This document shows, one piece after another, positions 1-64,000 of a DNA stretch of 64,000 nucleotides. The translations under genes were made by a program, and so were the position numbers. Below the pieces are notes generated by a model that was not told the DNA's origin, ran no database searches, and saw only the letters and a list, made by a program, of their open reading frames with translations. Where the stretch lies: the NCBI GenBank assembly GCA_041658985.1, contig JBAZZC010000002.1:17120-81119 (forward strand). Direction: 5' to 3'. Source of the DNA: Minisyncoccota bacterium (GTDB lineage: Bacteria; Patescibacteriota; Minisyncoccia; Phycocordibacterales; DATDWN01). How positions within the stretch are numbered: the first letter of the stretch is position 1; every line of letters begins with the position of its first letter.

Positions 1-1473
1 AGAGAATACGCTCAACAAAGAGGATATGATGTCGTAAAGGTTTTCAGGGATAGTTGCACGGGTGGAGGAGATTTTATGAATAGACCAGCAATGTCAGCCC
101 TTTTAGCCTTTCTGGATAAGGACCCAGTAAATAGTTACTTCGTGGTTTTTGATGATTTGAAAAGATTTGCTCGTGATACTGTATTTCATATCAAGCTAAG
201 ACGAGAGCTTGACGCTAGAGGAGCAACAGTAGGATGTCCGAACTTTACCTTTGAAGAAACACCAGAGGGTCAATTTATTGAAACAATAATTGCTGCTCAA
301 GGAGAGCTAGACAGAAAACAAAACCAAAGACAAGTGATACAGAAAATGAAGGCTAGGTTTGAGAAAGGATATTGGACTGTTGTTGCTCCATTAGGATACA
401 AGATGATGCAGGACCAAGTTCATGGAAAGATACTCAAAAAAGTAGAGCCTCAAGCAAGTATCATCAAAGAAGCTCTCGAAGGATTTGCTTCTGGTAGATT
501 TGAAAATCAGATTGATGTGCAGAATTTTCTACAACTAAATAAATTCAGAGGAGTAAAACCTGTTGCACTTGATTCAGTAAAAAAACTTTTGACTCGGTCA
601 GTCTATGCAGGATATGTTGAGTATGAAAAATGGAATGTGAGTAGACGAGTAGGACACCATGAACCAATTATCAGCTCTGTAATATTCCAAGAAATTCAAG
701 ATAAGCTAAATGGAAAAGTAAAAATCCTAACAAGAAAAGACAACACTAAGGAGTTTCCATTACGAGGATTTGTTCTTTGTCATGGTTGTAATAAAACAAT
801 GACAGCAAGTTGGACCACTGGCAGAAATGCAAAACACCCATATTATCATTGCAAGACAAAGGGTTGTTTTATGAAGGGAAAAAGCGTAAAAAGAAAGGTC
901 CTAGAGGACGAATTTGAGGCTATATTACGCTCTATAAAGCCCAAGGAGAAGACTTTAGCTTTAACAAAGGAAATACTACTAGATGTGTGGAATAAGAGAA
1001 TTGCTAATGTAGATATTATTCATAGAGAGCATGAAAACTCACTAGATGAGATTAGAGGAAAGATAAGAATGTTCTTAGATAGAATTGGAAAAACAGAAAA
1101 CGAAATGACAATCAAGACTTACGAAAAGGAAATGGAGAAGTTAACGCAAGAGGAGCAAACATTAGAGAATCAAATCAAAGTCATGAAAGGTAGTAGACCA
1201 GATTTTGGAACCGCTCTAGATATTACTTTTGATTTTCTGAAAAACCCTTATGTATACTGGAAGAAAGACGATTTAAAAGCAAAACACCTAGTATTGAAAC
1301 TGGTGTTTAGCGACCGATTAACATATGAACGAGGTCTAGGATTTCGAACCGCTAATTTATCCCTACCATTAAGGGTATTTGAGCTAAATCAACTAGACAA
1401 CTCTTCTTATGTGGACCCTAAGAGATTCGAACTCTTGACCTCCTCATTGCAAATGAGGCGCTCTACCAACTAA
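1..1473 (+). CDS. Large serine recombinase, 5'-truncated by the window edge. Resolvase-type catalytic domain, recombinase domain, Cys zinc-ribbon, coiled coil. Its 3' end overlaps tRNA-Ala.
   Basis: The reading frame is open from nt 1 (REYAQQRGYDVVKVFRDSCTGGGDFMNRPAMSALLAFL...). The DDLKRFARD and GATVGCPNFTFEE motifs are typical of the serine recombinase catalytic domain. There is a CHGC...YYHCKTKGC zinc ribbon. Confidence 0.7.
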   Translation, partial: REYAQQRGYDVVKVFRDSCTGGGDFMNRPAMSALLAFLDKDPVNSYFVVFDDLKRFARDTVFHIKLRRELDARGATVGCPNFTFEETPEGQFIETIIAAQGELDRKQNQRQVIQKMKARFEKGYWTVVAPLGYKMMQDQVHGKILKKVEPQASIIKEALEGFASGRFENQIDVQNFLQLNKFRGVKPVALDSVKKLLTRSVYAGYVEYEKWNVSRRVGHHEPIISSVIFQEIQDKLNGKVKILTRKDNTKEFPLRGFVLCHGCNKTMTASWTTGRNAKHPYYHCKTKGCFMKGKSVKRKVLEDEFEAILRSIKPKEKTLALTKEILLDVWNKRIANVDIIHREHENSLDEIRGKIRMFLDRIGKTENEMTIKTYEKEMEKLTQEEQTLENQIKVMKGSRPDFGTALDITFDFLKNPYVYWKKDDLKAKHLVLKLVFSDRLTYERGLGFRTANLSLPLRVFELNQLDNSSYVDPKRFELLTSSLQMRRSTN

Positions 1474-1484
1474 GCTAAGGGCCC
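1412..1484 (-). tRNA. tRNA-Ala (anticodon TGC), 73 nt, with the G3:U70 identity pair. The CCA end is not encoded.
   Basis: Reverse complement: GGGCCCTTAGCTTAGTTGGTAGAGCGCCTCATTTGCAATGAGGAGGTCAAGAGTTCGAATCTCTTAGGGTCCA. It folds as a cloverleaf. Anticodon loop is TT-TGC-AA. T-loop is TTCGAAT. Confidence 0.85.
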
Positions 1485-1718
1485 AATATTATTTAAAAAT
1501 TCTCTACCTTTTCCTGATTTCAAAAATCTTTCCCTTTTTATTGCCTCCACCTTTAAAGCATACGACTCAGTATAGATTAACTTATAAGGACCATTTTGAC
1601 TAGTGAATTTATTGGAACCATTATTGTGTTCAGTCAACCTTTCTACAGCGGTTTTTCCTGTATAGCCAATGTATCCTTTTTTATTTCTTAGACTTCTTAA
1701 TACATACACAACAAACAT
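1470..1718 (-). CDS. GIY-YIG nuclease family small protein; the 3' end of the ORF overlaps the tRNA 5' end by about 12 nt.
   Basis: YVLRS..KGYIGYTGKTAVERLTEHN matches the GIY-YIG motif. Size is about 82 aa. Confidence 0.6.
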   Translation of the reverse strand: MFVVYVLRSLRNKKGYIGYTGKTAVERLTEHNNGSNKFTSQNGPYKLIYTESYALKVEAIKRERFLKSGKGREFLNNIGPLA

Positions 1719-1766
1719 AATTTTTTGAATTCCGCCCCAGCCATAGGCTGGTCAGCCTTCGGCTGA

Positions 1767-1784
1767 AACTAAGCTAAGGGCCCA
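1767..1784. repeat. 18-nt direct repeat (aactaagctaagggccca) duplicating the 5' end of the tRNA-Ala gene (original at 1468-1485); an att-like or target-duplication signature.
   Basis: Exact 18/18 match, read directly. Confidence 0.7.
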
Positions 1785-1831
1785 GTAAATATTAGACTAA
1801 CAAAATTTTAATAACAGCACAAGTTTTATAA

Positions 1832-2422
1832 CTAAGCTACTACCCCGCTATTTTTTATATCATCGTAAAACTTGGCGTTGCTGATTTGTATATATGGTAT
1901 GAGCCAGAAAAAACCAATACCTAAGGTGGGAATACAAAGCAACATCCATCCAATAAATCTTAAACCCAAGCAGAATAATTTCCATTTATTACCCATCATC
2001 ATTTTTTTGCTTCTTTTTATAGCTTCTCTTGCGCCAACAGAGGCGTCATCGACTAGAATGTAAAATGTCATTGAGTATGAAAGGGCAGCTATAATGCCAG
2101 GAATTATCAAAAGCAATGTCCACAGCAACGTAAATAGCATTACAAGCAAGTATGCAGCCAGTGAAACACCAAATCTTTTGAAACCCTCAAAAATTTGTTC
2201 AAACCTAGGATTCTGGTTTCTTGATAACGACAAAGAAAAAATTACCAACCCAAGGGTCATTGGTCCGCTAATAAGTAAAAAAAGAATTGGACCAGCTTTT
2301 GGAATATATTGGATTGCACTACCAATTAAGACGTAAACAAACATAGTTCCTACAGCCAAGCCCCATTTACCAGCCAATGCTTCTCGTGCTTGCCTCATTA
2401 ATAGCGAGTTTTCTATTTTCAT
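1832..2422 (-). CDS. Polytopic membrane protein, DUF975/YciC-like.
   Basis: N-terminus MRQAREALAGKWGLAVG followed by 4-5 hydrophobic helices. Confidence 0.4.
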   Translation of the reverse strand: MKIENSLLMRQAREALAGKWGLAVGTMFVYVLIGSAIQYIPKAGPILFLLISGPMTLGLVIFSLSLSRNQNPRFEQIFEGFKRFGVSLAAYLLVMLFTLLWTLLLIIPGIIAALSYSMTFYILVDDASVGAREAIKRSKKMMMGNKWKLFCLGLRFIGWMLLCIPTLGIGFFWLIPYIQISNAKFYDDIKNSGVVA

Positions 2423-2830
2423 TAATTTAAATTAAATTTTATAACACCAGTATTGTATCATATAAAAACATGTTAAGATATGATTATAAGATAGGACATT
2501 AAAAATTAAATTAGGAACCTCTTTTCTTCTTTTTTGGTCATAGAACTTGGTCAAAAAGGAAGAGGGGGGCGCCTGACATTAGTCAGCCTATTGTGTCTCG
2601 TCAACACAATATACCAGCTTCTCTCAACTTTTATCAGTATGAAGATACTAAGAGTTGTGGGATTTGGGCTGGCTATTGTCATGCTCAAGTTCCTTATGCC
2701 AGAAATTTTCACTGGCATTGAGAACACGCTCCTCGTGTTCTTTCAAACTATCCAGACGATACTTGCAGGAAGCAAGTCGTCCATGACTGCGGGGTGGAGT
2801 CTCCCGATTCTCCCGCAGTAGGGATAGAAA

Positions 2831-2855
2831 CCGGCGCCTTCGGGTGCTGGTTTTT
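2831..2855 (+). terminator. Intrinsic terminator: CCGGCGCC-UUCG-GGUGCUGG followed by UUUUU.
   Basis: 8-bp stem with two G:U pairs, a UUCG tetraloop, then a T5 run. It closes the GC-rich segment 2534-2830. Confidence 0.6.
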
Positions 2856-2877
2856 GAAATATGATAAACTTAATAAC

Positions 2878-3237
2878 ATGGACAAAAATGTGATGAAGGA
2901 TACCTGGGTACCACTTTTGCTGTTTGTATTGTTTTTTGTTATTGAGGTTTTTCTTAAACCTTCAGAATCAACACTTACGACCTTAATTGTTTTTATTACT
3001 TTTGTTATTTTAGTGTTAGAGGTTCATAAGCATGAACCAAAAGTTTTTCTCTTAGGACTTATTATGGGATTGTTTATTGAGGTTGTTTTAGGACTGGTTT
3101 CAAGACAGCAGTTCTGGGATGACGCTTCTCTTATGGGTGTTCCTACTTGGCTACCAATTATCTGGGGAATTGGTTTTGTAATTATTACCCGAGTTGGTAT
3201 GAAGATTGAGGGTGTAAGGTGGCCGAAGGGTCAATAA
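2878..3237 (+). CDS. Small membrane protein, about 120 aa, 3-4 TM helices.
   Basis: ORF with ATG at 2878 (MDKNVMKDTWVPLLLFVLFF...), hydrophobic throughout. Confidence 0.45.
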   Translation: MDKNVMKDTWVPLLLFVLFFVIEVFLKPSESTLTTLIVFITFVILVLEVHKHEPKVFLLGLIMGLFIEVVLGLVSRQQFWDDASLMGVPTWLPIIWGIGFVIITRVGMKIEGVRWPKGQ

Positions 3238-3408
3238 AATGGAAAAAGTCTGGATTTTTAAAACAATTTTTATAATCTCTACTGATTCTGGGTTAAAAAT
3301 AAAAAAGAAAGATAGAAATAAATTTAAAATATTGTTTGGGGTTGGTGGTGAAAACCATTGACATAGTTAGTATTTGTGATATCATTAAGAAAGAAATGGA
3401 GGGAAACC

Positions 3409-3648
3409 ATGGGCCTGACTTTTTCGGGTAATTGGAACAATCACGTTTTGGCGATGGAAGAGTGTTGTGCTGGTCGTGGGAGAATGGAGATCACTCTCTC
3501 CGACGACCAGGAGCGAAAGCTCCAAAACGGCGGACTTGTCTCCCTGAAGGAGCGAGTCTCGCCGAGTCTCGCAGAGTGTCTCTCCGTCCGTCCCCATTGG
3601 CTCTCCGCGCCAGCGGCGCTCGTGGTTGATGCGACGAAGTCGCGCTGA
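3409..3648 (+). CDS. GC-rich small protein, cassette copy 1 (about 80 aa); paralog of 3861..4034.
   Basis: GGAGGG SD 5 nt before the ATG. About 60% GC in a 33% GC context. Followed by its own terminator. The MEITLSDDQERKLQNGGLVSLKERVSPSLAECL segment aligns with MEIDIPTKEYRRLLDGGLDRLKRKCSPNLASRLL of the paralog. Confidence 0.45.
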   Translation: MGLTFSGNWNNHVLAMEECCAGRGRMEITLSDDQERKLQNGGLVSLKERVSPSLAECLSVRPHWLSAPAALVVDATKSR

Positions 3649-3688
3649 CCATAAGCACCTCGCACCTCGCACCTCGTACCTTCCCGAA

Positions 3689-3722
3689 GCCGCACCTCTG
3701 CACAGGTGCGGCTTTATTCTTT
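3689..3722 (+). terminator. Intrinsic terminator: GCCGCACCU-cugcac-AGGUGCGGC followed by UUUAUUCUUU.
   Basis: Perfect 9-bp GC stem plus a T-rich tail. Confidence 0.75.
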
Positions 3723-3860
3723 GAACATAAAAACTTATTGAAATAGATCATAAATGTGTTAAGGTACAAAGCGGAGGGCAAAACATTGCCAAACTAAAAG
3801 TTCTCTGGGGATTGGGACAGACTCATCCCTGTCATGGAGGAGTACGCAAACTCCAACAGG

Positions 3861-4034
3861 ATGATGGAAATTGATATTCCAACTAAGGAATATCGGCGAC
3901 TTCTCGACGGCGGGCTAGATAGGCTGAAGAGAAAGTGCTCGCCGAATCTGGCTTCTCGCCTGCTTTTGCAAGAGGCGTTTGTAGAGGCCAGTCCGTCTCT
4001 CCTAATCTTTCACAAACCACTGCCGACGAGGTAG
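3861..4034 (+). CDS. GC-rich small protein, cassette copy 2 (possibly RHH-like: short strand then helices); the leader ORF is frameshifted relative to copy 1.
   Basis: MMEIDIPTKEYRRLLDGGLDRLKRK... About 55% GC. It has its own terminator with the same stem as copy 1. Confidence 0.4.
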   Translation: MMEIDIPTKEYRRLLDGGLDRLKRKCSPNLASRLLLQEAFVEASPSLLIFHKPLPTR

Positions 4035-4043
4035 TCTTAAGGA

Positions 4044-4075
4044 GCCGCACCCGTGGAGAGGTGCGGCTTTGTTCG
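4044..4075 (+). terminator. Intrinsic terminator: GCCGCACC-cguggaga-GGUGCGGC followed by UUUGUUCG.
   Basis: 8-bp perfect stem; same stem sequence as the terminator at 3689. Confidence 0.7.
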
Positions 4076-4125
4076 TTGAAGATAAAATTAAGGATGTTAT
4101 AATTATTGTATTATTAATTAGCTTC

Positions 4126-4237
4126 ATCCAGGCACTAACTTAGTGAGATGATAACATTTCTGCTAATCATGATTGTACATCGATGAACACGTGTTAACTT
4201 TTTATATAAGTTGTACTCATTAAGTTAGTGCCTGGAT
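4126..4237 (+). repeat. Family A palindromic leader element, divergent copy A1. Terminal inverted repeats atccaggcactaacttagtgag / ctcattaagttagtgcctggat. It ends 9 nt before the ATG at 4247.
   Basis: 21-nt inverted arms with 1 mismatch. Confidence 0.6.
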
Positions 4238-4246
4238 AAATTTATT

Positions 4247-4618
4247 ATGGACATTACACTTTTAGTTGCGAAAATATTAGGTATCTATTTGGTGGTCAGT
4301 GGTTTGTTTCTCATGATAAAAGGGAAAACTATTCCACATCTACTTAGAGATTTTTTTGACCACCCAGCGGTAGTTTATTTGACAGGTATAATTTTAATTT
4401 TCCTGTCTTCTATGTATCTTATTCAATATAATATCTGGGATGGAACATGGCGAGCTCTGGTAACCCTATTTGCCTGGATTGTTATGTTAAAAGGTCTGGC
4501 TTACATTTTTATTCCACAGGCTTTAGGTGAAGCCTCCGTTAAGAAGTTTAAAGGATTGTTTGGTGTTTATGGTTTAATTGCTATAGTGATTGGTGTTTAT
4601 CTGTTTTTTTTAGGCTAA
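4247..4618 (+). CDS. Small integral membrane protein (123 aa, 4 TM).
   Basis: Hydrophobic ORF immediately after the A1 element. Confidence 0.5.
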   Translation: MDITLLVAKILGIYLVVSGLFLMIKGKTIPHLLRDFFDHPAVVYLTGIILIFLSSMYLIQYNIWDGTWRALVTLFAWIVMLKGLAYIFIPQALGEASVKKFKGLFGVYGLIAIVIGVYLFFLG

Positions 4619-4747
4619 ACGAGAAAATGTCAAAATAAAGCCAAAACAGTGTGGGGTTGTGACCTTGCATTGTTTTGTGTCTTAATGGTGTGGATAGTTT
4701 ACGGGTAATTACAAATGTTATATAATACATATATTAATATTAAATTA

Positions 4748-4884
4748 ATCCGCACACTAACATTGGTATTGTGTCTTCCGTTGCTACTGTAAGTTATCAA
4801 AGCAGAGTGATGGAAGATAAGGTAGTATAGATACTAAATCTAAACCAGACACAATTGCAACGATACCAATGTTAGTGTGCGGAT
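4748..4884 (+). repeat. Family A element A2: terminal inverted repeats ATCCGCACACTAACATTGGTAT / ATACCAATGTTAGTGTGCGGAT, with internal paired boxes tgtgtct/agacaca and cgttgc/gcaacg.
   Basis: 22-bp perfect terminal inverted repeats. It ends 10 nt before the ATG at 4895. Confidence 0.7.
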
Positions 4885-4894
4885 AAATAAAAAT

Positions 4895-5080
4895 ATGGAA
4901 ATGAAAGCTTTGTGTATGAGATGTAGAGATGCTAAAAACAAACCTACAATGCAGATTATGAATAGTCCTAAGGTTTCAGAGAAAAAGAATAGATATTCTG
5001 CAAAAGGTCAGTGTGCAAAGTGTGGTGGAAATATGTTTAAATTTTTATCAAAAGCAGATGCAGATAATTTGAAAAAATAG
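4895..5080 (+). CDS. Small zinc-ribbon protein, 61 aa (CxxC...CxxC).
   Basis: MEMKALCMRCRD...CAKCGG. The ORF track began it at the GTG at 4877, which lies inside the A2 arm, so the ATG at 4895 is preferred. Confidence 0.45.
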   Translation: MEMKALCMRCRDAKNKPTMQIMNSPKVSEKKNRYSAKGQCAKCGGNMFKFLSKADADNLKK

Positions 5081-5173
5081 AGACCGCTTTGTTTCTTGTG
5101 AGTAAAAAATGAATATGATAGAATACCTTAGACCTTAATTTTACTTGAAATAAGGAAAATTATTATTAACTTC

Positions 5174-5309
5174 ATCCGCACACTAACATTGGTATTGTGT
5201 CTCCTGTTGCTACTGTGAGTTATCAAACAGAGTAGTAGAAGATAAAAAGGTGTAGATACTAAACCTAAACCAGACACAATTGCAACGATACCAATGTTAG
5301 TGTGCGGAT
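5174..5309 (+). repeat. Family A element A3, near-identical to A2.
   Basis: Same terminal inverted repeats and internal boxes. It ends 15 nt before the ATG at 5325. Confidence 0.7.
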
Positions 5310-5324
5310 AAAAAAGATAAAGAT

Positions 5325-6029
5325 ATGGATAAGAACAAAATTATTTCTATCATAGTTGTAGTGGTTGTTGTTTTGGCTGTTGCTGGGTTTTTTATGTTTC
5401 GTGGAGACAAAATAAACAATCCAACAAGTGGTAATCCAGAAAGTGTGGCTACTGTAAACGGAGTAACCATTTCAAAAACAGTTTATGATGCACAACTTAC
5501 TTCAGCAATTTCTTCATACAAGACTCAAGGAATAGATGTAACAAAAGCAGATGAATTGGCTAAAATAAAGACTCAAGTTTTAAATAACCTCATAGACAAT
5601 GAATTAGTCAGTCAGGGTATTGTAAGCAGTGGAATTAAGGTTGATGACGCTGATATTGAAAAACAAATTCAAGATATCATAAAACAAACAGGAGGGGCAG
5701 ATAAGTTCCAAGTAGAACTTACTAAGGCCAATCTTACAGAGGCGCAACTTAGAGATAATATATCTAAGCAACTTACTCTTCAAAAATACTTAGAAGCTAA
5801 TGTAGATGTGAGCAAGATTACAGTAAGTGACACCGAAATTTCAGAGTTCTATAAACAATACAGTGACGCTCAAAAAACAGCTTCTTCTACCACAAAAGTT
5901 CCAGCACTTAAGGAATTAAGTGACCAAATAAAACAACAAATCACATCAAATAAGCAACAAGCTTTAATTAATGATTTTGTTGCTTCCTTACGAAGTAAAG
6001 CTCAAATAACAACATCTACGGCTTTATAG
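5325..6029 (+). CDS. Membrane-anchored SurA N-terminal-domain-like chaperone/PPIase-domain protein.
   Basis: N-terminal TM helix, then VATVNGVTISKTVYDAQL..., typical of the SurA_N/PpiD-like family. Confidence 0.45.
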   Translation: MDKNKIISIIVVVVVVLAVAGFFMFRGDKINNPTSGNPESVATVNGVTISKTVYDAQLTSAISSYKTQGIDVTKADELAKIKTQVLNNLIDNELVSQGIVSSGIKVDDADIEKQIQDIIKQTGGADKFQVELTKANLTEAQLRDNISKQLTLQKYLEANVDVSKITVSDTEISEFYKQYSDAQKTASSTTKVPALKELSDQIKQQITSNKQQALINDFVASLRSKAQITTSTAL

Positions 6030-6065
6030 TTATTCTTTAAACGATTAACACAAAAACCACCCTCT

Positions 6066-6725
6066 TTATATCAAAAACCTGTTTTTTATAAGTGTCCAGA
6101 TTCCTATAATCGCATCAATTCCGCGAATCTTTTTGCCTTCCTCAAATGTTCTAGAAGTATAGGTGATTGGGATTTCAATTATAAGGGTCTTTGAACGCAA
6201 AAGTTTTGCTGTGATCTCAGCTTCTATTTCAAATCCATTAGATGTTAGTTTGAAAGACTTTAAAATAGGACTAGGAATAACTTTGTAACAAGTATAAATA
6301 TCAAAAAGGTTACTTTTATAGAGAATATTACAAACCCAGGAAAGAATGGTGTTGCCTATTTTATAGAAAAAATATCCTTGTTTTTTGTCACGTTTGCCAT
6401 ATATAGCGACATCATTTTTGGCCTGAAGCGATAATTTATATAATGTTTCTGGGTTATATTCTAAATCTGCGTCTTGTATAGCACAGAATGAACCCTTGGA
6501 TTGTTTTAGCCCCTCTCTTATAGCAAATCCTTTACCGTGGTTTTGTGGAAGTTGTATGTATTTTATATTTAGATATGATTCACAAATTATTCCTGTTGTG
6601 TCGGTAGAACCATCATCTACGACAATTATTTCGTGTTCAGTGTTTTGGAAAGCTCTCTGGGTAGAAGTCAAAACCTGAAATATGGTTTTTTCTTCGTTAT
6701 ATGCTGGGATAATAATTGAAATCAT
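6066..6725 (-). CDS. Family 2 glycosyltransferase (dolichyl/polyprenyl-phosphate sugar synthase-like).
   Basis: MISIIIPAYNEE...IIVVDDGSTD is the GT2 signature. Confidence 0.7.
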   Translation of the reverse strand: MISIIIPAYNEEKTIFQVLTSTQRAFQNTEHEIIVVDDGSTDTTGIICESYLNIKYIQLPQNHGKGFAIREGLKQSKGSFCAIQDADLEYNPETLYKLSLQAKNDVAIYGKRDKKQGYFFYKIGNTILSWVCNILYKSNLFDIYTCYKVIPSPILKSFKLTSNGFEIEAEITAKLLRSKTLIIEIPITYTSRTFEEGKKIRGIDAIIGIWTLIKNRFLI

Positions 6726-6758
6726 TTATATATTGTTAATTACAAACTTTTTGCTTGA

Positions 6759-6845
6759 CATATATTTTCTAGAGCACGCATAAATCGCTGGTGCGATTTT
6801 GCTCTGTCTCGGCTACCCGCCTGCGAAGTCTCTAGAAAATATATG
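6759..6845. repeat. Palindromic intergenic element: 16-17-bp perfect inverted repeats (catatattttctagag / ctctagaaaatatatg) enclosing a GC-rich core with an inner hairpin AAATCGC-tggt-GCGATTTT.
   Basis: Read directly. The inner hairpin motif recurs at 25104-25122. Confidence 0.6.
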
Positions 6846-6869
6846 TCTACGCAGTAATTTTGTAATTGG

Positions 6870-8414
6870 TTATTTTATAGTAAACATGCTTTTTGGTAAT
6901 TCATACTGTTTAATCACTTTAGCATTTTTTTCATTTCTTTTCAGGAAGATAATAGTGTAGTCGTCGACAAAGACCGGTGCCCAAACTGGGTCTTTAACTC
7001 GTGTTATCAAAAATTGTTGGGCCCAAGGGGTCAAGTCGTTTCTATTAAACCAAATCATATTAAAATCCCACTTTTTTAATTCCTCATTCCAAACAAGGTC
7101 ATCATTTTGCATTGGTATGTATTCTTTTTGGAAAAAGTCTGTCGGATATGTTTCTGGTCTATTATCTACAAAAACCTTCTCCTGTGGATACATGTGAAAA
7201 ATAATATATCCGCCAATGTCATAGTTTGAAAAAATTGGCCCAGAGATATTCAAATTTTTTACAAAATCAGCTGAAGCATTAACGTTTGGTTGTAATCCAA
7301 TACCCCAATACGTATTCCAAGGTAAACGATTATTAAAATTAATAAAAATAGACAACAATATTATGAGGGAGAAGACGATTGAAAACACACTATGTAATAA
7401 ACGACAGGATTCATTTTTGGGTTTTTGATAAAGAAGATATCCGTAACAAAGAAGTGTTGGCAAGAGAGTTAGGCTATAAGCGGTTAAATGTCTAATACCA
7501 AAAAAACTAAGAATAGCAAAGACGAAGGTTATACCAAAAAGAGCGATAGGGAATTTTGATTTATCTTTTCGTAAAACAAAAAATGAAGAAACAATGAAAA
7601 CGAGTGTAGCAATTTGCCACCAAAGAAAATTTGGATTACTGACATGCAGGTTTATTAAAAAGGGAATGGATTGATTTTCTACTATTAAATACCCGTAGTT
7701 TTGAAACATAGTAAAAGGATAAAAAACCCCAGTAAACCCATAAGGATTTATACAAAGAACCAAGACCGACAATCCAAAAACTATTGCTAAGTTTTTTATT
7801 TTTTCAGAATCTTTGTGTAGAAACGTTTCAATTAAAAACATCCCGACAAAAAATGGCAGAAAAATAAAATAAATATGTGTATTGACCCAAATTAAAGAAA
7901 TAATTGGTATCCAGTATAACCATTTTTTTTGAATTTGATTTGAGGTGTATAAATACAAAATAGCAATAACAATAGCCATAAAAAAATAACTTAGGCCCTC
8001 TGGTCGTACTTCAGTTCTTTCAGCTATAAGTGGTATTAGGAATAAGATAATAGGGAAAGAGACCCAGATAGACAGTTTATTTTTCCAAAGACCAAAAAAC
8101 AAAAGCACACTTGCTATTATTAATCCTCCGTACATAATAGATAATCCTTTGAAACCAAAACCCAAAAAAACCAGATAAGACAAAAGACCACTACCCCAGT
8201 GGTGGTTTATGAAAGGAAAGTTTGAATAAGTAAAAGAAAAGAAATTGGTATGCAGAAGTGCTTGTCGCGATATTTCAAACGAACCAGCATTTATAAAAAG
8301 TTTGCCGTTAGTGATGTGTCGTCCAATGTCGGCAGTTGTTAAATTTATTTGTTGAAATACAAAGACAGATAACAATAAAACAAGTACAACTGCAATGATA
8401 ATATATGATTTCAT
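6870..8414 (-). CDS. Large polytopic membrane protein, possibly a GT-C-type glycosyltransferase (YfhO/PMT-like).
   Basis: 514 aa, more than 10 TM helices plus a C-terminal soluble domain. The neighbouring GT2 gene could supply a lipid-linked sugar donor. Confidence 0.35.
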   Translation of the reverse strand: MKSYIIIAVVLVLLLSVFVFQQINLTTADIGRHITNGKLFINAGSFEISRQALLHTNFFSFTYSNFPFINHHWGSGLLSYLVFLGFGFKGLSIMYGGLIIASVLLFFGLWKNKLSIWVSFPIILFLIPLIAERTEVRPEGLSYFFMAIVIAILYLYTSNQIQKKWLYWIPIISLIWVNTHIYFIFLPFFVGMFLIETFLHKDSEKIKNLAIVFGLSVLVLCINPYGFTGVFYPFTMFQNYGYLIVENQSIPFLINLHVSNPNFLWWQIATLVFIVSSFFVLRKDKSKFPIALFGITFVFAILSFFGIRHLTAYSLTLLPTLLCYGYLLYQKPKNESCRLLHSVFSIVFSLIILLSIFINFNNRLPWNTYWGIGLQPNVNASADFVKNLNISGPIFSNYDIGGYIIFHMYPQEKVFVDNRPETYPTDFFQKEYIPMQNDDLVWNEELKKWDFNMIWFNRNDLTPWAQQFLITRVKDPVWAPVFVDDYTIIFLKRNEKNAKVIKQYELPKSMFTIK

Positions 8415-8419
8415 TGTGA

Positions 8420-10123
8420 TTAACCGTAGACCTCAATCTTTGGATGTTCGTGTCCGTCGGACAAACGTGCATACAATGATTTTATATGTTCCTCCTTTAT
8501 TTCTTGTCGGTGTTCTGGGTTGTCGTGTATATCCATAACGATTTTTGATGCGTACAGACCACCTAAAAAGTGAGGTAAAATAACGTAATTAACACCATTT
8601 TCATAATGTTCTAGAGCATCTTGTATTTTGTGAGCTACTACTACTACAAGTGTATTCTTGTTTTGTGATTTAACGACATGGTTTATAAGAATATTTGTTT
8701 CGGTGTTTGGTATAGTTGATACGACCAATTCTGTCTGAGAAAAATCTAACGACTCCAAATAATCAAGGTTAATAGCGTCTCCGTAATCAACACTTACTTC
8801 TTGCTGACGAAGTAATTCTATATTTTCTGGGTCATGGTCTACAACTAAAAAAGGTTTGCCCATTCTTTTAAATTCTTTTACGAAATCATACCCAACGCGA
8901 TTACTGCCAAAGAGAATTATTAGGTATTTAATTGTTTCAGTTTTTTCTTCGCGAGTTTTTTTGCGTTCAAATATGGAAAGATATTTGCCAATAACCTTAT
9001 AAATTTTATCCGAGTATAAGATAAGATATGAAGAACCAAATATGGTAATTAGTCCAACTAGGGTTACTAAAGAAAGAACACGATTATCAATGTGTCCATA
9101 ACTCACCCCCATAGCTAATAAAATAAGAGAAAATTCACTGACTTGAGCAACAGTCAGACCAGTTTGCAGACTGGTTCTTTTTTTATACCCCAAGATTCCC
9201 ATAATTATCATCAGGATTAAAGGTTCGCCAACAAGGACCAAGACAGAAAAGATAAGGGCTTGGGGTAAGATTTCTGAAGCAGAAGTTGTAGCCATGTGTG
9301 TGCCGAGCATAATGAAGAAAAGAACGATAAAGAAATCTCGCAGTGGGGCAATTCTCGCGCTTATCTCATGACGAGATGGCAGGTTAGATAAAGCAATGCC
9401 CGCAATTAAAGCGCCAGCTTCAATGGAAAAACCGCTGAACTTAAATATACTAGCAGTACCTAACCCCCAGACAATAGCAAACAAAAATAACAACTCAATA
9501 TTTTTTGAAAGAAATTTGTTAATCTTTGGTAGAAAATAAAAACCGATAATTAAAATGAGAATTATTAGAAGGATACTTCGCCCAAAAATTATACCAATAT
9601 CACCGAGAGAGGAGTTTCCTGTAGAAACAAGTGGAATAATAAAAAGAAGAGTAATGGCAATAAAATCTTGGACTAATAGAAAACCAATGGATATTTTGGC
9701 ATAAAGCGTCTCCATGTCACCTTTATCGGAAATAAGTTTAAGAATCATGATGGTACTACTGAAGGCCAGGGTTATTCCTATATATAGAGAGGCTAGGTCA
9801 GAAAAACCCATAAATGTAGCAATAAAATAGCCGACCACAGAGGTAACAACGACCTGACTAACTCCAGTAACCATAGCCACTGTGCCAAACTCCTTGATTA
9901 TTTTTGGATTAAGATTGATTCCGACAGTAAAAAGCAAGATGGCGATACCTATTTCAGAAAATAAAGTAAAAGTGTCTGGAGATATTGATGAAGCGATAAT
10001 TGGTCCAACAATGAGGCCAGTTAGGATGTGGCCGATGATTAAAGGTTGTCTAAGTAAACTCATTATAATAGACATTCCGAAGGCTACTCCTATGATGATA
10101 CTTAATTCAGCAAATAGAGACAT
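8420..10123 (-). CDS. CPA2-family cation:proton antiporter (Kef/NhaP-like) with a C-terminal TrkA-N (RCK) domain.
   Basis: N-terminal 10-12 TM Na_H exchanger-like region. The C-terminus LILFGSNRVGYDFVKEF...VVDHD is a Rossmann TrkA-N fold. Confidence 0.7.
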   Translation of the reverse strand: MSLFAELSIIIGVAFGMSIIMSLLRQPLIIGHILTGLIVGPIIASSISPDTFTLFSEIGIAILLFTVGINLNPKIIKEFGTVAMVTGVSQVVVTSVVGYFIATFMGFSDLASLYIGITLAFSSTIMILKLISDKGDMETLYAKISIGFLLVQDFIAITLLFIIPLVSTGNSSLGDIGIIFGRSILLIILILIIGFYFLPKINKFLSKNIELLFLFAIVWGLGTASIFKFSGFSIEAGALIAGIALSNLPSRHEISARIAPLRDFFIVLFFIMLGTHMATTSASEILPQALIFSVLVLVGEPLILMIIMGILGYKKRTSLQTGLTVAQVSEFSLILLAMGVSYGHIDNRVLSLVTLVGLITIFGSSYLILYSDKIYKVIGKYLSIFERKKTREEKTETIKYLIILFGSNRVGYDFVKEFKRMGKPFLVVDHDPENIELLRQQEVSVDYGDAINLDYLESLDFSQTELVVSTIPNTETNILINHVVKSQNKNTLVVVVAHKIQDALEHYENGVNYVILPHFLGGLYASKIVMDIHDNPEHRQEIKEEHIKSLYARLSDGHEHPKIEVYG

Positions 10124-10170
10124 GGTTTAGTTGAAAGTTATAAAGTTCATAAAGTTTATAAAGTAAAACA

Positions 10171-10962
10171 CTACAAATATTTTTGAATATTTTTTTTGTG
10201 CTGTTCGTATGTACTAGCACAATGAATATTTCTGTTTTTGTCGTGCAGATAGTAAAGACAACTGGTCTTTTGGGGATTATATGCTGCTTCTATTGCCGCC
10301 AGACCTGGATTGGCAATAGGGCTTGGGGGCATATCATATATATATGTATTGAAGGGGGAATTGATTTTTTTATCTGCTGAGTTTATTTGTGGCCACCACA
10401 TACTCTCATCACCCTTAGCGTATTGGAGAGTGGCATCAATTTGTAATTTCATTCCCTTAAAAATTCTATTCCAAATAATTCCAGAGACAAGTTTCATATC
10501 ACTTTTACCAGCCGCTTCTCGCTGAATAAGAGAGGCTACAATTAGAGCGGTATTTTCATTTATAACCTTTGTTGATTTGGGTTTTTTTATAGATTCAACT
10601 TTTTTTCTAAACTCGTCTGTCATTGTTTTACTGACCACAACTGGGTCGCTGTCTTTGTGTATTAAATAAGTTTTTGGAAAATACTGTCCCTCAAAACTTT
10701 CTCTGGCATAGGCTAAATGGGCATTAAGAAACTCACCCTTTTTTGTTTCGTCCCAGCCAAAGTTTTTTACTAAAACATTAGCTACTTCTTCTTTTCGAAG
10801 ACCCTCCCCAACTCTAACTATTCTCACAGAAGGATTGGCTAGGTCTCCATAAAAAGATAGGGAAGTAAGTAATGACCAGTCTAGGTTGTAGTGAAACATT
10901 GTTCCCAAAAAGAAAATCAAAGACAACGCAAACAATCCAAATGTATGTCTTAGTTTAAACAT
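10171..10962 (-). CDS. mltG: YceG/MltG-like endolytic transglycosylase, paralog 1.
   Basis: NSPFNTYIYDMPPSPIANPGLAAIEAA is the MltG signature. Confidence 0.65.
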   Translation of the reverse strand: MFKLRHTFGLFALSLIFFLGTMFHYNLDWSLLTSLSFYGDLANPSVRIVRVGEGLRKEEVANVLVKNFGWDETKKGEFLNAHLAYARESFEGQYFPKTYLIHKDSDPVVVSKTMTDEFRKKVESIKKPKSTKVINENTALIVASLIQREAAGKSDMKLVSGIIWNRIFKGMKLQIDATLQYAKGDESMWWPQINSADKKINSPFNTYIYDMPPSPIANPGLAAIEAAYNPQKTSCLYYLHDKNRNIHCASTYEQHKKNIQKYL

Positions 10963-11058
10963 AATTGAATAAAGTATATCATATAATATAGTTATTATAA
11001 ATTTTTAATTTATAATTTTCAATTTTACTATCTCACACTTTTTAGGTATTCTTACAGC

Positions 11059-12057
11059 ATGAGTTTATCAATCGGCATTGTTGGTCTACCTAATGTGGGA
11101 AAATCCACGCTCTTTAATGCCCTGACAAAAAAATCAGTTCCGGCAGAGAACTATCCTTTTTGTACTATTGACCCATCGGTCGGCATTGTTCCTGTGCCAG
11201 ATGAAAGATTATGGAAACTATCTGAATTCAGCAAATCAGCCAAAACTATTCCGGCAGTGGTTGAGTTTGTTGACATTGCTGGGCTAGTCAAGGGTGCTTC
11301 AACAGGTGAAGGCCTGGGTAATAAATTTCTTACAAATATCAGAGAAGTAGACGCTATTTTAGAAATGGTTAGAGTCTTTGACGATAAAGATATTATTCAT
11401 GTTCACAATAAAGTAGACCCTTTATTTGATATTGGAGTTATAAATCTAGAACTTATCTTGGCTGACTTACAAACTATCACAAAAAGATTAGTCAGTCTTG
11501 TTAAAGATGTTAAAAGGGGAGATAAAACTGCTGTACTGGAAAATGAGGTACTAGAAAAGGCCCATAAGTGTCTAGAAGGAGAGAAACTGGCATCAAGTAT
11601 GCAGTTGGATGAAACAGAAAAGAAAATTTTATCTACGATGCAACTGCTGACCATGAAGCCAATTTTGTATGCTCTGAACACTTCAGAGGCATCTGTAAAT
11701 AATACAAACATAACAGATAAAATTCCCGGGCCATTTGTAGTAATTGACCCAATTTTTGAAAAAGGATTTGACGATTTAATTAAAAAAAGTTATGAGACGC
11801 TAGATTTGATTACCTATTTTACAACTGGCACTGATGAAACTCGTGCCTGGACAATAAAACGAAACTCAACAGCGCCGGTTGCGGGGATGGCTATACACAC
11901 TGATTTCAAAGATAAATTTATTCGTGCCGAAGTTGTGTTCAATGAAGATTTGCTCAAGGCTGGTTCCTATGTATTGGCTCGTGAAAAGGGATTGGTGAGA
12001 ACAGAAGGAAAGGAATATGTGGTTCGGGATGGAGATGTAATAGAATTTAGGATATAA
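11059..12057 (+). CDS. ychF: Ribosome-binding ATPase YchF (Obg-family GTPase) with a C-terminal TGS domain.
   Basis: GIVGLPNVGKSTLFNALT...ENYPFCTIDPSVG; 332 aa. Confidence 0.85.
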   Translation: MSLSIGIVGLPNVGKSTLFNALTKKSVPAENYPFCTIDPSVGIVPVPDERLWKLSEFSKSAKTIPAVVEFVDIAGLVKGASTGEGLGNKFLTNIREVDAILEMVRVFDDKDIIHVHNKVDPLFDIGVINLELILADLQTITKRLVSLVKDVKRGDKTAVLENEVLEKAHKCLEGEKLASSMQLDETEKKILSTMQLLTMKPILYALNTSEASVNNTNITDKIPGPFVVIDPIFEKGFDDLIKKSYETLDLITYFTTGTDETRAWTIKRNSTAPVAGMAIHTDFKDKFIRAEVVFNEDLLKAGSYVLAREKGLVRTEGKEYVVRDGDVIEFRI

Positions 12058-12108
12058 CTTTCAAATTTACGATAAGTGTGCTAATTTAAATCCAGAAAGG
12101 ACGTGATT

Positions 12109-12264
12109 ATGAGTAACCATCCCGTAGTAGTCACACTGGCTGTTCTTGCGATAGCACAGGCCATACCACTCATCGTGGTGGTTGCCCTGTCGTTTTTCCC
12201 ATGGGCAAAGAAGACACCGTCAGATTTCTTTTGTGATTTGTGGGAACTGATCACGAAAGGATGA
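12109..12264 (+). CDS. Small hydrophobic peptide, 51 aa, unannotated; GC-richer than its surroundings.
   Basis: AAAGGA SD then ATG. MSNHPVVVTLAVLAIAQAIPLIVVVALSFFPWAKKTPSDFFCDLWELITKG. Confidence 0.35.
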   Translation: MSNHPVVVTLAVLAIAQAIPLIVVVALSFFPWAKKTPSDFFCDLWELITKG

Positions 12265-12268
12265 TGAG

Positions 12269-12403
12269 ATGAAGCTGGTCTTCAGCGCCAAGAGAGCGAT
12301 TTGGCTTTTCGTCATTATCATGTTGCTCGGTTGTTGGCTGTCAACAACTGACACAATTGTGGGACAGCTCCTGCGATTGTTTATGTGGCTTGCTCTTCTC
12401 TAG
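12269..12403 (+). CDS. Second small hydrophobic peptide, 44 aa, immediately downstream.
   Basis: AAAGGAtgatgag then ATG. MKLVFSAKRAIWLFVIIMLLGCWLSTTDTIVGQLLRLFMWLALL. Confidence 0.3.
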   Translation: MKLVFSAKRAIWLFVIIMLLGCWLSTTDTIVGQLLRLFMWLALL

Positions 12404-12478
12404 ATGTTCTGTCGTCTGGGCCCTCGCATCGTGCGCGGGTTCTTTCGTTTATGTACAAAAACATGTTATAATTACGGG

Positions 12479-12883
12479 ATGAAAAAAGGATATAAAGACA
12501 ATATTGAAAAATTAACAACAGAGAATATTAGTTTCCGAAAGGTCCTCTATACTGGCGAGGAAAGTCAGCTTGTTTTAATGAACCTAATTCCTGGAGAGGA
12601 AATAGGAAGTGAAGTTCATCCTGACAACGACCAGTTTTTTAGGTTTGAATCTGGCAACGGTGATGTTAGAATAAATGACGTAGATTACTCAGTTACAGAT
12701 GGAGATGCTGTTATTGTGCCAAAAGGGGCAACTCACAATGTAATAAATACAGGCAAAGTGGCTCTGAAGTTTTACACTATATATAGTCCCGCACATCATA
12801 AAGATGGAATTGAAAGAATGACCAAAGAAGAAGCCTTGTCACAGGAAGCAGAATTTGACGGCATAACAACAGAATTAAATTAA
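12479..12883 (+). CDS. Cupin-domain protein.
   Basis: GEEIGSEVHPDNDQFFRFESGNGDVRINDVDYSVTDGDAVIVPKGATHNVINTG is the cupin_2 pattern. ATG at 12479 is preceded by a TGTTATAAT -10-like box; the longer ORF from 12404 is unlikely. Confidence 0.6.
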   Translation: MKKGYKDNIEKLTTENISFRKVLYTGEESQLVLMNLIPGEEIGSEVHPDNDQFFRFESGNGDVRINDVDYSVTDGDAVIVPKGATHNVINTGKVALKFYTIYSPAHHKDGIERMTKEEALSQEAEFDGITTELN

Positions 12884-12985
12884 CACTTGTCCAGTTAGAA
12901 GTAGACGAGGATAAATTAATAAATCTATAATTATTACTTAATTAAAGTTTCAACCAAATAAAAATAAGGTTAGACTTCTAATGGG

Positions 12986-13894
12986 ATGGAATCACAAAAT
13001 AAACCCACAGCAAAAGATTTTTTTCTAAATCTTGGAGCAATTATTGCTCTTGGTGTGTTTGTGGGAAATTTAATAAGCTTATTGTTTACAGTAATAAATA
13101 AAGCCTATCCAATAACTACAGGATATAATTATTATAGTAGTTACTCTATTAGTTTTCCGGTAGCGACTCTAATTATCGTATTTCCTTTATATATACTATT
13201 TATGTGGTTACTGGAGAGAGATTATTCTGTTTATCCTGAACAAAAACGTGGTTTTGTCAGGAGGTGGTTGACCTTCATCACTCTATTCGTGTCTGGAGGA
13301 ACACTGATTGGTGATTTGGTCACAGTTTTATATTACTTTATTGATGGTCAGGAAATGACAGCTGGTTTTATAATGAAGATTTTGTCAATTTTGGTAATTT
13401 CTTTGGCTATTTTCTTCTATTACACCTATGATTTGTTAGGAAAATCAAATAACACTTCCAGAAAAATCTGGGTTGGTGCTTCCGTACTAGTAATTTTATT
13501 GTCTATTGTGTGGGGTTTTTCAGTTTTGGGTTCTCCTAGAACACAAAGACTACTAAAGTATGATGAACAAAAAGTTAATGATTTAGCAAGTATCAGTAAT
13601 AAAATAAACACATATTATTCTCAAAAGGGAGATTTGCCAGTCGTTCTTGCTGATACGGGACTGGATTATTATGTCCCAGAGGTTGATTCCCAATCTCAGA
13701 AACCATATGAATATACTAAAACGGGAAATACAACATATAATATTTGTGCAGAGTTTAACAAGGCATCAACAGAAGGTAATCAGAGATATAAATACCCTAG
13801 TTATCTTAGTACATGGCAACATCCAGCTGGTAGATATTGTTTTAATAAGACAATAAATCCAAATCTATATTCTGAACCTATTCCTGTATACTAG
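12986..13894 (+). CDS. Membrane protein of unknown function (N-terminal 4-TM domain plus C-terminal extracytoplasmic domain).
   Basis: Hydropathy pattern only. Confidence 0.4.
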   Translation: MESQNKPTAKDFFLNLGAIIALGVFVGNLISLLFTVINKAYPITTGYNYYSSYSISFPVATLIIVFPLYILFMWLLERDYSVYPEQKRGFVRRWLTFITLFVSGGTLIGDLVTVLYYFIDGQEMTAGFIMKILSILVISLAIFFYYTYDLLGKSNNTSRKIWVGASVLVILLSIVWGFSVLGSPRTQRLLKYDEQKVNDLASISNKINTYYSQKGDLPVVLADTGLDYYVPEVDSQSQKPYEYTKTGNTTYNICAEFNKASTEGNQRYKYPSYLSTWQHPAGRYCFNKTINPNLYSEPIPVY

Positions 13895-13982
13895 AGAAAA
13901 TTATTTGATAAAAAAACCACGCGGAATTTCTCTGTGTGGTTTTTTTTGCAAATGAGGCATATTTTGGTTAGTATATAGAAAC

Positions 13983-16559
13983 ATGGAGAAAGATAAACAA
14001 AAAGAATACAACCATCTAGAGATTGAGAAAAAATGGCAAAAAGAGTGGGACAAAAAGAAGGTCTACAAAACCAAGAAAATCGCCTCTTCGGCGATCCGCC
14101 GAGGAGGCGGAAAATGTTATGTCTTGGATATGTTCCCATACCCTAGTGGTTTAGGGCTTCATGTTGGACATCCTAAGGGTTACATTGGCTCTGACGTATA
14201 TGCTCGGATGAAAAGGATGCAAGGTTTCAATGTTTTGCATCCAATGGGATACGACGCTTTTGGTTTGCCTGCTGAGCAATATGCCTTAGAACACAAAATT
14301 GCTCCACAAAAAGCCGTAACGGAAAACGTAAAAACATTTGAGAGCCAATTAAATAAAATCGGGCTTTCATACGATTGGGATAGAAGAATAAACACAACAG
14401 ACCCAAGTTATTATCGCTGGACACAATGGATTTTTCTAAAACTTTACAACTCTTGGTACAACAAAGATAAAAACAAAGCTGAACCGATCGGTGAGCTAGT
14501 AAAAATATTTGAGAAATCAGATTTGGAATGGAAGAAAAAAAATTCAAAGGAAAAACAAGATATTTTGATGAAATATCGCCTAGCTTATGAAGGTTACAGT
14601 GAGGTTAACTGGTGTCCAGTTTTAGGTACTGTTCTTGCAAATGATGAAGTTCTAGATAGTCCGAAAGGTCCTATCTCAGAGAGAGGGGGATTCCCCGTAG
14701 TTAAAAAAGAGATGCGACAATGGTTTCTGCGTATTACCGCTTATGCAGACAGGTTGTTGTCAGGTTTGGAGACTCTGAATTGGTCGGAGCACATCAAGGA
14801 AATCCAAAGGAACTGGATTGGAGAAAGTAAAGGTTTGCTTTTTAAAGCAAAAGTGAAAGATTCAAATATTGTCTTGGAAACATTTAACGCACACTTCACA
14901 GCGTGTTACGCAGACACTTTTTTTGTAATTGCCCCGGACCACCCACTATTATCAAAGCTTCTAGAAGGAAGACCAGAGGAAAAAGAGGTTTTAGAGAAGG
15001 CCAAAGAAATTGTAGAAAAAAGAAACAAGTTTCCAGAAGGTGAATATCGGGAAATAGATGGAATTTTTACCGGCAGATATGCGGTTGACCCATTAGGTAA
15101 TGGTGATTTGCCTATTTGGGTGGCCAGCTTTGCTTTGAAAAATTATGGTACTGGTATTGTAAAATGTTCTGCTCATGATGAAAGAGATTTTGCCTTTGCT
15201 AAAAAATTTAATATTAAACTCAAGGTTGTTTTGTTACCCACAGATGAGAATTTAGGTAAAAAAGTTTTTGCTCAAGAAATTTGTTTTTCCGACATGGAGC
15301 GTGGAGTTTTAACTGAGCCACAAGAATTAATGGGTAGACGGGCTGGTGAGGTTAAAAATGAAATAATTAAACATGTTACATCTCGTGGATATGCCAAAGC
15401 TCTTACAATGTACAAGATGCGGGACGCTATTTTTGCCAGACAAAGATATTGGGGTGAACCAATTCCTCTTTTTAAAGATAAGGAAGGTTTAATAGGTGAA
15501 ATTCCTGAAAAAGACCTTCCTCTTAAATTACCAAAAGTTAAATCTTATATGCCGACAGGAACGGGGGAATCGCCTTTGGCCAGTGTGACTTCGTGGGTCA
15601 AAAAGGGGCTAGAAACAAATACCATGCCTGGGTGGGCTGGTTCCTCGTGGTATTTTCTTCGTTACATGGACCCAAAAAACAAGAAAGCTTTTGCTGACAG
15701 AAAAGCTATTAAATACTGGAAGAATGTCGATATGTATGTTGGTGGTCAGGAACATGCTACGGGGCATTTATTGTATTCTCGTTTCTGGAATAAATTTTTA
15801 AAGGATTATGATTTAGTTGTGACAGAGGAGCCGTTTCAGACACTTAGAAACCAGGGAATGATTTTAGGTAGTGATAATCGTAAAATGAGTAAGCGGTGGG
15901 GGAATGTAATAAACCCAGATGATGTTGTCAGAATATATGGGGCAGACACCTTACGCGTTTACGAAATGTTTATGGGGCCTTTTGAAGCGTCACTGCCGTG
16001 GAGTACTGATAATATACTCGGCGCCCGGAGGTTCATTGAGAAGGTTTGGCGCCTCAAGTCGAAAGTTGAAAGTCGAAAGTTTATAAAGTCTTCAGAAAAT
16101 ATTGAAAGAGCACTTCATAAAACAATTAAAAAAGTCACAGAGGATATTGAAAGTTTTGCCTTTAATACTGCTATATCTAGCATGATGATTTTCTTGAATG
16201 AAATGGAAAAACAAGAATTCGTTGCAAAAAAAGATTTTGAATTATTTTTAAAAATACTTTCTCCTTTTGCTCCTCACATAACAGAAGAAGTTTGGAAGTC
16301 TTTCGGACACAAAATATTTTTAGTTTTAGAAAAATGGCCTCAGGTTGATATAAAAAAAATACAGGAATTAGAAATAAAAATTGTTGTGCAAATAAATGGT
16401 AAAATACGAGCAACCATTCAAATCCATTTTGGGGCAAAAGAAGAGGAGGTCATCTCTTTGGTCAGAGGATTGTCGGAAGTGGAAAAATGGCTTCTTAATA
16501 AAGAGGTCAAAAAAACTATTTTTGTCCCAAATAGGCTTATAAATATAGTCACTTTTTAA
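13983..16559 (+). CDS. leuS: Leucyl-tRNA synthetase.
   Basis: MFPYPSGLGLHVGHPKGYIGSDVYARMKRMQGFNVLHPMGYDAFGLPAE, KMSKR, 858 aa. Confidence 0.9.
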   Translation: MEKDKQKEYNHLEIEKKWQKEWDKKKVYKTKKIASSAIRRGGGKCYVLDMFPYPSGLGLHVGHPKGYIGSDVYARMKRMQGFNVLHPMGYDAFGLPAEQYALEHKIAPQKAVTENVKTFESQLNKIGLSYDWDRRINTTDPSYYRWTQWIFLKLYNSWYNKDKNKAEPIGELVKIFEKSDLEWKKKNSKEKQDILMKYRLAYEGYSEVNWCPVLGTVLANDEVLDSPKGPISERGGFPVVKKEMRQWFLRITAYADRLLSGLETLNWSEHIKEIQRNWIGESKGLLFKAKVKDSNIVLETFNAHFTACYADTFFVIAPDHPLLSKLLEGRPEEKEVLEKAKEIVEKRNKFPEGEYREIDGIFTGRYAVDPLGNGDLPIWVASFALKNYGTGIVKCSAHDERDFAFAKKFNIKLKVVLLPTDENLGKKVFAQEICFSDMERGVLTEPQELMGRRAGEVKNEIIKHVTSRGYAKALTMYKMRDAIFARQRYWGEPIPLFKDKEGLIGEIPEKDLPLKLPKVKSYMPTGTGESPLASVTSWVKKGLETNTMPGWAGSSWYFLRYMDPKNKKAFADRKAIKYWKNVDMYVGGQEHATGHLLYSRFWNKFLKDYDLVVTEEPFQTLRNQGMILGSDNRKMSKRWGNVINPDDVVRIYGADTLRVYEMFMGPFEASLPWSTDNILGARRFIEKVWRLKSKVESRKFIKSSENIERALHKTIKKVTEDIESFAFNTAISSMMIFLNEMEKQEFVAKKDFELFLKILSPFAPHITEEVWKSFGHKIFLVLEKWPQVDIKKIQELEIKIVVQINGKIRATIQIHFGAKEEEVISLVRGLSEVEKWLLNKEVKKTIFVPNRLINIVTF
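14081..14109. repeat. 29-nt GC-rich palindrome (CGCCTCTTCGGCG-atc-CGCCGAGGAGGCG) inserted in-frame near the leuS N-terminus (encodes SSAIRRGGG).
   Basis: 13-nt arms with 1 mismatch. Local GC far above the gene average. It interrupts the conserved K.YYVLDMFPYPSG region. Confidence 0.55.
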
Positions 16560-16673
16560 TACATAAGAATCTTTAATAACATAATTCGTCAATGCTTGAC
16601 TTAGATTGACAATAATGATACAAATAGGGTACATTTGTTGTAACTAATTTTAGTAATTATTAGTAGATATTAC

Positions 16674-17711
16674 ATGATAGAAAAAACACCAATCACATTT
16701 AAACCAAAGCAGATAGTAAAAAAACTACTTTCTGTGTTAGGTAATAGGTCACAAGATGTATTAATAAATCGTTTTGGTTTAGGTAGCGATACGAAGCGGA
16801 TGACTCTTGAAGCGATTGGAAAAAAATATAAGATTACTCGTGAACGCGTAAGACAAATTGAAAACTATTCAATTATTAATATTCGCAAATCAAAAGAGTA
16901 CACGAAAGAGAAACTAGTTTTTGATGAATTAAAAAACATAGTCACAAATTTAGGTTCAGTTATCTCTGAAGAACATCTTTTACAACATCTCTCAAAAGAT
17001 AAAAGTATTCAAAATCATTTACATTTTTTACTTGTAATAGGTGAAGATTTTCATAGGGAAAAAGAAGATGACGAGTTTAAACATCGCTGGACAGTTGATA
17101 AAGAATTATCAAAAAAGATTCATTTATCCCTTCGTCAGCTTTATTCAACTCTGTCGGATGACGAAATTTTACTTGAGTCAGATATGATAGAAAAATTTTT
17201 AGACAGTTTGAAAGATGTTTCAGATAAATATAAAAATCAAGAAATAGCAAAAAGATGGTTAGAGCTTTCAAAATTAATTGGTAAAAATCCTCTCGGCGAG
17301 TGGGGAAAGACAAAATCACCAAACATAAATGCCAAAGGCATGCGAGATTATGCTTTTTTGGTTATTCGTCGACACGGTTCTCCTATCCATTTTAGAGAGG
17401 TAGCAAAGCTCATTACCGAATTATTTAAGAAAAAAGCTCATATAGCAACAACACACAACGAATTAATAAAAGACCCTAGATTTGTTTTGGTTGGAAGGGG
17501 TTTATATGCCTTATCCGAGTGGGGATATATGAGTGGGGTAGTAAAGGATGTTATCAAAACAGTTTTAGAGAAAAATGGTCCGATGACAAAGGATGAAATT
17601 ATAAAGAAGGTCTTGAAAGAGAGATATGTTAAGGAGAATACCATCATGGTAAATCTTCAGAATCCGAAATATTTTAAGAAATCTAAAGACGGAAAATATA
17701 ATGTGATTTAG
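16674..17711 (+). CDS. Sigma-70 region-4-like HTH plus C-terminal HARE-HTH domain protein (putative transcription factor).
   Basis: ITRERVRQIE is the region 4.2 signature. The C-terminal ...FREVAKLI...FVLVGRGLYALSEWGY is HARE-HTH-like. Confidence 0.5.
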   Translation: MIEKTPITFKPKQIVKKLLSVLGNRSQDVLINRFGLGSDTKRMTLEAIGKKYKITRERVRQIENYSIINIRKSKEYTKEKLVFDELKNIVTNLGSVISEEHLLQHLSKDKSIQNHLHFLLVIGEDFHREKEDDEFKHRWTVDKELSKKIHLSLRQLYSTLSDDEILLESDMIEKFLDSLKDVSDKYKNQEIAKRWLELSKLIGKNPLGEWGKTKSPNINAKGMRDYAFLVIRRHGSPIHFREVAKLITELFKKKAHIATTHNELIKDPRFVLVGRGLYALSEWGYMSGVVKDVIKTVLEKNGPMTKDEIIKKVLKERYVKENTIMVNLQNPKYFKKSKDGKYNVI

Positions 17712-17763
17712 AAAATCGTCCTCTAAGGGTGGTTTTTTACAGCAGATTAGATATAATTAATTT

Positions 17764-19005
17764 ATGTTTGAATCATTAATTCATTTGTTTCAGAATGACA
17801 GTTTTTTGCTGACATTAAAAATAGTTTATTATTCCTCCTTTATTTTTATTCCATTTTTCTTGGTTTTTATACTTACTGATTTATGGATTCAATATAAAAG
17901 AGCAAAATATTTTGCTAAACAAGAGTACTTGTTACTTGAAATAAAGGTGCCGAGAGATGTTTTTAAATCCCCAAAAGCCATGGAATTTTTTCTTAATGGT
18001 TTGTCTCAACCTTACGGTGAAACTTGGTATACCGTATGGACAAATGGAGCTGCTCGGCCCTGGTTTTCCTTAGAGATTGTTTCTATAAGTGGAGTAATTC
18101 ATTTCTTTATTTGGACAAGAAAATCTTACAAAAATGCAATTGAGGCCAATTTGTATTCTCAATATCCAGGTATAGAGATATTTGTAGTTCCGGATTATGT
18201 ACAATTTATTAAGTTTGACCCAGAAAATGTTGGTCTCTTTACTACTGAGTTTGCCCTGACCAAATCTGATGCATATCCAATAAAAACATATGTTGATTAT
18301 GGTATGGAAAAAGACCCAAAAGAGGAGTTTAAGGTTGACCCATTAACTCCTATGATTGAATTTTTAGGTTCTATCGGACAAGGTCATCAGGTTTGGATTC
18401 AGATTCTAGTTAGGGCACATGTTAGTGAAGATAAAGACAAAACAACTGGTAAAAAAGTGGATTTAAAATGGAAAAAGGCAGCAGAAAAAGAAATAGAAGA
18501 CATTATTAAAAAATCAAAAGGAGAGAAAGATAAAGACGGCAAACCTGTTCCGGGTACAAATAGAATGCCAACTGATGGTGAATCTGAAACAATAAAAGCT
18601 CTAGAGCGTAGTATTTCAAAGTTAGGTTATGATGTCGGTATTCGGGCTATTTATACGGCACCGAAAGATATTTTTGATGGAAGTAAAATAGGCGGAATAA
18701 TTGGAGGAATAACTCATTTTAATTCAGGTAATCTTAACGGATTTAGGCCAAAAATTGCCGGGGGTAGTTATGTGTATCCATGGCAAGACAGGAAAAAAAA
18801 GAAAACTAATTTTGAGAAACAAGATATGTTTGATGCATATAAACGCAGAGCCTATTTTTACAAACCCTATAAGAGAAATCCATTTGTCTTAAATACAGAA
18901 GAACTTGCAACAATTTTTCATTTTCCTGGAAGTGTTTCTAGTACACCAACATTTACCCGTATTGAATCAAGAAAAGGAGAGGCTCCGGCCAATCTGCCAA
19001 TTTAG
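17764..19005 (+). CDS. Hypothetical membrane-anchored protein, 413 aa.
   Basis: ORF with an N-terminal TM helix; no recognised motif. Confidence 0.4.
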   Translation: MFESLIHLFQNDSFLLTLKIVYYSSFIFIPFFLVFILTDLWIQYKRAKYFAKQEYLLLEIKVPRDVFKSPKAMEFFLNGLSQPYGETWYTVWTNGAARPWFSLEIVSISGVIHFFIWTRKSYKNAIEANLYSQYPGIEIFVVPDYVQFIKFDPENVGLFTTEFALTKSDAYPIKTYVDYGMEKDPKEEFKVDPLTPMIEFLGSIGQGHQVWIQILVRAHVSEDKDKTTGKKVDLKWKKAAEKEIEDIIKKSKGEKDKDGKPVPGTNRMPTDGESETIKALERSISKLGYDVGIRAIYTAPKDIFDGSKIGGIIGGITHFNSGNLNGFRPKIAGGSYVYPWQDRKKKKTNFEKQDMFDAYKRRAYFYKPYKRNPFVLNTEELATIFHFPGSVSSTPTFTRIESRKGEAPANLPI

Positions 19006-19019
19006 ATAAACATAAGAAT

Positions 19020-20021
19020 ATGCGAATGACACAGATCTACGAATGGCTACGAATAATAAAAAATTATTTTTTTCCAGAACAGGTAAATAAAAAAAGGGCA
19101 ATAATCGCCTTTTTCATCGCGTTTGTTTTTGCCATGCTTTGTGTTTACATTTACAGACCGCCAACTGATTTTCCTGTGGGTCAAGTTATTACCATAGATT
19201 CTGGGGAGTCACTTCAAAGCATTACTAATATTCTATACAGTAAACACGTTATACGTTTTCCTGTCATTTTTCGTTCTACAGTTATTATATTAGGTGGAGA
19301 AAAGCGGGTTATCGCTGGGGATTATTTGCTTGATGAGCGTGAGGGGCCTGTTGATTTGGCTTACCGCTTGGTTAAAGGTCAATTTCATCTAGAACCCATA
19401 AAAGTTACTATTCCTGAAGGATGGAACGCCTTTCAAATAACCAACTACTTAGAAAAAAATATTTTGAATTTTGATAAGGCTCAATTTTTAACTCTTGCCA
19501 AGAATAATGAGGGTTATCTTTTTCCAGATACGTATTTTATTTCCAAGACAGCAAAACCTAATAATTTGATTGAAATAATGAAAAAAAATTTTGAACAAAA
19601 AATTAATTCTGTCTCTGGTATTGCCACCTCCACTCACAACCTAAAAGAAATTATCATAGTAGCCTCTATTTTAGAAGGAGAAGCTTTACCAAAAGACCGT
19701 AGTGTAGTAGCTGGTATTTTATGGAAAAGATTGGAGATAGGTATGCCTCTTCAAGTTGATTCCACATTTTCATATATAAATGGTAAAAATACATATGAAT
19801 TAACCCTGGATGATTTGAAGATTGATTCTCCTTACAATACCTATAAATACAAAGGTCTTCCCCCTGGACCAATTAGTAATCCTGGTTTAGAAGCTATAAT
19901 CAGTGCCATTATTCCAACAAAGACAAAGTACCTGTATTTTTTAACCGAAAAAGATGGCACTATTCACTATGCCAAAACATTTGAGGAGCATAAGAGAAAT
20001 AAAGAGTTGTATTTAAGGTAA
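19020..20021 (+). CDS. mltG: YceG/MltG-like endolytic transglycosylase, paralog 2.
   Basis: DSPYNTYKYKGLPPGPISNPGLEAI. Confidence 0.7.
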   Translation: MRMTQIYEWLRIIKNYFFPEQVNKKRAIIAFFIAFVFAMLCVYIYRPPTDFPVGQVITIDSGESLQSITNILYSKHVIRFPVIFRSTVIILGGEKRVIAGDYLLDEREGPVDLAYRLVKGQFHLEPIKVTIPEGWNAFQITNYLEKNILNFDKAQFLTLAKNNEGYLFPDTYFISKTAKPNNLIEIMKKNFEQKINSVSGIATSTHNLKEIIIVASILEGEALPKDRSVVAGILWKRLEIGMPLQVDSTFSYINGKNTYELTLDDLKIDSPYNTYKYKGLPPGPISNPGLEAIISAIIPTKTKYLYFLTEKDGTIHYAKTFEEHKRNKELYLR

Positions 20022-20090
20022 TCATAAATCTTTTTTTTCATCACAATCTTTTCAGAGCAACCTTAAGAAATTCCAGCGAATTTCTTAAGG

Positions 20091-20173
20091 CCAGTCCTCA
20101 CCCTCTAGCTGTCAAGAGCCCTCGCTTCGCTCAGGTCTATGACAGCACCATGCTAGAGGGTTGCGGGGTCTCT
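20091..20173 (+). repeat. Conserved ~85-nt stem-loop element, copy 1: outer stem ccctctagc/gctagaggg, inner stem TGTCA/TGACA around AGAGCCCTCGCTTCGCTCAGGTCTA, then ttgcggggtctc. Preceded by a 12-bp hairpin at 20061-20090.
   Basis: Aligns along its full length with the copies at 35396 and 39691; the outer stems covary. Confidence 0.65.
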
Positions 20174-20208
20174 GAAAAAATTATGATTCAACAAGATTTA
20201 TTCTTTGT

Positions 20209-21315
20209 GTGGGTTTGTGGTATAAAAGGGGGATGGAAAAGAGAAAGAGGGTTTTTGTTGGGGTTTCTGGGGGCGTAGACAGCTCTGTGGCTTTGGCTTT
20301 GCTAAAAAGGGACGGATATGACGTAACCGGGGTATTTTTGAGAGTCTGGAGTCCAGATTTTCTACCTTGTGACTGGAAGGAAGAGAGACGAAGTGCTATG
20401 AGAGTTTGTGCCACATTAGGAGTGCCATTTTTAACCTTAGATTGTCAAAAAGAATATAAAAGAGAAGTAGTGGATTATATGATTAGAGAATATAGTAATG
20501 GACGAGTTCCAAACCCGGACGTCTTTTGTAATAAATATGTAAAATTTGGTGTGTTTTTGAAAAAGGCGCTTAAGTTAGGAGCCGATTATGTTGCTACTGG
20601 ACATTACGCAAGGACAGAAGAAAGAACTAAAAGGTTAGAATTAAAAGAGGGAATGGACAAGAATAAAGACCAGAGTTATTTTTTGTACACATTAAATCAA
20701 AAACAATTAAAACACATACTTTTTCCAATCGGGAAAATGATGAAACCAGAAGTCAGAAAGCTTGCCAAAAAATTTGGTTTATCAACAGCTGAGAAAAAAG
20801 ACAGTCAGGGAGTTTGTTTTTTAGGCAAACTAGATATGAAAGATTTTCTTTCTCATTATATAAAACAAAAAAAGGGTAGTGTCTTGAATACTAAGAAAGA
20901 AATTATTGGCCATCATGATGGGGCAATGTTTTTAACTATTGGCCAGAGACATGGTTTTACTATTACAAAAAAAACCACAACGGATCCAAGATATTTTATT
21001 ATTAGTAAAGATTTGAAAAAAAATACAATAACGGTTGCTAACAAAGAGAGTGAGAAAAATACGATTTACTCAACTAGAAAAATATGTCTATCACACATAC
21101 ATTTTATAGGAGATAAAAAACTAAAACTTCCTCTGAAGATGGCGGTTCGTATTCGATATAGACAAGAAAAACAAAAATGTGTTTTAAATAAGGAGAAGAA
21201 TAAATATGTTGTAATATTCAACATACCTCAGAATGCCATAGCTGAAGGTCAGTCTGCTGTGTTTTATGATGGGGATGTTTGTCTTGGTGGGGGCATTATA
21301 GAAAAAACATATTAA
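20209..21315 (+). CDS. mnmA: tRNA-specific 2-thiouridylase MnmA.
   Basis: VFVGVSGGVDSSVALALLK (PP-loop), ...NPDVFCN..; likely start at the ATG at 20233. Confidence 0.85.
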   Translation: MGLWYKRGMEKRKRVFVGVSGGVDSSVALALLKRDGYDVTGVFLRVWSPDFLPCDWKEERRSAMRVCATLGVPFLTLDCQKEYKREVVDYMIREYSNGRVPNPDVFCNKYVKFGVFLKKALKLGADYVATGHYARTEERTKRLELKEGMDKNKDQSYFLYTLNQKQLKHILFPIGKMMKPEVRKLAKKFGLSTAEKKDSQGVCFLGKLDMKDFLSHYIKQKKGSVLNTKKEIIGHHDGAMFLTIGQRHGFTITKKTTTDPRYFIISKDLKKNTITVANKESEKNTIYSTRKICLSHIHFIGDKKLKLPLKMAVRIRYRQEKQKCVLNKEKNKYVVIFNIPQNAIAEGQSAVFYDGDVCLGGGIIEKTY

Positions 21316-21333
21316 ATATGCGATAATCAATAT

Positions 21334-22167
21334 ATGAGCCCTGAACAAATTTATGTCTTAAAAGCCAATGGAGATAGAGAATTATTTGATATAAAAAAAT
21401 TAGAGTATTCTCTAAAAAGAGCCGGTGCCTCAAGTCGTGGAGCAGAACAAACTGTTGCACACGTTACTGAAAATTTAACTCCTGATATAACAACCCATGA
21501 TATATACAGACACGCCTTTGAGTTACTTCACAAAGAAGAGAAGCCTGTTGCTTTCAAATATTCTCTGAAGCGAGCCATAATGGAACTTGGACCATCAGGA
21601 TTTCCGTTTGAGGATTTTGTGGCCGAAATTTTGAGACAAAAAGGGTTTAAGGCTGAAACTGGAAAAATAATAAGAGGATTCTGTGTGGAACACGAGATTG
21701 ATGTCGTTGCTTGGAATACAGAAAAACTTATCATGGTAGAGGCGAAGTTCCATAACGAACTTGGTGTGAAATCTGATTTAAAAATCGCTCTGTATGTGAA
21801 GGCTCGTTTTGATGATTTGAGTAAGATGACCTTTAATTATGACAAGGAAAGAAAACTTGACGAGGGTTGGCTTGTAACAAATACAAAATTTACCTCAACA
21901 GCTATAGAATATGGTTCTTGTCAGGGGGGAATGCGGATGATTGGTTGGAACTATCCTCCAGTTGGAAATTTGCACGATATGATTATTGAATCAAAACTTC
22001 ATCCTCTTACTTGTTTGACAACAATGACCGGACGTGAAAAGAAATTATTTTTGGACAGAGGGATTGTTTTGTGTAAAACTATTTTGGACAACCCAGACCT
22101 ACTGTATTCAATAGGTTTAAATGATGCAAAAAGTAAAAAAGTGATTGATGAGATAAATAGTTTGTAA
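21334..22167 (+). CDS. ATP-cone domain plus Mrr-cat (PD-(D/E)xK) restriction-endonuclease-like protein.
   Basis: The N-terminal YVLKANGDRELFDIKKLEYSLKRAG is an ATP-cone. The central DVVAWNTEKLIMVEAKFH is Mrr_cat-like. Confidence 0.5.
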   Translation: MSPEQIYVLKANGDRELFDIKKLEYSLKRAGASSRGAEQTVAHVTENLTPDITTHDIYRHAFELLHKEEKPVAFKYSLKRAIMELGPSGFPFEDFVAEILRQKGFKAETGKIIRGFCVEHEIDVVAWNTEKLIMVEAKFHNELGVKSDLKIALYVKARFDDLSKMTFNYDKERKLDEGWLVTNTKFTSTAIEYGSCQGGMRMIGWNYPPVGNLHDMIIESKLHPLTCLTTMTGREKKLFLDRGIVLCKTILDNPDLLYSIGLNDAKSKKVIDEINSL

Positions 22168-22229
22168 TATGATCTAGTAGTAGAAAATGAAAACATCAAT
22201 ATTAACAATATATAATATAAAAAATAATT

Positions 22230-22496
22230 ATGAAAATATTTCAAATATTTGTGACTATAATGGGAACTGTGATGTCTTTGGGATATTTTCCTCAAGCATA
22301 TAAAATCTGGAGAAATAAATCTGCAAGAGATATCTCTATTTCGACATATATAATATTTTCTATTGGTACACTCACATGGCTTACATATGGAATATTAATT
22401 CATGACATTACAATTATACTAGGCTTTGTTATTGGAGTAGTAGGTTCATGGTCAATATTATTTCTAACAATTTATTTCAAAAATAAAAAAATTTAA
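22230..22496 (+). CDS. SemiSWEET (PQ-loop) sugar transporter, 88 aa, 3 TM.
   Basis: YFPQAYKIWRNKSARDISISTYIIF; PQ motif with the expected length. Confidence 0.65.
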   Translation: MKIFQIFVTIMGTVMSLGYFPQAYKIWRNKSARDISISTYIIFSIGTLTWLTYGILIHDITIILGFVIGVVGSWSILFLTIYFKNKKI

Positions 22497-22513
22497 GCGT
22501 TGTAATTACTTAC

Positions 22514-23122
22514 ATGTCTCTTTCTACCGAACAAAAATTTGAAAAGATGAAGGAAATTCGCGACGAGCTTTTACATTTTAAAAAATCACCTTTATACACA
22601 TATAGATTAGAAAATAAATATTTTCCTGTGGTGGGAGAGGGAAGTCACAACGCTCGCATTATGTTTATTGGTGAAGCACCGGGAGAAAATGAAGCAAAAA
22701 CAGCTAGACCTTTTTGTGGAAGGTCTGGAAAAGTGCTTGATGAGATGTTAGAGTCAATAAATTTGAATAGAAGTGATGTTTACATAACAAATATAGTAAA
22801 GGACCGTCCACCAGAAAATCGTGACCCAAGTCCAAAAGAAATAAAACTATATGCACCTTTCCTCAATAAACAAATAGAGATAATACAGCCTCGGGTTATC
22901 GCGACTTTGGGTAGATTTTCTATGGTTTATATTTTAGAACTTTTAAAATGTAAAACCCCCATTCTTTCAATTGGGGAAATGCACGGCAAAGAATTTACTG
23001 GTCAGGCTTCTTTTGGCTTGGTAACTGTGGTACCTTTGTATCACCCCGCTGTGGCTTTATATAACGGCAGTAATAAGGGTACGTTACTAGAAGATTTTCA
23101 GATATTAAAGAAATATGTCTAG
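22514..23122 (+). CDS. Uracil-DNA glycosylase, family 4.
   Basis: MFIGEAPGENEAKTARPFCGRSGKVLD...HPA. Confidence 0.8.
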   Translation: MSLSTEQKFEKMKEIRDELLHFKKSPLYTYRLENKYFPVVGEGSHNARIMFIGEAPGENEAKTARPFCGRSGKVLDEMLESINLNRSDVYITNIVKDRPPENRDPSPKEIKLYAPFLNKQIEIIQPRVIATLGRFSMVYILELLKCKTPILSIGEMHGKEFTGQASFGLVTVVPLYHPAVALYNGSNKGTLLEDFQILKKYV

Positions 23123-23293
23123 TAGTAGAAGTCGACACTGTGCTAAAGCACATAAATTGGTGTTAACTTCACTACTAGACTATCCTGTAGTGAAAATGAC
23201 ATCAAGTCCTGTTTTATTTGGTAAAAAGTTTTGTTAAATAAAATTAAAAATTATTATTTATAAATTATTATGTCATTTTCTACTACTGGGATG
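23117..23293 (+). repeat. Composite inter-gene module C1. Hairpin 1 contains the UDG stop codon. Hairpin 2 has arms cctgtagtgaaaATGacat / ATGtcattttctactactgggATG that enclose a 13-codon uORF and the pepF start.
   Basis: Inverted repeats read directly. The module recurs in inverted orientation at 50845-51043 (ftsW->murG). Confidence 0.6.
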
Positions 23294-25072
23294 TCTAAAT
23301 ATAATAATATAAGTGCGAAGCTAACGACAGAATGGAATTTAAAACAGCTGTATAAATCACCAGAAGACCCACAAATTGAAAGGGATTTAATTGTGGCTGA
23401 AAAAGCATATCTGGCCTTTGCTAAAAAGTACAAAACCAATAGCAAATACATGACTTCGGAGGCTAGTTTACTTAGTGCTCTTAGAGGTTATGAAAAAATA
23501 TTAGATATTCCAATTTCAAAGACTTATACGTATTTACATTTAGCCCAAGACCTGGATTCAAAAAACGAAAAAGTCAGGGCAAAAATAAACCTCATCTCAC
23601 AAAGACTGCAAAAAATAGAAAATAATATTTTATTTTTTGAAATTAACCTATCCAAGATTGCACTGAAACACCAGAAACTTTTTCTAAGTAGCAAAAAATT
23701 ACCCAAATACAACTACTTATTAAAGAAAACATTCGAAACTGGAAAGTATGTCTTAACTGAGCTGGAAGAAAAAATCCTATCCTTAAAATCACTTCCTTCA
23801 CATAAACTTTGGACAGATGCCTTTGATAAGGTAGAAAATAAGCAGACTGTAAGGCACAAGGGCAAAGACATTCCTGTATCAGAAGCTGTTTCTATTATTA
23901 GAAATCTAAAGACCCAAACAGAGAGAAAGAAGTTACATGACGCTGTTATGGATAGATATTATGAGATAAGCGAAATGGCAGAAAGTGAACTCAATGCCAT
24001 AGTTACAGATAAAAAAATTAACGACGAATTACGTGGATACAGTAAGGCTTATGACTCCACAATTATGAGGTATGAGAACGATAAAAAAAGTGTTCTAAAT
24101 TTGATAAAGACTATCACAGATAATTTCAACATTGCTCATCGTTTTTATAAAGTTAAAGCTAAAATGCTAAAACTTAAAAGTCTCAATTATTCAGACAGGG
24201 CGGTTGGAGTAGGAAAGACGAAAAGAAAAATATTATTTGATGAATCGTGCGATGTTTTACAAAAGCTTTTTATTTCTATTGACCCAAGGTTTGGTGATAT
24301 TCTAAAAAGCTATCTTACAAATGGTCAGATTGATGCTTATCCTAAGGTTGGTAAAAGAGGTGGGGCATATTGTTCCTCGCATCATAAAGTTCCAACTTTT
24401 GTTTTACTGAACCATACCAACACGTTTGAGTCTCTATCTACTTTTGCTCACGAAATGGGCCATGCAATACATAGTGAATTTTCTAGATCTCAGCCAGTCA
24501 TATATGAAAATTATTCAATTGCAACCGCAGAAGTAGCGAGTACACTTTTTGAATCTTTTTTCTTTTATGACCAGTTTGAAAAATTTTCAAAAGAAGAAAA
24601 AATAGTAGCTCTTCATAACAAAATTCAAGATGATGTTGCAACTATTTTCAGACAAATTGCTTGTTTTAATTTTGAACTAGAAATGCATGAGACGATAAGG
24701 GAGAAAGGTAATATGACCAGGGAAGAACTTGCTGTGTGTATGAATAAACACATGAAAAGTTATCTGGGCAACAAGTTTAAATTAAACGAGATGGACGGGT
24801 ATAACTTTGTCGGATGGTCACACATTAGGTATTTTTTCTACGTTTATTCCTACGGTTTTGGTCAACTTGCAAGTAAGGCTTTATATATGAAATACAAAGA
24901 AGATAAAAAATATATAGAAAAGATAAAACAATTTCTCTCGCTTGGTGGCTCTATGAGTCCAGAGGATATTTTTAAATCAATTGGTGTTGATGTTATTAAG
25001 CCTGATTTTTTCAAGAAGGGGATAGAGAGTATAGAGGAGGATATAAAAATGTTGGAAAAGTTGGTTAAATAA
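23270..25072 (+). CDS. pepF: Oligoendopeptidase F (M3B).
   Basis: HExxH as FAHEMGHAIH; 600 aa. The start may be the ATG at 23291. Confidence 0.85.
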   Translation: MSFSTTGMSKYNNISAKLTTEWNLKQLYKSPEDPQIERDLIVAEKAYLAFAKKYKTNSKYMTSEASLLSALRGYEKILDIPISKTYTYLHLAQDLDSKNEKVRAKINLISQRLQKIENNILFFEINLSKIALKHQKLFLSSKKLPKYNYLLKKTFETGKYVLTELEEKILSLKSLPSHKLWTDAFDKVENKQTVRHKGKDIPVSEAVSIIRNLKTQTERKKLHDAVMDRYYEISEMAESELNAIVTDKKINDELRGYSKAYDSTIMRYENDKKSVLNLIKTITDNFNIAHRFYKVKAKMLKLKSLNYSDRAVGVGKTKRKILFDESCDVLQKLFISIDPRFGDILKSYLTNGQIDAYPKVGKRGGAYCSSHHKVPTFVLLNHTNTFESLSTFAHEMGHAIHSEFSRSQPVIYENYSIATAEVASTLFESFFFYDQFEKFSKEEKIVALHNKIQDDVATIFRQIACFNFELEMHETIREKGNMTREELAVCMNKHMKSYLGNKFKLNEMDGYNFVGWSHIRYFFYVYSYGFGQLASKALYMKYKEDKKYIEKIKQFLSLGGSMSPEDIFKSIGVDVIKPDFFKKGIESIEEDIKMLEKLVK

Positions 25073-25327
25073 AGTACTCTCATCATTATTTTTTCAAGAC
25101 GCGTATAAATCGCTGTTGCGATTTTACTATTCTCACTAATCAAGAAAACAATCTTCCTCAGTACTGGCCCTTTCGCAAACTCCTCGTTGAGTACAACTTC
25201 GTCAAACAGTGCTTCGGGCTGGCGTACTTCGTCGTTGTTTTCTAATTAGTTGCGAAATGTCTTGAAAAAACAATGATTCGAGTAAACTAATAACAAGATT
25301 TTATTTACTGATATTTTATGTAATAAT

Positions 25328-27181
25328 ATGGACATTATGAACGCTAATGAAATTAGGCAGAAATTTCTACAATTTTTTAAAGATAGGGGACACGCGGTTA
25401 TACCGTCAGCTTCCTTAGTACCAGAAAATGATTCAACGACTCTTTTTACTGGTTCTGGCATGCAACCTATGGTTCCATACTTACTTGGTGAAAAGCATCC
25501 ATCAGGAAATCGGATTGTTGATTCCCAAAAATCTTTTAGAACCGTTGATATAGAGGAAGTTGGTGATAATCGTCACACTACATTTTTTGAGATGCTTGGC
25601 AACTGGTCTCTTGGTGATTATTATAAAAAAGAGCAAATAAGCTGGATGTTTCAATTTTTAACGGAAGAGCTGAAGCTTGACCCTAATAGGTTATATATCA
25701 CAGTTTTTATTGGTGATGAAAAAAACAATATACCAAAGGATATAGAATCTGCTGAGTTGTGGAGACAATTGTTTTCTGTAAAAAATATTGATGCCAAAGA
25801 GATAGAAATAGGTAGCGAGCAGAATGGTTATAAAATTGGTATGCAAAATGGCCGGATTTTTTATTATGACGCAAAGAAAAACTGGTGGAGTAGGTCTGGT
25901 GTACCAGAAAACATGCCTGGGGGAGAGCCTGGAGGACCAGATTCCGAAATGTTTTATGATTTTGGGACCCCTCATGACCAAAAATTTGGTGAAAACTGTC
26001 ATCCCAATTGTGATTGCGGAAGGTTTATAGAAATTGGGAATAATGTGTTTATGGAATATAAGAAAAACTCTGATGGTACATTTTCAAAACTTCCACAACA
26101 AAACGTTGATTTTGGTGGTGGGCTTGAAAGATTGGCTATGGCGGTAAATAATCAACCAGACATTTTTGGGGCTAATCATAGAACCATTTTAAACTTTATT
26201 GAAACTGCTTCTGAAAAGACATATGGAACAAGTTATGAAGAAATTAAAGCCTTTAGAATAATTGCTGACCACATGAAAGCCTCTACTTTTCTTATCGCCG
26301 ATGGAATATTTCCTTCTAATACAGACCGGGGATATTTTGTTCGTCGTCTGATACGACGTAGTGTGCGTTATGCAGATTCGCTCGGGATAAAAGAAAGTGT
26401 TTTGTCTGGGATAGTTGGGGTGATAGCAGAGGAATACAAAGAGTCATATTCTGAAGTATTAAAAAATAAGGACAAAATTGAAAACATCATAAAGGATGAA
26501 GAAAAAAAATTTAGAGAAACTTTGACTAAAGGTCTCAAGGAGTTTAAAAAAGGGGTTAGTCCTTTTATTCTGTTTACAACGTATGGTTTTCCACTTGAAA
26601 TGACAATGGAATTAGCTGCTGAGCAAGGAATAAAAATTGATGAGAAGGGTTTTAATGAGGAGTTCAAAAAACACCAAGAGCTCTCTCACACTGCTTCAGC
26701 TGGGATGTTTAAGGGTGGGCTTGCAGATGGAGGAGAGGAGACAAAAAAATTACACACAGCCACACACTTATTACGGCAGGCACTTGAGGATGTCTTGAAA
26801 GAAAAGATTGAACAAAAAGGTAGTAATATAACAGCCGAAAGATTAAGATTTGATTTTACATTTAGTAGAAAATTGACCGAAGATGAAAAAACTGAAGTTG
26901 AAGGTACTGTAAACAGTAAGATAAGAGAAAATCTGAAGGTAAACAAAATAATCTTAACCAAAGAAGAAGCAGAAAAAACTGGAGCAGTCCATGCCTTTGG
27001 GGACAAATATGGTGACGAGGTTAGTGTGTATTATGTGGGAGACTCATTGGAAAGTGCCTACTCCAAAGAATTTTGTGGTGGTCCGCACGTAGAAAAAACC
27101 GGAGAATTAGGACATTTCAAAATTATTAAAGAGGAAGCAGTTTCGGCAGGTGTACGACGAATAAAAGCGATACTCAAGTAA
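25328..27181 (+). CDS. alaS: Alanyl-tRNA synthetase, short form (catalytic plus editing domains; no C-Ala domain).
   Basis: FTGSGMQPMVPYLLG, GNWSLGDYYK; editing-domain HTATHLL and CGGPHV motifs; only 617 aa. Confidence 0.85.
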   Translation: MDIMNANEIRQKFLQFFKDRGHAVIPSASLVPENDSTTLFTGSGMQPMVPYLLGEKHPSGNRIVDSQKSFRTVDIEEVGDNRHTTFFEMLGNWSLGDYYKKEQISWMFQFLTEELKLDPNRLYITVFIGDEKNNIPKDIESAELWRQLFSVKNIDAKEIEIGSEQNGYKIGMQNGRIFYYDAKKNWWSRSGVPENMPGGEPGGPDSEMFYDFGTPHDQKFGENCHPNCDCGRFIEIGNNVFMEYKKNSDGTFSKLPQQNVDFGGGLERLAMAVNNQPDIFGANHRTILNFIETASEKTYGTSYEEIKAFRIIADHMKASTFLIADGIFPSNTDRGYFVRRLIRRSVRYADSLGIKESVLSGIVGVIAEEYKESYSEVLKNKDKIENIIKDEEKKFRETLTKGLKEFKKGVSPFILFTTYGFPLEMTMELAAEQGIKIDEKGFNEEFKKHQELSHTASAGMFKGGLADGGEETKKLHTATHLLRQALEDVLKEKIEQKGSNITAERLRFDFTFSRKLTEDEKTEVEGTVNSKIRENLKVNKIILTKEEAEKTGAVHAFGDKYGDEVSVYYVGDSLESAYSKEFCGGPHVEKTGELGHFKIIKEEAVSAGVRRIKAILK

Positions 27182-27185
27182 ATAT

Positions 27186-28514
27186 ATGATTTCCGACTAT
27201 ATATTTTTAATATCACTTAGTATTATAGTTTTACTTGGTTTGTTTATTTTCTTCACCAGATACTTTAATTTATCTCTAAAGAACAAAATAAATTATTTTA
27301 GTGTTTTATATCATTCTATCAAGGATAAAAAGGATGTGTCCCTTTTGATTGATATTGATAATGGAAGTATAAACATTGCCATTGTTTCTTTTGTCAAAAA
27401 TCAGGTACCCGAATTTCTGTATAGTGTAAACACTTCATTTGTAAAAGGAAAATTAGATACTTCAGAATTATCCAACAAAATAAATCTATTATTAGATTCA
27501 TTATTAAAAGTTGCGATAAAAGAAGGCTCAAATAATAGTCGTTGGAAAAACAAAAATAAAAAATTTTCTCGTGTAGTAATTTCTCTTTCTTCACCCTGGC
27601 TTACATTAAAACAAAAAAATATTCATCTGTCTAAAGATATACCTTTTATTATTACGAAAAAATTTATAGACAATATTACCTCAAACGAAGAAAAATTATT
27701 CAAAAAAGAATTGTTAAAAGATTTTTCTGTAAAAGAATATGGCCAATTTGAGATTATTGAAAAGAGTATTATTCACGCCAAAATTAACGGCTACACTATT
27801 GATGATGTTATTAATAAAAAGACCAAAAATCTAGACGCTTATCTATATATGTCAGCTATTTCCCAGAAAATTGAAGAAAACATATCAGATATTGTACTAA
27901 AACATACACATATTTCGAAAGAGAATATTTTAATACATAGTTTTCCTTTAGTTCTGTTTTCAACAGTCAGGGATAATTTTATGGGAAATTCGGATTTTAT
28001 TATCATAAATATCAATTCTGAAGTCACTGACATTATTTTGGTTAATGACCATATTATTAAATCGACAACGTCTTTTCCTTTTGGTAAGAACACTATTATT
28101 CGTCAAATTGCGAAATCTTTTAAAGTCTCTATGGAGATAGCCCAGTCTGAACTTAATATGTATTTATCAAAAAAGATAGATAACAATATTTATGTATCAA
28201 TACAATCCTTAATGGAAGACTTAGAAAAAGAATGGTCAATTTATTTTGAGGATGCTTTACTCACTCTTTCCCCCAACATGATTCTTCCCAAAAAGATTTT
28301 TATGACGACGGATGCCGAAGTTTCTTCTATTTTTATGGATTTTCTAAAACCGTCAAGGTCTGATGCTACATTCGGTTTCAGAAAGAGCATTGAAGTTGTT
28401 CATGTAGATGAAACAACTCTTTCTAGTTCCTATCAAAATAATTTTAAGATACCGATTAGTGAGTCAACGATTATTTTGGCCATTTTTCATAATAAATTGA
28501 TTCAGAATCAATAA
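27186..28514 (+). CDS. Membrane-anchored protein with an actin-like ATPase fold (PilM/FtsA-like).
   Basis: N-terminal TM helix. LLIDIDNGSINIAIVSF and IININSEVTDIILVND resemble the two phosphate-binding segments of PilM/FtsA. Confidence 0.35.
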   Translation: MISDYIFLISLSIIVLLGLFIFFTRYFNLSLKNKINYFSVLYHSIKDKKDVSLLIDIDNGSINIAIVSFVKNQVPEFLYSVNTSFVKGKLDTSELSNKINLLLDSLLKVAIKEGSNNSRWKNKNKKFSRVVISLSSPWLTLKQKNIHLSKDIPFIITKKFIDNITSNEEKLFKKELLKDFSVKEYGQFEIIEKSIIHAKINGYTIDDVINKKTKNLDAYLYMSAISQKIEENISDIVLKHTHISKENILIHSFPLVLFSTVRDNFMGNSDFIIININSEVTDIILVNDHIIKSTTSFPFGKNTIIRQIAKSFKVSMEIAQSELNMYLSKKIDNNIYVSIQSLMEDLEKEWSIYFEDALLTLSPNMILPKKIFMTTDAEVSSIFMDFLKPSRSDATFGFRKSIEVVHVDETTLSSSYQNNFKIPISESTIILAIFHNKLIQNQ

Positions 28515-28535
28515 GGCACTTTGTGAACACATTTT

Positions 28536-28669
28536 ATCCGCACACTAACTTTAGTATTATCTCTCCGGTTGCTTCTATGGTTGGTTAGATAAAGTAACAG
28601 TAAAAAATAAGTGTGAATAGTAAATCTGTGTTTGACATAATGCAACGATATTAAAGTTAGTGTGCGGAT
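28536..28669 (+). repeat. Family A element A4 (variant arms ATCCGCACACTAACTTTAGTAT / ATATTAAAGTTAGTGTGCGGAT).
   Basis: Terminal inverted repeats with compensating changes on both arms relative to A2/A3. Confidence 0.65.
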
Positions 28670-28711
28670 GAATTTGCATAAACAAACTCATTTACGTTAC
28701 AATAAGGAGGA

Positions 28712-28820
28712 AATGAATCCCGTACGAAGTTTATGTATTATCGTTGTAATGGGATGAATGTTTAATTATTAACTAATTTAAGTATAAGGTGTACATAACA
28801 CATTTACTTCGTACGGGATG
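28712..28820 (+). promoter_or_regulatory. Family B leader, copy B1: AAGGAGG SD, a 14-codon uORF (MNPVRSLCIIVVMG, 28713-28757), and a long hairpin whose 3' arm (acttcgtacgggAUGa) contains the start codon of the gene at 28818.
   Basis: 14-bp perfect complementarity between uORF codons 2-6 (AAUCCCGUACGAAGU) and the region including the downstream AUG. Confidence 0.55.
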
Positions 28821-30197
28821 AAAAAAAAGATTGTTCAAGATGTTATTCCTCCTAAAAAAACTATTCGCAATGTAGAATTGTTGTATAGAGCAAAACGTTC
28901 CGAGAAAATACCCAAAGAGGTAGTAAAACAAAATATTCCAGTTATACCAGAAGTTTCCGAATCAAATTCAACATCAAACACCGAAACCTTTTCCGAAACT
29001 GAAAATTTTTCTTATAAATATGAGTACGATGAACCGGTAAGACATTCAAAAAAAATCTTGTATGTTTCTGTTGTCTTGTTTGTCCTGGCCTTATCTTTTG
29101 GTATATCAGCATTATTTAAAAGTGCAGAAATACGCATTATACCCAGGAGTGAGATTAGCTCTATAGATGAGAATTTTAAAGCCCTAAAAAATCTTTCGAC
29201 AAACGGCTTAGGTTTTCAGACCGTGACAACCACAAAAGATATTGAAAAGACAGTATCGGCAACAGACGAAGAACAAGTTGAAAAGAAGGCCATTGGCAAA
29301 ATTGTTGTTTATAATAATTATAGTGTTCAACCACAGGCACTAGTAAAGACAACAAGATTTGAAACCCCAGATGGGCTTGTCTTTCGGACAGTAGAGGACA
29401 TAACTGTCCCGGGGATACAAATCAAGAGTGATAAGGCTGTTGCTGGAAGCATAGAGGTTGGAGTAGAAGCAGATAAGCCCGGACCAAAATATAATATTGG
29501 GTTGAAAGATTTTTCTATTGCCGGTTTCAAGGGTACTCCAAAATATACAAAGATTTATGGTAGGTCAAGAACAGAAATGTCTGGCGGTTTTGTGGGAACA
29601 CAAAAGACCGTAAGTAAGGAAACTATAAATAAAATTGATGAAGAAATAAAGGAACTTCTAAAAACTTCTCTTTCAAAAGATATTATTTCGCAGATACCAG
29701 AAAATTTTGTGTTATACCAAAACAGTACTTCCTTTAAATTTGAACCAATTACTCAAATCAATGTCACCACAGAGGAGAGTGGTACTACAAACACAATAAT
29801 TTTAAAGAAAAAAGGTTCTATAAGTGCCATTATCTTTGATAAAGGTTCTCTTTCTAGGGCAATAGTTAGTAAGATTTTACCTGATGTGGCAAGTGATATA
29901 ATTAAAATAACCAATCTTGAGAGTTTAAATTTTACTTTTCAATCAGAAACTCAATTTAATCCAAATACTGATACTTTTCTTAATTTTAACCTAAAAGGAG
30001 AAGCTAATTTCCAATGGGTTTTTGACGAAAATAAACTCAAATTTGAGCTCTTAGGAATGTCAAAAAATAATGCAATAACTATAATCAGTAAATACGACAC
30101 AATAAAAGAAGCAAAAATTGAAACCCATCCTTTCTGGAATAAGACCATTCCAAAAGATTCTAATAAAGTTACACTTATAAACACTCTGGCAAAATAA
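28818..30197 (+). CDS. Hypothetical secreted/membrane-anchored protein, 459 aa.
   Basis: ORF with a TM helix near residues 80-100; no recognised motif. Confidence 0.4.
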   Translation: MKKKIVQDVIPPKKTIRNVELLYRAKRSEKIPKEVVKQNIPVIPEVSESNSTSNTETFSETENFSYKYEYDEPVRHSKKILYVSVVLFVLALSFGISALFKSAEIRIIPRSEISSIDENFKALKNLSTNGLGFQTVTTTKDIEKTVSATDEEQVEKKAIGKIVVYNNYSVQPQALVKTTRFETPDGLVFRTVEDITVPGIQIKSDKAVAGSIEVGVEADKPGPKYNIGLKDFSIAGFKGTPKYTKIYGRSRTEMSGGFVGTQKTVSKETINKIDEEIKELLKTSLSKDIISQIPENFVLYQNSTSFKFEPITQINVTTEESGTTNTIILKKKGSISAIIFDKGSLSRAIVSKILPDVASDIIKITNLESLNFTFQSETQFNPNTDTFLNFNLKGEANFQWVFDENKLKFELLGMSKNNAITIISKYDTIKEAKIETHPFWNKTIPKDSNKVTLINTLAK

Positions 30198-30209
30198 ATT
30201 AAAAATTTT

Positions 30210-30758
30210 ATGGCATATGTCTCCAGGGCGGGTGATAAGCTAGAACACATTCTAGTTTTGACTGGTTTTAATTTGGCGGTCTGTGCTGACTTTGGTTCAA
30301 GCACTGGCGGGTTTGTTGATTGTTTGCTGGAACATGGAGCCAAAAAAGTTTATGCGGTGGAAACCGGTTATGGTCTTTTGGACTGGAAATTGCGTACAAA
30401 TAAAAATGTAGTGGTTATGGAAAAAAAGAATGCTATGCACATTGTTCTTCCCGAAAAAGTGGACCTTATCACTATTGATACAAGTTGGACGAAATTGGCT
30501 AAAATTATCCCGAACGCCTTAGCTAACCTAGGAGAGAGTGGTCATATAATTGCTTTGATTAAACCACATTATGAGGCTGAAAAATATATGTTGTACCACG
30601 GAAAACTCAAGGAAGAATTTGTTTCAAACATCTTGGGTGATGTAATGGAGAAATTAAAGCAGTTTCAGTTAGAGGTCCTTTTTGAGACGGAATCGCCTAT
30701 TTTGGGAGAAAAGGGAAAAAATAGAGAATTCTTGGTTCTTATGAGAAGGCGGGGTTGA
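30210..30758 (+). CDS. tlyA: TlyA-family rRNA 2'-O-methyltransferase (FtsJ-like, no S4 domain).
   Basis: RAGDKLEHIL...ADFGSSTGGFVDCLLEHGAKKVYAVETGYGLLDWKLR. Confidence 0.75.
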   Translation: MAYVSRAGDKLEHILVLTGFNLAVCADFGSSTGGFVDCLLEHGAKKVYAVETGYGLLDWKLRTNKNVVVMEKKNAMHIVLPEKVDLITIDTSWTKLAKIIPNALANLGESGHIIALIKPHYEAEKYMLYHGKLKEEFVSNILGDVMEKLKQFQLEVLFETESPILGEKGKNREFLVLMRRRG

Positions 30759-30799
30759 CGAAATAGCCAATGTTCTGCTACTATGTAGCTCGTTGATTA

Positions 30800-30937
30800 A
30801 TCCGAACACCAACTTTAGTATTGTGTCTTCCGTTGCTTCTTTTTATAAGTAATTAGCGGATTCAGTCAAGGTATAGATTTGGTTAGTAAATCTATATTTT
30901 GGACACAGTGCAACGATACTAAAGTTGGTGTTCGGAT
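30800..30937 (+). repeat. Family A element A5 (variant arms ATCCGAACACCAACTTTAGTAT / ATACTAAAGTTGGTGTTCGGAT); ends 9 nt before the infA ATG.
   Basis: Terminal inverted repeats with double compensatory changes. Confidence 0.65.
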
Positions 30938-30946
30938 AAAATTGTA

Positions 30947-31168
30947 ATGCAAGACAAAAATAAAAAAGATACTAGTACATCTGGGGTGGTTGTTGAATCC
31001 TTACCTAACGCTTTTTTTAAGGTAAGGAGGGATGATACTGGAGAAGAGTTATTGACCTATCTTTCCGGTAAAATGAGGCTTCACAGGATTAGGGTCTTGA
31101 TAGGAGACAAGGTAATAGTTGAGATAGATCCTTATGGAGGTAAGGGGAGGATAGTCAAAAGAGTTTAA
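30947..31168 (+). CDS. infA: Translation initiation factor IF-1.
   Basis: GVVVESLPNAFFKVRRDDTGEELLTYLSGKMRLHRIRVLIGDKVIVEIDPYGGKGRIVKR. Confidence 0.9.
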   Translation: MQDKNKKDTSTSGVVVESLPNAFFKVRRDDTGEELLTYLSGKMRLHRIRVLIGDKVIVEIDPYGGKGRIVKRV

Positions 31169-31171
31169 CAA

Positions 31172-31279
31172 AATGAATCCCGTACGAAGTTTATGTATAT
31201 AGTCGTAAAGGGATAGGGGTTTAATTATTAGTTAATTCAAGTATAGAGTGTAGAAACACATTTACTTCGTAACGGGATG
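31172..31279 (+). promoter_or_regulatory. Family B leader, copy B2: a 9-codon uORF (MNPVRSLCI, 31173-31202) begins 5 nt after the infA stop. The hairpin 3' arm (acttcgtaacgggAUGa) contains the rpmJ start codon.
   Basis: Same architecture and near-identical sequence to B1. Confidence 0.55.
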
Positions 31280-31393
31280 AAAGTAAAATCATCAGTAAAA
31301 AAGATTTGTTCCCAGTGTAAAGTAGTCCGCAGAAAGGGCTATGTGTATGTAATATGTAAGGCTAACGCTCGACACAAACAGCGTCAAGGATAG
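31277..31393 (+). CDS. rpmJ: Ribosomal protein L36 (not in the supplied ORF track).
   Basis: [38 protein letters not shown], 38 aa. Confidence 0.85.
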
Positions 31394-31467
31394 ACAAACT
31401 AGGGACTAGTTTCTAGGTTTTAGAAAAAACCTAAAGACTAGAACCTAACAACTAATCACTAATTTAT

Positions 31468-31845
31468 ATGAGAATATTAGGAATAACATTACCAGAAGAA
31501 AAACGTATAGAGATTGGTTTGACTGTTCTTTTTGGCGTTGGTCGTTCTCGGGCACACACCATACTTGATTTAGCCAAAGTAAATTATGGTTTAAAACCAA
31601 AAGAAATTACTGTTGAGCAAGAAAATGCTATTAGAAAAATTGTTGAAAGCTTAAAAATAGAGGGTGATTTAAGACGAGAAGTTGCGGGTAATATTAAAAG
31701 ATTAAAGGATATTAAATCCTATAGAGGTAGTCGTCATTCAAAAAATTTACCAACCAGAGGCCAGCGTACCAAAACAAACGCTCGAACAAAAAGAGGAGCA
31801 AAGAAGACTATGGGTACTGGAAGAAAAATAGCTGAGAAAAAATAA
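31468..31845 (+). CDS. rpsM: Ribosomal protein S13.
   Basis: MRILGITLPEEKRIEIGLTVLFGVGRSRA... Confidence 0.9.
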   Translation: MRILGITLPEEKRIEIGLTVLFGVGRSRAHTILDLAKVNYGLKPKEITVEQENAIRKIVESLKIEGDLRREVAGNIKRLKDIKSYRGSRHSKNLPTRGQRTKTNARTKRGAKKTMGTGRKIAEKK

Positions 31846-31846
31846 C

Positions 31847-32278
31847 ATGGGTAAAAAACGCATAGTAAAAACAGAGGAAAGCAGTGAATCCGAGAAAAAA
31901 ACAGGGGTTGTTTCTACTGTTTCTAAAAGAAAGGTAGAATTAGGTTCTTTATATGTAGAATCAACCTACAATAATACAAAATTAGTTTTAACTGATGCCA
32001 AGGGAAATGTTCTAGGTACTTCTTCAAGTGGTTCAATTGGATTTAAAGGGGCTAAAAAAGGAACCCCTTTTGCCGCAGCGAAAGTAGGGGAGATTGTAGG
32101 AAGTAAGGCTTCTGCTATGGGAATGAAGGAGGTTAATGTTATTGTTAAGGGTGTAGGGTCTGGTCGCGAATCTGGTATAAGAGGTTTTATTTCAAAAGGT
32201 ATAAATATTTTATCAATCAAAGATGTGACCCCAGTACCACATAACGGGCCAAAACCAAAAAAACCACGCAGGGTATAG
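31847..32278 (+). CDS. rpsK: Ribosomal protein S11.
   Basis: ...TPFAAAKVGEIVGSKA...VKGVGSGRESGIRGF... Confidence 0.9.
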   Translation: MGKKRIVKTEESSESEKKTGVVSTVSKRKVELGSLYVESTYNNTKLVLTDAKGNVLGTSSSGSIGFKGAKKGTPFAAAKVGEIVGSKASAMGMKEVNVIVKGVGSGRESGIRGFISKGINILSIKDVTPVPHNGPKPKKPRRV

Positions 32279-32393
32279 GTGTTAGGTGCTAGTTGCTAGG
32301 TTATAGCTTCTAGGATAATACGAAAAATCAAAAAACATAAAAAATTAATAAAAATACTAATTACTAAAACCTAAAAACTAGTCACTAATTCAT

Positions 32394-33002
32394 ATGATAA
32401 TCGGACCAAAATATAAAATAGCAAGACGTTTAGGCGCACCAATTTTTGAGAAAACTCAAACTCAAAAATATACACTTCGCTTGGAACGTAAAGCTAAGAA
32501 ACGAGGATTTTCTAAAGCAAAATCGGAATATGGTTTTCAGATGAACGAAAAACAAAAAGCAAGGTTCACTTATGGTCTTTCAGAAAGACAATTTTCAAAC
32601 TATGTTAAAGAGGCTCTTCTAAAAAAGACTAGTAATGTTTCGCAAACAATTTTTGAATTTCTTGAGTTGAGATTGGATAATGTTCTTTATCGATTAGGTT
32701 TTTCTCCCACTCGTTCTGGTAGTCGCCAAATGGCTTCTCATGGTCACATTTTAGTTAATGGTAGAAGGGTTAATACACCTTCCAAACGTTTGATTATGGG
32801 AGATAAAATAGAAATAGCCAACCGGTCTCTTAATAAAAATATATTTGAGAATTTAGACCAAAAGACCAAAGAAACTGCGATTCCATCGTGGATAAAATTT
32901 GACCCAATAAAGAAAATAGCCGAAATTCAAGGAAAACCCTTAATGCTGAAAACCGAAAGTATGTTTGATTTAAATGCCGTAATAGAGTTTTATAGTCGTT
33001 AG
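32394..33002 (+). CDS. rpsD: Ribosomal protein S4.
   Basis: IGPKYKIARRLG...RLDNVLYRLGFSPTRSGSRQMASHGHILVNGRRVN. Confidence 0.9.
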   Translation: MIIGPKYKIARRLGAPIFEKTQTQKYTLRLERKAKKRGFSKAKSEYGFQMNEKQKARFTYGLSERQFSNYVKEALLKKTSNVSQTIFEFLELRLDNVLYRLGFSPTRSGSRQMASHGHILVNGRRVNTPSKRLIMGDKIEIANRSLNKNIFENLDQKTKETAIPSWIKFDPIKKIAEIQGKPLMLKTESMFDLNAVIEFYSR

Positions 33003-33089
33003 CAAATTTGATTTTTTTGAGAATATAGTGTATATTATTGTTCACATTTATTTCAATTTTATAAATTTTTAATTTTAAAACTTATTTTT

Positions 33090-34046
33090 ATGTCTGATTA
33101 TACAATCATATTACCTTCAAAACCTAGAATTATATCGGAAGTTAGGTTCGTCGGCTCATATGAAATTGATGGATTATATCCAGGCTATGGCCATACCCTA
33201 GGAAATTCTTTGAGACGCATAATTTTATCGTCTTTACCTGGTTTTGCTATAACGGCAGTTAAAATTGCCGGAGTCTCACATGAATTTTCAGTTGTTCCAA
33301 ACATGAAAGAAGATGTTATAACCATGCTTTTAAACTTGAAAATGATTCGTTTTTCTGCTTCTACCGATGAATCACAAACACTGATATTGAAAGTTAAAGG
33401 GACAAAGGTTGTAACTGCCGGTGATATTAAATTGCCTGGTGGAGTGGAGATTTCAAATCCAGAACAAATTATTGCCACACTGACAAATAAAAATGCCGAA
33501 CTTGATGTTGAGATTCTGATTGAAAAAGGATTGGGTTTTGTGTCCAAGGAAGTATTACAAAAAAATAGAGTAGATATTGGTCAGATAACCTTGGATGCTA
33601 TTTTTACACCAATAAAACGGGTAAGTTATGAGGTTGAGAATATGCGCATTGGAGACAGAACTGATTTTAATCGTCTGAAAATTTATATTGAAACGGATGG
33701 CACCCTAACACCAAAAGAGGCTCTTGAAAAATCAATTGAGACAATGATAAATCAATTAAAGGCCATAATTGGTTTTAAAGAAGAAGAGATAATAATTCCA
33801 ACGAGTCCACAGAAAACCAACAATAACGAAAAAACAGATGTTGATGATGATGTTTTAAAGACAAGAATTGAGACACTTAATCTTTCAGCAAGAACATTAA
33901 ATGCACTTTCAAACGCAAATATTAGAACGGTTGGTGGTCTTGCTCGAAAGAAAGAAAAAGATATTCTAGAGATTGAGGGGTTGGGGCAAAAAGCATTAAC
34001 AGAAATAAAAGAAGTTTTAGAGACGTTTGGTATTACGTTAAAGTAG
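33090..34046 (+). CDS. rpoA: DNA-directed RNA polymerase alpha subunit.
   Basis: GYGHTLGNSLRRIILSSLPGFAI...; the C-terminal domain has the helix-hairpin-helix. Confidence 0.9.
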   Translation: MSDYTIILPSKPRIISEVRFVGSYEIDGLYPGYGHTLGNSLRRIILSSLPGFAITAVKIAGVSHEFSVVPNMKEDVITMLLNLKMIRFSASTDESQTLILKVKGTKVVTAGDIKLPGGVEISNPEQIIATLTNKNAELDVEILIEKGLGFVSKEVLQKNRVDIGQITLDAIFTPIKRVSYEVENMRIGDRTDFNRLKIYIETDGTLTPKEALEKSIETMINQLKAIIGFKEEEIIIPTSPQKTNNNEKTDVDDDVLKTRIETLNLSARTLNALSNANIRTVGGLARKKEKDILEIEGLGQKALTEIKEVLETFGITLK

Positions 34047-34064
34047 ATAATCAGAGTTACTGTC

Positions 34065-34412
34065 ATGAATCATCATAAAAAAGCCAGAAAATTTGGACGA
34101 GTAAAAAAAGTAAGAGATGCCCTACTCAAATCTCTAGCTCTTTCCCTTGTTCTGAAGGGTAAAATCAAAACAACAGATGCAAAAGCCAGAGAACTTCGTC
34201 CGTTTGTGGAGAAGTTGGTGACATCAGGCAGGTCTAACAATGTGGCAACACGCAGGTCTCTAGTTGCAAAAATTGGCAGTATTGGGGCAAAGAAAATAAT
34301 TAGTGAATTGTCTCCAAAATATGCAAAAGTATCTGGAGGATACACAAGAATAACAAAGTTACCAGCAAGAGTAAGCGATGGTAGTCTAATGGCTGTAATC
34401 GAATTCGTATAA
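34065..34412 (+). CDS. rplQ: Ribosomal protein L17.
   Basis: HHKKARKFGRVKKVRDALLKSLALSLV... Confidence 0.85.
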   Translation: MNHHKKARKFGRVKKVRDALLKSLALSLVLKGKIKTTDAKARELRPFVEKLVTSGRSNNVATRRSLVAKIGSIGAKKIISELSPKYAKVSGGYTRITKLPARVSDGSLMAVIEFV

Positions 34413-34448
34413 CTTTATGGACTTTACAGACTTTTAACTTTAAGACTT

Positions 34449-34796
34449 ATGACAAAATACACACTAGATGCAGAAAACAAAAAAGTAGGAAGAATCGCCA
34501 CAAAAGCGGCAGAATATTTGATGGGTAAAAATTTACCTGATTTCAAACGCAACACAATTCCTTCTGTTCAGGTTGAAATAGTTAATACTTCAAAGGCTAT
34601 TATTGGCGAGAAAAAAATGAGTCAAAAAACGTATAGTAAATATTCGGGATATCCAGGAGGATTAAAACAACCAAACATGAAAGAAGTTATCTCAAAAAAA
34701 GGATATAGTGAAGTGTTTATAGAAGCGATATCAGGAATGCTTCCTAAAAATAAGTTGAGAGCACCGATGCTTAAAAATTTGATAGTAAAAGAATAA
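34449..34796 (+). CDS. rplM: Ribosomal protein L13.
   Basis: LDAENKKVGRIATKAAEYLMGKN... Confidence 0.85.
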   Translation: MTKYTLDAENKKVGRIATKAAEYLMGKNLPDFKRNTIPSVQVEIVNTSKAIIGEKKMSQKTYSKYSGYPGGLKQPNMKEVISKKGYSEVFIEAISGMLPKNKLRAPMLKNLIVKE

Positions 34797-34801
34797 ATAA
34801 A

Positions 34802-35200
34802 ATGGAAAAAAATTTAGAAAAATATATAGAGGCAGTAGGAAGGAGAAAAACTTCTGTTTCTCGTGTTCGTATTACACCAGCTTCCAAAATAACATTTTTA
34901 GTTAATGATAAAGAATTAGAAAAATATTTTTCAACAAAAGAGATGCAGGCTATTGTTAAACAGCCACTTGTAGATGTAAAGGAAAAATTTAAAATTACTG
35001 CAAAAATAAAGGGTGGGGGAATACATTCACAAGCGGAAAGTTTGAGACATGGAATTGCTCGGGCTCTTGTAAAAAATGACTTAGAACTTAGAAAAGGACT
35101 AAAAAAAGCTGGATTTTTAAAGCGAGACCCTCGTTCAAAAGAAAGACGAAAATTCGGATTGAAGAAAGCAAGAAAAGCCCCTCAATGGTCTAAGCGTTAA
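34802..35200 (+). CDS. rpsI: Ribosomal protein S9.
   Basis: ...GGGIHSQAESLRHGIARAL....RDPRSKERRKFGLKKARKAPQWSKR. Confidence 0.9.
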   Translation: MEKNLEKYIEAVGRRKTSVSRVRITPASKITFLVNDKELEKYFSTKEMQAIVKQPLVDVKEKFKITAKIKGGGIHSQAESLRHGIARALVKNDLELRKGLKKAGFLKRDPRSKERRKFGLKKARKAPQWSKR

Positions 35201-35395
35201 TATTAGATATACTCAATATATTGAACTTTTGTGTATACGCGTTAGCTTTTCGCAGTCCCGTACTGAGCTTTGCTCTAGTACTGGGACAAGCAAGGCTCCT
35301 CAGTGGTCAAAACGTTAGTTTTCTTTTTCACAAAATCTCTTTCTCGTCATATCTTTTGAGAGACCGCTCATCCGCCCCTGCCGGCGGATTTGCTT

Positions 35396-35476
35396 AATCC
35401 TCGGCCATGACTTGTCAAGAGCCTTCGCTTCACTCAGGTCTATGACAAGACCATGCTCATGGCCTGCGGAGTCTCC
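35396..35476 (+). repeat. Conserved ~85-nt stem-loop element, copy 2 (outer stem ggccatga/tcatggcc; inner stem CTTGTCA/TGACAAG).
   Basis: Aligns with the copies at 20091 and 39691. Confidence 0.65.
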
Positions 35477-35506
35477 CAAAAGATACGACTTCGACGAGAT
35501 TTTGTT

Positions 35507-35528
35507 TTGCTACGATATATCGTAGCAA
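35507..35528. repeat. 22-bp perfect palindrome TTGCTACGATAT|ATCGTAGCAA.
   Basis: Read directly. Confidence 0.7.
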
Positions 35529-35587
35529 ATTAAGAAGTCTGTAGTTAAGCATGTAATTACTTATATCATATGTCATAACCGATATAT

Positions 35588-35615
35588 AATTTGGTACAAT
35601 ATATTGTACCAAATT
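35588..35615. repeat. 28-bp perfect palindrome AATTTGGTACAATA|TATTGTACCAAATT; a second copy lies at 36116-36143.
   Basis: Read directly; central ATAT. Confidence 0.75.
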
Positions 35616-35642
35616 AACAATAAGGTTAAGATAATTTAGAAT

Positions 35643-35673
35643 AGGAAAACCGCCAGTCGTGCTGGGCTGGCGG
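35643..35673 (-). terminator. Minus-strand intrinsic terminator CCGCCAG-cccagcacga-CUGGCGG followed by UUUUCC, serving the small ORF 35704..35955.
   Basis: 7-bp GC stem plus a T-run on the minus strand; near-identical copy at 36172-36204. Confidence 0.6.
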
Positions 35674-35703
35674 AATTCCGCACAGCGCCACGATGGCGGT
35701 GTG

Positions 35704-35955
35704 TTACTGTTCAAAAACAATTGAACCGTTGCCCCATTCCATTCTTGACCAGCCTGCGGCCAAGTAACGAGAGGTTAGCTTACGCTCCATCTCTGCACCT
35801 GGCCTCTTACGCTGGAATGTTAGGGCGATTGTTCTGTCGTGAGCGAAATCATTTCGGGCTACCCTAAGAGCCTCGTCAATGATACGTTCCCAACCCAGCT
35901 CCTCTAAGAGTTGGCTTGGTAGAGTGGAAAATAGTCGACTTGGGCCTACTGCCAT
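35704..35955 (-). CDS. GC-rich small protein, cassette II copy 1 (83 aa; C-terminal ...YLAAGWSRMEWGNGSIVFEQ).
   Basis: SD AGGAAAGAAGGTG then ATG; about 55% GC; own terminator; paralog at 36235..36474. Confidence 0.45.
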   Translation of the reverse strand: MAVGPSRLFSTLPSQLLEELGWERIIDEALRVARNDFAHDRTIALTFQRKRPGAEMERKLTSRYLAAGWSRMEWGNGSIVFEQ

Positions 35956-36115
35956 TACACACCTTCTTTCCTCATATAAAATATCATTTTCAAATCCATT
36001 GTCAACTAATTTTGAGTATTTAAAATTTCATATTAAACCATATTTCAATCTATGTTATAGCATAGATTATACAATCTACCACATTATAAGTAGTGAATTT
36101 AATTTAGTTGGATAT

Positions 36116-36143
36116 AATTTGGTACAGTATATTGTACCAAATT
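36116..36143. repeat. Second copy of the 28-bp palindrome (AATTTGGTACAGTATATTGTACCAAATT, 1 mismatch).
   Basis: Read directly. Confidence 0.75.
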
Positions 36144-36171
36144 GAAATCATATATAAATAATTTTGGCATA

Positions 36172-36204
36172 GGAAAAACCGCCAGTCGTGCTGGGCTGGC
36201 GGAA
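36172..36204 (-). terminator. Minus-strand intrinsic terminator, duplicate of the one at 35643-35673.
   Basis: Same CCGCCAG...CUGGCGG stem plus T-run. Confidence 0.6.
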
Positions 36205-36234
36205 TTCCGCACAGCGCCACGATGGCGGTTGTTG

Positions 36235-36474
36235 TCACTTGCTGAAGATGAGAGTTCCGTGATGACGGGTGACATTTGACCAACCCGTCGCTCTGTAACG
36301 GCGAATCAGTTCAGTGGTCACTCTTTGAGACGTGATCTGTCCCACGTGAACCTCGTACTGCTTGTTGTTCAAACCAAAACTGAGCATAAGTGCCCTGTCG
36401 ATCTCAGCCTCGATTTGATTGACTTCGAGCGTTTCCTCGGACGTCAATTCAAGATCCTTCGGTCCCAGTGCCAT
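36235..36474 (-). CDS. GC-rich small protein, cassette II copy 2 (79 aa; C-terminal ...RRYRATGWSNVTRHHGTLIFSK).
   Basis: TTGTTATAAT -10 box and AAGAAGGAGGTG SD before the ATG. Shares its C-terminal GW...(I/L)(V/I)F motif with the 35704 paralog. Confidence 0.45.
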   Translation of the reverse strand: MALGPKDLELTSEETLEVNQIEAEIDRALMLSFGLNNKQYEVHVGQITSQRVTTELIRRYRATGWSNVTRHHGTLIFSK

Positions 36475-36660
36475 GTGGCACCTCCTTCTTGTTGAATTAT
36501 AACATAGTTAGATTGTCTCGTCAAATAGTTTTGAAACTTCAAAAATTTATGTTAAAATAGCGTTATTATTTGAGTTTTGTTTGAAAATTTAGTAATTGGT
36601 TATTGTTTAGAAATTAGGTCAATTAGAAATTAGAAATTTGACTCTAAAATAAAGTAAAAC

Positions 36661-37257
36661 ATGGATACTAATGATGATAATGACAAAAAAATAGACCCCG
36701 AAGTAGAAATAGATACCGACCCTGGGGATGATGTGGTGTTTGAGGATAACACAGAAGTCACAGGGGCAGATTACAAGGCCAAAACAGACAAACTTCGTGC
36801 AAAAATAAAGGAATTAGAGAAGAAGAACGCAGAACTTTTGGATGGTTGGCAGAGAGATAAGGCAGATTTCATTAACGCCAGAAAAAGAGATGAGGAGCAG
36901 AAAATGGAGTTTTTGAAGTTCTCAAAAGCAGATATTATTGCTGAACTTCTTGCAGTTTTGGATTCATTTGAATCAGCTTTCAAAAATAAAGAGGCCTGGG
37001 AAAAAGCAGATAAAAACTGGAGAATGGGGGTTGAATACATTCACACACAGCTTATGAATATAATGACCCAAAACGGTTTAGCTGTTATAAATCCGATTGG
37101 AGAAAGGTACGACCACAACAGAGATGAGGCAGTAGAAACGGTAAAAGTTGACGACGAAAAAGATAATGATAAAATATTGGATGTGGTGCGAGTCGGATAT
37201 GAATTACACGGGAAAGAAATACGTGCACCAAAAGTTCGTGTTGGGCATTATTCGTAG
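36661..37257 (+). CDS. grpE: Nucleotide exchange factor GrpE.
   Basis: Coiled-coil N-terminus then ADFINARKR...AELLAVLDSFE...VGY.L.G.EIRAPKV. Confidence 0.85.
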   Translation: MDTNDDNDKKIDPEVEIDTDPGDDVVFEDNTEVTGADYKAKTDKLRAKIKELEKKNAELLDGWQRDKADFINARKRDEEQKMEFLKFSKADIIAELLAVLDSFESAFKNKEAWEKADKNWRMGVEYIHTQLMNIMTQNGLAVINPIGERYDHNRDEAVETVKVDDEKDNDKILDVVRVGYELHGKEIRAPKVRVGHYS

Positions 37258-37300
37258 CCATTCGTAGATTCGCATAATTTGTATATTTGTATCATATAAA

Positions 37301-37600
37301 ATGAACCAACTAACTAAGCCAATAGGTGAATATGTTGAAAGAATAGTCCGAGATAAGAACGGACAGCTGGTTCGTGCTACATTTTGCGTGTATGAGTGCG
37401 ACGGCCACATAAAAGCTCGCCTCATAAATGCTGAAATAATAAATGAATATTTACAAAAAACCGAGATACTAAAACTTGGCGGTTTAACCGCCAAATGGGT
37501 AAGGAACTATGTTGAATATGTTGGAGCAACAATTTCTCCATACTTTAGTTTAAATACATTATACTTCTCTGGCTCTAAGCCACGTGCACCTACAATTTAA
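37301..37600 (+). CDS. Hypothetical 99-aa protein inserted between grpE and dnaK, flanked by ATTCGTA heptamer repeats.
   Basis: ORF only; no recognised motif. Confidence 0.35.
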   Translation: MNQLTKPIGEYVERIVRDKNGQLVRATFCVYECDGHIKARLINAEIINEYLQKTEILKLGGLTAKWVRNYVEYVGATISPYFSLNTLYFSGSKPRAPTI

Positions 37601-37736
37601 GATACGAATGTAAAATTCAGGGTAATTGGCGAATGTCAACGAAAAATAATTAGTACAAATTCGTATACATTCGTAACTACCCCGATTTATTTTTCGTATC
37701 TTTTATATCTCATTATTTATTAATCTTATTAAATTT

Positions 37737-39635
37737 ATGTCTAAAACAATTGGAATAGACCTAGGAACAACGAACTCCGCCGTCGCCATTATGGAGGCGG
37801 GGAATCCCAAAATATTAGAAAATGCCGAAGGTGCTAGAACAACGCCATCTATTATTGCCATATCAAAAACTGGTGAAAGATTGGTTGGGCTTTTGGCAAA
37901 AAGACAGGCCGTAACAAACCCAAAGAACACAATCTTTGGAATCAAGAGATTTATTGGTCACACCTTTGACGACGAGGGTGTTCAGAAAGATAAGGCTGTT
38001 GTGCCCTTTGAGGTTCTTAAATCGGGAACAGGTGGAGTGAAAGTAAAAATGGCAGATAAAGAATACACGCCAGAGGAAATATCAGCCATGATTCTTTCAA
38101 AGATAAAAGCTGATGTTGAAGCAAAAATCGGCGAGAAGGTTTCTGATGCAATTATTACAGTGCCCGCATACTTTAACGATTCACAAAGACAAGCCACAAA
38201 AGACGCGGGAGCTATTGCTGGTTTGAATGTTTTGAGAATTATAAACGAACCTACGGCCGCAGCATTGGCTTATGGTTTTGACAAAGGCAAAAAAGAAGAA
38301 AAAATAGTTGTCTTTGATTTTGGTGGGGGAACATTTGATGTTTCCGTGCTTGAGGTGGGAGATGCTGTTGTAGAAGTGAAATCAACAGATGGAGATTCTC
38401 ACATGGGAGGTAAAGATATTGACCAAAAAATAATTAACTTTTTGGCTGATGAATTCAAAAAAGAGTCTGGTATTGATTTGAGAACAGATACTCTTGCACT
38501 TCAGAGACTTGATGAGGCAGCAGAAAAAGCGAAGATTGAACTTTCTACTGCAATGGAATCGGAAATAAATATTCCATTTATCACATCAGATAGCTCTGGT
38601 CCAAAACACTTACTTATTAAATTAAGTAGAGCAAAACTTGAGGAGCTAACTACCGAATTCATAGACAGGGCAATGTCTATTACAAAAAGAGCCATGGAGG
38701 CTTCTGGATTTGCAATATCTGACATTCATGAAGTTATCCTTGTCGGTGGTCAAACTCGTATGCCAAAAATGGCTGACAAAGTTAAGGAGTACTTTGGTAA
38801 GGAACCTAATAAGTCAATTAACCCAGACGAAGTTGTGGCTCTCGGAGCGGCTATACAGGGGGGTATTATGTCAGGGGACGTGAAAGATGTCCTACTTCTT
38901 GATGTTATACCGCTCTCGCTTGGTATAGAGACAATGGGAGGTGTTAGTACGAAGCTTGTGGAAAGAAATACAACCATTCCAGCCTCTAGGTCACAGGTTT
39001 TTTCAACCGCAGCCGATAATCAAACATCTGTGGAGATTCATATTGTCCAAGGTGAAAGAGCCATGGCAAATGATAACAAGTCTCTGGGGCGGTTCATTCT
39101 AGACGGGATTCCACCAGCACCACGAGGCATGCCACAAATTGAGGTTTTGTTTGATGTGGACGCAAATGGTATCTTGTCAGTTAAGGCAAAAGACAAAGCT
39201 ACAAGCAAGGAGCAATCAATTCGCATTGAAGCTCGTTCAGGTCTCTCAAAAGAAGATATTGAAAAAATGCAAAAGGATGCCGAGGCTCATGCGTCTGACG
39301 ACTTGAAGAAAAAAGATTTGGTTGAAGCGAAAAATATAGGTGAGCAACTTATTTACACAGCCGAGAAATCACTTCGTGATGCTGGTGACAAAGTTCCTAC
39401 AGAGTTACGAGCCTCAATTGAAAATAAAATTACAGATTTAAAGAAAGCAAATGGAGGTGAGGATATGGAGCAAATCAAAAAAACTACAACCGAGCTTTCT
39501 ACAGAGCTTTCTAAAGTAGGGGAGATAATAAACAAAGCAGCTCAAGAAGCAAATAAAACAGCTGAGGCGGGAGCTACGACAGCAGGGGAGGAGAAAGTTA
39601 GGGATGCGGATTTTGAGGAGAAGAAGGCGGAATAG
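37737..39635 (+). CDS. dnaK: Chaperone DnaK (Hsp70).
   Basis: [13 protein letters not shown]..., [10 protein letters not shown], 632 aa. Confidence 0.95.
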
Positions 39636-39690
39636 TTTTTAAATAATAACTCCTCAAAAACACTCGGCTTCTTCCTGCGGAAGCCTCGTT

Positions 39691-39775
39691 CAGTCCTCGA
39701 CCCCTCGTTGTCAAGAGCCTTCACTTCGTTCAGGTCTATGACAACACCAAGCTCGGGGTCTGCGGATGTTTCTCG
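39691..39775 (+). repeat. Conserved ~85-nt stem-loop element, copy 3 (outer stem gacccc/ggggtc; inner stem GTTGTCA/TGACAAC).
   Basis: Aligns with the copies at 20091 and 35396. Confidence 0.65.
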
Positions 39776-39825
39776 GGGGTATTATTCTAAAAACTATTTT
39801 AGAGAGTGAGAAATGATAAATACGC

Positions 39826-39870
39826 AAAAACCCACCAACGAAAGTAGACTAGTGCGTCCGATCCCAGATG
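39826..39870 (-). terminator. Minus-strand terminator (degenerate copy of the CCCACCAAC...GUUGGUGGG UUUUUGCG hairpin).
   Basis: One of three near-identical about 45-nt sequences (39826, 40113, 40462), each after a small minus-strand ORF. Confidence 0.5.
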
Positions 39871-39877
39871 ATGGGTG

Positions 39878-40048
39878 TTACAGATGTTTCTTTTGGAAGA
39901 GTGTCCAAGCCTCAACAAACTCCTGTTCAGTCAGGTGACTGTTCACCATTCTGAAGTTCGCCTTTATGCTTCGATTGATCTCTGACCAAATAAAGCGACA
40001 GACGATGGTTACTCCCATGAAAAATAGTCCGAGCATGAACCATTCCAC
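39878..40048 (-). CDS. Small single-TM protein, about 56 aa; cassette III copy a.
   Basis: AGGAGG SD about 6 nt before a GTG start; hydrophobic N-terminus; own terminator. Confidence 0.35.
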   Translation of the reverse strand: MEWFMLGLFFMGVTIVCRFIWSEINRSIKANFRMVNSHLTEQEFVEAWTLFQKKHL

Positions 40049-40112
40049 GATATTACCTCCTCTTAGGATAATAAAATATATTGATAATATAGCCAAGTGC
40101 AATAATTAAAAA

Positions 40113-40165
40113 AACGCAAAAACCCACCAACGAAAGTGGACTAGTGCGTCCAGTGCTGGTGGGGC
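40113..40165 (-). terminator. Minus-strand intrinsic terminator CCCCACCAGC...GUUGGUGGG followed by UUUUUGCG.
   Basis: 9-bp stem (1 G:U) plus T5. Confidence 0.65.
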
Positions 40166-40169
40166 AGTT

Positions 40170-40409
40170 TCAGGACTTGGGAAGATTGCGGATGTTGCAG
40201 GTTGTATATCCCATCACAATCTCAGCCTTGTACAGGTCATCTCGCTTTTTGAGTTGCCAGATCTTTGCTCCCAAATGGATCCACCCAAGATCGAATAGAT
40301 GTTTCTCAGCGCTGACGATACTCCTGAGACGCCCGCAATCACGAAGGTGAACGAAAATGAGACCATTGTACCTGCTTACTCGAATTGTCCAAAACCAATT
40401 ATGTGGCAT
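40170..40409 (-). CDS. GC-rich small protein, 79 aa; cassette III copy b (contains the FWTIRVS motif).
   Basis: ACCAGGAGGACAGTTCC then ATG; paralog of 40517..40792. Confidence 0.45.
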   Translation of the reverse strand: MPHNWFWTIRVSRYNGLIFVHLRDCGRLRSIVSAEKHLFDLGWIHLGAKIWQLKKRDDLYKAEIVMGYTTCNIRNLPKS

Positions 40410-40461
40410 GGAACTGTCCTCCTGGTACTGATAATACATTAGAAATAATGAATGTCAATTA

Positions 40462-40510
40462 CGCAAAAACCCACCAACGAAAGTGGACATTTGCGTCCGT
40501 GTTGGTGGGG
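40462..40510 (-). terminator. Minus-strand intrinsic terminator CCCCACCAAC-loop-GUUGGUGGG followed by UUUUUGCG.
   Basis: Perfect 9-10-bp stem plus T5. Confidence 0.7.
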
Positions 40511-40516
40511 TATGAT

Positions 40517-40792
40517 TCAAGCCACTTGCTTTGGGAGTTCAGAGATGTCGAGTTGATGTCGAACCTCGATAAGGATAGCACTATACACGATGCTACCGAT
40601 TTCGAGTCGCCACGGCCTCAGGACTGGTTTATTAGTGTACACACCATCAGCTTTCTGCCAGCCGTTGGTCTTTAGAAGATTTGTGGCTGAATCAAGATGG
40701 TTTTCGTCAAACAACCCGAAATCTCCATGTCGATAACGCAGACTACCCGTTATCATCGACACACGAATTGTGTAAAACTTCGTGGCTTTCAT
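40517..40792 (-). CDS. GC-rich small protein, 91 aa; cassette III copy c (contains the FYTIRVS motif).
   Basis: GGAGG SD 7 nt before the ATG. Aligns with the 40170 paralog at F.TIRVS....G....H..D.G and a GW motif. Confidence 0.45.
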   Translation of the reverse strand: MKATKFYTIRVSMITGSLRYRHGDFGLFDENHLDSATNLLKTNGWQKADGVYTNKPVLRPWRLEIGSIVYSAILIEVRHQLDISELPKQVA

Positions 40793-41008
40793 AGAATGGC
40801 CTCCAACTGGAAATCATATCAGATAATTGTTGAATGTCAAGTATACTTATCATAAAAAAATCATATAATAAGCACTACAATAGAACTTTCAGATTTAAGC
40901 CAAGATCAAGGCGGGATGAGAAAATGTGAGGAGCCTTACTTGTCGTAAGGTGACGAGAATTTTTGAAATTCCAACGCAGATATTGGCCAAATGTGGAAGT
41001 TATAACAT

Positions 41009-42095
41009 TATGGCAAAAGATTACTACCAAACATTAGGCATTGATAAAAAAGCCTCAAAAGACGAAATCAAAAAGGCCTTTAGGACTTTGGCGCACAAGT
41101 ATCATCCTGACAAAAAGACTGGAGATGATGCTAAATTCAAGGAAATCAACGAAGCCTACTCCATACTGTCAGATGATGGTAAAAGAGCTCAATATGACCA
41201 GTTTGGGAGCAATTTTGGTCAATCTGGAGCTGGGTATGGTGGACAGCAAGGAGCTGGTTTTGGTGACTTTGACTTCTCACAGTTTACCCAAGGCGGACCA
41301 GCCTCAGGCTGGGAGTTTGATTTTGGTGATTTATTTGGTAATGCCTTTGGAGGTACTCGTCGTAAGCAAGCCAAAAGGGGGCGAGATATTTCAATAGACA
41401 TTGAACTCTCATTTGAGGAATCGGTTTTTGGCGTGGAAAGAACAGTATTGTTAAATAAAGTTTCAAAATGTGATGTCTGCGAAGGAACTGGGGCAGAAAA
41501 GGGCAGTGAGATGATTAAATGTTCAACTTGTAATGGCAAGGGCCAGATAAGAGAAGTAAAGAGAACCTTCTTTGGACAGTTTGAAACAATGAGCACATGC
41601 GAAACTTGTCTGGGAGCAGGAAAAATTCCAAAAGCAAAATGTTCAGTTTGTCGTGGGCAGGGAATATTGAAAAAAGAAAGTGAAATCAAAGTAAAAATCC
41701 CAGCTGGAATTGACAGTGGGGAAATGATGCGCCTAACAGGCGCAGGTGAAGCTGTTTCTGGTGGCCAAACAGGGGACTTGTATATCAAAATTTATGTTAA
41801 AAAACATCCAACATTCAGAAAAGACGGACACAATCTCTTAATGGACCTAAATATTAAACTCACTGATGCACTTCTCGGCGGTGAGGAGACAATAAATACA
41901 TTAGACGGGGCTTTAAAAGTAAAAATACCGGAGGGAGTAACTCACGGAGAAACTTTACGAATAAAATCTAGAGGGGTTCCATATGACAGAGGTTATCGTG
42001 GAGATATTTTAATAAAACTCCATATCTCCATACCAAAAAAACTTTCCAAAGAAACAAGGCGTGTGATTGAATCTCTCAAAAAAGAAGGAATATAG
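41009..42095 (+). CDS. dnaJ: Chaperone DnaJ.
   Basis: MAKDYYQTLGIDKKASKDEIKKAFRTLAHKYHPD is the J domain. A G/F-rich region follows, then four CxxCxG zinc-finger repeats. Confidence 0.9.
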
Positions 42096-42144
42096 GCAGA
42101 GTTTTTAATTTTCAATTTTTAAACTGGGTGTTATAATATAAGAT

Positions 42145-43245
42145 ATGAAATCAAAAATATTTTTAGTTTTCACTCTAATTTTATTTCTAGTTGTTTTTAC
42201 GACAAATCTCAACGCTTCTACCACCATTAGTACAAATATAAATACAGGAGGTTCGCTGACAGTTAGTAGCACAGGTATTTTTGCTGGGAATGTTGGTATT
42301 GGCACAACCACTCCTGCAACTTCGCTTAGTATAGTCGCTACCCCATCAACGACTAGTTATGTAGATGGTATAGCCACAACTATTTATCCTGCTAATCTTT
42401 TAAGTATTACCGATACCACTGTTTCTGCTGTAAGGAATGCCGGTAGTCTTATTGATTATATCGCCAATCCTCCATCTAATCCTGGTGCTAAAAGATATTA
42501 TGGTCAGGAAGTTACATTATCAACACCCTCAAGCAATGAACAGAGTATGACGTCAGCTTCTTTGACAGGTATCTTTTTAAATGCTTATCATCAAGGTTCT
42601 GGGAGTATATCAAACGTAACTAGTCTTAATGGAACCGCAACTGTTTCTGGAAGTGGGAATGTGGTGGCTGTAAATGGACTTTCTGGAACCGCAACTGTTT
42701 CTGGAAGTGGGAATGTGACTTCTTCTGCAAATGGTCTTACTGGAACCGTAACTTTTACTGGAAACGGTACAAAAGTAACCGCAAGAGGAGTATTTGCTAC
42801 GTTAGTTAATACTGGCTCTGGCACAATAACAAATCTTATCGGAAATGATTTAACGGTAGTTAGTACTGGAGGAACGATAACTAACCTTTATGGTTTTAGG
42901 TTTGATCCTTTATCTAGCTCCTCAGGCACAATTAATAATACTTATGGTTTTTATGTGGGTGATATAACTTCAGGCACCCAAGCTAATACCCCATATTCCT
43001 TTTACGCCTCTGACGCTGGGGCATATAATTACTTTGCCGGCAATACTGGTATCGGGACAACTACCCCACAGACTAAACTTCATGTTTCCTCTGGTGCAAG
43101 TGCCACGACCACAGTAACTGTAGGAGAACTTGGACTGACTACTAGTAAGGCATGTGTTAATATGAATAGAGACGATGGAAATCCAGCAAGTTTCTTTATA
43201 AATGCTGCTGGAACCATAGTTGTTGAACTTAATTATTGTAGATAA
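42145..43245 (+). CDS. Secreted surface protein, family member 1 (signal/anchor, GNVGIGTTTP-type repeats, variable Gly/Ser/Thr-rich core, conserved C-terminal module ending NYCR).
   Basis: N- and C-terminal regions are near-identical at DNA level to 43993..45147. Confidence 0.6.
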   Translation: MKSKIFLVFTLILFLVVFTTNLNASTTISTNINTGGSLTVSSTGIFAGNVGIGTTTPATSLSIVATPSTTSYVDGIATTIYPANLLSITDTTVSAVRNAGSLIDYIANPPSNPGAKRYYGQEVTLSTPSSNEQSMTSASLTGIFLNAYHQGSGSISNVTSLNGTATVSGSGNVVAVNGLSGTATVSGSGNVTSSANGLTGTVTFTGNGTKVTARGVFATLVNTGSGTITNLIGNDLTVVSTGGTITNLYGFRFDPLSSSSGTINNTYGFYVGDITSGTQANTPYSFYASDAGAYNYFAGNTGIGTTTPQTKLHVSSGASATTTVTVGELGLTTSKACVNMNRDDGNPASFFINAAGTIVVELNYCR

Positions 43246-43271
43246 GTATTTATTTTAATCATTATATAGAT

Positions 43272-43976
43272 ATGAATAAAAATTTTTTCTTACTTAGTGT
43301 ATCATTTCTGTTTATCACTATTTTTATTTCCACAAGTCTTTATGCTTCAACCACCATCAGTACAGATATAAATACAGATGGAAATATCAGTATCGGGACA
43401 ACTACTCCATGGGCAATGTTTAGTGTGAATCCGAACGGAATTGGTAATGGTCCAGAGTTTGCAATCGGGTCATCAAGTGCAACGCACTTGGTAGTAACTA
43501 ATTCAGGCAACGTCGGCATCGGAGTGACGAGTCCATTGTCTAAGTTAAGTGTTGGTGGAGCAGGATTAGCCGGTGCAGCTATCTATGGCGGCGGTAACAC
43601 CTACGGTGTGGATGGTGTTGGTACAGCGTATGGTGGTCTCTTTACTGGTACTGCAGGTATTGGTGTATATGGCAGTGGTACTACATATGGTGTTTATGGT
43701 AATGGTGCTGGTTCTGGTGTCGGTGGATATTTTAGCTCTTTTTCTGGCTATGCCTTAATAACAAACAGTGGCAACGTCGGAGTTGGAACAACTACCCCCC
43801 AGACTAAACTTCATGTTTCCTCTGGTGCAAGTGCCACAACTACAGTAACTGTAGGAGAACTTGGACTGACTACTAGTAAGGCATGTGTTAATATGAATGC
43901 ATCAGATGGTTCGGCCGTCAGTTTTTATTTTAATGCAGCACATGCAATGGTAATTGAGTCAAATTACTGTCGTTAA
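43272..43976 (+). CDS. Secreted surface protein, family member 2 (short; shares the signal and C-terminal module).
   Basis: C-terminal ...GNVGVGTTTPQTKLHVSSGASATTTVTVGELGLTTSKACVNMN...NYCR. Confidence 0.55.
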   Translation: MNKNFFLLSVSFLFITIFISTSLYASTTISTDINTDGNISIGTTTPWAMFSVNPNGIGNGPEFAIGSSSATHLVVTNSGNVGIGVTSPLSKLSVGGAGLAGAAIYGGGNTYGVDGVGTAYGGLFTGTAGIGVYGSGTTYGVYGNGAGSGVGGYFSSFSGYALITNSGNVGVGTTTPQTKLHVSSGASATTTVTVGELGLTTSKACVNMNASDGSAVSFYFNAAHAMVIESNYCR

Positions 43977-43992
43977 TTTTATATTAATAAAC

Positions 43993-45147
43993 ATGAATAC
44001 CAAGAGAATTTATTTTATAGTTTTAGGTGTGTTTTTGTTTGTTACTATTTTTATTTTCACAAGTCTTTATGCTTCTACCACCATTAGTACAAATATAAAT
44101 ACAGGAGGTTCGCTGACAGTTAGTAGCACAGGTATTTTTGCTGGGAATGTTGGTATTGGCACGACTACCCCTGCAACTTCACTCAGTATAGTCGCTACCC
44201 CATCAACCACTAGTTATGTAGATGGAATAGCCTCAACTTATTACCCCACAAATCTTTTAAGTATTACTGATACCGCTGTTTCTGCTGTAAATAATACTGG
44301 TATCCTTATTGACTATATAGTTAATCCTTCATCTAATCCTGGCAGTAAAACTTATAGAGGCCAGGTAATTACACTATCAACACCTTCAAGCAATGAACAG
44401 AGTGTGGCGTCTGCTTCTTTGAGAGGTATCCAATCAAATGTTAAACATCAAGGTTCTGGAAATTTATCAAGTTTAATAGGCATAACACTTAATGCAGATT
44501 TCACTGGTTCAGGCACTATTGCGAACCAATATGGTACTAGTGGAAGTATAACCGTTACTGGGAGTGGAAATGTGACAAATCTATATGGCAATGCTTTTTC
44601 AGAAACCGTTACTGGGAGTGGAAATATAAGCAATCTTAAAGGAGAATCAATCACAATAACTCATACTGGTAATGGGAATGTAACAACTCTATCAGGAACT
44701 CTTACCATAATAACTCATACTGGCTCTGGCACAATAACATCATTTGATGGAAGTAGATTAACTCTAGTTAATACTGTCGGGACAATAAACACTGCTTATG
44801 GTTTTAGATTTGAAAGTTTGACTGGTGCAGGCACAGTTGGTAACACTTATGCATTTTATGTAGGTGATATAACTGCCGGCACGCAAACCAATACCCCATA
44901 TTCCTTTTACGCCTCTGACGCTGGGGCATATAATTACTTTGCCGGCAATACTGGTATCGGGACAACTACCCCCCAGACTAAACTTCATGTTTCCTCTGGT
45001 GCAAGTGCCACAACTACAGTAACTGTAGGAGAACTTGGACTGACTACTAGTAAGGCATGTGTTAATATGAATCAAGCAGATGGCAGTGCCGGAAGTTTTT
45101 ATCTGGCAGGAGGTACTGTAAAAGTTGAAGATAATTATTGTAGATAA
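43993..45147 (+). CDS. Secreted surface protein, family member 3.
   Basis: Same termini as member 1 with a different middle segment. Confidence 0.6.
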   Translation: MNTKRIYFIVLGVFLFVTIFIFTSLYASTTISTNINTGGSLTVSSTGIFAGNVGIGTTTPATSLSIVATPSTTSYVDGIASTYYPTNLLSITDTAVSAVNNTGILIDYIVNPSSNPGSKTYRGQVITLSTPSSNEQSVASASLRGIQSNVKHQGSGNLSSLIGITLNADFTGSGTIANQYGTSGSITVTGSGNVTNLYGNAFSETVTGSGNISNLKGESITITHTGNGNVTTLSGTLTIITHTGSGTITSFDGSRLTLVNTVGTINTAYGFRFESLTGAGTVGNTYAFYVGDITAGTQTNTPYSFYASDAGAYNYFAGNTGIGTTTPQTKLHVSSGASATTTVTVGELGLTTSKACVNMNQADGSAGSFYLAGGTVKVEDNYCR

Positions 45148-45171
45148 TCGTCTTATTATTTAATCATTTAG

Positions 45172-45654
45172 ATGTCAGTAATCTTAACAAAAATTACAAG
45201 TGCACTTTCCGGTGATTTAGTCTTTCTCGTCGTTGTTTTTGCCGTCTTATTTATTTGCGCGATGTATTTTGGTAAAAATCAGATGGTTTCTATCGTTCTA
45301 TCATTCTATCCAGCAACACTTCTATACAATAGTTTCCCATTCATTAATAAATTTATTGTACTAACTGGAGAAAAGCTGGTGATTCTAAACAAAGTCGGAA
45401 TATTTCTTATTTTCTTTGTCATAGCAAACTTCGCCATAAGAAAATACATCTCTTCATATAACGAATCATCCAGTATTCTTAAAAACGGGGGATTGGCTTT
45501 TGCCGTTCTTGTTCTTCTCCTTTTATTTTCTTATAGTACTGTGAGTTTAGATATATTTCATAACTTTTCTGGCTCAATAGATGTGCTTTTTGTAAGTGCC
45601 GATAGGGTATTTTGGTGGAATCTGGCTCCTTTGGCCATTTTGATATTTATCTAA
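45172..45654 (+). CDS. Integral membrane protein, 160 aa.
   Basis: Hydropathy only. Confidence 0.4.
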   Translation: MSVILTKITSALSGDLVFLVVVFAVLFICAMYFGKNQMVSIVLSFYPATLLYNSFPFINKFIVLTGEKLVILNKVGIFLIFFVIANFAIRKYISSYNESSSILKNGGLAFAVLVLLLLFSYSTVSLDIFHNFSGSIDVLFVSADRVFWWNLAPLAILIFI

Positions 45655-45773
45655 CCCTACCATTCAAGCACGTTGATTTTTGGCAGTTTTGATGTCTACT
45701 AAAAATTAAGATTATGTGGCTTTATGGAGCCAATATTTAGGCCTTTTCATATCTCATTTTTTGTGTTATTTTG

Positions 45774-45803
45774 TTGACAGGGGGTAGGTAAGTGTGATAT
45801 ACT
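45774..45803 (+). promoter_or_regulatory. Near-consensus sigma70-type promoter: TTGACA, 18-nt spacer, TATACT.
   Basis: Read directly. About 120 nt upstream of the gene at 45927, with a small hairpin plus T-run right after the predicted TSS. Confidence 0.45.
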
Positions 45804-45926
45804 ATACATGACTCAGTAGAACTGAGTTTTTCCGTTCTAAACAGGGATGAAATGAACTAACTTCTTTCATTCCTCCAGAATTACTATTTAATTAAATAAT
45901 TTATTTTAAATTTCACAGCAGTAGGT

Positions 45927-46367
45927 TTGTTTATGGTTTTATCGTCTGTCACAGGCGTTACCAGTCCAGTTACGGTCACAGAGGCTCCAAAAGTGGAAAC
46001 TAGTGCCGTAAAGGAGATATCAAGAAAGGAAGTTGAAAACATAATGAGTACCGAACAATACATTAAACAGTATTTCTCGGATATTCCAATTATGATTCAA
46101 ATTGCCAAGTGTGAATCGAGGTTTAGACAACTCGATTCAGATGGAGATATTCATAGAGGAGTAAATAAAGCTGATGTGGGTGTAATGCAGATAAACGAGC
46201 GTTACCACCTAGACCAGTCAGTAAAGAAAGACTACAATATCTACACCATTGAGGGTAATACCGCTTATGCCCGTGACTTATATGAAAGACAGGGCACACA
46301 GCCTTGGGCGTCATCAAAGGCATGTTGGGGTAAGTATGAGAATAAGGACCTAGCAATAAACAAATAA
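45927..46367 (+). CDS. Secreted transglycosylase-like (Rpf/SLT-like lysozyme fold) protein.
   Basis: IAKCESRFRQLD...GVMQINERYH resembles the catalytic Glu region and the G.MQ motif of lytic transglycosylase-like domains. Confidence 0.4.
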   Translation: MFMVLSSVTGVTSPVTVTEAPKVETSAVKEISRKEVENIMSTEQYIKQYFSDIPIMIQIAKCESRFRQLDSDGDIHRGVNKADVGVMQINERYHLDQSVKKDYNIYTIEGNTAYARDLYERQGTQPWASSKACWGKYENKDLAINK

Positions 46368-46392
46368 TTGTAAAAACAAATTTTACACACGG

Positions 46393-46417
46393 ACCCCTGG
46401 AAACAGGGGTTTTGTGT
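46393..46417 (+). terminator. Intrinsic terminator ACCCCUG-gaaa-CAGGGGU followed by UUUGUGUUG.
   Basis: 7-bp stem plus T-run. Confidence 0.65.
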
Positions 46418-46497
46418 TGTCTAAAAATTTTTAATAGTTTTTATTTTATTGTCTATTTGTAGAGGGGAGTAGTATAAGAGCACGTCGCACAATATAT

Positions 46498-46668
46498 CTT
46501 TAGTGTGTCCTCCTTGAGGGCACACTAAAGATGAATACATTTTACAAACACGGCGCAAAGCTTGTGTCGTAAAATGTATTCTCCCCCATCTACCATTAAA
46601 AAGATTCAACCTGACGCATTATAGGAGGTCGATTCTCGCCTCTTCGGCGAGTCCGTCGTTGAGACGGA
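46498..46668. other. Cluster of four consecutive strong hairpins (10-bp, 13-bp, 5-bp, 6-bp stems) in a convergent intergenic region; candidate structured ncRNA or stacked terminators.
   Basis: CTTTAGTGTG...CACACTAAAG; GAATACATTTTAC...GTAAAATGTATTC; TCGCC-tcttc-GGCGA; TCCGTC-gttga-GACGGA. Confidence 0.3.
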
Positions 46669-46765
46669 TTTAGTATCCAAAAAAATAATTTTACTAGGGG
46701 ATTGGTTATAATCAAAAAACATCCTAAAAATAGGATAACTCCCCTACTCGCACATCATTGTCTTA

Positions 46766-46987
46766 TTAGAAGGTTGGAGCTTTATTAACTATCAAATTTC
46801 TTATTACATCATCCAGCCAATTGTAAAGAATTTTGAAAAATGTTATTGCTGGTTGAATTATTTCTTGGGCCTTAGGTGACCTTAGCCATTCCAATAGGTC
46901 AAAATGCAAAAAATATTTTAAAGCTATTACCGCAATTATTAATAAAATTATTCTTCCTATAAAACCTTTATTGTTAGTTAAATTCAT
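46766..46987 (-). CDS. Small membrane protein, 73 aa.
   Basis: Single TM helix. Confidence 0.4.
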   Translation of the reverse strand: MNLTNNKGFIGRIILLIIAVIALKYFLHFDLLEWLRSPKAQEIIQPAITFFKILYNWLDDVIRNLIVNKAPTF

Positions 46988-47004
46988 ATGGCTATATTAT
47001 AAAG

Positions 47005-48294
47005 TTATTTTGGAAAATATGCCAGAGGGTCCAAATAGGCTTTAATGTCGGCTAGGGGTATTATGGCTTGTTTGCATCCCCTACTATTTACATATTTTTC
47101 TATACGTACACCTTGGGTAGCATAAACACCTACATGTAGGTGTGGTCCTGTAGAATATCCTGTATTACCACTATATCCTATTAAATCACCAGTTTGTAAC
47201 TGTTGCCCAGTAGAGATACTAATTACAGACAGATGCCCATATACAGTAGATAATCCATTATTGTGTTTTATCATAACCCACTTACCAAAGGAATAACATC
47301 CGGAGTACAAATCTGTATTGCCGGTGCCAGCTACCACCCCATCCAAGACGTTTTTTACTCTTGTGCCGACACTAGCTCTAAAATCTATACCATTGTGTGT
47401 CCCCGATGCATATAACTTCTCTGCCCCAACTGTTTTACCGAATTTTTGTGTAATAAACACATTATCTAATGGCCAAGATAATAAACCTGTCTTAGCAACT
47501 GGATATCGCGTCTTATCAATAGCGATATTTAATTGAGATTCATATTCGTAAACCTCTTGTTCAAACTGAGCTTTTTGCTCTTCTTTTGTTTTGACTAATT
47601 GTTTAAAGGCCTCTTCTTTGTTTTTTGTCTGAACCAACAAATTTTCCTTCTCTTTTGTGGTATATATCACCGCCTGTTTTTTTCCATTCAAATCTTGTTT
47701 TAGGTTAATTAAATTATTTTTTTGTCCCTTCAGGGCTGATTGTTTTATTTCCATTTCTGCTTTTAAAACAGACAATTCCTTTGATTTATTTATTATCACA
47801 TCTTGTGTTTCTTTTATATTATCTATTTCATTCCAGATATCACCAATGTTTTTATTTGATAGAATTATTTGGACAATATTTATATCTTCCAAGATACGTG
47901 TCTCTTGTATGGCATTGATTATAGCTTCTTTGTTTACATCAATATTAGTCTTTGTCTTTTCTATCTCGTCACCCAGTTGTTCTATCGTTAAGACCGTCTT
48001 GTTTATCTTATTTTCGGTTAAGTTAATATCTGCTCCTATTTTCTTTTTGGTTAAATCTAATGTTTTTAGAGTATTTTTTAGAGTTGTAGCCTCTTTATTT
48101 GCACTATTAACCTCTTCATTGTATTGTTTTATCTCTTCTTCTAAATGTTTTATCAAAATATTACGTTCCTCAATTTTTATCAGAATATCGTCCTTATTTT
48201 CTATACTAGTTTGGGCTATCACCATAGAAAACGGACTAATACTTAAAAAAAGAGATAATAGAAAAAATAATATATAGATATTTTGTTTAAACAT
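47005..48294 (-). CDS. M23 peptidoglycan DD-metalloendopeptidase with an N-terminal coiled coil (EnvC-like).
   Basis: GTHNGIDFRA...GHLHVGVY is the M23 zinc-site pattern; long heptad-rich N-terminal region. Confidence 0.8.
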   Translation of the reverse strand: MFKQNIYILFFLLSLFLSISPFSMVIAQTSIENKDDILIKIEERNILIKHLEEEIKQYNEEVNSANKEATTLKNTLKTLDLTKKKIGADINLTENKINKTVLTIEQLGDEIEKTKTNIDVNKEAIINAIQETRILEDINIVQIILSNKNIGDIWNEIDNIKETQDVIINKSKELSVLKAEMEIKQSALKGQKNNLINLKQDLNGKKQAVIYTTKEKENLLVQTKNKEEAFKQLVKTKEEQKAQFEQEVYEYESQLNIAIDKTRYPVAKTGLLSWPLDNVFITQKFGKTVGAEKLYASGTHNGIDFRASVGTRVKNVLDGVVAGTGNTDLYSGCYSFGKWVMIKHNNGLSTVYGHLSVISISTGQQLQTGDLIGYSGNTGYSTGPHLHVGVYATQGVRIEKYVNSRGCKQAIIPLADIKAYLDPLAYFPK

Positions 48295-48307
48295 ACATTT
48301 TATTTCC

Positions 48308-49666
48308 TTAGGATAGCTTTTTTATTGCTTGATTAATTCGAGAAACTGTTTCATCTCTTCCCATTATATAAATAAGAGTAAATGGGTCTGGGCTTTTGTC
48401 TCTACCGGACATTGCTACTCGAAGTGGCCACAGGACTTCCCCACGACCATTTTGTGTGGCATAATCAAATAAGAGGTTTTTTATTTCTTCTGAACCCAAA
48501 AAAGATTCTTCTGGTGTGTTTTCCAGAACATTTAACACAAATTGTAGGTGTTTTTTGGTTTCTTCTGGTGTTTGGTTTCCTTTCCAAAACAACAAATCTT
48601 TTTCGTATTGTGGGGGACTCCAATAATAATCTAACTCCCCTCCCCTAACCATCTCGTCTATATCTCCCCATTTTGATATGTGGTCAAAAATTATTGGGCA
48701 CAATTTTTGTAGAAATTTTTCATCACCGTTGATTGAGTTATTTTTTAAACGGCTTAAAATTTCTTGGTTTCGTTCACTTTCCGGCATTAATTTCATGTGT
48801 TCTTTATTAAGCCAGTCCAACTTTTCTGGATTAAAAACCCCACCTCCTTTTTGTATCTTTGAGATATCAAATTTTTCTATGAGTTCAGACAAACTAAAAA
48901 CTTCTTGCTCTCCACCAGGATTCCAACCATTTAAGGCCATGAAATTTAGCAGGGCGTCTGGCAAATAACCGAGCCTTTTATATTCAATGGCTGGAAGAAC
49001 CGACTCATCTCGTTTAGATAGTTTGGCCCTTTCTTTGTTTAGGATAAGCGGTAGATGGGCATATATAGGTCTTGGAGCACCTATAGCCTCTTGAATCAAA
49101 ATTTGACGTGCTGTATTTGGTGTATGTTCTTGGCCTCTAATCACATGTGTTATTCCCATTTCAAAATCATCTATGACAGCTGTTAGATGGTACAAAGGTT
49201 CATTGATATCTCGAGCAATAATAAAATCTCCAAGGTCGGTTGTATCTACTGTTATATCTCCTAGAACTAAATCATTAAATGTAATTTTTTTGTTTGGATT
49301 TTTAAAACGAATAACTTCTTCTCTCTGACCCTCTTCCGTTGGTGTTTCCTTAGAGATGTAGGCAAAACCACCCTCGATCATTTTTTGTATGTATTTTTGA
49401 TGAATTTCCAACCTGTCAGATTGTCTAAAAAACAAATCATGTTTTAAGCCAAGCCATTCAAAGAGTTCAAGAAATTCATCCTCATATTCTCTTCTTGACC
49501 TTTCTTTGTCTGTGTCCTCACTTCGTAATATATAAGTTCCGTTATTTTGTCTCGCAAACAAAAAATTATATAAAGCAGAACGAATTCCACCAACATGAAA
49601 ATGGCCAGTTGGAGATGGCGCAAATCTAGTTATTACTTTATTTGTATTATTCATCATTTGTATCAC
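48308..49666 (-). CDS. gltX: Glutamyl-tRNA synthetase.
   Basis: TRFAPSPTGHFHVGGIRSALYNFLFA...KLSKR. Confidence 0.85.
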   Translation of the reverse strand: MIQMMNNTNKVITRFAPSPTGHFHVGGIRSALYNFLFARQNNGTYILRSEDTDKERSRREYEDEFLELFEWLGLKHDLFFRQSDRLEIHQKYIQKMIEGGFAYISKETPTEEGQREEVIRFKNPNKKITFNDLVLGDITVDTTDLGDFIIARDINEPLYHLTAVIDDFEMGITHVIRGQEHTPNTARQILIQEAIGAPRPIYAHLPLILNKERAKLSKRDESVLPAIEYKRLGYLPDALLNFMALNGWNPGGEQEVFSLSELIEKFDISKIQKGGGVFNPEKLDWLNKEHMKLMPESERNQEILSRLKNNSINGDEKFLQKLCPIIFDHISKWGDIDEMVRGGELDYYWSPPQYEKDLLFWKGNQTPEETKKHLQFVLNVLENTPEESFLGSEEIKNLLFDYATQNGRGEVLWPLRVAMSGRDKSPDPFTLIYIMGRDETVSRINQAIKKLS

Positions 49667-49704
49667 TTTATGGACTTTATAAACTTTACAGACTTTTAAC
49701 TATT

Positions 49705-50844
49705 TTACTTCTCATGTTCTAGAGCTATCGCCAAAATCTCTTGTGCTATTAATTTTGCTGAGTCTCTACGTGCAAATTCTTGTGCACATTTTTCCATTTT
49801 TTCTTTTTCTCCTGGTGTCTCAAGAATTCTATCAATTTCTGAAACCAACAAACTTCCCGCTAAATTTTTTTCTTCTATTACAATCGCTGCTCCAGACCTG
49901 GCATATGAATACGCGTTTGTTCTTTGGTCGTGTGATGTTGGCTCCGGAATTGGAATAATTATGGAAGGTTTTCCCCAAGAGGCAATCTCAAAAATAGTTG
50001 ACCCCGCTCTAGAAACTATAAGATTTGCTACACCGGCGGCAGCTCTCAAATTTAATGTGTTTAAATAATCAAATGGTTTATAGCGATTTTTCAGTGGGTT
50101 ACCCTGTAAAACGACATCTCGTGTTTCTTCAATGATTTTTATGTTTTTTCTACCAGTCTGGTGCACGATTTGATACTTCTTTATTAATTCTGGCAATGCA
50201 TCCATTAAGACTTCATTAATAAAAACTGAACCTGTTGAACCCCCTATGACAAAAATGGTTGGGATACCTTCTGTCAGCTCTAATATTTTAAAAGCCCCGA
50301 CAGTTAATGGTTCTTGCACTTCTTTCCTTATTGGGTTTCCCGTATAGGCTACTTTTTCTTTTTTAAAAAATTTTATAGCTTCAGGATATGAAATGGCGAT
50401 GCGACGGGCAAATTTACCAGCCCAGGCGTTTACTTTGCCCGGGGTACTATCTGATTCATGTATAATCACGGGTATTCGTAATATTCTTGCTGCAAAAAGA
50501 GCGGGAAAACTAGCATAACCCCCCTTACCAAAGACGACATCTGGATATATTACAAAAACTCTCCAGAGCGCACCGAGAGAACCAAAAAATATTTTAAATA
50601 AATCAATAAAGTTTAGAAATATGTTAAGTGGAGAAAGATTCCTTCGTATTTTACCAGAATTTACCGCCTCAAAACTTATATTATTTTGAAATAATAAATT
50701 CTCATTATAGGGCTCAGTAGACATATAATAAATCTGAGGCTGAAGAAGATGGTTTTCTTTTACCATTTGGTTAATTTCTTCCACAATAGCAATAATGGGA
50801 TAAAAATGACCCCCAGTACCGCCTCCAGTAAATAATAGTTTCAT
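49705..50844 (-). CDS. murG: MurG (undecaprenyldiphospho-muramoylpentapeptide beta-N-acetylglucosaminyltransferase).
   Basis: MKLLFTGGGTGGHFYP; GT28 fold; sits in the mraY-ftsW-murG order. Confidence 0.8.
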   Translation of the reverse strand: MKLLFTGGGTGGHFYPIIAIVEEINQMVKENHLLQPQIYYMSTEPYNENLLFQNNISFEAVNSGKIRRNLSPLNIFLNFIDLFKIFFGSLGALWRVFVIYPDVVFGKGGYASFPALFAARILRIPVIIHESDSTPGKVNAWAGKFARRIAISYPEAIKFFKKEKVAYTGNPIRKEVQEPLTVGAFKILELTEGIPTIFVIGGSTGSVFINEVLMDALPELIKKYQIVHQTGRKNIKIIEETRDVVLQGNPLKNRYKPFDYLNTLNLRAAAGVANLIVSRAGSTIFEIASWGKPSIIIPIPEPTSHDQRTNAYSYARSGAAIVIEEKNLAGSLLVSEIDRILETPGEKEKMEKCAQEFARRDSAKLIAQEILAIALEHEK

Positions 50845-51043
50845 CCCAGTAGTAGAAAATGACATCGCTCTGCGAGCTGACAATCTTTTTCTATATTATA
50901 TCCACTAAATTTCGACTTATTCATCGTATGTTTTATTTATTTGGTTATTAATGTCATTTACACTACTGGGTTAATCCCGTAGTGAAGTTGGTATCTAGAC
51001 CTACATGCACTTTAGTGCAATGCCGACTTCTACTATCGGGATT
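50845..51043 (-). repeat. Composite inter-gene module C2 (inverted orientation relative to C1). One hairpin (aatcccgatagtagaagt...acttcactacgggatt) overlaps the ftsW stop. A second hairpin (cccagtagtgtaaATGacat...ATGtcattttctactactgggATG) encloses a 6-codon uORF and the murG start.
   Basis: Inverted repeats read directly; homologous to the module at 23117-23293. Confidence 0.6.
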
Positions 51044-52163
51044 TTTGGTTTTTAGATATATTCAATACTATCCCAACCTCCAAAAGAGTCATAAACAAGG
51101 CTGTTCCACCGTGGCTTATGAATGGAAGAGTAATTCCAGATAATGGCAATACCCCGACCATTGCTCCTATATTTACGAAGGCTTGAGACATTATCATTAT
51201 AACAATTCCCACCACCACAAGTCTACCAAAAAGATCTGGGGTTTTAGAGGCTATTTTCAATCCTCGGAAAGCAAAAAACATGAAAAGCAAAATTATACCA
51301 ATACCACCCACAAAACCAAACTCCTCACAAGCTACGGCAAAAATTGAGTCCCCAATAGGTTCTGGTAAAACATTAAATTTTTGTATACTTTGACCAAATC
51401 CTCTACCGAATATTCCTCCTGAACCTATAGCAATAAGTGATTGTTGAATTTGATATCCACTACCGAGAGCATTTGAAGATGGGTTAATAAAAGTTTCAAT
51501 TCTACTCATAATATATGGTGTTGATAAAGCTACTCCTATAAAAACAAGCATTCCAATAACTCCTGACGCTAAAACATATCTCCACCGACCATTTCCAGTT
51601 AAGAAAATAGCTAGACCAGTCACGGCTGTTATGACAAAAGTGTCGGTGTCTGGTTGTTTTAATAAAATTACTCCAACTAAAACAATCATTATTAAAAATG
51701 GTAAAAATCCATATCTAAAGGTTTGATTTTTATCTTTGACCCGTGCTATCCATGCAGAAAGGAAGATTATAAAGCCTATTTTGAGAAACTCTGATGGTTG
51801 AAAAGTCAAAAATCCGAGATTTATCCAACGACTTGCCCCGCCGTGTTTTATTCCTAAACCAGGCATAAAGACCAAAAGAGTTATAATGATGGAAAACAGA
51901 AAAATAAAAAGAGAATATTTTCTATATATTTTATAATCTATCTGGGAAACAATAGCGCATGCTAAAACACCCAAAAATAAACCAAAAAATGTCTGATTAA
52001 AAGCAACATTTGCGTACTTTGCTGTTTGTGTAGATAAAAGACCAAAAGAGGCAGAAGTAAAAATCAAATAACCAACTCCTACAAGTATGATAATAGAAAC
52101 CAAAAACAGTGTATCAACTTTTATTTTTCTCATTTTAAGTGCACCAGATTTAAAACTCATCAA
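51033..52163 (-). CDS. ftsW: SEDS-family peptidoglycan polymerase FtsW/RodA.
   Basis: 10 TM helices; conserved GASRWINLGFLTFQPSEFLKI. Confidence 0.8.
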   Translation of the reverse strand: MMSFKSGALKMRKIKVDTLFLVSIIILVGVGYLIFTSASFGLLSTQTAKYANVAFNQTFFGLFLGVLACAIVSQIDYKIYRKYSLFIFLFSIIITLLVFMPGLGIKHGGASRWINLGFLTFQPSEFLKIGFIIFLSAWIARVKDKNQTFRYGFLPFLIMIVLVGVILLKQPDTDTFVITAVTGLAIFLTGNGRWRYVLASGVIGMLVFIGVALSTPYIMSRIETFINPSSNALGSGYQIQQSLIAIGSGGIFGRGFGQSIQKFNVLPEPIGDSIFAVACEEFGFVGGIGIILLFMFFAFRGLKIASKTPDLFGRLVVVGIVIMIMSQAFVNIGAMVGVLPLSGITLPFISHGGTALFMTLLEVGIVLNISKNQKSR

Positions 52164-53254
52164 CTGATTAGTGCCAATATTACTCCACTAATAGCAAAAA
52201 CCACACTAATTACCCAGTACCTCATAACAATTTTTTCTCGAGACCAGCCAATCACTTCAAAATGATGATGAAGCGGAGCCACTTTAAAAACTCGATGTTT
52301 GTTGAAATATTTGTAAGAAATCATTTGAATAATAACCGAAAGTGAAGTGGCCACAAGCGGTATGGCGATGATAGGTAAAACCAAAACGGAATTTGTCAAA
52401 AAAGCAATTACAGAAAGAGTTACTGTAAGTCCAAGCATTCCAGTTTCTCCCATATAAAATCGTGCCGGAGGTATATTAAACCAAAGAAAAGCAAGTATTC
52501 CTCCAGCAATAACTCCGCAAAATGCAGCGATATCAATTTGATTGTTTGCAAAAGCTATAATGGAATAAGCAGTAAAAACAGTAGTCATTATTCCGCCAGA
52601 CAAACCGTCCATTCCATCAATAACACTTGTTGAAAAAACAGCAAGCATCACCATTATAAAAAATGGTATAAACAAAAGACCTAATTCCAATTCTCCACTA
52701 AAAGGAATATGAACAGTAGAAATTTCTAATTTATCATAAAACCAAAGACTTATAACTAGACCAATCAGAATCACACAAATGATTTTTATATTTCCATAAA
52801 GAGAGGGGTCTTTGGTGTACCCTTCCTTACCAAATATTTGCAATAAATCATCTAAAAGACCAATAAGAGAAGCAAGAACCAAAACAGCGAGTGGTATTAA
52901 AGTTTGACTACGACTAAAAAAATTAAGTTTTTCGGTTATATCTCCAGGAAAAATAATTGATAATAAATATATTATTAATACAGTCAATAATACTGAAACC
53001 CAAATAATAATTCCTCCTATTCTTGGAGTAGATAATTCTTCTTTAGTGTTGTGTACTTTTGCAAAATCGTCGGTCGTTATATCAGACTCCGTACGTGGAG
53101 ACTTTCTCCACATTTTATATTTATAAAATAAATTTGTAAAAAACGGTGTAATCAAAATAGCTAAAAAGAAGGTTAAAATTGATGGGACCACAACTTTTAT
53201 TACATTCATGATTATCATTTGGAATTTATAGATTTTACAAACACATTGTACCAC
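52160..53254 (-). CDS. mraY: Phospho-N-acetylmuramoyl-pentapeptide transferase MraY.
   Basis: GT4/MraY family polytopic protein (DDxxD-like IDGMDGLSGG) upstream of ftsW-murG. Confidence 0.7.
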   Translation of the reverse strand: MVQCVCKIYKFQMIIMNVIKVVVPSILTFFLAILITPFFTNLFYKYKMWRKSPRTESDITTDDFAKVHNTKEELSTPRIGGIIIWVSVLLTVLIIYLLSIIFPGDITEKLNFFSRSQTLIPLAVLVLASLIGLLDDLLQIFGKEGYTKDPSLYGNIKIICVILIGLVISLWFYDKLEISTVHIPFSGELELGLLFIPFFIMVMLAVFSTSVIDGMDGLSGGIMTTVFTAYSIIAFANNQIDIAAFCGVIAGGILAFLWFNIPPARFYMGETGMLGLTVTLSVIAFLTNSVLVLPIIAIPLVATSLSVIIQMISYKYFNKHRVFKVAPLHHHFEVIGWSREKIVMRYWVISVVFAISGVILALIS

Positions 53255-55077
53255 AAAGAGAGCATCAATAATAAGTAGATTTTTCTTGAATTATCAGCGG
53301 ATTTTAATAGGTGGTCATCTATTAATTTTTTTATAAATTCAACATTCATGTGGCTTTTTATGTAGTCGTTATTTATGATTGTCTCATAGACATCAGTCCT
53401 ACTTTCATTAAACCAACTCTTAATAGGAATTGGAAAACCGAGCTTTTTTCTGTTTCTGGTGGTTTCTGGCACTATTTTTTGAAAAGCCTCTCGAAGCAGG
53501 TATTTAGTTATGCCCCCACGCCATTTAAAACTGTCTGGAAGGGTTTTAGCCAGGTTTGCCACCTCTAAGTCAAGAAAAGGTACCCGAAGCTCTAAAGAAT
53601 TAGCCATAGTCATTTTATCAGCTTTTGCTAGTATATCCCCTACTAACCAGGTATTTATATCTATATATTGCATCTTGGTTGAGTCACTTAAACTAGAGAC
53701 TTTTTTATACAAAGAATCTAAAGAAATTTCTTTCATTTTGTTTCCAACCCAAAGCTTTTCTAAATCCTTATTCTTGAAGACGGAGGCGTTGCCTATGTAC
53801 CAGTTCTCCAGCTTATAATATACTCTACGAATATAATTTTTACCCCAAAATTCAAAAGGTATTTTCAATATTACACCGAGGCCCTGCCTCGGTAACCATG
53901 AGATTTTTTGGGAAGCAAAAGGTGCGAGGTAAATATTGTATCCACCAAAAAGCTCATCCGCTCCTTCGCCCGACAATACTACTGTAACGTGTTTTCTAGC
54001 TTCGCGGGCAATAAAATATAATCCAATAGCCGAAGGGTCAGCAACCGGCTCATCAAAATGGTAAACCGCTTTAGGTAAAATGTTGAAATATTCATCCTCA
54101 TTAATTTTTATTTCAACATGGTTTGTACCAAGATAATCAGATGTTTCACTTGCTTCCTTTCCTTCAGTTAGGGTATCAAAACCAACTGTAAAAGTTCTTA
54201 TCTTCTTATCCCCTCTAATTTCCTGCATTAAAGTTGTAATAATTGAACTATCTATTCCTCCAGAAAGAAAGGTTCCAACAGGAACATCGGCTATCATATG
54301 ATGTGCTACGGAATCCTTAATGGTTTCATAAATTATTTTAGCTGTTTTATGTTCATCAAGACGGTTGTCTTGATGAAATTCAAAAGACCAATACTTTTCT
54401 ATGTGTGTTTCGTTGGTGATAAGGTCAATTAACAGGTAGTGGGCTGGAGGAAGTTTGTAGACATTCTTAAAAAATGTTTCGTTTAGAGGATTGTATTGAA
54501 ACGAAAGATAGTTTATAACAGCGTTGTCATTAATGTCTATTTTAAATGAGGGGAGAGCCAAAAAGCTTTTTATCTCCGATGAAAAAGCAATAACCCTACC
54601 ATCATCATTAACTAGATAGTATATTGGTTTTATACCAAAAAAATCTCTGGCAATAAATAGTTTTTTTGTTTCGGTATTATATATGGAAAAAGCGAACATA
54701 CCCCGCAATTTTGTAAGCATTTTTTCTCCATAAAATTCATACATATGCAGGATAACTTCAGTGTCTGATTCGGTCTTAAAAACACAACCATTTTTAATTA
54801 ATTCCCCTCTCAGTTCTTTGTAGTTGTATATTTCACCATTAAGAATAATTAATAGTTTTCCATCGGCCGAGGAGATTGGTTGCCTTCCTGTGGATAAGTC
54901 TATGATGGACAATCTTCTCATACCCAACCCCACATATTTATCAATATAAAAACCATCATCATCTGGACCACGATGAACTATCTTTGCCACCATATCTAAA
55001 ATTGGCTTTTCTTTTTCGGTTGTTTTTGGGTCAAAAAACCCAGCTATTCCACACATAGGAACAGTATACCCCGACAC
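53215..55077 (-). CDS. asnB: Asparagine synthetase B (glutamine-hydrolysing).
   Basis: MCGIAGFFD (N-terminal nucleophile Cys), SGGIDSS PP-loop; likely start at the ATG at 55056. Confidence 0.85.
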   Translation of the reverse strand: MSGYTVPMCGIAGFFDPKTTEKEKPILDMVAKIVHRGPDDDGFYIDKYVGLGMRRLSIIDLSTGRQPISSADGKLLIILNGEIYNYKELRGELIKNGCVFKTESDTEVILHMYEFYGEKMLTKLRGMFAFSIYNTETKKLFIARDFFGIKPIYYLVNDDGRVIAFSSEIKSFLALPSFKIDINDNAVINYLSFQYNPLNETFFKNVYKLPPAHYLLIDLITNETHIEKYWSFEFHQDNRLDEHKTAKIIYETIKDSVAHHMIADVPVGTFLSGGIDSSIITTLMQEIRGDKKIRTFTVGFDTLTEGKEASETSDYLGTNHVEIKINEDEYFNILPKAVYHFDEPVADPSAIGLYFIAREARKHVTVVLSGEGADELFGGYNIYLAPFASQKISWLPRQGLGVILKIPFEFWGKNYIRRVYYKLENWYIGNASVFKNKDLEKLWVGNKMKEISLDSLYKKVSSLSDSTKMQYIDINTWLVGDILAKADKMTMANSLELRVPFLDLEVANLAKTLPDSFKWRGGITKYLLREAFQKIVPETTRNRKKLGFPIPIKSWFNESRTDVYETIINNDYIKSHMNVEFIKKLIDDHLLKSADNSRKIYLLLMLSLWYNVFVKSINSK

Positions 55078-55196
55078 TAAGTTAATTCAAAATATTCAGA
55101 GATTTGGTTGATATTTTGATATTTCTACACAATAAACACCCGAGATATCTTAGTGTGGGGGTATATCTGAATACCTAAGACTTGTCTAAAAAAGCC

Positions 55197-56309
55197 CTAT
55201 CTTACAGATTTATATCCTCCTTTCACACCGTTTGGAGAAAGAACAATTTGCCAAAGTTCTATGTCTCTAGCCCTGAAAGCTCCGGCACAAGATAATAAAT
55301 AAAATTTCCACATTTTGTAAAATCTTTCCCCATATTTTTTTGATAATTTATCCCAATGATTATTAAAATTTAAGAACCAGGCACAAAGTGTTTTATCATA
55401 GTCCGCGCCAAAATTATGCCAATCTTCTACGACAAAAACATTTTCAACGGCTCTACTTATTTCTAAAAAAGAAGGGATTTTACCATTTGGAAAAATATAT
55501 TTTTCAATCCACGGATTTACTCCAAGGGTTGTAACGTCCTTTCCAATCGTGTGTAGAAGAAATAAACCACCGTCGTTAAGACACTTTTTTGCAATATTCA
55601 TATATACTGAATAATTTTTTACACCAACGTGTTCAAACATACCAAGAGAAACTATATGGTCAAATTTTTCATTTAAATCCCGGTAATCTTGAAGGCGAAT
55701 TTCTATTGGTAAACCAACACAACTTTCTTTAACAAGTGTAAGTTGTTCTTTTGATACAGTAATACCAACAACACTTACTCTATATTTTTCTGTGGCAAAC
55801 TTCATAAAACTTCCCCAACCACAACCTATATCAAGTATTCTTTGTCCTTCATGAAGATTTAATTTTTTACAAACTAAATCTAATTTATGTTCCTGAGCCT
55901 CGTCAAGATTACTGGCGTTTTTCCAATACGCACAAGTATAAACCATGCGCTTATCCAGCATAGCTTCAAATAAATCGTTGCCCAAGTCATAATGTTTTTT
56001 CCCAACCTCAAAAGCTTTTCTGTGTGTTCCAGGGTTTGTTAATAGTGCAGTTAAATATTGCAGTATATTTGGTAAATTAAAAGAGATTTTGTTTTGTGAC
56101 TTTGCTCTGATAATTCGAGACACACATTCATCAAGTTGTTCGCAATCCCACCACCCATCCATATATGATTCACCAAGGGCCAAAGCTCCTCCAACAAGTA
56201 TCCTAGAATAAAATCTATCATCATAAACTTTTATGTCAAAAGATCTTTCGCCATTTATTTTAATATCAGCAGGTTTTAATATATTTTCTATTATTTCTTT
56301 TGAGATCAT
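55197..56309 (-). CDS. cfa: Cyclopropane-fatty-acyl-phospholipid synthase family SAM-dependent methyltransferase.
   Basis: VLDIGCGWGSFMKFATEKY...; 370 aa, CFA-synthase-like. Confidence 0.65.
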   Translation of the reverse strand: MISKEIIENILKPADIKINGERSFDIKVYDDRFYSRILVGGALALGESYMDGWWDCEQLDECVSRIIRAKSQNKISFNLPNILQYLTALLTNPGTHRKAFEVGKKHYDLGNDLFEAMLDKRMVYTCAYWKNASNLDEAQEHKLDLVCKKLNLHEGQRILDIGCGWGSFMKFATEKYRVSVVGITVSKEQLTLVKESCVGLPIEIRLQDYRDLNEKFDHIVSLGMFEHVGVKNYSVYMNIAKKCLNDGGLFLLHTIGKDVTTLGVNPWIEKYIFPNGKIPSFLEISRAVENVFVVEDWHNFGADYDKTLCAWFLNFNNHWDKLSKKYGERFYKMWKFYLLSCAGAFRARDIELWQIVLSPNGVKGGYKSVR

Positions 56310-56314
56310 CTCGT

Positions 56315-57256
56315 TTATTTTTCTATATAATTTAGACTGGCTTTTACTAGTTTTGCAACATCTTTGAATCGTCCATCTACACTGGAACCCAAGACAACCA
56401 CAATAACCGGCCTACCAATGGACGAATCAAAGGCTATAGCCAAATTTCCTCCAGCCATGTTTGTAAAACCAGTTTTTGAGGCTAAAAGTCCAGGTATTTG
56501 GTCAACGTCAATGTTAGTGTTTTTTGCTAGATGTGTTTTATCTAGGGAGGAAATATTTAAAGTTTGATATCTTGTCGCCTCTAAAATTTCAGGGTGATTT
56601 TCTAAGATATACCCCAATAATTTACTGACATCAATAGCAGAGCCATAACCCCCAGATGTAACTCCATCATCCAGACCGCTTTCATTTGTAAAATATGTTT
56701 GTTTTAAGCCCAATTCATTTGCTTTTTCATTCATTTTTAATACAAAATCTTTCCTGCCAAGATTATAATCGTCTGTTTTTAGGTTGGTTGCGCCTATAAC
56801 AGAAGCCACTGACCTTGCGCCGTCATTTGAAGAAACCATTAAAGAAAAGTCTAAAAGGTCTTTTAGTTTCCATGACTCATCAGCCAATAACCCTGTATCC
56901 CCTTCTTCTTTTAGAAATTCTTTTTTGATGGTAACTTGAGAATTGTTTGGTACTAGTTCTGTAGCGGTGAGGGCCATCATCAATTTAGTAACTGAAGCAA
57001 GAGGAAGTTGGGTAAACTCGTTTTTTTTGAAAATAACTTCATTTTTTACAACGTCAAAAACATAAGCAGATTTTGCTTCTAATTCTATTCCGTCAAAAAC
57101 TCTTGAACTTATCTTTTCATTATAAACAATCGTTTCTTTTTTTATTGGTTTGTTTAGTACAGCATAAATCATAAAAACCATACTAACAATCAATATAACT
57201 AAGACGCCGTCTAATACTAATAATTTTTTTGATATTGTTTGTGTTTCTTCTGGCAT
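56315..57256 (-). CDS. Serine-type D-Ala-D-Ala carboxypeptidase (S11, PBP5/DacA-like).
   Basis: SxxK as ASVTKLM, SxN as SSND, KTG as KTGFT. Confidence 0.75.
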   Translation of the reverse strand: MPEETQTISKKLLVLDGVLVILIVSMVFMIYAVLNKPIKKETIVYNEKISSRVFDGIELEAKSAYVFDVVKNEVIFKKNEFTQLPLASVTKLMMALTATELVPNNSQVTIKKEFLKEEGDTGLLADESWKLKDLLDFSLMVSSNDGARSVASVIGATNLKTDDYNLGRKDFVLKMNEKANELGLKQTYFTNESGLDDGVTSGGYGSAIDVSKLLGYILENHPEILEATRYQTLNISSLDKTHLAKNTNIDVDQIPGLLASKTGFTNMAGGNLAIAFDSSIGRPVIVVVLGSSVDGRFKDVAKLVKASLNYIEK

Positions 57257-57260
57257 ATTT

Positions 57261-57818
57261 TTAGTTTAATTCTTCTAACTCTACTTCTTCTTTTTCTTCC
57301 ACAACCTCTAATTGTTTTCTCGTTTCCTCATATTCTGGTAGATCTGAGACCTGACCCAAGCCCAAAAACCTTAAAGCATCACTGGTTACAGTATAACTCA
57401 TAATTCTTGTATCTGTCTCATTATTTTTTCTTTCTATTAAACCTCGGAGTAATAAGGTTCTTAGGGCATATTGTGAGTTAACTCCCCTAATGTATTCAAC
57501 CTCCTTTTTACTAATTGGCCCCTTGTAAGCAATAATTGATAACGTCTCAATTCCAGCTCTTCCCAAGTCTCCCTCTCTTTCCTCTTTGACCATTTTTTCT
57601 ATTATTGCTGAATATTCAGGGGCAGTTACCAAAGTGACCTCATCACTATGCATAACCAGCCTGACCCCCCTATTATCTAGATTTCGTTTTAATTCATTTA
57701 ACGTCTGTTTTGTTTCTTCAGTAGAAATCTCTAAAATCTTGGCCAAAAAATCTATCCTAACTGGTTCAGCAATATAAAAAAGTATGGCTTCTATTTTTTG
57801 AATTAAATTATTTTGCAT
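57261..57818 (-). CDS. scpB: Segregation and condensation protein B.
   Basis: ILFYIAEPVRIDFLAKIL...GRAGIETLSIIAYKGPISKKEVEYIRGV. Confidence 0.8.
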   Translation of the reverse strand: MQNNLIQKIEAILFYIAEPVRIDFLAKILEISTEETKQTLNELKRNLDNRGVRLVMHSDEVTLVTAPEYSAIIEKMVKEEREGDLGRAGIETLSIIAYKGPISKKEVEYIRGVNSQYALRTLLLRGLIERKNNETDTRIMSYTVTSDALRFLGLGQVSDLPEYEETRKQLEVVEEKEEVELEELN

Positions 57819-57819
57819 T

Positions 57820-58620
57820 TTAGTATTTTGGTGTGGCCACTAAATCAGTTTCCATATGAATATCCTGAAAATTCTTGTCTTGACGTACTTGTATAATACC
57901 TTGCTTTACCAATTCTAACATAGCTAAAAAACTTATAATGACATGTATTTTTTTCTCGCGATTAATACCCGCCTGCCCGCCATAGTTTGAGCCTTGCGAT
58001 GACTGGCGGGAAAAGTCTTTAAAACTCATTTTCATGTTTTCCGTGATTCTCTTGGCAAGGTTGTCCATCATTTCTTCTAGAGAAATAACTTTTTGTACAA
58101 TAGTTTTTGGTACGAATTCTTTTTTGGGTATCTGCTGGATAATTAGTTTGATTGTTTCGGTTATTTTGTCGATTGTGGTGTTTTTGTCTGGAGCAAAAAC
58201 CACCACCTTTTCTTTTGACGGCAATCGCAAATATTCAACATGGATGTTAAATCGTTCCCTCAAATGACGGCTTAAAGCTTTGTATTTTTGATATTCTCGA
58301 AGCCTAGCCTCTAAATCTTCAATATTGTGTTCCTCTTCTTCCGAAAGCGTAAGCGTTGGCAACAAAGATTTGGATTTAATTAAAACCAAAGTAGAGGCAA
58401 TGAGAATAAAATGGGCCGAATCAGCAATCGGAAAGTCCTCCAAGCTCTTTATATAGGCAATATAGTCGTCTGCTACTTGGGCTAGAGAAATATCGTTTAT
58501 AAAAAGCTTTCTCTTTTCTATAAGGGAAAGTAGGGTGTCTAACGGTCCTTCAAAAATATGAGTTTTGACTTGATATTCAGAATCCATGACAATGCTAGAG
58601 GTTAGAAGCCCTGTCACCAA
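57820..58620 (-). CDS. scpA: Segregation and condensation protein A.
   Basis: FEGPLDTLLSLIEKRKLFINDISLAQVADDY. Confidence 0.8.
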   Translation of the reverse strand: MVTGLLTSSIVMDSEYQVKTHIFEGPLDTLLSLIEKRKLFINDISLAQVADDYIAYIKSLEDFPIADSAHFILIASTLVLIKSKSLLPTLTLSEEEEHNIEDLEARLREYQKYKALSRHLRERFNIHVEYLRLPSKEKVVVFAPDKNTTIDKITETIKLIIQQIPKKEFVPKTIVQKVISLEEMMDNLAKRITENMKMSFKDFSRQSSQGSNYGGQAGINREKKIHVIISFLAMLELVKQGIIQVRQDKNFQDIHMETDLVATPKY

Positions 58621-59767
58621 ATTTTAAGCTATATTTCTTGTTTTTGTATTTTTTGGCGATTATGTAGTTCATAAACCAGGTCAGACAAAACAGGATTACA
58701 AAATATATAGCCCCAGATTTACTGATTTGGGGGAGTTTATTTGCTGATAGATATCCTAAAACTCCGGAAATAACCCCAATACTTGTTATAGTTTGCAATG
58801 ATTTTAGGTTGTTGCTTGTGGCCTGATTCTTAATTTCAACTAAATTTCCTATAGCCGATGACAGATAATCCCCTGTCATTTTCCAGATTTCTTTTATATA
58901 AGAAAGAGTGTCGGTCAGTGTCTCAAATTTATATTCAAATAAAGAAATTAGGTCTTTTTCAATTTCCAAATTTTTTGCAATAGAAGACCTTGTGTTTATG
59001 TACGAGCCCATCTGATTAATTCTATTGCTAATCAGATTAATGGTTTTCTGGTACCCATCAAGCTTTCCTCTAATGCTATCCACTTCCCTACCCCTTATTA
59101 CCTTGGCTTCCTTTATGTCGGAGATTTCTTCCCAAATTGTTCTGTGAATCGAAAGATATTTTTCAAGTTGGTCTTTAAATTCTCTAAAGAAAATCTGCAT
59201 GGCGATAATTTCATAAATCGGTCGGTGTAGTTCTGAATCAGTCTCAATAAAAATAAAACGAGGAGTTTTTGACACCGTTATGCTGTCACTCGACATTTTT
59301 GTGTAAACCTTGCCAAAACTTGATTCGTCAATAATAAATTTTTTATCTGTGCTATCAAAAATACTGATTACAACTGGGTGCACTGTTTTTATGTTGGCCA
59401 AAATTTTTGGAGTTGGAGCTCCTAGTGAAAAAATGTATGATATCGCTGGGGTGAATTTTTTCTCCAAGTATTCTTCAAGTAATTTTTGTGCTTCTAAGAT
59501 ATCATCTGTATCTTTCTCTAAAATATATAAACCATCCTCATAATAAAAAATTTTAATTTCTGATGATGTTGTGGCTTTTATATATTCCAAATAACCTGAC
59601 TCTCTAGAGATATTAGTCAAATCTAGTTCAGCTTGAAACCTTTTTAGTTCTTTTTTATCTAAATTTAAGTGAGATTCTCCTTCTGCAAATAAATTATAAA
59701 TTTCACTCAAATGGAGTGTTGTTCTCTGATACCAACCCCCATAAGTTACCTTGTATTTATTAGACAT
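58595..59767 (-). CDS. Hypothetical protein with a C-terminal TM anchor, 390 aa.
   Basis: ORF; three hydrophobic helices at the C-terminus. Confidence 0.4.
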   Translation of the reverse strand: MSNKYKVTYGGWYQRTTLHLSEIYNLFAEGESHLNLDKKELKRFQAELDLTNISRESGYLEYIKATTSSEIKIFYYEDGLYILEKDTDDILEAQKLLEEYLEKKFTPAISYIFSLGAPTPKILANIKTVHPVVISIFDSTDKKFIIDESSFGKVYTKMSSDSITVSKTPRFIFIETDSELHRPIYEIIAMQIFFREFKDQLEKYLSIHRTIWEEISDIKEAKVIRGREVDSIRGKLDGYQKTINLISNRINQMGSYINTRSSIAKNLEIEKDLISLFEYKFETLTDTLSYIKEIWKMTGDYLSSAIGNLVEIKNQATSNNLKSLQTITSIGVISGVLGYLSANKLPQISKSGAIYFVILFCLTWFMNYIIAKKYKNKKYSLKFGDRASNL

Positions 59768-59841
59768 ATATGGGTAATTCTATAAGCTTTTTACCTTTTT
59801 TGCAATGTGTTATAATTGGATTAATAAACTAATTAAAAAAT

Positions 59842-60117
59842 ATGGAATTTTATCACTCAACTTTTAGCAATAAAGATACTACACATCCACAGTTTGAGGT
59901 TAGAAATAATAAAGTTTATGCTACTGTCCACAATAAAGATGCTGGTGGAAACAGGTCAATGCCTTGGTATGAAATAAAAGGAAACAACATTCATCCCACA
60001 GCATTTAACCCGCAAGGTCACGATACAAGACCAATGTACGAAATTAGAGGAAACGAAGTTCACACCACATTACACAATCCAAATCACAGCCAAATGCCAG
60101 TTTTTAGTATAAAATAA
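59842..60117 (+). CDS. Small protein built from 3.5 tandem ~22-aa repeats (P.[FY]E[IV][RK].N.[VI][HY].T.[HF]NP).
   Basis: PQFEVRNNKVYATVHN / PWYEIKGNNIHPTAFNP / PMYEIRGNEVHTTLHNP / PVFSIK. Confidence 0.4.
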   Translation: MEFYHSTFSNKDTTHPQFEVRNNKVYATVHNKDAGGNRSMPWYEIKGNNIHPTAFNPQGHDTRPMYEIRGNEVHTTLHNPNHSQMPVFSIK

Positions 60118-60134
60118 GCCTTGAAAATTTTGAA

Positions 60135-61121
60135 TTATCTGCAAGTATTGCTCTCCACAACCATCGTTGTTCCTACAAAATAAAATGAAATATCTGTTCC
60201 GACAGTGTTTTTTGTGTTGAAACATGCGTAGCTTGTTGCTGAACCTAATTCCCCGACGTTTATTGTAGTTGTGGCACTTGCACCAGAAGTTACGTGAAGT
60301 TTACTTTGTGGGGTTGTGGTGCCAATACCGACGTTGCCACCGTCAAGGATACTAAAAATTGTTGAACCATTATCCTGTGCTAAAAAAATTGGTGAGGTCT
60401 GAGAACCGTTATTGGCAATTAATGCTGCGGAAGTAAATGTCGGGGTGGTGTTTTGCAAGCCAAAATATCCGCCAACTTGGATTGGAGATGTAACGGCGGT
60501 ATTAAGAGCAACCCCCATCACAGCAACATTTGTGGCAGAGTCTTTGGCTACTATAGACTTACTACCCACCCCTATATTTAAAATACCACCGACGGCTTCT
60601 GTAAATACTCCCAAATTAAGACCCGTCCCAGTTCCTACGGCTGCACTATAAAGTCCCAGATTACCAAAAGGAGTACCAGTAGATACACTAATGCGTAAAT
60701 TGTTAGTAGTATTACTTACACTGTTTAAGCTTACAGTTCCTATTGTGTTACTTGAAGTAACAGAAGCTGCATTGATGCTTGTATAAAGTCCCCATTGGCC
60801 ACTTGTAGCAGAAGTATTGGGAGTTATGTTAAATCTAACAGCAGAAGTATTAGTTGTCTGGGTGGGAAAAGTTCCAGTAACATTCAGCCAATTCTCAGTT
60901 CCGTCTGTAGCAAGAGAACCGCCAGTAAGTAAAAGTTGATTACCGTCACCTTGAATTTCCAATTTTGCCCCAGGCGTTGCTGTCCCGATACCGACATTAC
61001 CATCCGTTATTATATTTGTACTGATAGTGGTAGAAGCGTAAAGACTTGTTGAAACAAAAATAATTACAGATAAAAACAACGAATAAAACAAAGTTTTATT
61101 GTTACTAAGGTTTGTAATCAT
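60135..61121 (-). CDS. Secreted surface protein, family member 4 (minus strand).
   Basis: STSLYASTTISTNI..., GNVGIGTTTPQSKLHVTSGASATTTINVGELG...CR, same family as 42145-45147. Confidence 0.55.
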   Translation of the reverse strand: MITNLSNNKTLFYSLFLSVIIFVSTSLYASTTISTNIITDGNVGIGTATPGAKLEIQGDGNQLLLTGGSLATDGTENWLNVTGTFPTQTTNTSAVRFNITPNTSATSGQWGLYTSINAASVTSSNTIGTVSLNSVSNTTNNLRISVSTGTPFGNLGLYSAAVGTGTGLNLGVFTEAVGGILNIGVGSKSIVAKDSATNVAVMGVALNTAVTSPIQVGGYFGLQNTTPTFTSAALIANNGSQTSPIFLAQDNGSTIFSILDGGNVGIGTTTPQSKLHVTSGASATTTINVGELGSATSYACFNTKNTVGTDISFYFVGTTMVVESNTCR

Positions 61122-61162
61122 GGCTATAATACTAATACATAAGACTACCTACCACAAGTGTT

Positions 61163-62500
61163 TTAGGGGTTCAATCTCTTAACATCTCGAGGTAGGTATG
61201 TGGCCTCTCTAACGTTTGGTAAATCAAGAATTTTCATAACAAATCTTCCTGGACCAATACCTGCGCCACCATGAGGAGGACAACCATATCTGAAAAAGTT
61301 GATATAATCTTTCAACGGCTCAAGAGACATACCTTTTTCCTCGGCTTGTTTTATCAAAACATCTACCCTGTGTTCGCGTTGAGCGAGTGTTGTAACTTCT
61401 ATTCCTCGGTATAGGAGGTCTGCACGTCTAGAAAAATCACTTCCAGCCTCTAGTCGCATGTGGTAAAAAGCGCTTTTTGATTTGTGGTATTCGGTAATGA
61501 AAACAAAATCATGGTCTTTTTCTTTTTTGACGTGCTCACAGATTGCTCTCTCTTCCTCTGGGGACAAATCATATGGTTCGCCACTTTCAACTCCCAAGTC
61601 AGCTAAAATTTTCTTTGCTTCCAAAATTGTAATTCTTGGAAAAGGTCTCTGTGGGACAGTAATATCTGTCTCTGGAAATTTTTCTAAAACAGCCTTAAAT
61701 CCTTCCACTATCATACCCTCTTCTGCATCCATGACATCATTGTGGGACTCAATATATGAAATCTCAAAATCCCAACCGGTAAATTCTGTTAAGTGTCTCG
61801 TAGTAAACGACAATTCCGCTCGAAAAACAGGGGCAACCATAAAAACCTTCTCAAACCCCGCTGCTTGAGCCATTTGCTTGTAAAATTGTGGTGATTGAGC
61901 TAGATAAGCTTTTCTATCAAAATAATTAACAGTGAATACGTCTGCACCTGTTTCCGAAGCGGTAGACATAAATGCAGGTGGGTAGAGCTGAACAAAATTA
62001 TTTTCACTCCAATATTTTCTAAAACCTTTTTCTAATTCTGTCCAAACTTGAAATATTCTTGTTTTCTCTGGCTTTCGCAAATCCAACCATCTATAATCTA
62101 ATCTAATCGGAGCATCAGTTTCTTCATCTCCACCTTTCATCACAACTGGAATTGGAAGTTCTGGGTCTGCAACAGACAAGACTTCAATGTTTTGTACAGA
62201 TATTTCATTTCCACCCATGGCTTGTTTTGCTTCCTTGACTGTACCAGTGATTTTCACCACGGACTCATGAGAAAGATTTTTTGCCGTTTCAAAAGTAGGA
62301 GAACTTGCCTCAATTACAGTTTGAATTACCCCAGTTATGTCACGAAGCAAAAGAAAAACTATTTTGCTTTGAACACGCAATGTGTGGACAAAACCATTTA
62401 CCATAATTTCCTCTCCCACATGCTGACCTATGTCTTTGTTATAAGTTCTGTTTATCATGTGTTTTACTTTATAGACTTTATAAACTTTAAGGACTCTCAA
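61163..62500 (-). CDS. aspS: Aspartyl-tRNA synthetase, archaeal type (AspRS2, probably non-discriminating).
   Basis: AYLAQSPQFYKQ..APVFRAE...TRHLTEF and the C-terminal GCPPHGGAGIGPGRFVMKILDLPNVREATYLPRDVKRLNP match archaeal-type AspRS, not AsnRS or bacterial AspRS. Confidence 0.7.
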   Translation of the reverse strand: MRVLKVYKVYKVKHMINRTYNKDIGQHVGEEIMVNGFVHTLRVQSKIVFLLLRDITGVIQTVIEASSPTFETAKNLSHESVVKITGTVKEAKQAMGGNEISVQNIEVLSVADPELPIPVVMKGGDEETDAPIRLDYRWLDLRKPEKTRIFQVWTELEKGFRKYWSENNFVQLYPPAFMSTASETGADVFTVNYFDRKAYLAQSPQFYKQMAQAAGFEKVFMVAPVFRAELSFTTRHLTEFTGWDFEISYIESHNDVMDAEEGMIVEGFKAVLEKFPETDITVPQRPFPRITILEAKKILADLGVESGEPYDLSPEEERAICEHVKKEKDHDFVFITEYHKSKSAFYHMRLEAGSDFSRRADLLYRGIEVTTLAQREHRVDVLIKQAEEKGMSLEPLKDYINFFRYGCPPHGGAGIGPGRFVMKILDLPNVREATYLPRDVKRLNP

Positions 62501-62502
62501 CT

Positions 62503-63483
62503 CTAGTATAATTTAACTCCTATTGCTTCCCTAACCTGTTCCATCTTGTGTTCTGCTTTTAATTTTGCTCTTTTGCCTCCTTCTTTCAAAACATCCAAGA
62601 CAAAATCTGTATCATGGGCTAATTGCTCTCTTTTGTCTCGTAGGGGTGCAATGAAAGTATTTATATTTTTAATAAGCAATTCTTTGGATTCTTTATGACT
62701 TATTCCACCCTTCTCATACTTTTGTCGTAAATCAAACAGCTCATCTGGTTTAGAAAATAATCTGTGCAACTTAAACACGTTGTCCTCTTCTGGATTTCTT
62801 GGCTCACTAACCGGTTTAGAATCTGTGATAATAGACATCACTGCTTTTGTGATTTCTTCCAGTGAAGCAAAAAGTGGAATAGTATTGCCATAACTTTTAC
62901 TCATTTTTCTTCCGTCAGTTCCGGGAATAACAGCTACAGTATCTAGAATTTTTGACTCAGGAAGTTTAAAAATCTCTTGTTTGAAAACAAAATTAAATTT
63001 TTGGGCAGTATCTCTAGCGTATTCAACATGCTGTTTCTGGTCTTGTCCAACGGGCACGACTTCTGTATCGTAAAGCAAAATATCTGCAGCCATAAGCATT
63101 GGGTAATTAAACTTGCCAACGCTTATTTCTTTATTGTTTGCTTCGGCATCTTTAAAAGCATGAGCACGCATGAGAAATGGCATGGTGGTTATGGTATCAA
63201 AAATCCAACATAACTCAGTGTGTTCCGAGACGTCTGATTGCTTAAAAATGATTGATTTTTGTGGGTCTAGCCCTAGAGCAAGATAGTCGGTTGCTAGATT
63301 CAAGATATTTTGTGACATTTCTTCCTTATTTTGAACGGAATTCAAAGCATGATAGTCAACTATCATATAAATAGCGTTGTGACTGTCCTGCATGTCCACA
63401 AACTGCCTAATGGCTCCAAAATAGTTACCGATGTGTAGGCTGCCACTTGGTTGTATTCCAGAAAGTAAAGTTTTTTTAGTCAT
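62503..63483 (-). CDS. trpS: Tryptophanyl-tRNA synthetase.
   Basis: LLSGIQPSGSLHIGNYFGAI (HIGH), KMSKS; likely start at the ATG at 63483. Confidence 0.85.
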   Translation of the reverse strand: MTKKTLLSGIQPSGSLHIGNYFGAIRQFVDMQDSHNAIYMIVDYHALNSVQNKEEMSQNILNLATDYLALGLDPQKSIIFKQSDVSEHTELCWIFDTITTMPFLMRAHAFKDAEANNKEISVGKFNYPMLMAADILLYDTEVVPVGQDQKQHVEYARDTAQKFNFVFKQEIFKLPESKILDTVAVIPGTDGRKMSKSYGNTIPLFASLEEITKAVMSIITDSKPVSEPRNPEEDNVFKLHRLFSKPDELFDLRQKYEKGGISHKESKELLIKNINTFIAPLRDKREQLAHDTDFVLDVLKEGGKRAKLKAEHKMEQVREAIGVKLY

Positions 63484-63510
63484 ATGAATATTGTACACAA
63501 TTTTTTTAAC

Positions 63511-63546
63511 AAAAGAAAACCCCGCCTCGTCCGAAGACTTGGCGGG
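63511..63546 (-). terminator. Minus-strand intrinsic terminator CCCGCC-aagtcttcggacga-GGCGGG followed by GUUUUCUUUU.
   Basis: 6-bp GC stem plus T-run, between the ABC transporter gene and trpS. Confidence 0.55.
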
Positions 63547-63562
63547 ATTTGAAAGAACGACG

Positions 63563-64000
63563 TCACACAACAATCCCCTGGTCATCTGCGAGCATCCGAA
63601 ACGTTTTCGAGATGCCATAGAGCTCTTCGAACGACGAGGCTACAGCTTCTACTTGTGAGTCGCTGTTTGTCAGTTCATCGCTGGATTTGAGAACGACAAA
63701 CTTGTCGCAGAGGTGCCTTACAGTTGAAAGTCTGTGGGCAATGACCACTGCTGTGACATCACCCGACAGAAGTTTCTGTAGCCCAGCCTGAACCAGTTTT
63801 TCTGTGGTTGAGTCTAAGCTTGAAGTGGCTTCATCGATGAGCATCATTCGAGGGCGCTTGATGGCGGCCGCTCCAATAATGAGCCTTTGGGCTTGCCCAC
63901 CCGAGAGCTTGATCCCGTTTGTACCGACTTCGGTGTAAATGCCTTTTGTCAGACGTTTTCCGAAGTCAATCTGGAGGTCGCGCATGAGGCTCCAGACTTC
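63563..64000 (-). CDS. ABC transporter ATP-binding domain (exporter type); only the C-terminal part lies in the window; about 52% GC.
   Basis: LSGGQAQRLIIGAAAIKRPRMMLIDEATSSLDSTTE has the ABC signature and Walker B motifs. Confidence 0.75.
   Translation of the reverse strand, partial: EVWSLMRDLQIDFGKRLTKGIYTEVGTNGIKLSGGQAQRLIIGAAAIKRPRMMLIDEATSSLDSTTEKLVQAGLQKLLSGDVTAVVIAHRLSTVRHLCDKFVVLKSSDELTNSDSQVEAVASSFEELYGISKTFRMLADDQGIVV

Follow-up and report, generated by a model that had tools for sequence, protein, structure and literature searches.

Small palindromic repeats are characterized by terminal inverted repeats (TIRs) that hybridise, by sites that are filled or empty, by modular mosaics and by effects on genes co-transcribed with them (PMC2649163, PMC2229807, PMC3049150). 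The duplex formed by the Correia elements of Neisseria (CREE/NEMIS) is bound, cut or protected by RNase III (PMC2649163, PMC2229807). The effect of enterobacterial ERIC and Yersinia YPAL on mRNA depends on their orientation, and YPAL, which is not AT-rich and has no TA ends, inserts at or beside dyad symmetry and shows filled and empty sites between species (PMC2229807, PMC3049150). In the CIR repeats, two arms are accompanied by a conserved motif that a loop exposes, and the RNA fold is phylogenetically conserved (PMC3049150, PMC2229807).

We analyzed a stretch of 64,000 nucleotides of DNA (the window) from a genome whose DnaK is 85-92% identical to Zambryskibacteria proteins. CPR/Patescibacteria have tiny genomes, in which repeats and regulatory RNA are usually considered scarce. 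The window carries three copies (c1 to c3) of a structured element of which related genomes hold three more (c4 to c6). The reading that we prefer, with a probability of about 0.5, is that the element represents a new lineage-restricted family of MITE-like mobile palindromic repeats in a Zambryskibacteria-like lineage (Paceibacterota, CPR), perhaps acting as a co-transcribed processing or stability module.

Copies of the element and their predicted fold

We observed that a 35-nt core, TGTCAAGAGCCYTCRCTTCRYTCAGGTCTATGACA, occurs three times on the + strand of the window, at 20110, 35413 and 39709, whereas shuffled sequences lead us to expect none. The core regions of c1 to c3 align without gaps across ~88 nt, and a covariance model trained on these three copies and on c4 from another genome gives the window copies 101-106 bits, the next best match in the window reaching 13 bits even with filters off. 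Thus, the three copies reported by the initial annotation are real. Their extent had been given as a stem-loop of ~85 nt; folding and inverted-repeat searches revise it to 157-180 nt, about twice that estimate, with a predicted three-way junction, which adds the helices P1 and P2, and with TIR-like ends. The features are as follows.

20024..20202, + strand: full element c1, in the spacer between yceG/mltG (stop 20021) and mnmA (ATG 20233)
about 20027-20057 and 20170-20199: P1 arms of c1 (20033-20057/20170-20194 in the inverted-repeat search)
20061-20090: P2 of c1, loop CCAGCG
20095-20099 with 20163-20167: P3a of c1
20100-20107 with 20154-20161: P3 of c1
20108-20120 with 20134-20146: P4 of c1
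20147-20153: 3' bulge of c1, ACCATGC
35328..35507, + strand: full element c2, in the spacer between rpsI (stop 35200) and grpE (36661)
35330-35364 with 35471-35505: P1 of c2, 35-nt arms, complementarity 80%
35370-35389: P2 of c2, loop CCTGCC
35394-35481: core of c2
39629..39800, + strand: full element c3, in the spacer between dnaK (stop 39635) and dnaJ (ATG about 41010)
39631-39662 with 39767-39798: P1 of c3, of subtype 2 (AAACA/TGTTT), likewise found in the Zambryskibacteria copy c4
39666-39685: P2 of c3, loop TTCCTGCG
39690-39777: core of c3
end sequence of the element: AAAATCTCTTTCTCGTC...GAGAC
2730..2815, + strand: region of a claimed fourth copy (TCCTCG, about 55 nt, CCATGACTGCGGGGTGGAGTCTCCC)

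The degenerate fourth copy that had been claimed at 2786-2815 did not hold up, as the model, run with filters off, finds no match there up to E<=10. What is left is a 12/13 match to GTGGAGTCTCCC, of which roughly 0.07 are expected by chance; the region, which is not significant, can be no more than a decayed relic.

All sites are short spacers separating co-directional housekeeping genes. The element begins within ~10 nt of the upstream stop codon in four of the six copies, c2 and c5 starting 128 nt and 280 nt after it, and the dnaK stop codon falls within the 5' arm of P1 in c3. Each of the six copies has the orientation of its flanking genes (two-sided p about 0.03). The core has a GC content of 51-57%, compared with about 34% for the genome, and so does not have the A+T richness by which MITEs are recognized. 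Inspection of open reading frame lists and sequences revealed no conserved ORF on either strand of the element, and a coding reading was rejected. We also noted that the cumulative GC skew reaches its maximum at about 46500-47000 of the window, where gene orientation flips from + to -, which suggests that the replication terminus lies there; all three window copies are on the left arm relative to this putative terminus.

In the predicted fold, a long closing helix, P1 (18-35 bp), encloses a P2 hairpin and an irregular P3a-P3-P4 hairpin with conserved bulges. The stem of P2 is variable and its loop, CCWGCG, is conserved, being counted in all six copies. A GC hairpin that had been described upstream of each copy is indeed present, but it is the element's own P2, and its stem is AT-rich rather than GC-rich in copy 1. 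For the stem earlier called the outer stem, covariation is borne out: with six copies, P3 shows changes on both sides in 6/10 columns, and 93% of the cells of P3 and outer P4 are paired, compared with 30-39% when the partner is slid; the observed covariation is reached by 0/500 shuffles. The added claim that these stems differ completely fails, since two C-G pairs of P3 are invariant or nearly so. The last two columns of the former outer stem covary perfectly with the pair of bases immediately 3' of the inner hairpin, to which they are paired; they belong to P4, and P3 is therefore 8 bp long. RNAalifold also delineates an unpaired 3' bulge of 7 nt, conserved as ACCRWGC, a single bulged A and a single bulged G, and pairing between the conserved flanks TCCTC and TGCGGR (UCC.C with G.GGR), in which c6 carries a compensatory C-G to U-A change. 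Used independently of the hand-drawn structure, the same program recovers P1, P3a, P3 and P4. In the full-length alignment of six copies it predicts 45 pairs, 24 of which still pair despite changes on both sides, and P1 supplies 16 of these 24.

These observations establish that the element is structurally constrained and that its stems covary, and complementarity holds in the additional copies as well as in those of the window. The interleaving of conserved bulges and loops with stems that have diverged yet stay complementary suggests that a single strand has to fold, perhaps as RNA or perhaps as DNA while being mobilised. Apparent compensation can arise in long palindromes without selection, through the template-switch process known as quasipalindrome correction. 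Such correction could mimic part of the compensation, but it would not preserve the conserved bulges.

At the Rfam gathering threshold, the window yielded a match to tRNA alone, and permissive searches with both strands of c1 and c2 produced only noise at or below 18 bits; the families that went unmatched include hammerhead, twister, twister-sister, pistol, hatchet, HDV-like, group II intron domains and T-box. BLAST against phages and plasmids gave no match to the element, and the 79 matches from three scans of viral contigs were chance matches, all rejected by the covariance model. Thus, the Rfam, phage, plasmid and viral collections contain no repeat, a possibility raised at the outset, and no RNA family of which the element would be a fragment, and the family is new with respect to these libraries. 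Inspection by eye led us to reject IS200/IS605 ends, group II domain V, a T-box-like UGGN bulge and a K-turn, for each of which the defining sequence or the partner gene is absent. A retron msr-msd was likewise rejected: no reverse transcriptase lies directly downstream of the window copies, which are followed by mnmA, by cassettes and then grpE, and by cassettes and then dnaJ, respectively, and the only one seen, a 447-aa protein (RVT_1) at 1-1067 of L031/L032, is 13 kb upstream of c6.

Hammerhead, twister, pistol and hatchet ribozymes often ride on mobile DNA, and one can ask whether the element is a new small catalytic or ligand-binding RNA class, such as a self-cleaving ribozyme on mobile DNA. 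The three-way junction, the invariant bulge and loop nucleotides among freely covarying stems, the patchy multi-copy distribution, the association with mobile-looking DNA and the lack of a known family match would all suit such an RNA. However, we recognize no catalytic core, c5 has a replaced distal half of P4, the six sequences give no evidence of tertiary contacts, and a long, sequence-conserved P1 is more typical of TIRs. We consider a catalytic or ligand-binding RNA highly improbable.

Filled and empty sites in related genomes

A scan of related genomes had been suggested, and three further copies were found. One true match came from pattern-scanning 185,579 species genomes and one from pattern-scanning the JGI metagenomes; both are c4, the remaining matches being coding-sequence coincidences. 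This copy occupies the rplB-rpsS spacer of Ca. Zambryskibacteria RIFOXYD1_FULL_40_13, with a GC-rich insert of 900 bp after it. Copies c5 and c6 were found by walking homologues of the flanking genes. The former, in the rpsI-grpE spacer of L021, scores 43.6 bits, and the distal half of its P4 is replaced or shortened while the junctions and the bulge are retained; the latter, in the pepF-alaS spacer of L031/L032 (a RIFOXYD1-type genome), scores 84 bits. There are thus three copies in the 64 kb of the window and at least two in the RIFOXYD1-type genome.

Other sites in these relatives lack the element. In L017, the closest relative by DnaK (92% identical), the dnaK-dnaJ spacer is 20 bp long and has no element, and the rpsI-grpE spacer, of 84 bp, holds just a short hairpin that resembles the base of P1 and may be a remnant rather than a sign of a true empty site. 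The yceG-mnmA spacer, which carries c1 in the window, measures 37 bp in L031 (9964-10000). Within this 'empty' spacer we noted TTCGGGAGATTGTG, which resembles the right end of the element, TTCGACGAGATTGTG, and which, judged by this resemblance, may be a relic of a lost copy. Where both are readable, the window genome and the RIFOXYD1-type genome have no element site in common.

The similarities among copies do not follow the loci. Copies c2 and c6 belong to separate genomes and to separate loci, yet their P1 arms show 89% and 84% identity and share the same internal mismatches. Their P2 and P3 stems are not alike, and MnmA is just 71% identical between these two genomes. Copy c2 is nearer to c6 than to c5, despite c5 sharing its rpsI-grpE spacer. 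There are two P1 subtypes, GAGAC/GTCTC and AAACA/TGTTT, and each is represented in both genomes. The empty sites in relatives, together with the finding that the most similar copies occupy different loci in different genomes, lead us to class the element as a mobile or dispensable repeat.

These data bear directly on whether the element is instead a host-encoded, vertically inherited, cis-acting structured RNA (a 3'-UTR stabiliser, a processing site or a protein-binding regulator) that streamlining has removed where it is absent. Strong covariation with conserved bulges and loops, sense orientation in every copy, and starts just after the stop codon in most are what one would expect of it. So are the compensatory nature of the differences between c2 and c5 in one spacer of two species, and the basal hairpin retained in the rpsI-grpE spacer of L017. 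But the flanking genes (mltG, rpsI, dnaK, rplB and pepF) have no common function, two sites are without the element in the closest relative, and c2 resembles a copy at another locus of another genome more than its same-locus counterpart. In addition, the window and RIFOXYD1-type genomes share no site, and terminator-like hairpins after rpsI lie upstream of c2 and c5, placing both behind terminators. Vertical inheritance of this kind seems to us unlikely. The initial annotation had suggested a 3'-UTR processing or stability element; a co-transcribed module of that sort may be retained as a putative role, but a stem-loop of 85 nt in a 3' UTR does not by itself describe a three-way-junction element with TIR-like ends that behaves as a mobile or dispensable repeat. 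The terminator-like hairpins ahead of c2 and c5 count against such a module acting in the sense RNA.

The element is short and non-coding, its copies share TIRs, and they are dispersed over sites that are filled in some genomes and empty in others, as in MITEs. Classic MITEs are AT-rich, and the element departs from a plain MITE in being GC-rich, in having no visible target duplication and no transposase in the sequence covered, and in the few copies seen. The flanks of c1 to c6, whose exact ends are not defined, show no evident direct repeat, and about 600 kb of sequence (the window plus related loci) contains no transposase and no IS with matching ends. A conserved core among stems that are fully diverged yet complementary is, moreover, a pattern that typifies functional RNAs more than transposon copies in decay. 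We also observed that two independent short-read assemblies of the same species end near the site of c2, L016 at 83 nt after rpsI and L029 inside rpsI; breaks at or just before c2 are expected if the region is repeated or polymorphic.

For a MITE-like repeat with these properties, we envisage the following mechanism. The element would spread or be lost as a DNA unit, mobilised in trans by a putative enzyme, and its interior would have to fold as a single strand. Most likely, it would be co-transcribed with the host operon, where the long basal duplex and the conserved irregular core could form a module for processing or for protection of 3' ends. RNase III-type cleavage or protection, after the example of the Correia elements, would make insertion into operons tolerable, and in our working model a protein would recognize the irregular hairpin.

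Several other repeats in these genomes are listed below.

25073..25288, + strand: 'family B' element, possibly related to the present one, with another interior, in the pepF-alaS spacer
25075-25100 and 25259-25284: P1-like arms of the 'family B' element (TTTTCAAGAC/GTCTTGAAAA), then a P2-like hairpin
window 4123-4240, 4744-4888, 5171-5312, 28533-28672 and 30797-30940, and L021 1935-2075: members of a second inverted-repeat family

The spacer of the 'family B' element in the window is the one that holds the family-A copy c6 in the Zambryskibacteria genome (L031). Similar P1 and P2 helices with other interiors occur in this element, at L017 6623-6752 and at L019 11916-12052, and in one of these, as we read the arm alignment, the order of the end-specific arm segments is inverted. 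Next to c6, a module of 60 nt from the 'family B' element is present in reverse complement (L031 14507-14575). The P1-like arms and the reversed module indicate that these repeats are modular and get rearranged. The second inverted-repeat family is unrelated; its long arms of 25-29 nt (TTAATCCGCACACTAACATTGGTATTGT / ACGATACCAATGTTAGTGTGCGGATAAA) are spaced about 87 nt apart, and each member stops just ahead of a gene start. The sense strand folds better in the two of its spacers that were folded. The copy in L021 has a promoter-like TGtTATAAT inside its loop, so just read-through transcripts would include both arms.

GC-rich cassettes and the strand that folds

Copies 2 and 3 adjoin GC-rich cassette arrays, as had been stated and as we confirmed. 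The arrays and the features discussed with them are as follows.

35508..36660, - strand: two GC-rich antisense ORFan cassettes (ORFs 35955-35704 and 36474-36235)
39801..41009, - strand: three GC-rich antisense ORFan cassettes (ORFs 40102-39878, 40439-40170 and 40792-40517)
window 3376-4080: third GC-rich ORFan cassette array, with no element there
L019 8240-8700, L023 12100-12370 and L025 12197-13780: comparable GC-rich ORFan arrays in relatives
1411-1484, minus strand: tRNA-Ala, sole match of the tRNA/tmRNA scan in the window

The ORFs of the arrays are about 43-55% GC and about 26-33% identical, each with a near-consensus promoter and with a terminator hairpin that is conserved within the array. 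The promoters in the rpsI-grpE array are sigma-70-like, and its cassettes have conserved double-hairpin terminators (35640-35700 and 36170-36230); every cassette of the dnaK-dnaJ array ends in ACGCAAAAACCCACCAACGAAAGTGG... (39823, 40116 and 40461), a minus-strand terminator. Two of the three window arrays, those in dnaK-dnaJ and rpsI-grpE, are antisense to essential operons, and several related genomes hold comparable antisense ORFs in the same two spacers. The cassette proteins have no Pfam match, and among 5.8 billion proteins the 83/79-aa cassette family matched only itself.

The initial annotation had proposed that the element marks an insertion site for such cassettes. On a related reading, the element would be a folded single-stranded DNA recombination site, a landing pad like integron attI/attC or Xer/dif, that captures GC-rich ORFan cassettes. 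Consistent with this, cassettes directly follow c2, c3 and c4, and copies adjoin two of the three window arrays (rough chance about 0.006 if spacers are equivalent); the conserved extrahelical bases and the asymmetric unpaired spacer recall attC, and cassette ends are conserved within an array whose ORFs are distantly related or ORFan. Nevertheless, c1, c5 and c6 have no cassette, and since relatives carry equivalent cassettes in the same spacers without the element, the link between the two is not exclusive, which weakens the insertion-site idea. The cassettes also possess their own promoters and terminators, and no repeat of the element end bounds the arrays. The aligned copies contain no RYYYAAC/GTTRRRY boxes and the window no tyrosine recombinase, its sole recombinase being a serine recombinase at 76-1473, and on these grounds an integron attC/attI assignment was rejected. 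We judge a landing pad to be quite unlikely. As a candidate core shared by element and cassettes, the 10-mer TGCGGATGTT at 40187 was discarded as being at chance level. The simplest reading is that cassettes and elements are separate inserts gathered in the same permissive spacers, of which the adjacent cassettes would be independent occupants.

There are other possible inserts. At window 76-1484 (L026 10950-16724), the serine recombinase, a large protein with Resolvase, Recombinase and Zn-ribbon domains, has a gene that overlaps tRNA-Ala on its 3' side. Past the left end of the window come a trypsin-like protease and about 10 small ORFs without annotation, and this region is probably an integrated element. 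A near-perfect palindrome of 28-30 bp, TAATTTGGTACAATATATTGTACCAAATTA, follows each cassette of the rpsI-grpE array (35587-35616 and 36116-36143), and a variant follows c5 (L021, about 1822-1850), where there is a relic of a promoter and Shine-Dalgarno sequence and no ORF. This palindrome could be a recombination site or an operator. The window spacer at 12058-12403, which is GC-rich from 12100 to 12403, has a sense-strand folding energy of -109 kcal/mol over 346 nt and no Rfam match. An RNA reading was rejected because, by eye, two small GC-rich hydrophobic ORFs appear to lie there, and 12100-12403 is possibly another acquired cassette.

The two strands of the element differ in their folding. 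In c1, c2 and c4, folding of the antisense strand is favoured by 12-19 kcal/mol, an advantage also seen in most related elements, against a window background in which the sense strand is favoured by +3.7 +/- 8.8. Likewise, sense-strand mismatches in P1 comprise 16 A.C and 5 G.T (p=0.027; the counts are not fully independent, and a mutational bias between strands, A>T in the sense direction, could contribute). Such asymmetries would fit an antisense (minus-strand) sRNA or RNA domain, for example the 3' end of a cassette transcript or an independent sRNA. Two C.A pairs at distal P4, which are U.G on the antisense strand and intermediate between two Watson-Crick states, are compatible with it, as is the reverse complement of P2 in c3 and c4, which with its U-run resembles a minus-strand terminator. 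However, the core also contains the sense-specific wobbles U5.G77 (c1) and U20.G54 (c5), c1, c5 and c6 have no antisense gene downstream, and the cassette at c4 is on the sense strand. Nor is there a consistent minus-strand promoter: a minus-strand TTGACA within the element has no -10 partner, and promoter scans gave no consistent match. Thermodynamics and mismatches lean, if anything, to the antisense strand, and the core evidence is split 2 versus 2, so that either strand may be the one that folds; an antisense RNA is in our estimation improbable. On the + strand, the terminator scan calls no intrinsic terminator at any copy, and a U-rich run after P1 is present in c2, more weakly in c1, and not in c3-c5.

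Comparison with known systems

On the preferred reading, a structured and apparently mobile element sits in core-operon spacers (rplB-rpsS, dnaK-dnaJ and rpsI-grpE). Being hot spots for GC-rich ORFan cassettes as well, these spacers would point to unrecognised plasticity of CPR genomes. The covariation supplies a fold that experiments can test, and should this fold turn out to be cut by an RNase, to be a recombination site or to be a ribozyme, it would offer a handle on expression or gene capture in an uncultured lineage. A bolder proposal, which we regard as a long shot, is that the irregular hairpin serves in the CPR as the recognition module for a structure-specific system not yet described, either a landing pad that seeds antisense ORFan cassettes or a mobile-borne catalytic or protein-binding RNA. 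Were the landing pad to prove true, it would be an integrase-independent or Xer-like, integron-like platform of a new type for gene capture within essential operons.

Of the described systems with arrays of captured genes, attC offers several likenesses: a shape-recognised imperfect hairpin, extrahelical bases, an unpaired central spacer, covarying stems, and ORFan arrays nearby. Unlike attC, the element has no R/L core boxes and no IntI, its neighbouring cassettes have promoters of their own, and it is not repeated between them. The distal hairpin is the conserved part of the element, whereas the distal part of attC is variable.

The Correia elements, like the present element, are non-coding interspersed repeats of ~100-160 bp with pairing TIRs around a conserved core, and they occupy sites beside or between genes that are filled or empty between strains (PMC2649163, PMC2229807). 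Correia elements are co-transcribed (PMC2649163, PMC2229807), as the present element would be. Correia copies differ in that they are near-identical in sequence and AT-rich, duplicate a TA target and can create promoters; the present element has fully diverged yet complementary internal stems, is GC-rich, shows no target duplication and contains two internal hairpins, which give it a three-way junction. ERIC/IRU and YPAL/RU-2 are likewise imperfect palindromes, of 127-168 bp, in transcribed intergenic regions (PMC2229807, PMC3049150). They have no sequence similarity to the element, YPAL makes target duplications of 3-26 bp, of which none is seen here, and these families reach tens to hundreds of copies per genome. 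The pneumococcal BOX and RUP repeats and CIR of Caulobacter are modular, with TIRs that hybridise in predicted RNA structures (PMC3049150, PMC2229807), and relatives of the element also seem to swap interiors, as family A and family B do in the pepF-alaS spacer. Their modules and sequences are different, and they are without the interleaved conserved bulges and covarying stems. On present evidence, the most economical course is to place the element among the known small palindromic repeats.

Follow-up and report, generated by a model that had tools for sequence, protein, structure and literature searches.

Several described families of small bacterial repeats invite comparison with the DNA considered here. 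The Correia element of Neisseria (CREE or NEMIS) is non-coding and 100-200 bp long, with terminal inverted repeats and a long hairpin; it is flanked by short direct repeats, relatives have filled and empty sites, and it can carry promoter elements and often lies on the 5' side of genes (PMC3184786). Neisseria REP2 (CREN) and Borrelia IR-A are repeats of 120-150 bp directly upstream of ORFs, with a promoter, an ATG fused to the ORF and, close to the 5' end, two internal stem-loops (PMC3184786, sections 11-12). The BOX elements of Streptococcus pneumoniae are modular, their sub-units occurring in variable combinations (PMC3184786), and REP/REPIN sequences with RAYT transposases are extragenic imperfect palindromes that contain GTAG and form inverted doublets (PMC3184786).

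The window, by which we mean the whole stretch of 64,000 nucleotides analysed, carries two two-hairpin modules of about 175-205 nt, called module C, of a family that is like the Correia element in the respects just given, its promoter being putative, and like the other families in the traits named. They also have the general traits of MITEs: small size, no transposase gene, terminal inverted repeats, filled and empty sites and multiple copies. In our opinion module C is probably a non-autonomous, palindromic, MITE-like mobile family that occupies start codons in CPR bacteria of the Paceibacterota/Zambryskibacteria type. Nevertheless, it differs from Correia elements and other MITEs in several ways. 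Its flanking repeat always contains ATG, not TA, and its E2 copies (the longer of its two hairpins) are at start codons; it is built of two hairpin sub-elements with common termini, and one arm supplies an in-frame ATG; its host is an uncultivated CPR lineage, and no parent insertion sequence was found in about 550 kb. Rickettsia palindromic elements (RPE), which PMC3184786 cites, can occupy in-frame positions within genes and be translated. A 60-nt in-frame copy at locus L008 and the translated extension MSFSTTG at L050 recall them; however, the majority of module C copies stand at the edges of genes and not within them, and there is no sequence relationship.

The first module, C1 (23115-23293, plus strand), separates UDG from pepF, and the second, C2 (51042-50842, minus strand), separates ftsW from murG. 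Their parts are as follows.

23115-23121, plus strand: left direct repeat ATGTCTA of C1; it spans the old pepF start position, and the repeat stands on both sides of the module
23117-23180, plus strand: E1 of C1, a short hairpin, GTCTAGTAGT-A-GAAGT...ACTTCACTACTAGAC (covariance model 67.5 bits, E = 1.3e-17; fold)
23184-23202, plus strand: E2 5' arm of C1, CCTGTAGTGAAAATGACAT, which pairs with 23270-23290
23203-23269, plus strand: E2 interior of C1, AT-rich and degenerate, about 95% identical to the orthologous copy at L050
23270-23290, plus strand: E2 3' arm of C1, ATGTCATTTTCTACTACTGGG, its ATG in the pepF frame (MSFSTTG)
23291-23297, plus strand: right direct repeat ATGTCTA, with which native pepF starts (MSKYNN...); PepF homologs begin MSKK/MSSK...
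50974-51042, minus strand: E1 of C2, ATCCCGATAGTAGAAGT...ACTTCACTACGGGAT (covariance model 77.2 bits), holding the ftsW stop
50951-50970, minus strand: E2 5' arm of C2, CCCAGTAGTGTAAATGACAT (locus reading, alignment and fold)
50866-50950, minus strand: E2 interior of C2, with a promoter-like motif and a mini hairpin
50845-50865, minus strand: E2 3' arm of C2, ATGTCATTTTCTACTACTGGG, in the murG frame; the native murG ATG is at 50844-50842

Reading and alignment of both loci bear out the two-hairpin arrangement that the first-pass annotation had described at these junctions. C1 and C2 each fold into two abutting hairpins, at -59.4 and -60.3 kcal/mol (z = -8.7 and -6.6 against shuffles). Locus alignment gives three common blocks, TAGTAGAAGTCGrCAyTG..CTAAAG..CAT...AACTTCACTAC, CCwGTAGTGwAAATGACAT and ATGTCATTTTCTACTACTGGGATG, and the window has exactly two copies of the 21-mer CCCAGTAGTAGAAAATGACAT, at 23270-23290 (minus strand) and 50845-50865 (plus strand), and 100 shuffles have none. 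The upstream stop is indeed in hairpin 1, at its base (UDG TAG 23120-23122, ftsW TAG 51035-51033); the UDG stop is composed of the TA of the left ATGTCTA repeat and the element's G. Immediately before both downstream ATGs (pepF 23291, murG 50844) stands GGG. In hairpin 1 of C1 one A is bulged out, and TGTGC-TAAA-GCACA forms a further hairpin inside. Hairpin 2 is of the hairpin-1 type on the opposite strand, where the hairpin-1 covariance model scores 30.9-34.9 bits. The annotation had further considered hairpin 1 of C2 a hybrid with another repeat, family B. This does not hold: ATCCCG...CGGGAT is the usual hairpin-1 base in other genomes, and the deviant base is that of C1 (CTAG/CTAG). The uORFs of 13 and 6 codons that it placed in the 5' arms both exist; in other copies they have from 2 to about 30 codons. 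We do not regard them as functional peptides, as these ORFs vary in length and codons and in some copies the ATG is missing, nor the interior 'MKKSKL' ORF, of which neither length nor codons are conserved.

Three further elements lie in the window.

22169-22229, plus strand: third copy, a degenerate solo E2 (ATGA, TCTAGTAGTAGAAAATGAAAACAT 5' arm, TATAAT-bearing remnant, ATGA)
28711-28828, plus strand: cousin family B, copy 1, arms (AT)CCCGTACGAAGT...ACTTCGTACGGG, flush to the ATG of a 459-aa gene
31171-31287, plus strand: cousin family B, copy 2, at the infA / rpmJ junction, the rpmJ ATG flush to ...ACGGG

The third copy has lost its 3' arm, its right ATGA belongs to an 88-aa MtN3/PQ-loop gene, and it keeps a promoter-like ATGAAA-18-TATAAT (10/12 matches); the density is thus two full copies and one remnant in 64 kb. 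Family B copy 1, with ATGAA on each side, was missed by covariance model R1, and in copy 2 the infA stop TGA lies inside the left ATGA. About 15 kb of the source contig beyond the window yielded one further mini-E1 only (L076), with GCTGTG on both sides. The contig beyond the window also holds a prophage-like island with a large serine recombinase, adjoining tRNA-Ala.

The exact 21-mer is found at nine GTDB loci, eight of them in CPR genomes, and together with a degenerate arm pattern it retrieves the module in eight GTDB CPR genomes and about 12 metagenome contigs. Apart from the source contig, it is present on at least 15 CPR contigs (Paceibacterota/Zambryskibacteria-like), flush to the start codons of unrelated housekeeping genes. 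The genes directly downstream all differ: pepF, murG, alaS, rplN, rpmE, pilC, a dnaX-like gene and yidC, and further tsaE and genes for an FKBP, a glycosyltransferase, a solute-binding protein and an ATP-cone/Mrr protein. E1 and E2 prove to be one hairpin type with termini CCCNGTAGTAGAA...TTCACTACNGGG (consensus CCC(N)GTAGT-A-GAA ... TTC-ACTAC(N)GGG). E1 measures 31-70 nt and has a covarying stem and a structured, hypervariable interior; E2 measures 105-130 nt and has an AT-rich interior. Scored with the E1 covariance model, composites give E2 matches on the opposite strand, and solo copies give them on the sense strand. The terminal inverted repeats, CCCNGTAGTAGAA / TTC(T)ACTACNGGG, are lengthened to 21 bp in E2, and the outer ends of composites (A, A') are perfect inverted repeats. 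Elements range from 31 to 205 bp, with no transposase gene inside, only incidental short ORFs and no conserved peptide.

The description of these sequences as modular and recombining is well founded, since E1 and E2 are seen solo, combined, nested and in tandem. The window, L004, L021, L008 and L039 each have at least two copies; L005 has nested copies, L021b and L025 have E1 within E1, and L039 has a tandem array of three. Two copies are intragenic: that at L008 lies in frame in the N-terminal region, and that at L006 splits a signal peptide. All E2-bearing copies found are flush with a start codon or inside the first codons. BOX elements differ in their boxA-boxB-boxC logic and have neither a start-codon association nor shared inverted termini. 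With regard to REP2 and IR-A, the comparison suggests that what they share with E1+E2 is functional anatomy, not membership: a promoter-like motif and an in-frame ATG are present, but REP2 has a ribosome-binding site and no terminal inverted repeats, whereas module C has clear inverted termini of 13-21 bp, no Shine-Dalgarno sequence and flanking ATG repeats, and there is no sequence similarity between them.

Relatives in which a junction is empty bear on the origin of the arrangement. At the pepF start the site is empty in L052 (PepF 83% identical), where it reads ...AAAAAAT ATGTCTAA AAAAAC; UDG and pepF overlap there by 8 nt (ATGTCTAA), the UDG stop TAA overlapping the pepF ATG. The same site is filled in the window, L050 (PepF 95%) and L053 (72%). 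The murG start is filled in the window and P0014 and empty in L044/L045 (84%) and L046 (79%), with gaps of 9 nt and 3 nt. Since module-free relatives already have overlapping genes or gaps of 3-9 nt, the close spacing of stop and start is older than the module, which lengthens it about 20-fold and, in co-directional contexts, fills the span from the upstream stop to the downstream start. We therefore abandon the idea of a bespoke intergenic linker: the junctions are tight without it, and at 6 of 17 copies no upstream gene of the same direction abuts the element (a divergent gene at L035, terminator/promoter contexts at L003, L014 and L021b, L005, and the intragenic L006). The embedding of stop and start is best explained as the trace of an insertion at a start codon which the upstream stop already overlapped or adjoined.

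The element sits exactly on the gene's start codon, with ATG (3 nt, sometimes 4-7) repeated at both ends. Where the junction overlapped or abutted, which happens often in genomes as compact as these, the upstream stop is supplied by the left repeat or by TAG/TGA triplets of the arm, and the right repeat stays the start. An ATG-containing direct repeat of 3-7 nt flanks 13 of 17 copies: ATGA at L003, L004, L035, L043, L007 and L021b, ATGG at the second copy in L004, ATGTCTA at C1 (confirmed against the empty site of L052), and ATG only at L014, L021a, L025, L053 and L039. It is absent or unclear at C2, L006, L008 and L009/L010. Given this variable length and its absence at several copies, the repeat is unlike the fixed duplication of a classical DDE transposase. 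The pepF start, the murG start and the UDG 3' end are filled in non-sister lineages, which requires strong targeting, precise excision or an alternative way of spreading. The element would move by transposition or another insertion mechanism. All loci examined were searched for two arms separated by up to 3 kb, which gave no autonomous partner, and the roughly 550 kb examined contain no transposase or recombinase whose termini match, the only recombinase nearby being the large serine recombinase of the island. BLAST of C2 against phage and plasmid collections gave no match, and neither did IMG/VR scans with both arms. An IMG/VR scan with an E1 17-mer gave 21 matches, about as many as expected by chance on a rough estimate; one recurrent match, to conserved sequence that follows tRNA-Thr in the tRNA arrays of phages, does not have the E1 architecture, and we treat it as coincidence.

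The gene-proximal arm is 21 nt long, stop-free and opens with an in-frame ATG, so MSFSTTGM can be read in both the pepF and the murG ORF from that upstream ATG, as the first-pass annotation had seen. It had also expected the true N-termini to be MSKYNN.. and MKLLFTGGG.., and this is borne out, as they are MSK.. and MK(I/L)L..: MurG homologs begin MKIL(L/F)TGG, and 118 of 120 of them are without the extension. Its reading was to fall if the extension were genuinely translated and conserved as protein, and this is in part the case. At L050 the native pepF ATG is ACG and GGG is AGG, so that the extension must be translated (product MSFSTTRTSKK), and at L006 and L008 the arm is itself part of the coding sequence, with ATA as the codon following GGG. 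Hence the arm ATG can take over as start codon. Two NCBI MAG records annotate the same PepF with 593 and with 600 aa. The genome is about 90% coding, and Shine-Dalgarno sequences are almost absent among about 50 genes of the window; for the latter reason we dropped the idea of a split Shine-Dalgarno, in which a hairpin brings it to the AUG. It seems plausible that in such a genome insertion would be tolerated because the stop and the start are kept and the arm offers an in-frame ATG.

E2 also appears to carry a putative promoter directed at the gene. Its interior has a sigma-70-like motif, ATGAAW, an 18-nt spacer containing GTCGAAATT and YATAAT, and a mini hairpin, GCTC-GNA-GAGC, both oriented gene-ward. 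In C2, in which a TATAAT box had already been noticed, these are ATGAAT (50924-50919, -35-like), an 18-nt spacer with GTCGAAATT, TATAAT (50900-50895) and GCTC-GCA-GAGC (50877-50867). C1 has neither the canonical ATGAAW..YATAAT nor the mini hairpin, and only a weak match, TTAAAA-16-TATTAT. In every one of the informative, independent copies, about 13 in number, the interior faces the gene. Between the end of the -10 motif and that of the element lie 49-50 nt in five genomes; the C2 motif is at the same offset in L003, L043, L053 and L014, and L039 has a perfect TTGACA-16-TATAAT. A generic promoter scan gave no orientation bias in AT-rich DNA, and only the positional conservation of the one motif is informative. 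If it fires, the promoter would make the downstream gene transcriptionally independent.

It may be asked whether the element does more than land at start codons. We think it rather unlikely that it actively homes to them and that its folded RNA is skipped by ribosomes that reinitiate at the AUG at the hairpin base. In that case ribosomes ending at the left end, either in the upstream gene or in a mini-ORF (ATG-ACC-CNG-TAG), would reinitiate downstream. If this were true, the mobile element would itself compensate for its insertion, in transcription as well as in translation: stop/start coupling would be restored without a Shine-Dalgarno sequence, a promoter would be added, and a natural bacterial analogue of ribosome shunting would result.

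The related view that module C is a cis-acting RNA linker, whose mRNA hairpins juxtapose stop and AUG for termination-reinitiation or a shunt, we consider improbable. The folds are strong, the two adjoining hairpins hold the stop at their 5' base and the AUG at their 3' base, and a genome that lacks Shine-Dalgarno sequences needs some other route of initiation for internal cistrons. The left ATG and arm often form a 3-codon mini-ORF, ATG ACC CNG TAG, ending in the hairpin base, which resembles shunt architectures such as that of CaMV 35S. Compensatory and wobble changes also keep the pairing in orthologous copies (L009 vs L010; window vs L050; L053). On the other hand, the 6 of 17 copies named above have nothing to couple, coupling needs no module given the empty sites, transcripts from the gene-ward promoter-like motif of E2 would lack the 5' arm, and E2 occurs solo, without E1, in co-directional contexts at L004 and L043. 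A wobble test on E1 counted 5 G.U against 7 A.C mismatches, with no sense-strand excess, and sense and antisense folding energies show no consistent difference. With no sense-strand bias, stem covariation cannot separate an RNA function from maintenance of a DNA palindrome by templated correction or gene conversion. The arms do not differ even between hosts whose proteins share only about 70% identity; with the compensatory changes, this could reflect host-level selection on the hairpins and not selfish spread, which counts against our preferred reading, that of a mobile family. Under that reading the hairpins would have their main role in the DNA, in mobility and in keeping the palindrome, and not in translational coupling.

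A DNA-level role is also what a REP/REPIN-like single-strand element would have, its bulged GTAG hairpins being recognised by a RAYT or an IS200-type HUH tyrosine transposase. Each hairpin has GTAG at its foot and an invariant extrahelical A, mini-hairpins with GAA or GNA triloops occur (L021a, L076 and the E2 mini hairpin), E1 followed by E2 resembles the inverted doublets of REPINs, and both strands fold equally well. GAA and GNA triloops are stable in single-stranded DNA. We nevertheless judge this identity quite unlikely. REP/REPIN sequences give no target duplication, and the copies here are flanked by direct ATG(N) repeats; GTAG lies within the stem and not 5' of it; copy number is low (2-3 per 64 kb); the interior is long, AT-rich and promoter-bearing; and the loci examined, which are sections of genomes, contain no Y1 transposase gene.

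Still less can be said for a conserved cis-regulatory RNA, riboswitch- or leader-like, that would control the downstream gene in CPR bacteria, which we hold to be very unlikely. The blocks are highly conserved across divergent hosts, they lie at gene 5' ends and the E1 helix covaries; yet orthologous sites in close relatives differ in presence and absence, the downstream genes are functionally unrelated, copies are nested, tandem and intragenic, and the E1 interior is hypervariable. At gathering score nothing in the whole window matches Rfam, and at relaxed E-values the matches of both modules are no better than chance (E about 1 or more). That the E2 arms are invertase sites flipping a promoter is extremely improbable, since, although 20-21 bp inverted repeats do enclose an AT-rich segment of about 85-110 bp with TATAAT, the interior is gene-ward throughout, in about 13 independent copies as well as in the independent assemblies of C2 (three) and C1 (two); no neighbouring gene encodes an invertase, core housekeeping genes are targeted, and solo and composite copies have swapped arm asymmetry although the interior is not flipped. 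Integron attC sites were rejected as well: the termini have no GTTRRRY/RYYYAAC core, and on either side lie core housekeeping genes instead of cassettes.

The genomes of CPR/Patescibacteria are tiny and gene-dense, with few known regulators or mobile elements. A flush association with start codons appears unusual for a bacterial repeat, and our literature searches found no described CPR repeat family. The family of mobile repeats proposed here would show a route by which mobile DNA may persist in compact genomes without breaking genes. Insertion would be tolerated as the upstream stop and the downstream start stay intact while a promoter-like core and a spare ATG are added, and the element could supply new promoters and operon boundaries. 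It also leads to systematic annotation artefacts, namely the 7-residue MSFSTTG extension and spurious ORFs of 40-55 aa, even though in some lineages that extension is the real N-terminus. Finally, the family offers a sequence handle on the initiation of transcription and translation in organisms without Shine-Dalgarno sequences.

Module C is a real, non-random feature of this genome, and the first-pass annotation described it accurately: the repeated 21-mer, the two hairpins, the embedded stops and the MSFSTTGM prefix are all present. Direct reading covered 23100-23300 (+) and 51045-50840 (-). The window holds two instances of the 21-mer CCCAGTAGTAGAAAATGACAT, against none in any of 100 shuffled sequences. 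Pairwise alignment of the copy between UDG and pepF (C1, 23115-23293, +) with that between ftsW and murG (C2, 51042-50842, -) gives three conserved blocks with unrelated sequence between them, and each folds into two abutting hairpins (C1, -59.4 kcal/mol, z = -8.7; C2, -60.3 kcal/mol, z = -6.6). An in-frame ATG 21 nt upstream of both pepF and murG produces the common prefix. The window comes from a 236-kb metagenomic contig; the source organism is labelled Candidatus Paceibacterota at NCBI, and its nearest named relatives are Zambryskibacteria.

Stops and starts at the two modules
23120-22 (+): UDG stop TAG, in the 5' base of C1 hairpin 1
51035-33 (-): ftsW stop TAG, in the 5' base of C2 hairpin 1
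23291 (+): pepF start, directly after ...CTACTACTGGG
50844 (-): murG start, directly after ...CTACTACTGGG

C2 also holds a 27-codon ORF (50924-50842, -), running from an interior ATG through the mini hairpin and 3' arm in the +1 frame to a TGA that overlaps the murG ATG (ATGA). Since most other copies close its counterpart with a TAG in GCTCGTAGAGC, it is probably incidental.

Comparison of orthologous junctions indicates that module C is an insertion (L and P handles denote loci from other genomes or metagenome contigs). A comparison of N-termini had been proposed in the first-pass annotation; 118 of 120 MurG homologs lack the extension. The distance from the ftsW stop to the murG ATG is 9 nt at the empty sites of L044/L045 (MurG 84% identical) and 3 nt in L046 (79%), while P0014, another 79% relative, has the extension and a 147-nt gap. 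At pepF, the empty site of L052 (an 83% relative) shows an 8-nt overlap of UDG with pepF (...AAAAAAT ATGTCTAA AAAAAC); the window reads ...AAAT ATGTCTA/G TAGTAGAAG ... CTACTGGG/ATGTCTA AATAT. Thus ATGTCTA stands on either side of C1 against a single overlap in L052, which implies that the overlap region was duplicated around the module. The pepF junction is also filled in L050 (95% relative) and L053 (72% relative), and both junctions are filled in non-sister lineages. The flanking repeat varies in length among copies: ATGA in six, ATGG in one, ATGT in one (ATGTCTA in C1) and ATG only in five, with no clean repeat at C2, L006, L008 or L009/L010. Its fourth base matches the genome's own start context, most genes beginning ATGA. 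At C2 some 20 nt of the former ftsW-murG spacer seem to be gone, so that ftsW now terminates inside the arm.

No transposase or recombinase with matching ends was found in the roughly 550 kb of compared loci. The window begins inside the gene of a 519-aa large serine recombinase (76-1473), which adjoins tRNA-Ala (1411-1484) and a GIY-YIG gene; a series of small hypothetical genes lies past the window edge (L075, 10950-16724), and this region is probably an integrated prophage or island.

In its anatomy, module C is built from one hairpin type in two sizes. The short hairpin (E1) and the long one (E2) have termini identical in type, 5'-CCC(N)GTAGT-A-GAA ... TTC-ACTAC(N)GGG-3', with an extrahelical A. 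E1 (31-71 nt) extends this helix inward, typically as GAAGTTGGYRT/AYRCCAACTTC, followed by a small inner hairpin and an A-rich 3' strand; its 16-bp helix is 94% paired in nine sequences, with five pairs altered on both sides, a number reached in 0 of 500 shuffles and in no slid control. E2 (105-130 nt) has 20-21-nt arms around an AT-rich interior that is homologous across genomes and reads, in order, TGAATAAATT, ATGAAWAAGTCGAAATTA, YATAAT, AATGA and a mini hairpin GCTC-GNA-GAGC adjoining the gene-proximal arm. A covariance model trained solely on E1 also matches E2, on the opposite strand in composites (C2, 50843-50971, +, 34.9 bits; C1, 23182-23292, -, 30.9 bits) and on the sense strand in the solo copies L004, L035 and L003. 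The arm bearing the extra base is swapped between solo and composite copies, the interior not being flipped.

Arrangements of E1 and E2
Solo E2: L003, L004 (two copies), L035, L043
E1 + E2: C1, C2, L006, L007, L009/L010, L014, L021 (two copies), L025, L039, L050, L053
E2 inside an E1-type pair: L005
E1 inside E1, with compensatory variant arms GTACCAGAG/CTCGGTAC: L021b (one of the L021 copies), L025
Three composites in tandem: L039
Mini-E1 on its own: L008, L076
Short in-frame E2: L008

The mini-E1 of L076 (5438-5470; GCCACAGTAGTAGAAC-GAA-GTTCACTACATGGC) belongs to the same genome, 7 kb past the window edge. It lies in a divergent intergenic region (or a 55-aa ORF), has GCTGTG on both flanks and is away from any start codon. 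E1 alone is therefore not tied to start codons, and the strict association with them may be specific to E2-bearing copies, via targeting or selection.

A search of GTDB gave nine loci with the exact 21-mer, eight of them in CPR genomes (Zambryskibacteria, Paceibacterota, Patescibacteria-group MAGs and MAGs labelled Saccharibacteria). A degenerate arm pattern added further metagenome contigs, making at least 17 independent copies once chance hits were discarded. The genes directly downstream are housekeeping and mutually unrelated: pepF, murG, alaS (identified by eye from its N-terminus), L14, L31, pilC, a DnaX-like clamp-loader subunit, YidC, TsaE, an FKBP isomerase, a glycosyltransferase, a solute-binding protein, an ATP-cone/Mrr protein and two large membrane proteins. 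Nothing in Rfam matches module C, phage and plasmid collections hold no similar DNA, and literature searches returned no description of such a repeat family in CPR bacteria.

Two partial matches deserve mention. L011 (a MAG labelled Actinomycetota), L032 and L036 (metagenome contigs) have a single exact 21-nt arm, embedded in otherwise unrelated sequence without partner arm or AT-rich interior; such an arm is a relic or a coincidence. Phage tRNA arrays (IMG/VR L054, L057, L058, L060, L062, L064, L067, L068, L071) conserve TTGGCAGTAATGCCAACTTCTACTACGGGTATCTTCCGTAGCG directly 3' of tRNA-Thr(UGU). This stretch has 20 nt in common with the E1 arm (antisense) and lacks E1 architecture; the match is probably chance, and the stretch may be an unannotated small RNA.

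In every one of the roughly 13 independent copies that are informative, the E2 interior points gene-ward. ATGAAW-18-YATAAT is found in C2, L003, L043, L053 and L014, the -10 ending 49-50 nt from the element end, and L039 has a perfect TTGACA-16-TATAAT. Because a generic promoter scan found no orientation bias in this AT-rich DNA, promoter activity of E2 is put forward here as a prediction. Among about 50 gene starts in the window, Shine-Dalgarno motifs are almost absent, about half of the starts are ATGA, and many genes have a TATAAT-like -10 box 6-8 nt 5' of the ATG, which suggests widespread leaderless mRNAs.

Some other parts of the window may be recorded here. A GC-richer island (35200-36660) holds two paralogous small unannotated minus-strand genes (read by eye) with a strong Shine-Dalgarno AAGGAGGTG, unlike the remaining genome. 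A 55-nt terminator-like repeat, identical in both cases (35646-35700, 36175-36229), comes after each gene, as does the palindrome AATTTGGTACAATATATTGTACCAAATT; the island has the look of horizontally acquired DNA. Intergenic 9-nt periodic repeats ACTTTAnnn (e.g. ACTTTATGGACTTTACAGACTTTTAACT) adjoin annotated gene ends at 34412-34448, 49638-49710, 62430-62511 and 10141-10171 (reverse complement), with a similar repeat upstream in another CPR genome (L008). Paralogous genes at 42145-45147, with no Pfam hits recorded, have internal repeats encoding G-N-(V/I/T)-G-I-G-T-T-T-P motifs; a related gene lies 16 kb away on the opposite strand (60135-61121).

Insertion also accounts for the gene ends. Two of the three frames are closed by stops in the 5' arm (TAG TAG; TGA), so a formerly overlapping upstream ORF ends within a few codons, hence the embedded stop. 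The gene-proximal arm is a 21-nt open frame with an in-frame ATG at its beginning. The extension is an artefact in some genomes and the real N-terminus in others, given three cases. In L050 ACG replaces the native pepF ATG and AGG replaces GGG, leaving the arm ATG as the sole available start (MSFSTTRTSKK); in L006 the module interrupts a signal peptide (MKKFLPY, module, ILILVVVVGLF...), the codon after GGG being ATA; and in L008 a 60-nt E2 is translatable in frame by read-through. NCBI annotates the same PepF at both 593 and 600 aa.

The first-pass annotation saw in the modules couplers of termination and initiation. In our opinion such coupling, or a shunt across the hairpins, is improbable and at best a secondary effect. 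Paired changes do occur in orthologous copies: GGTAT/ATACC in L009 vs GGCAT/ATGCC in L010, G-C to A-T in the E2 arms of L053, and about ten pair-preserving transitions in E1 between the window and L050 copies, with E2 about 95% identical. However, compensatory changes in DNA palindromes can also come from templated correction or gene conversion between copies, and hence are no proof of RNA function. Neither wobble vs A.C mismatches nor sense vs antisense folding energies show a strand preference. Further, at six of the 17 copies no co-directional gene abuts on the upstream side, stop and start already overlap or abut at empty sites, some co-directional junctions have a solo E2 without E1, and transcripts from the predicted internal promoter would be without the 5' arm.

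The window also holds one more copy and two other palindromic families.

Other copies and repeat families
22169-22229: truncated solo E2, third copy in the window; 5' arm TCTAGTAGTAGAAAATGAAAACAT and a TATAAT remnant
28711-28828: family B, arms (AT)CCCGTACGAAGT...ACTTCGTACGGG, flush to the ATG of a 459-aa gene
31171-31287: family B, same arms, flush to the rpmJ ATG, with the infA stop TGA in the left ATGA
4744-4888: family A (imperfect palindrome, about 145 nt, ATCCGCACACTAACATTGGTATTGT ... ACGATACCAATGTTAGTGTGCGGAT), read directly
5171-5312: family A, read directly
28533-28676: family A
30797-30944: family A

The truncated E2 is flanked by the ATP-cone/Mrr gene and by an 88-aa MtN3/PQ-loop gene, the latter absent from the corresponding position in L052 and L053. 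Family B has ATGAA on both flanks and arms without a bulge, unlike those of module C; the E1 covariance model does not detect it. It is a cousin of module C with the same placement logic. The first two family A copies end 5-12 nt 5' of an ATG and two of the four lie just upstream of family B copies; family A is probably another mobile palindrome or a structured leader.

Tried as a REP/RAYT element, an inverton, an attC site and an Rfam structured RNA, module C fitted none of these classes. In structure it has most traits of a MITE (its size, its inverted termini, a flanking repeat, both filled and empty sites, and a lack of coding capacity); a duplication of fixed length and an autonomous partner are not among the established ones. 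Closest in function are the Neisseria REP2/CREN and Borrelia IR-A repeats, which have two stem-loops and a promoter and ATG fused to ORFs, together with promoter-bearing Correia elements (PMC3184786). The in-frame copies are reminiscent of Rickettsia RPEs. We consider it likely that module C is a palindromic mobile element, associated with start codons, that carries a portable promoter-like core and a spare ATG. Going by the literature searches, such an element would be new as a family in CPR bacteria, although of a kind already known.

Follow-up and report, generated by a model that had tools for sequence, protein, structure and literature searches.

Several classes of small palindromic DNA, and several ways of reading an mRNA around a hairpin, bear on the element described here. 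The Correia (NEMIS) elements of Neisseria and the ERIC/YPAL-type repeats are about 100 bp long, non-coding and bounded by terminal inverted repeats that give a long hairpin in mRNA; they create a short target duplication, occur in many copies, show filled/empty polymorphism and are co-transcribed with their neighbours. The Rickettsia palindromic elements (RPEs) are likewise small, palindromic and mobile, and are compatible with host-gene expression in reduced genomes. As for translation, phage T4 genes 38 and 25 have split ribosome-binding sites, in which a hairpin of about 20 nt between an SD-like sequence and the AUG shortens the effective spacing; these hairpins are not mobile and have no duplicated start codon. 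In bypassing, known from T4 gene 60 and from the mitochondrial 'byp' elements of Magnusiomyces, gaps of 27-55 nt are crossed during elongation with peptidyl-tRNA. The byps are mobile inserts that are neutralised at translation; the codons for take-off and landing on either side are identical, and a stem-loop immediately follows the first. Leader-peptide or uORF coupling, finally, has its classic geometry in a short frame that begins beside an upstream stop and ends just before the AUG.

The element analysed here, family B, shares the listed traits of the Correia/NEMIS and ERIC/YPAL-type repeats, and it has what marks a MITE: small size without a transposase, terminal inverted repeats, a target-site duplication, and dispersed copies with signs of recent movement. 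Its best-supported identity is a MITE-like, start-codon-specific palindromic insertion. Unlike Correia elements, ERIC repeats and RPEs, it is found almost only in start codons and in one orientation, and its orthologous copies are under purifying selection. Whereas Correia elements duplicate TA at varied intergenic positions, family B duplicates (A)TGNN and regenerates the start codon; set against the defining features of Correia/NEMIS elements (TA duplication, 26-bp terminal inverted repeats, IHF site, RNase III cleavage), it departs in the duplication and in its terminal repeats, whose sequence is unrelated. RPEs lie in frame and are translated within a protein, whereas family B lies between two copies of a start codon and outside the protein, because stops interrupt it and the distances between the two ATGs are not kept in frame. 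The likeness to the T4 split sites is one of geometry only: family B sites show an excess of SD-like motifs 7-9 nt from the stem base, and the hairpin there is ~100 nt long. It is equally one of geometry for the byps, since family B has matched AUG/AUG codons, but at initiation and about 80-130 nt apart, and there is no evidence for ribosome hopping across it. Start codons are not mentioned in a 2024 review of prokaryotic MITEs (PMC10969869).

A preliminary description of this locus had read it as a conserved uORF that controls the next gene. Its observation is confirmed below, with corrections of detail, and its reading is partly supported.

Copies of the element in the window

The window, the whole 64,000-nt stretch of DNA that was analysed, contains the two copies first described, B1 (28713-28820) and B2 (31173-31279), both on the forward strand, as are all features given below. 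Each is a ~100-nt hairpin with the true ATG at its 3' end and a second ATG, here ATG1, preceding its 5' end; the true start is called ATG2, or AUG2 in the mRNA. The two are about 84-90% identical across about 108 nt. Their predicted folds have energies of -33.8 kcal/mol (B1, z = -4.6) and -26.7 kcal/mol (B2, z = -3.2) against shuffled controls.

Element B1 proper (28718..28818), a T-CCCGT...ACGGG-A palindromic insertion, lies in the start codon of a gene for 459 amino acids (28818-30197). Its 5' arm ATCCCGTACGAAGT (28717..28730), which makes up the apparent uORF codons 2-6, forms a 14-bp stem with the 3' arm ACTTCGTACGGGAT (28806..28819), and the latter includes the A and T of the true, regenerated start codon (28818..28820), from which the N-termini of orthologues align. 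The relic ATG1 (28713-28715), 105 nt before the gene ATG, opens an accidental 14-codon uORF, MNPVRSLCIIVVMG (28713..28757), that ends in TGA. The duplicated target, TGAA, stands at 28714-28717 and 28819-28822, and such left and right flanks covary throughout the family. An SD-like AAGGAGG (28704..28710) precedes ATG1 and is not present in the empty orthologue. It had been taken for a canonical SD sequence of the uORF, an assignment weakened by its distance of only 2 nt from ATG1 in a genome almost without SD motifs; with the hairpin looped out, it would stand 8 nt from the stem and the true ATG. Further upstream, a promoter-like TTGCAT, 18 nt, TACAAT (28674..28703), which also occurs in the empty orthologue L033, would leave a very short leader before ATG1. 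This box is a resemblance to the consensus only, and a stricter promoter scan did not report it.

Element B2 proper (31178..31277) lies in the start codon of rpmJ (ribosomal protein L36), between infA (30947-31168) and rpmJ (31277-31393). The rpmJ gene is missing from the gene calls in the public record of this contig. The 5' arm is again ATCCCGTACGAAGT (31177..31190), and the 3' arm ACTTCGTAACGGGAT (31264..31278) contains a one-base bulge that is also present in L001, so that the perfect 14-bp duplex reported for both copies exists in B1 and is interrupted in B2. ATG1 (31173-31175) follows the infA stop (31166-31168) by 4 nt, not 5 as first counted, and opens a 9-codon uORF, MNPVRSLCI (31173..31202), that ends in TAG. 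The true rpmJ start codon (31277..31279) is 104 nt downstream of ATG1. The short ORF itself, and the predicted pairing of its codons 2-6 with the segment that holds the real start codon, are thus as originally noticed.

A third, decayed copy, B3 (12887..12988), was recognised by a covariance model, with arms T-CCAGTTAGAAGT (12890-12902) and ACTTCTAATGGG-A (12974-12986); its relic is a TTG (12887-12889), and its ATG (12986-12988) starts a gene for 302 amino acids (12986-13894). Covariance-model scores in the window are 83 bits for B1, 72 bits for B2 and 35.7 bits for B3 (E = 1.3e-4), and the window therefore carries 3 copies per about 60 genes. The family A hairpins were considered as the same element because of their similar ATCC...GGAT ends, but were rejected, as their flanks extend the palindrome without duplicating a start codon.

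Distribution, target duplication and mobility

When a collection with one genome per prokaryotic species was scanned for a pattern made of the two arms only, without flanks, 32 stretches (L001-L032) were returned, about 27 of them true copies. The recurrence of arms together with flanks that the preliminary description had pointed out is far beyond chance, and the further copies it called for were found. Their hosts are Nomura-, Zambryski- and Yanofskybacteria and other Patescibacteria MAGs, tiny groundwater bacteria, with up to 5 copies per MAG (at least 5 in MAG CAZENF01). Nearly all read (A/G/T)TGRAT-CCCGT...ACGGG-ATGRA, even though the flanks were outside the search pattern, and the general form of the family is NTGNN-T-CCCGT...ACGGG-A-TGNN. 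The 3' ATG is the start of a real ORF in every true copy of the arm scan; the genes behind include rpmJ, rpmH, ssb, hpf, typA (twice), proS, a DUF1211 channel (twice) and secreted proteins. Across the whole catalogue of ~47 copies, 47 of 47 lie in sense orientation at the start codon of a real ORF.

An unbiased survey of 80 metagenome loci picked solely for encoding IF-1 (278 kb), made with a covariance model of the outer stem (R1), yielded 17 elements, 16 of them in sense orientation at start codons; those of the IF-1 loci sit at infA, rpmJ, rpsM, rpsD and the orthologue of gene 28818. From the window count and the survey, occupancy is roughly 3-5% of start codons.

Element length ranges from 69 to 127 nt, and the contents are short interrupted ORFs without a transposase gene. 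The outermost T-CCCGT/ACGGG-A is invariant across 43 aligned copies, and the terminal stem has 13-14 bp. Relatives with C/G rather than T/A as the outermost pair (L112, L085, L006, L030, L022, L032) were found elsewhere; the start-codon location belongs only to the variant ending in A, which completes the ATG. As had been suspected, no described element was matched in the collections searched. Rfam returned no family at gathering thresholds (the sole match being a tRNA elsewhere in the window) and, at E <= 10, chance hairpin matches only, with no riboswitch, ribozyme, ribosomal-protein leader or intron; a scan of viral contigs for the arms gave 0 matches, and a literature search found no description of the element.

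Comparison with relatives provides both filled and empty sites. At the infA-rpmJ junction, L033 is empty and reads TAGAAAACATGAAA, the filled window reads TAACAAAATGAA, then T...ACGGG, then ATGAAA, and L034 is empty with an ATGA overlap. At the rpmJ start, L057 carries the element, whereas L082 and L055 have a single ATGAAA behind an upstream promoter-like sequence that all three share; for rplQ, it is L001 that carries an element at the start and the window that has none. Gene 28818 has an element at its start in the window but not in L033, whose empty site reads TACAAT-AATATATAGT-ATGAAAAGA and which has the upstream TTGCAT...TACAAT in common. Empty orthologous sites carry one ATGAA and filled sites two, so the ATG of the apparent uORF is a relic of target-site duplication. 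The left flank mirrors whatever follows the real ATG (ATGAA, ATGGA, ATGAG, ATGC, ATGG or ATGTA).

The length of the duplication is ambiguous (4 or 5 bp), with a few copies one base short. In three copies the left-hand codon is GTG or TTG while the right-hand one is ATG, which would fit an element T-CCCGT...ACGGG-A with a 4-bp TGNN duplication, the terminal A completing a new ATG; a 5-bp duplication followed by mutation could alternatively account for them. An AT...AT element with a 2-bp duplication was dropped because the left side reads ATGAGT, ATGCT or ATGGT in some copies.

Occupancy is patchy among relatives, and L093 and L044 retain remnants of the 3' arm only. The copies L003 and L007, at different genes of one MAG, are near-identical (alignment score 165 against a self-score of 168), and such identity at unrelated genes indicates recent movement. 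Mobility is thus inferred from footprints only. A search of 575 kb for an autonomous element or transposase with the same ends found none: ends lying up to 4 kb apart never enclosed a gene, and the pairs recovered were neighbouring small copies only. Because the 4-5-bp target TGNN is a very common word, sequence preference alone cannot account for the near-exclusive location in start codons, and the restriction would reflect either targeting or selection.

Initiation signals and the upstream frame

On balance we think it likely, without great confidence, that family B is a MITE-like palindromic start-codon insertion whose insert loops out and whose copies are kept by selection on the host gene. 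A symmetric element of about 70-130 bp (5'-T-CCCGT...ACGGG-A-3') would insert exactly into a start codon and duplicate (A)TGNN, its terminal A and the duplicated TG regenerating at the 3' end an ATG that serves as the real start. The original ATG would remain at the 5' end and open an accidental short ORF, the first codons of which are the 5' arm. The 13-14-bp terminal stem would then juxtapose the two start-codon copies, and with the ~100 nt insert looped out the regenerated AUG may replace the old one relative to upstream signals. The reference signal would be the SD-like motif 7-9 nt from the stem base for B1 and the infA stop codon for B2, and melting of the stem by ribosomes that arrive from ATG1 or from the gene upstream may assist. 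A hairpin that has settled before an essential gene could not decay without loss of expression, which would explain why orthologous copies are conserved. Against looping-out, the ribosome may collide with a helix ending at position -1 of the AUG.

The signals around the element are those of SD-poor genomes with almost no SD motifs. Boxes resembling a -10 element are enriched 6-9 nt before ordinary ATGs and stand 6-10 nt before ATG1 at 55% of element sites; leaders are probably very short or absent in many mRNAs, and the boxes near ATG1 imply that it often lies close to the mRNA 5' end. A GGA, GAG or AGG within 7 nt before ATG1 is found at 18 of 36 element sites and at 36 of 333 control starts (Fisher p = 8e-8). 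In most cases 1-3 nt separate the nearest GG from ATG1, which puts that GG 7-9 nt from the stem base. Judged by this spacing, the G-rich motif would be too close to serve ATG1, and it would stand 7-9 nt from AUG2 if the hairpin is looped out. Neither the empty orthologue of B1 nor that of the L001 rplQ copy has the SD-like motif. The 3' end GUACGGGAUGA resembles a CsrA site, a reading set aside because the GGA is within the stem. Since about half of Parcubacteria are reported to be without an anti-SD (PMC9297842), the SD-like motif may have no SD function. Transcription from within the element was also considered: the infA-start element of L057, L072 and L083 contains one conserved promoter-like site, and no gene-facing internal promoter was found in B1 or B2. 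A -10 box that would make AUG2 leaderless was sought by direct reading of the 3' arm, and the arm does not contain one.

The preliminary description had proposed that ribosomes translating the uORF unmask the downstream start codon. Ribosomes would start at ATG1, which keeps its native context (often a leaderless-type 5' end or an upstream stop), the unwinding of the 5' arm would free the true AUG, and the gene would be reached by reinitiation or by a second ribosome. We regard this reading as unlikely, and the evidence divides by clade. In a sister clade (L048, L055, L057, L072 and L083), the uORF is open through the entire hairpin to a UAA within the 3' arm (UAACGGGAUG) that ends 4 nt before the true AUG (stop at -7). 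Five independent elements have this arrangement, with ATG1-to-ATG2 distances of 82, 82, 85, 88 and 127 nt and with flank and element lengths that compensate (5 + 77 and 6 + 76, both 82 nt); jointly, this would arise by chance with a probability of about 8e-7. At the rpsM element of this clade, the TAG of rpmJ abuts ATG1, a coupling geometry. Beginning beside an upstream stop and ending 4 nt before the AUG, such a frame has the classic form of leader-peptide coupling, and a relay by uORF or translational coupling appears to have been selected in the sister clade. The frequent position of ATG1 near an mRNA 5' end also favours the proposal, as does the retention of ATG1 itself, which is ATG in 38 of 47 copies and GTG or TTG in 3. 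Among single-base variants of ATG1, including that of B3 (outside the 47), 4 of 7 are still start codons (GTG/TTG). This pattern of retention hints that ATG1 is useful.

The window copies, however, have no relay uORF. In their subfamily, the uORFs have 8-22 codons, except for 35 in L031, and stop at scattered positions, mostly within an AT-rich apical block with stops in all three frames. Apart from L031, where the stop overlaps AUG2, they end 37-84 nt before the real AUG, so that the stem can re-form behind the ribosome. A stable hairpin starting 4-5 nt past ATG1 should moreover block loading there, except during transcription, and the G-rich motif lies at an unsuitable distance from ATG1. 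Six of the 47 copies have lost ATG1 with the stem intact, among them L067, where it has become ACG before the essential rpsM; pairing retained without the frame is what the preliminary description had itself named beforehand as speaking against a uORF. Nor does a conserved uORF stand up as such: the peptide is dictated by the stem nucleotides, with lengths and stops scattered beyond the arm, the B1 and B2 peptides are identical only where the conserved stem forces identity, and the common MNPVRS is, to judge from the sequences, a mere translation of the conserved arm. A uORF region that pairs with the downstream initiation region is therefore present, as a uORF switch would have it, whereas ATG1 is neither fully conserved nor required, and the window subfamily conserves neither peptide nor length nor stop. 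In contrast to leader-peptide coupling, moreover, the family B uORF comes from an insertion, its peptide is not conserved, and the window uORFs end far upstream of the AUG. The proposed switch is accordingly supported in the sister clade and unsupported for the window copies, with their relic of a duplicated start and their early stops.

Selection on the stem and the interior

Orthologous copies are overall 81-91% identical, against 33-54% at four-fold degenerate sites of the flanking genes. B2 and its orthologous copy in L001 are 91% identical and have the bulge in common, where the four-fold sites of the flanking ribosomal-protein genes are 50% identical; the other intergenic spacers of the window could not be aligned with those of L001. 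The interiors of the infA-start copies of L057, L072 and L083 are 85-89% identical (four-fold sites 33-53%), and those of the rpsM-start copies of L055, L057 and L083 are 81-85% identical. Such identity beside saturated four-fold sites argues for vertical inheritance and constraint at the nucleotide level. Paralogous copies within the same genome, by comparison, have identities of 0.48-0.60, the random level (shuffled 0.51).

The interior has the same orientation in 14 of 14 copies of subfamily I and 6 of 6 of subfamily II, and a fixed orientation between symmetric ends points to selection on orientation. Interiors in both orientations were looked for, and one weak case was found (L008, score 58 against a shuffled maximum of 39), the 20 clear cases being alike. 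A conserved fold of the interior was also considered and not retained, as RNAalifold supports the outer stem only. The interiors have no consensus secondary structure, yet they are conserved at all codon positions, the third positions of the uORF included in orthologous copies. Because these conserved interiors are unpaired, a purely structural role in looping-out is inadequate as an explanation.

It may be asked, then, whether the element has become a cis-regulatory RNA or DNA module, its stem base (U-CCCGU..GA / UC..ACGGG-A) and interiors binding a putative trans-acting protein or RNA that controls initiation at many genes, with the mobile origin being history only. Besides the conserved unpaired interiors and their fixed orientation, this would agree with the stem, where positions 1-5 and 8-9 do not vary in any subfamily and 6, 7 and 10-12 covary, and with the folds of the sense strand, which exceed those of the other strand in G-U pairs (130 vs 73) and, in 29 of 43 copies, in stability (p = 0.024). 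However, the 76-nt type has the opposite strand bias in folding, invariant outer ends are equally expected from recognition by a transposase, occupancy is patchy even in close relatives, the target genes are functionally unrelated, and no candidate factor has been identified. We therefore judge such a module improbable.

Neutralisation at the RNA level, by RNase III-type cleavage or by an excision that leaves a short unstructured leader or a 5'-terminal AUG2, is highly improbable: it would fit organisms with leaderless mRNAs (and promoters of the leaderless type are common in these genomes), it can draw on near-perfect stems of about 22 bp or more in the 95-130-nt subfamilies, on the cleavage of Correia MITE hairpins in mRNAs by RNase III (PMC10969869) and on a duplicated ATGNN from which any symmetric excision would restore the native mRNA, but the short elements have a stem of 13-14 bp only, the selected uORF frame of the sister clade implies that the element remains in translated mRNA, and no ribozyme or intron family matches.

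We return to the MITE-like insertion in start codons. The data show that the copies form one family, that they sit at start codons, that a duplication separates filled from empty sites, and that there has been recent mobility, purifying selection and a bias of orientation; both the targeting of insertion and initiation across the hairpin are inferred. Taken further, the findings might mean that start-codon-homing modules sit on about 5% of genes in many Parcubacteria and are selected there, which would involve both a new mode of initiation and an insertion that recognises start codons; this we offer tentatively and regard as possible but doubtful. If it were true, bacteria with reduced ribosomes, few SD sequences and largely leaderless mRNAs would have an undescribed initiation mode, be it a start codon at the base of a looped-out ~100-nt hairpin, a relay uORF or a dedicated factor for the stem base (U-CCCGU/ACGGG-A). 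The insertion machinery would also somehow recognise functional starts, be they ATG, GTG or TTG, and not simply a DNA word.

As a MITE-like insertion, family B would be the first bacterial mobile-element family essentially confined to start codons. It would illustrate a route by which selfish DNA persists in extremely compact genomes, namely by regenerating the start codon and folding itself aside. The duplicated ATG and the hairpin can also mislead gene callers about starts and small genes, the uncalled rpmJ being an example. Conserved elements stand before the essential genes rpmJ, rpsM, infA, rpmH, ssb and proS, and translation must consequently start efficiently beside a very stable hairpin. 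Since the ribosomes of these organisms are reduced, their SD sequences few and many of their mRNAs leaderless, these loci would offer a concrete system for the study of non-canonical initiation and of termination-reinitiation relays.

Elements and motifs at ribosomal-protein gene starts

In some genomes, among them the two sister-clade loci L057 and L083, family B-type elements occupy the start codons of three genes within a single ribosomal-protein region, one element per gene. L057 carries them at three consecutive genes, infA, rpmJ and rpsM (locus positions 301-377, 643-724, and 848-923), and L083 at the orthologue of the 28818 gene, infA and rpsM (994-1069, 2424-2500, and 5129-5204). The interiors of the elements within these three-element regions are mutually unrelated, yet they are conserved from genome to genome.

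The window itself contains a repeated motif, AACCTAA(C/A)AACTA(A/G)TCACTAATT(T/C)AT, at 31440-31467 and 32366-32393. It lies directly 5' of the ATG codons of rpsM and rpsD, within spacers of 74 nt and 115 nt, respectively; the corresponding spacers in the related genome L001 are just 16 nt.

A possible relative and the interior of the start-codon element

Between 12103 and 12481 the GC content of the window rises to 45-53%, compared with ~30% in the surroundings. This stretch encloses two small hydrophobic ORFs of 53 aa (12103-12264) and 44 aa (12269-12403), and has the boundary motifs CATCCCGT (12118-12125) and ACGGGATG (12474-12481). The cupin-like gene listed from 12404 likely has its true start at the ATG at 12479, inside ACGGGATG, and the whole GC-rich stretch could be a longer relative of family B that carries cargo.

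Within B1, the family B copy that precedes the 28818 gene, the segment GGGATGAATG (28749-28760) closely repeats the sequence at the 3' junction, GGGATGAA. Here a second ATG overlaps the TGA of the first uORF and opens an ORF of four codons. This near-copy is not conserved in B2, the copy between infA and rpmJ, or in other copies.

Family A hairpins and other repeats

The family A hairpins, long structures of ~150 nt each with the form ATCCGCACACTAAC...GTTAGTGTGCGGAT, are found at 4733-4890, 5159-5315, 28521-28673 and 30785-30941, with a related sequence at 4128-4235; B1 follows one of the copies at a distance of 40 nt, and another copy sits directly upstream of infA. Families A and B have similar ends (ATCC...GGAT), but in family A the flanks (TTTAT/ATAAA) lengthen the palindrome and no start codon is duplicated. 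The Rfam matches of family A were all to models of miRNA precursors and at chance level.

Two GC-rich segments of 55 nt (AAAACCGCCAGTCGTGCTGGGCTGGCGGAATTCCGCACAGCGCCACGATGGCGGT; 35646-35700 and 36175-36229) are 100% identical and 529 nt apart, each preceded by a similar AT-rich palindromic block (35584-35649 and 36112-36177); they have no Rfam match at the gathering threshold. A 48-nt repeat (…ACGCAAAAACCCACCAACGAAAGTGGAC..TGCGTCC) occurs three times at ~300-350 nt spacing (39812-39859, 40104-40151, and 40451-40498), and another three-copy family, of 105 nt, is found at 20095, 35398 and 39694.

Gene calling and start signals

The 38-aa rpmJ that follows B2 is missing from the public gene calls of L113 (ENA ERZ27249449 contig k141_991391, 236 kb; apparently the contig to which the window itself belongs), where it lies uncalled between locus positions 4222 and 4522.

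Throughout the window and in loci L001-L112, ordinary start codons show an enrichment of -10-like TANNNT boxes at a distance of 6-9 nt on their 5' side, and motifs resembling Shine-Dalgarno sequences are rare. Together, these two features suggest that mRNAs in the Parcubacteria of this set are as a rule leaderless or have a very short leader.
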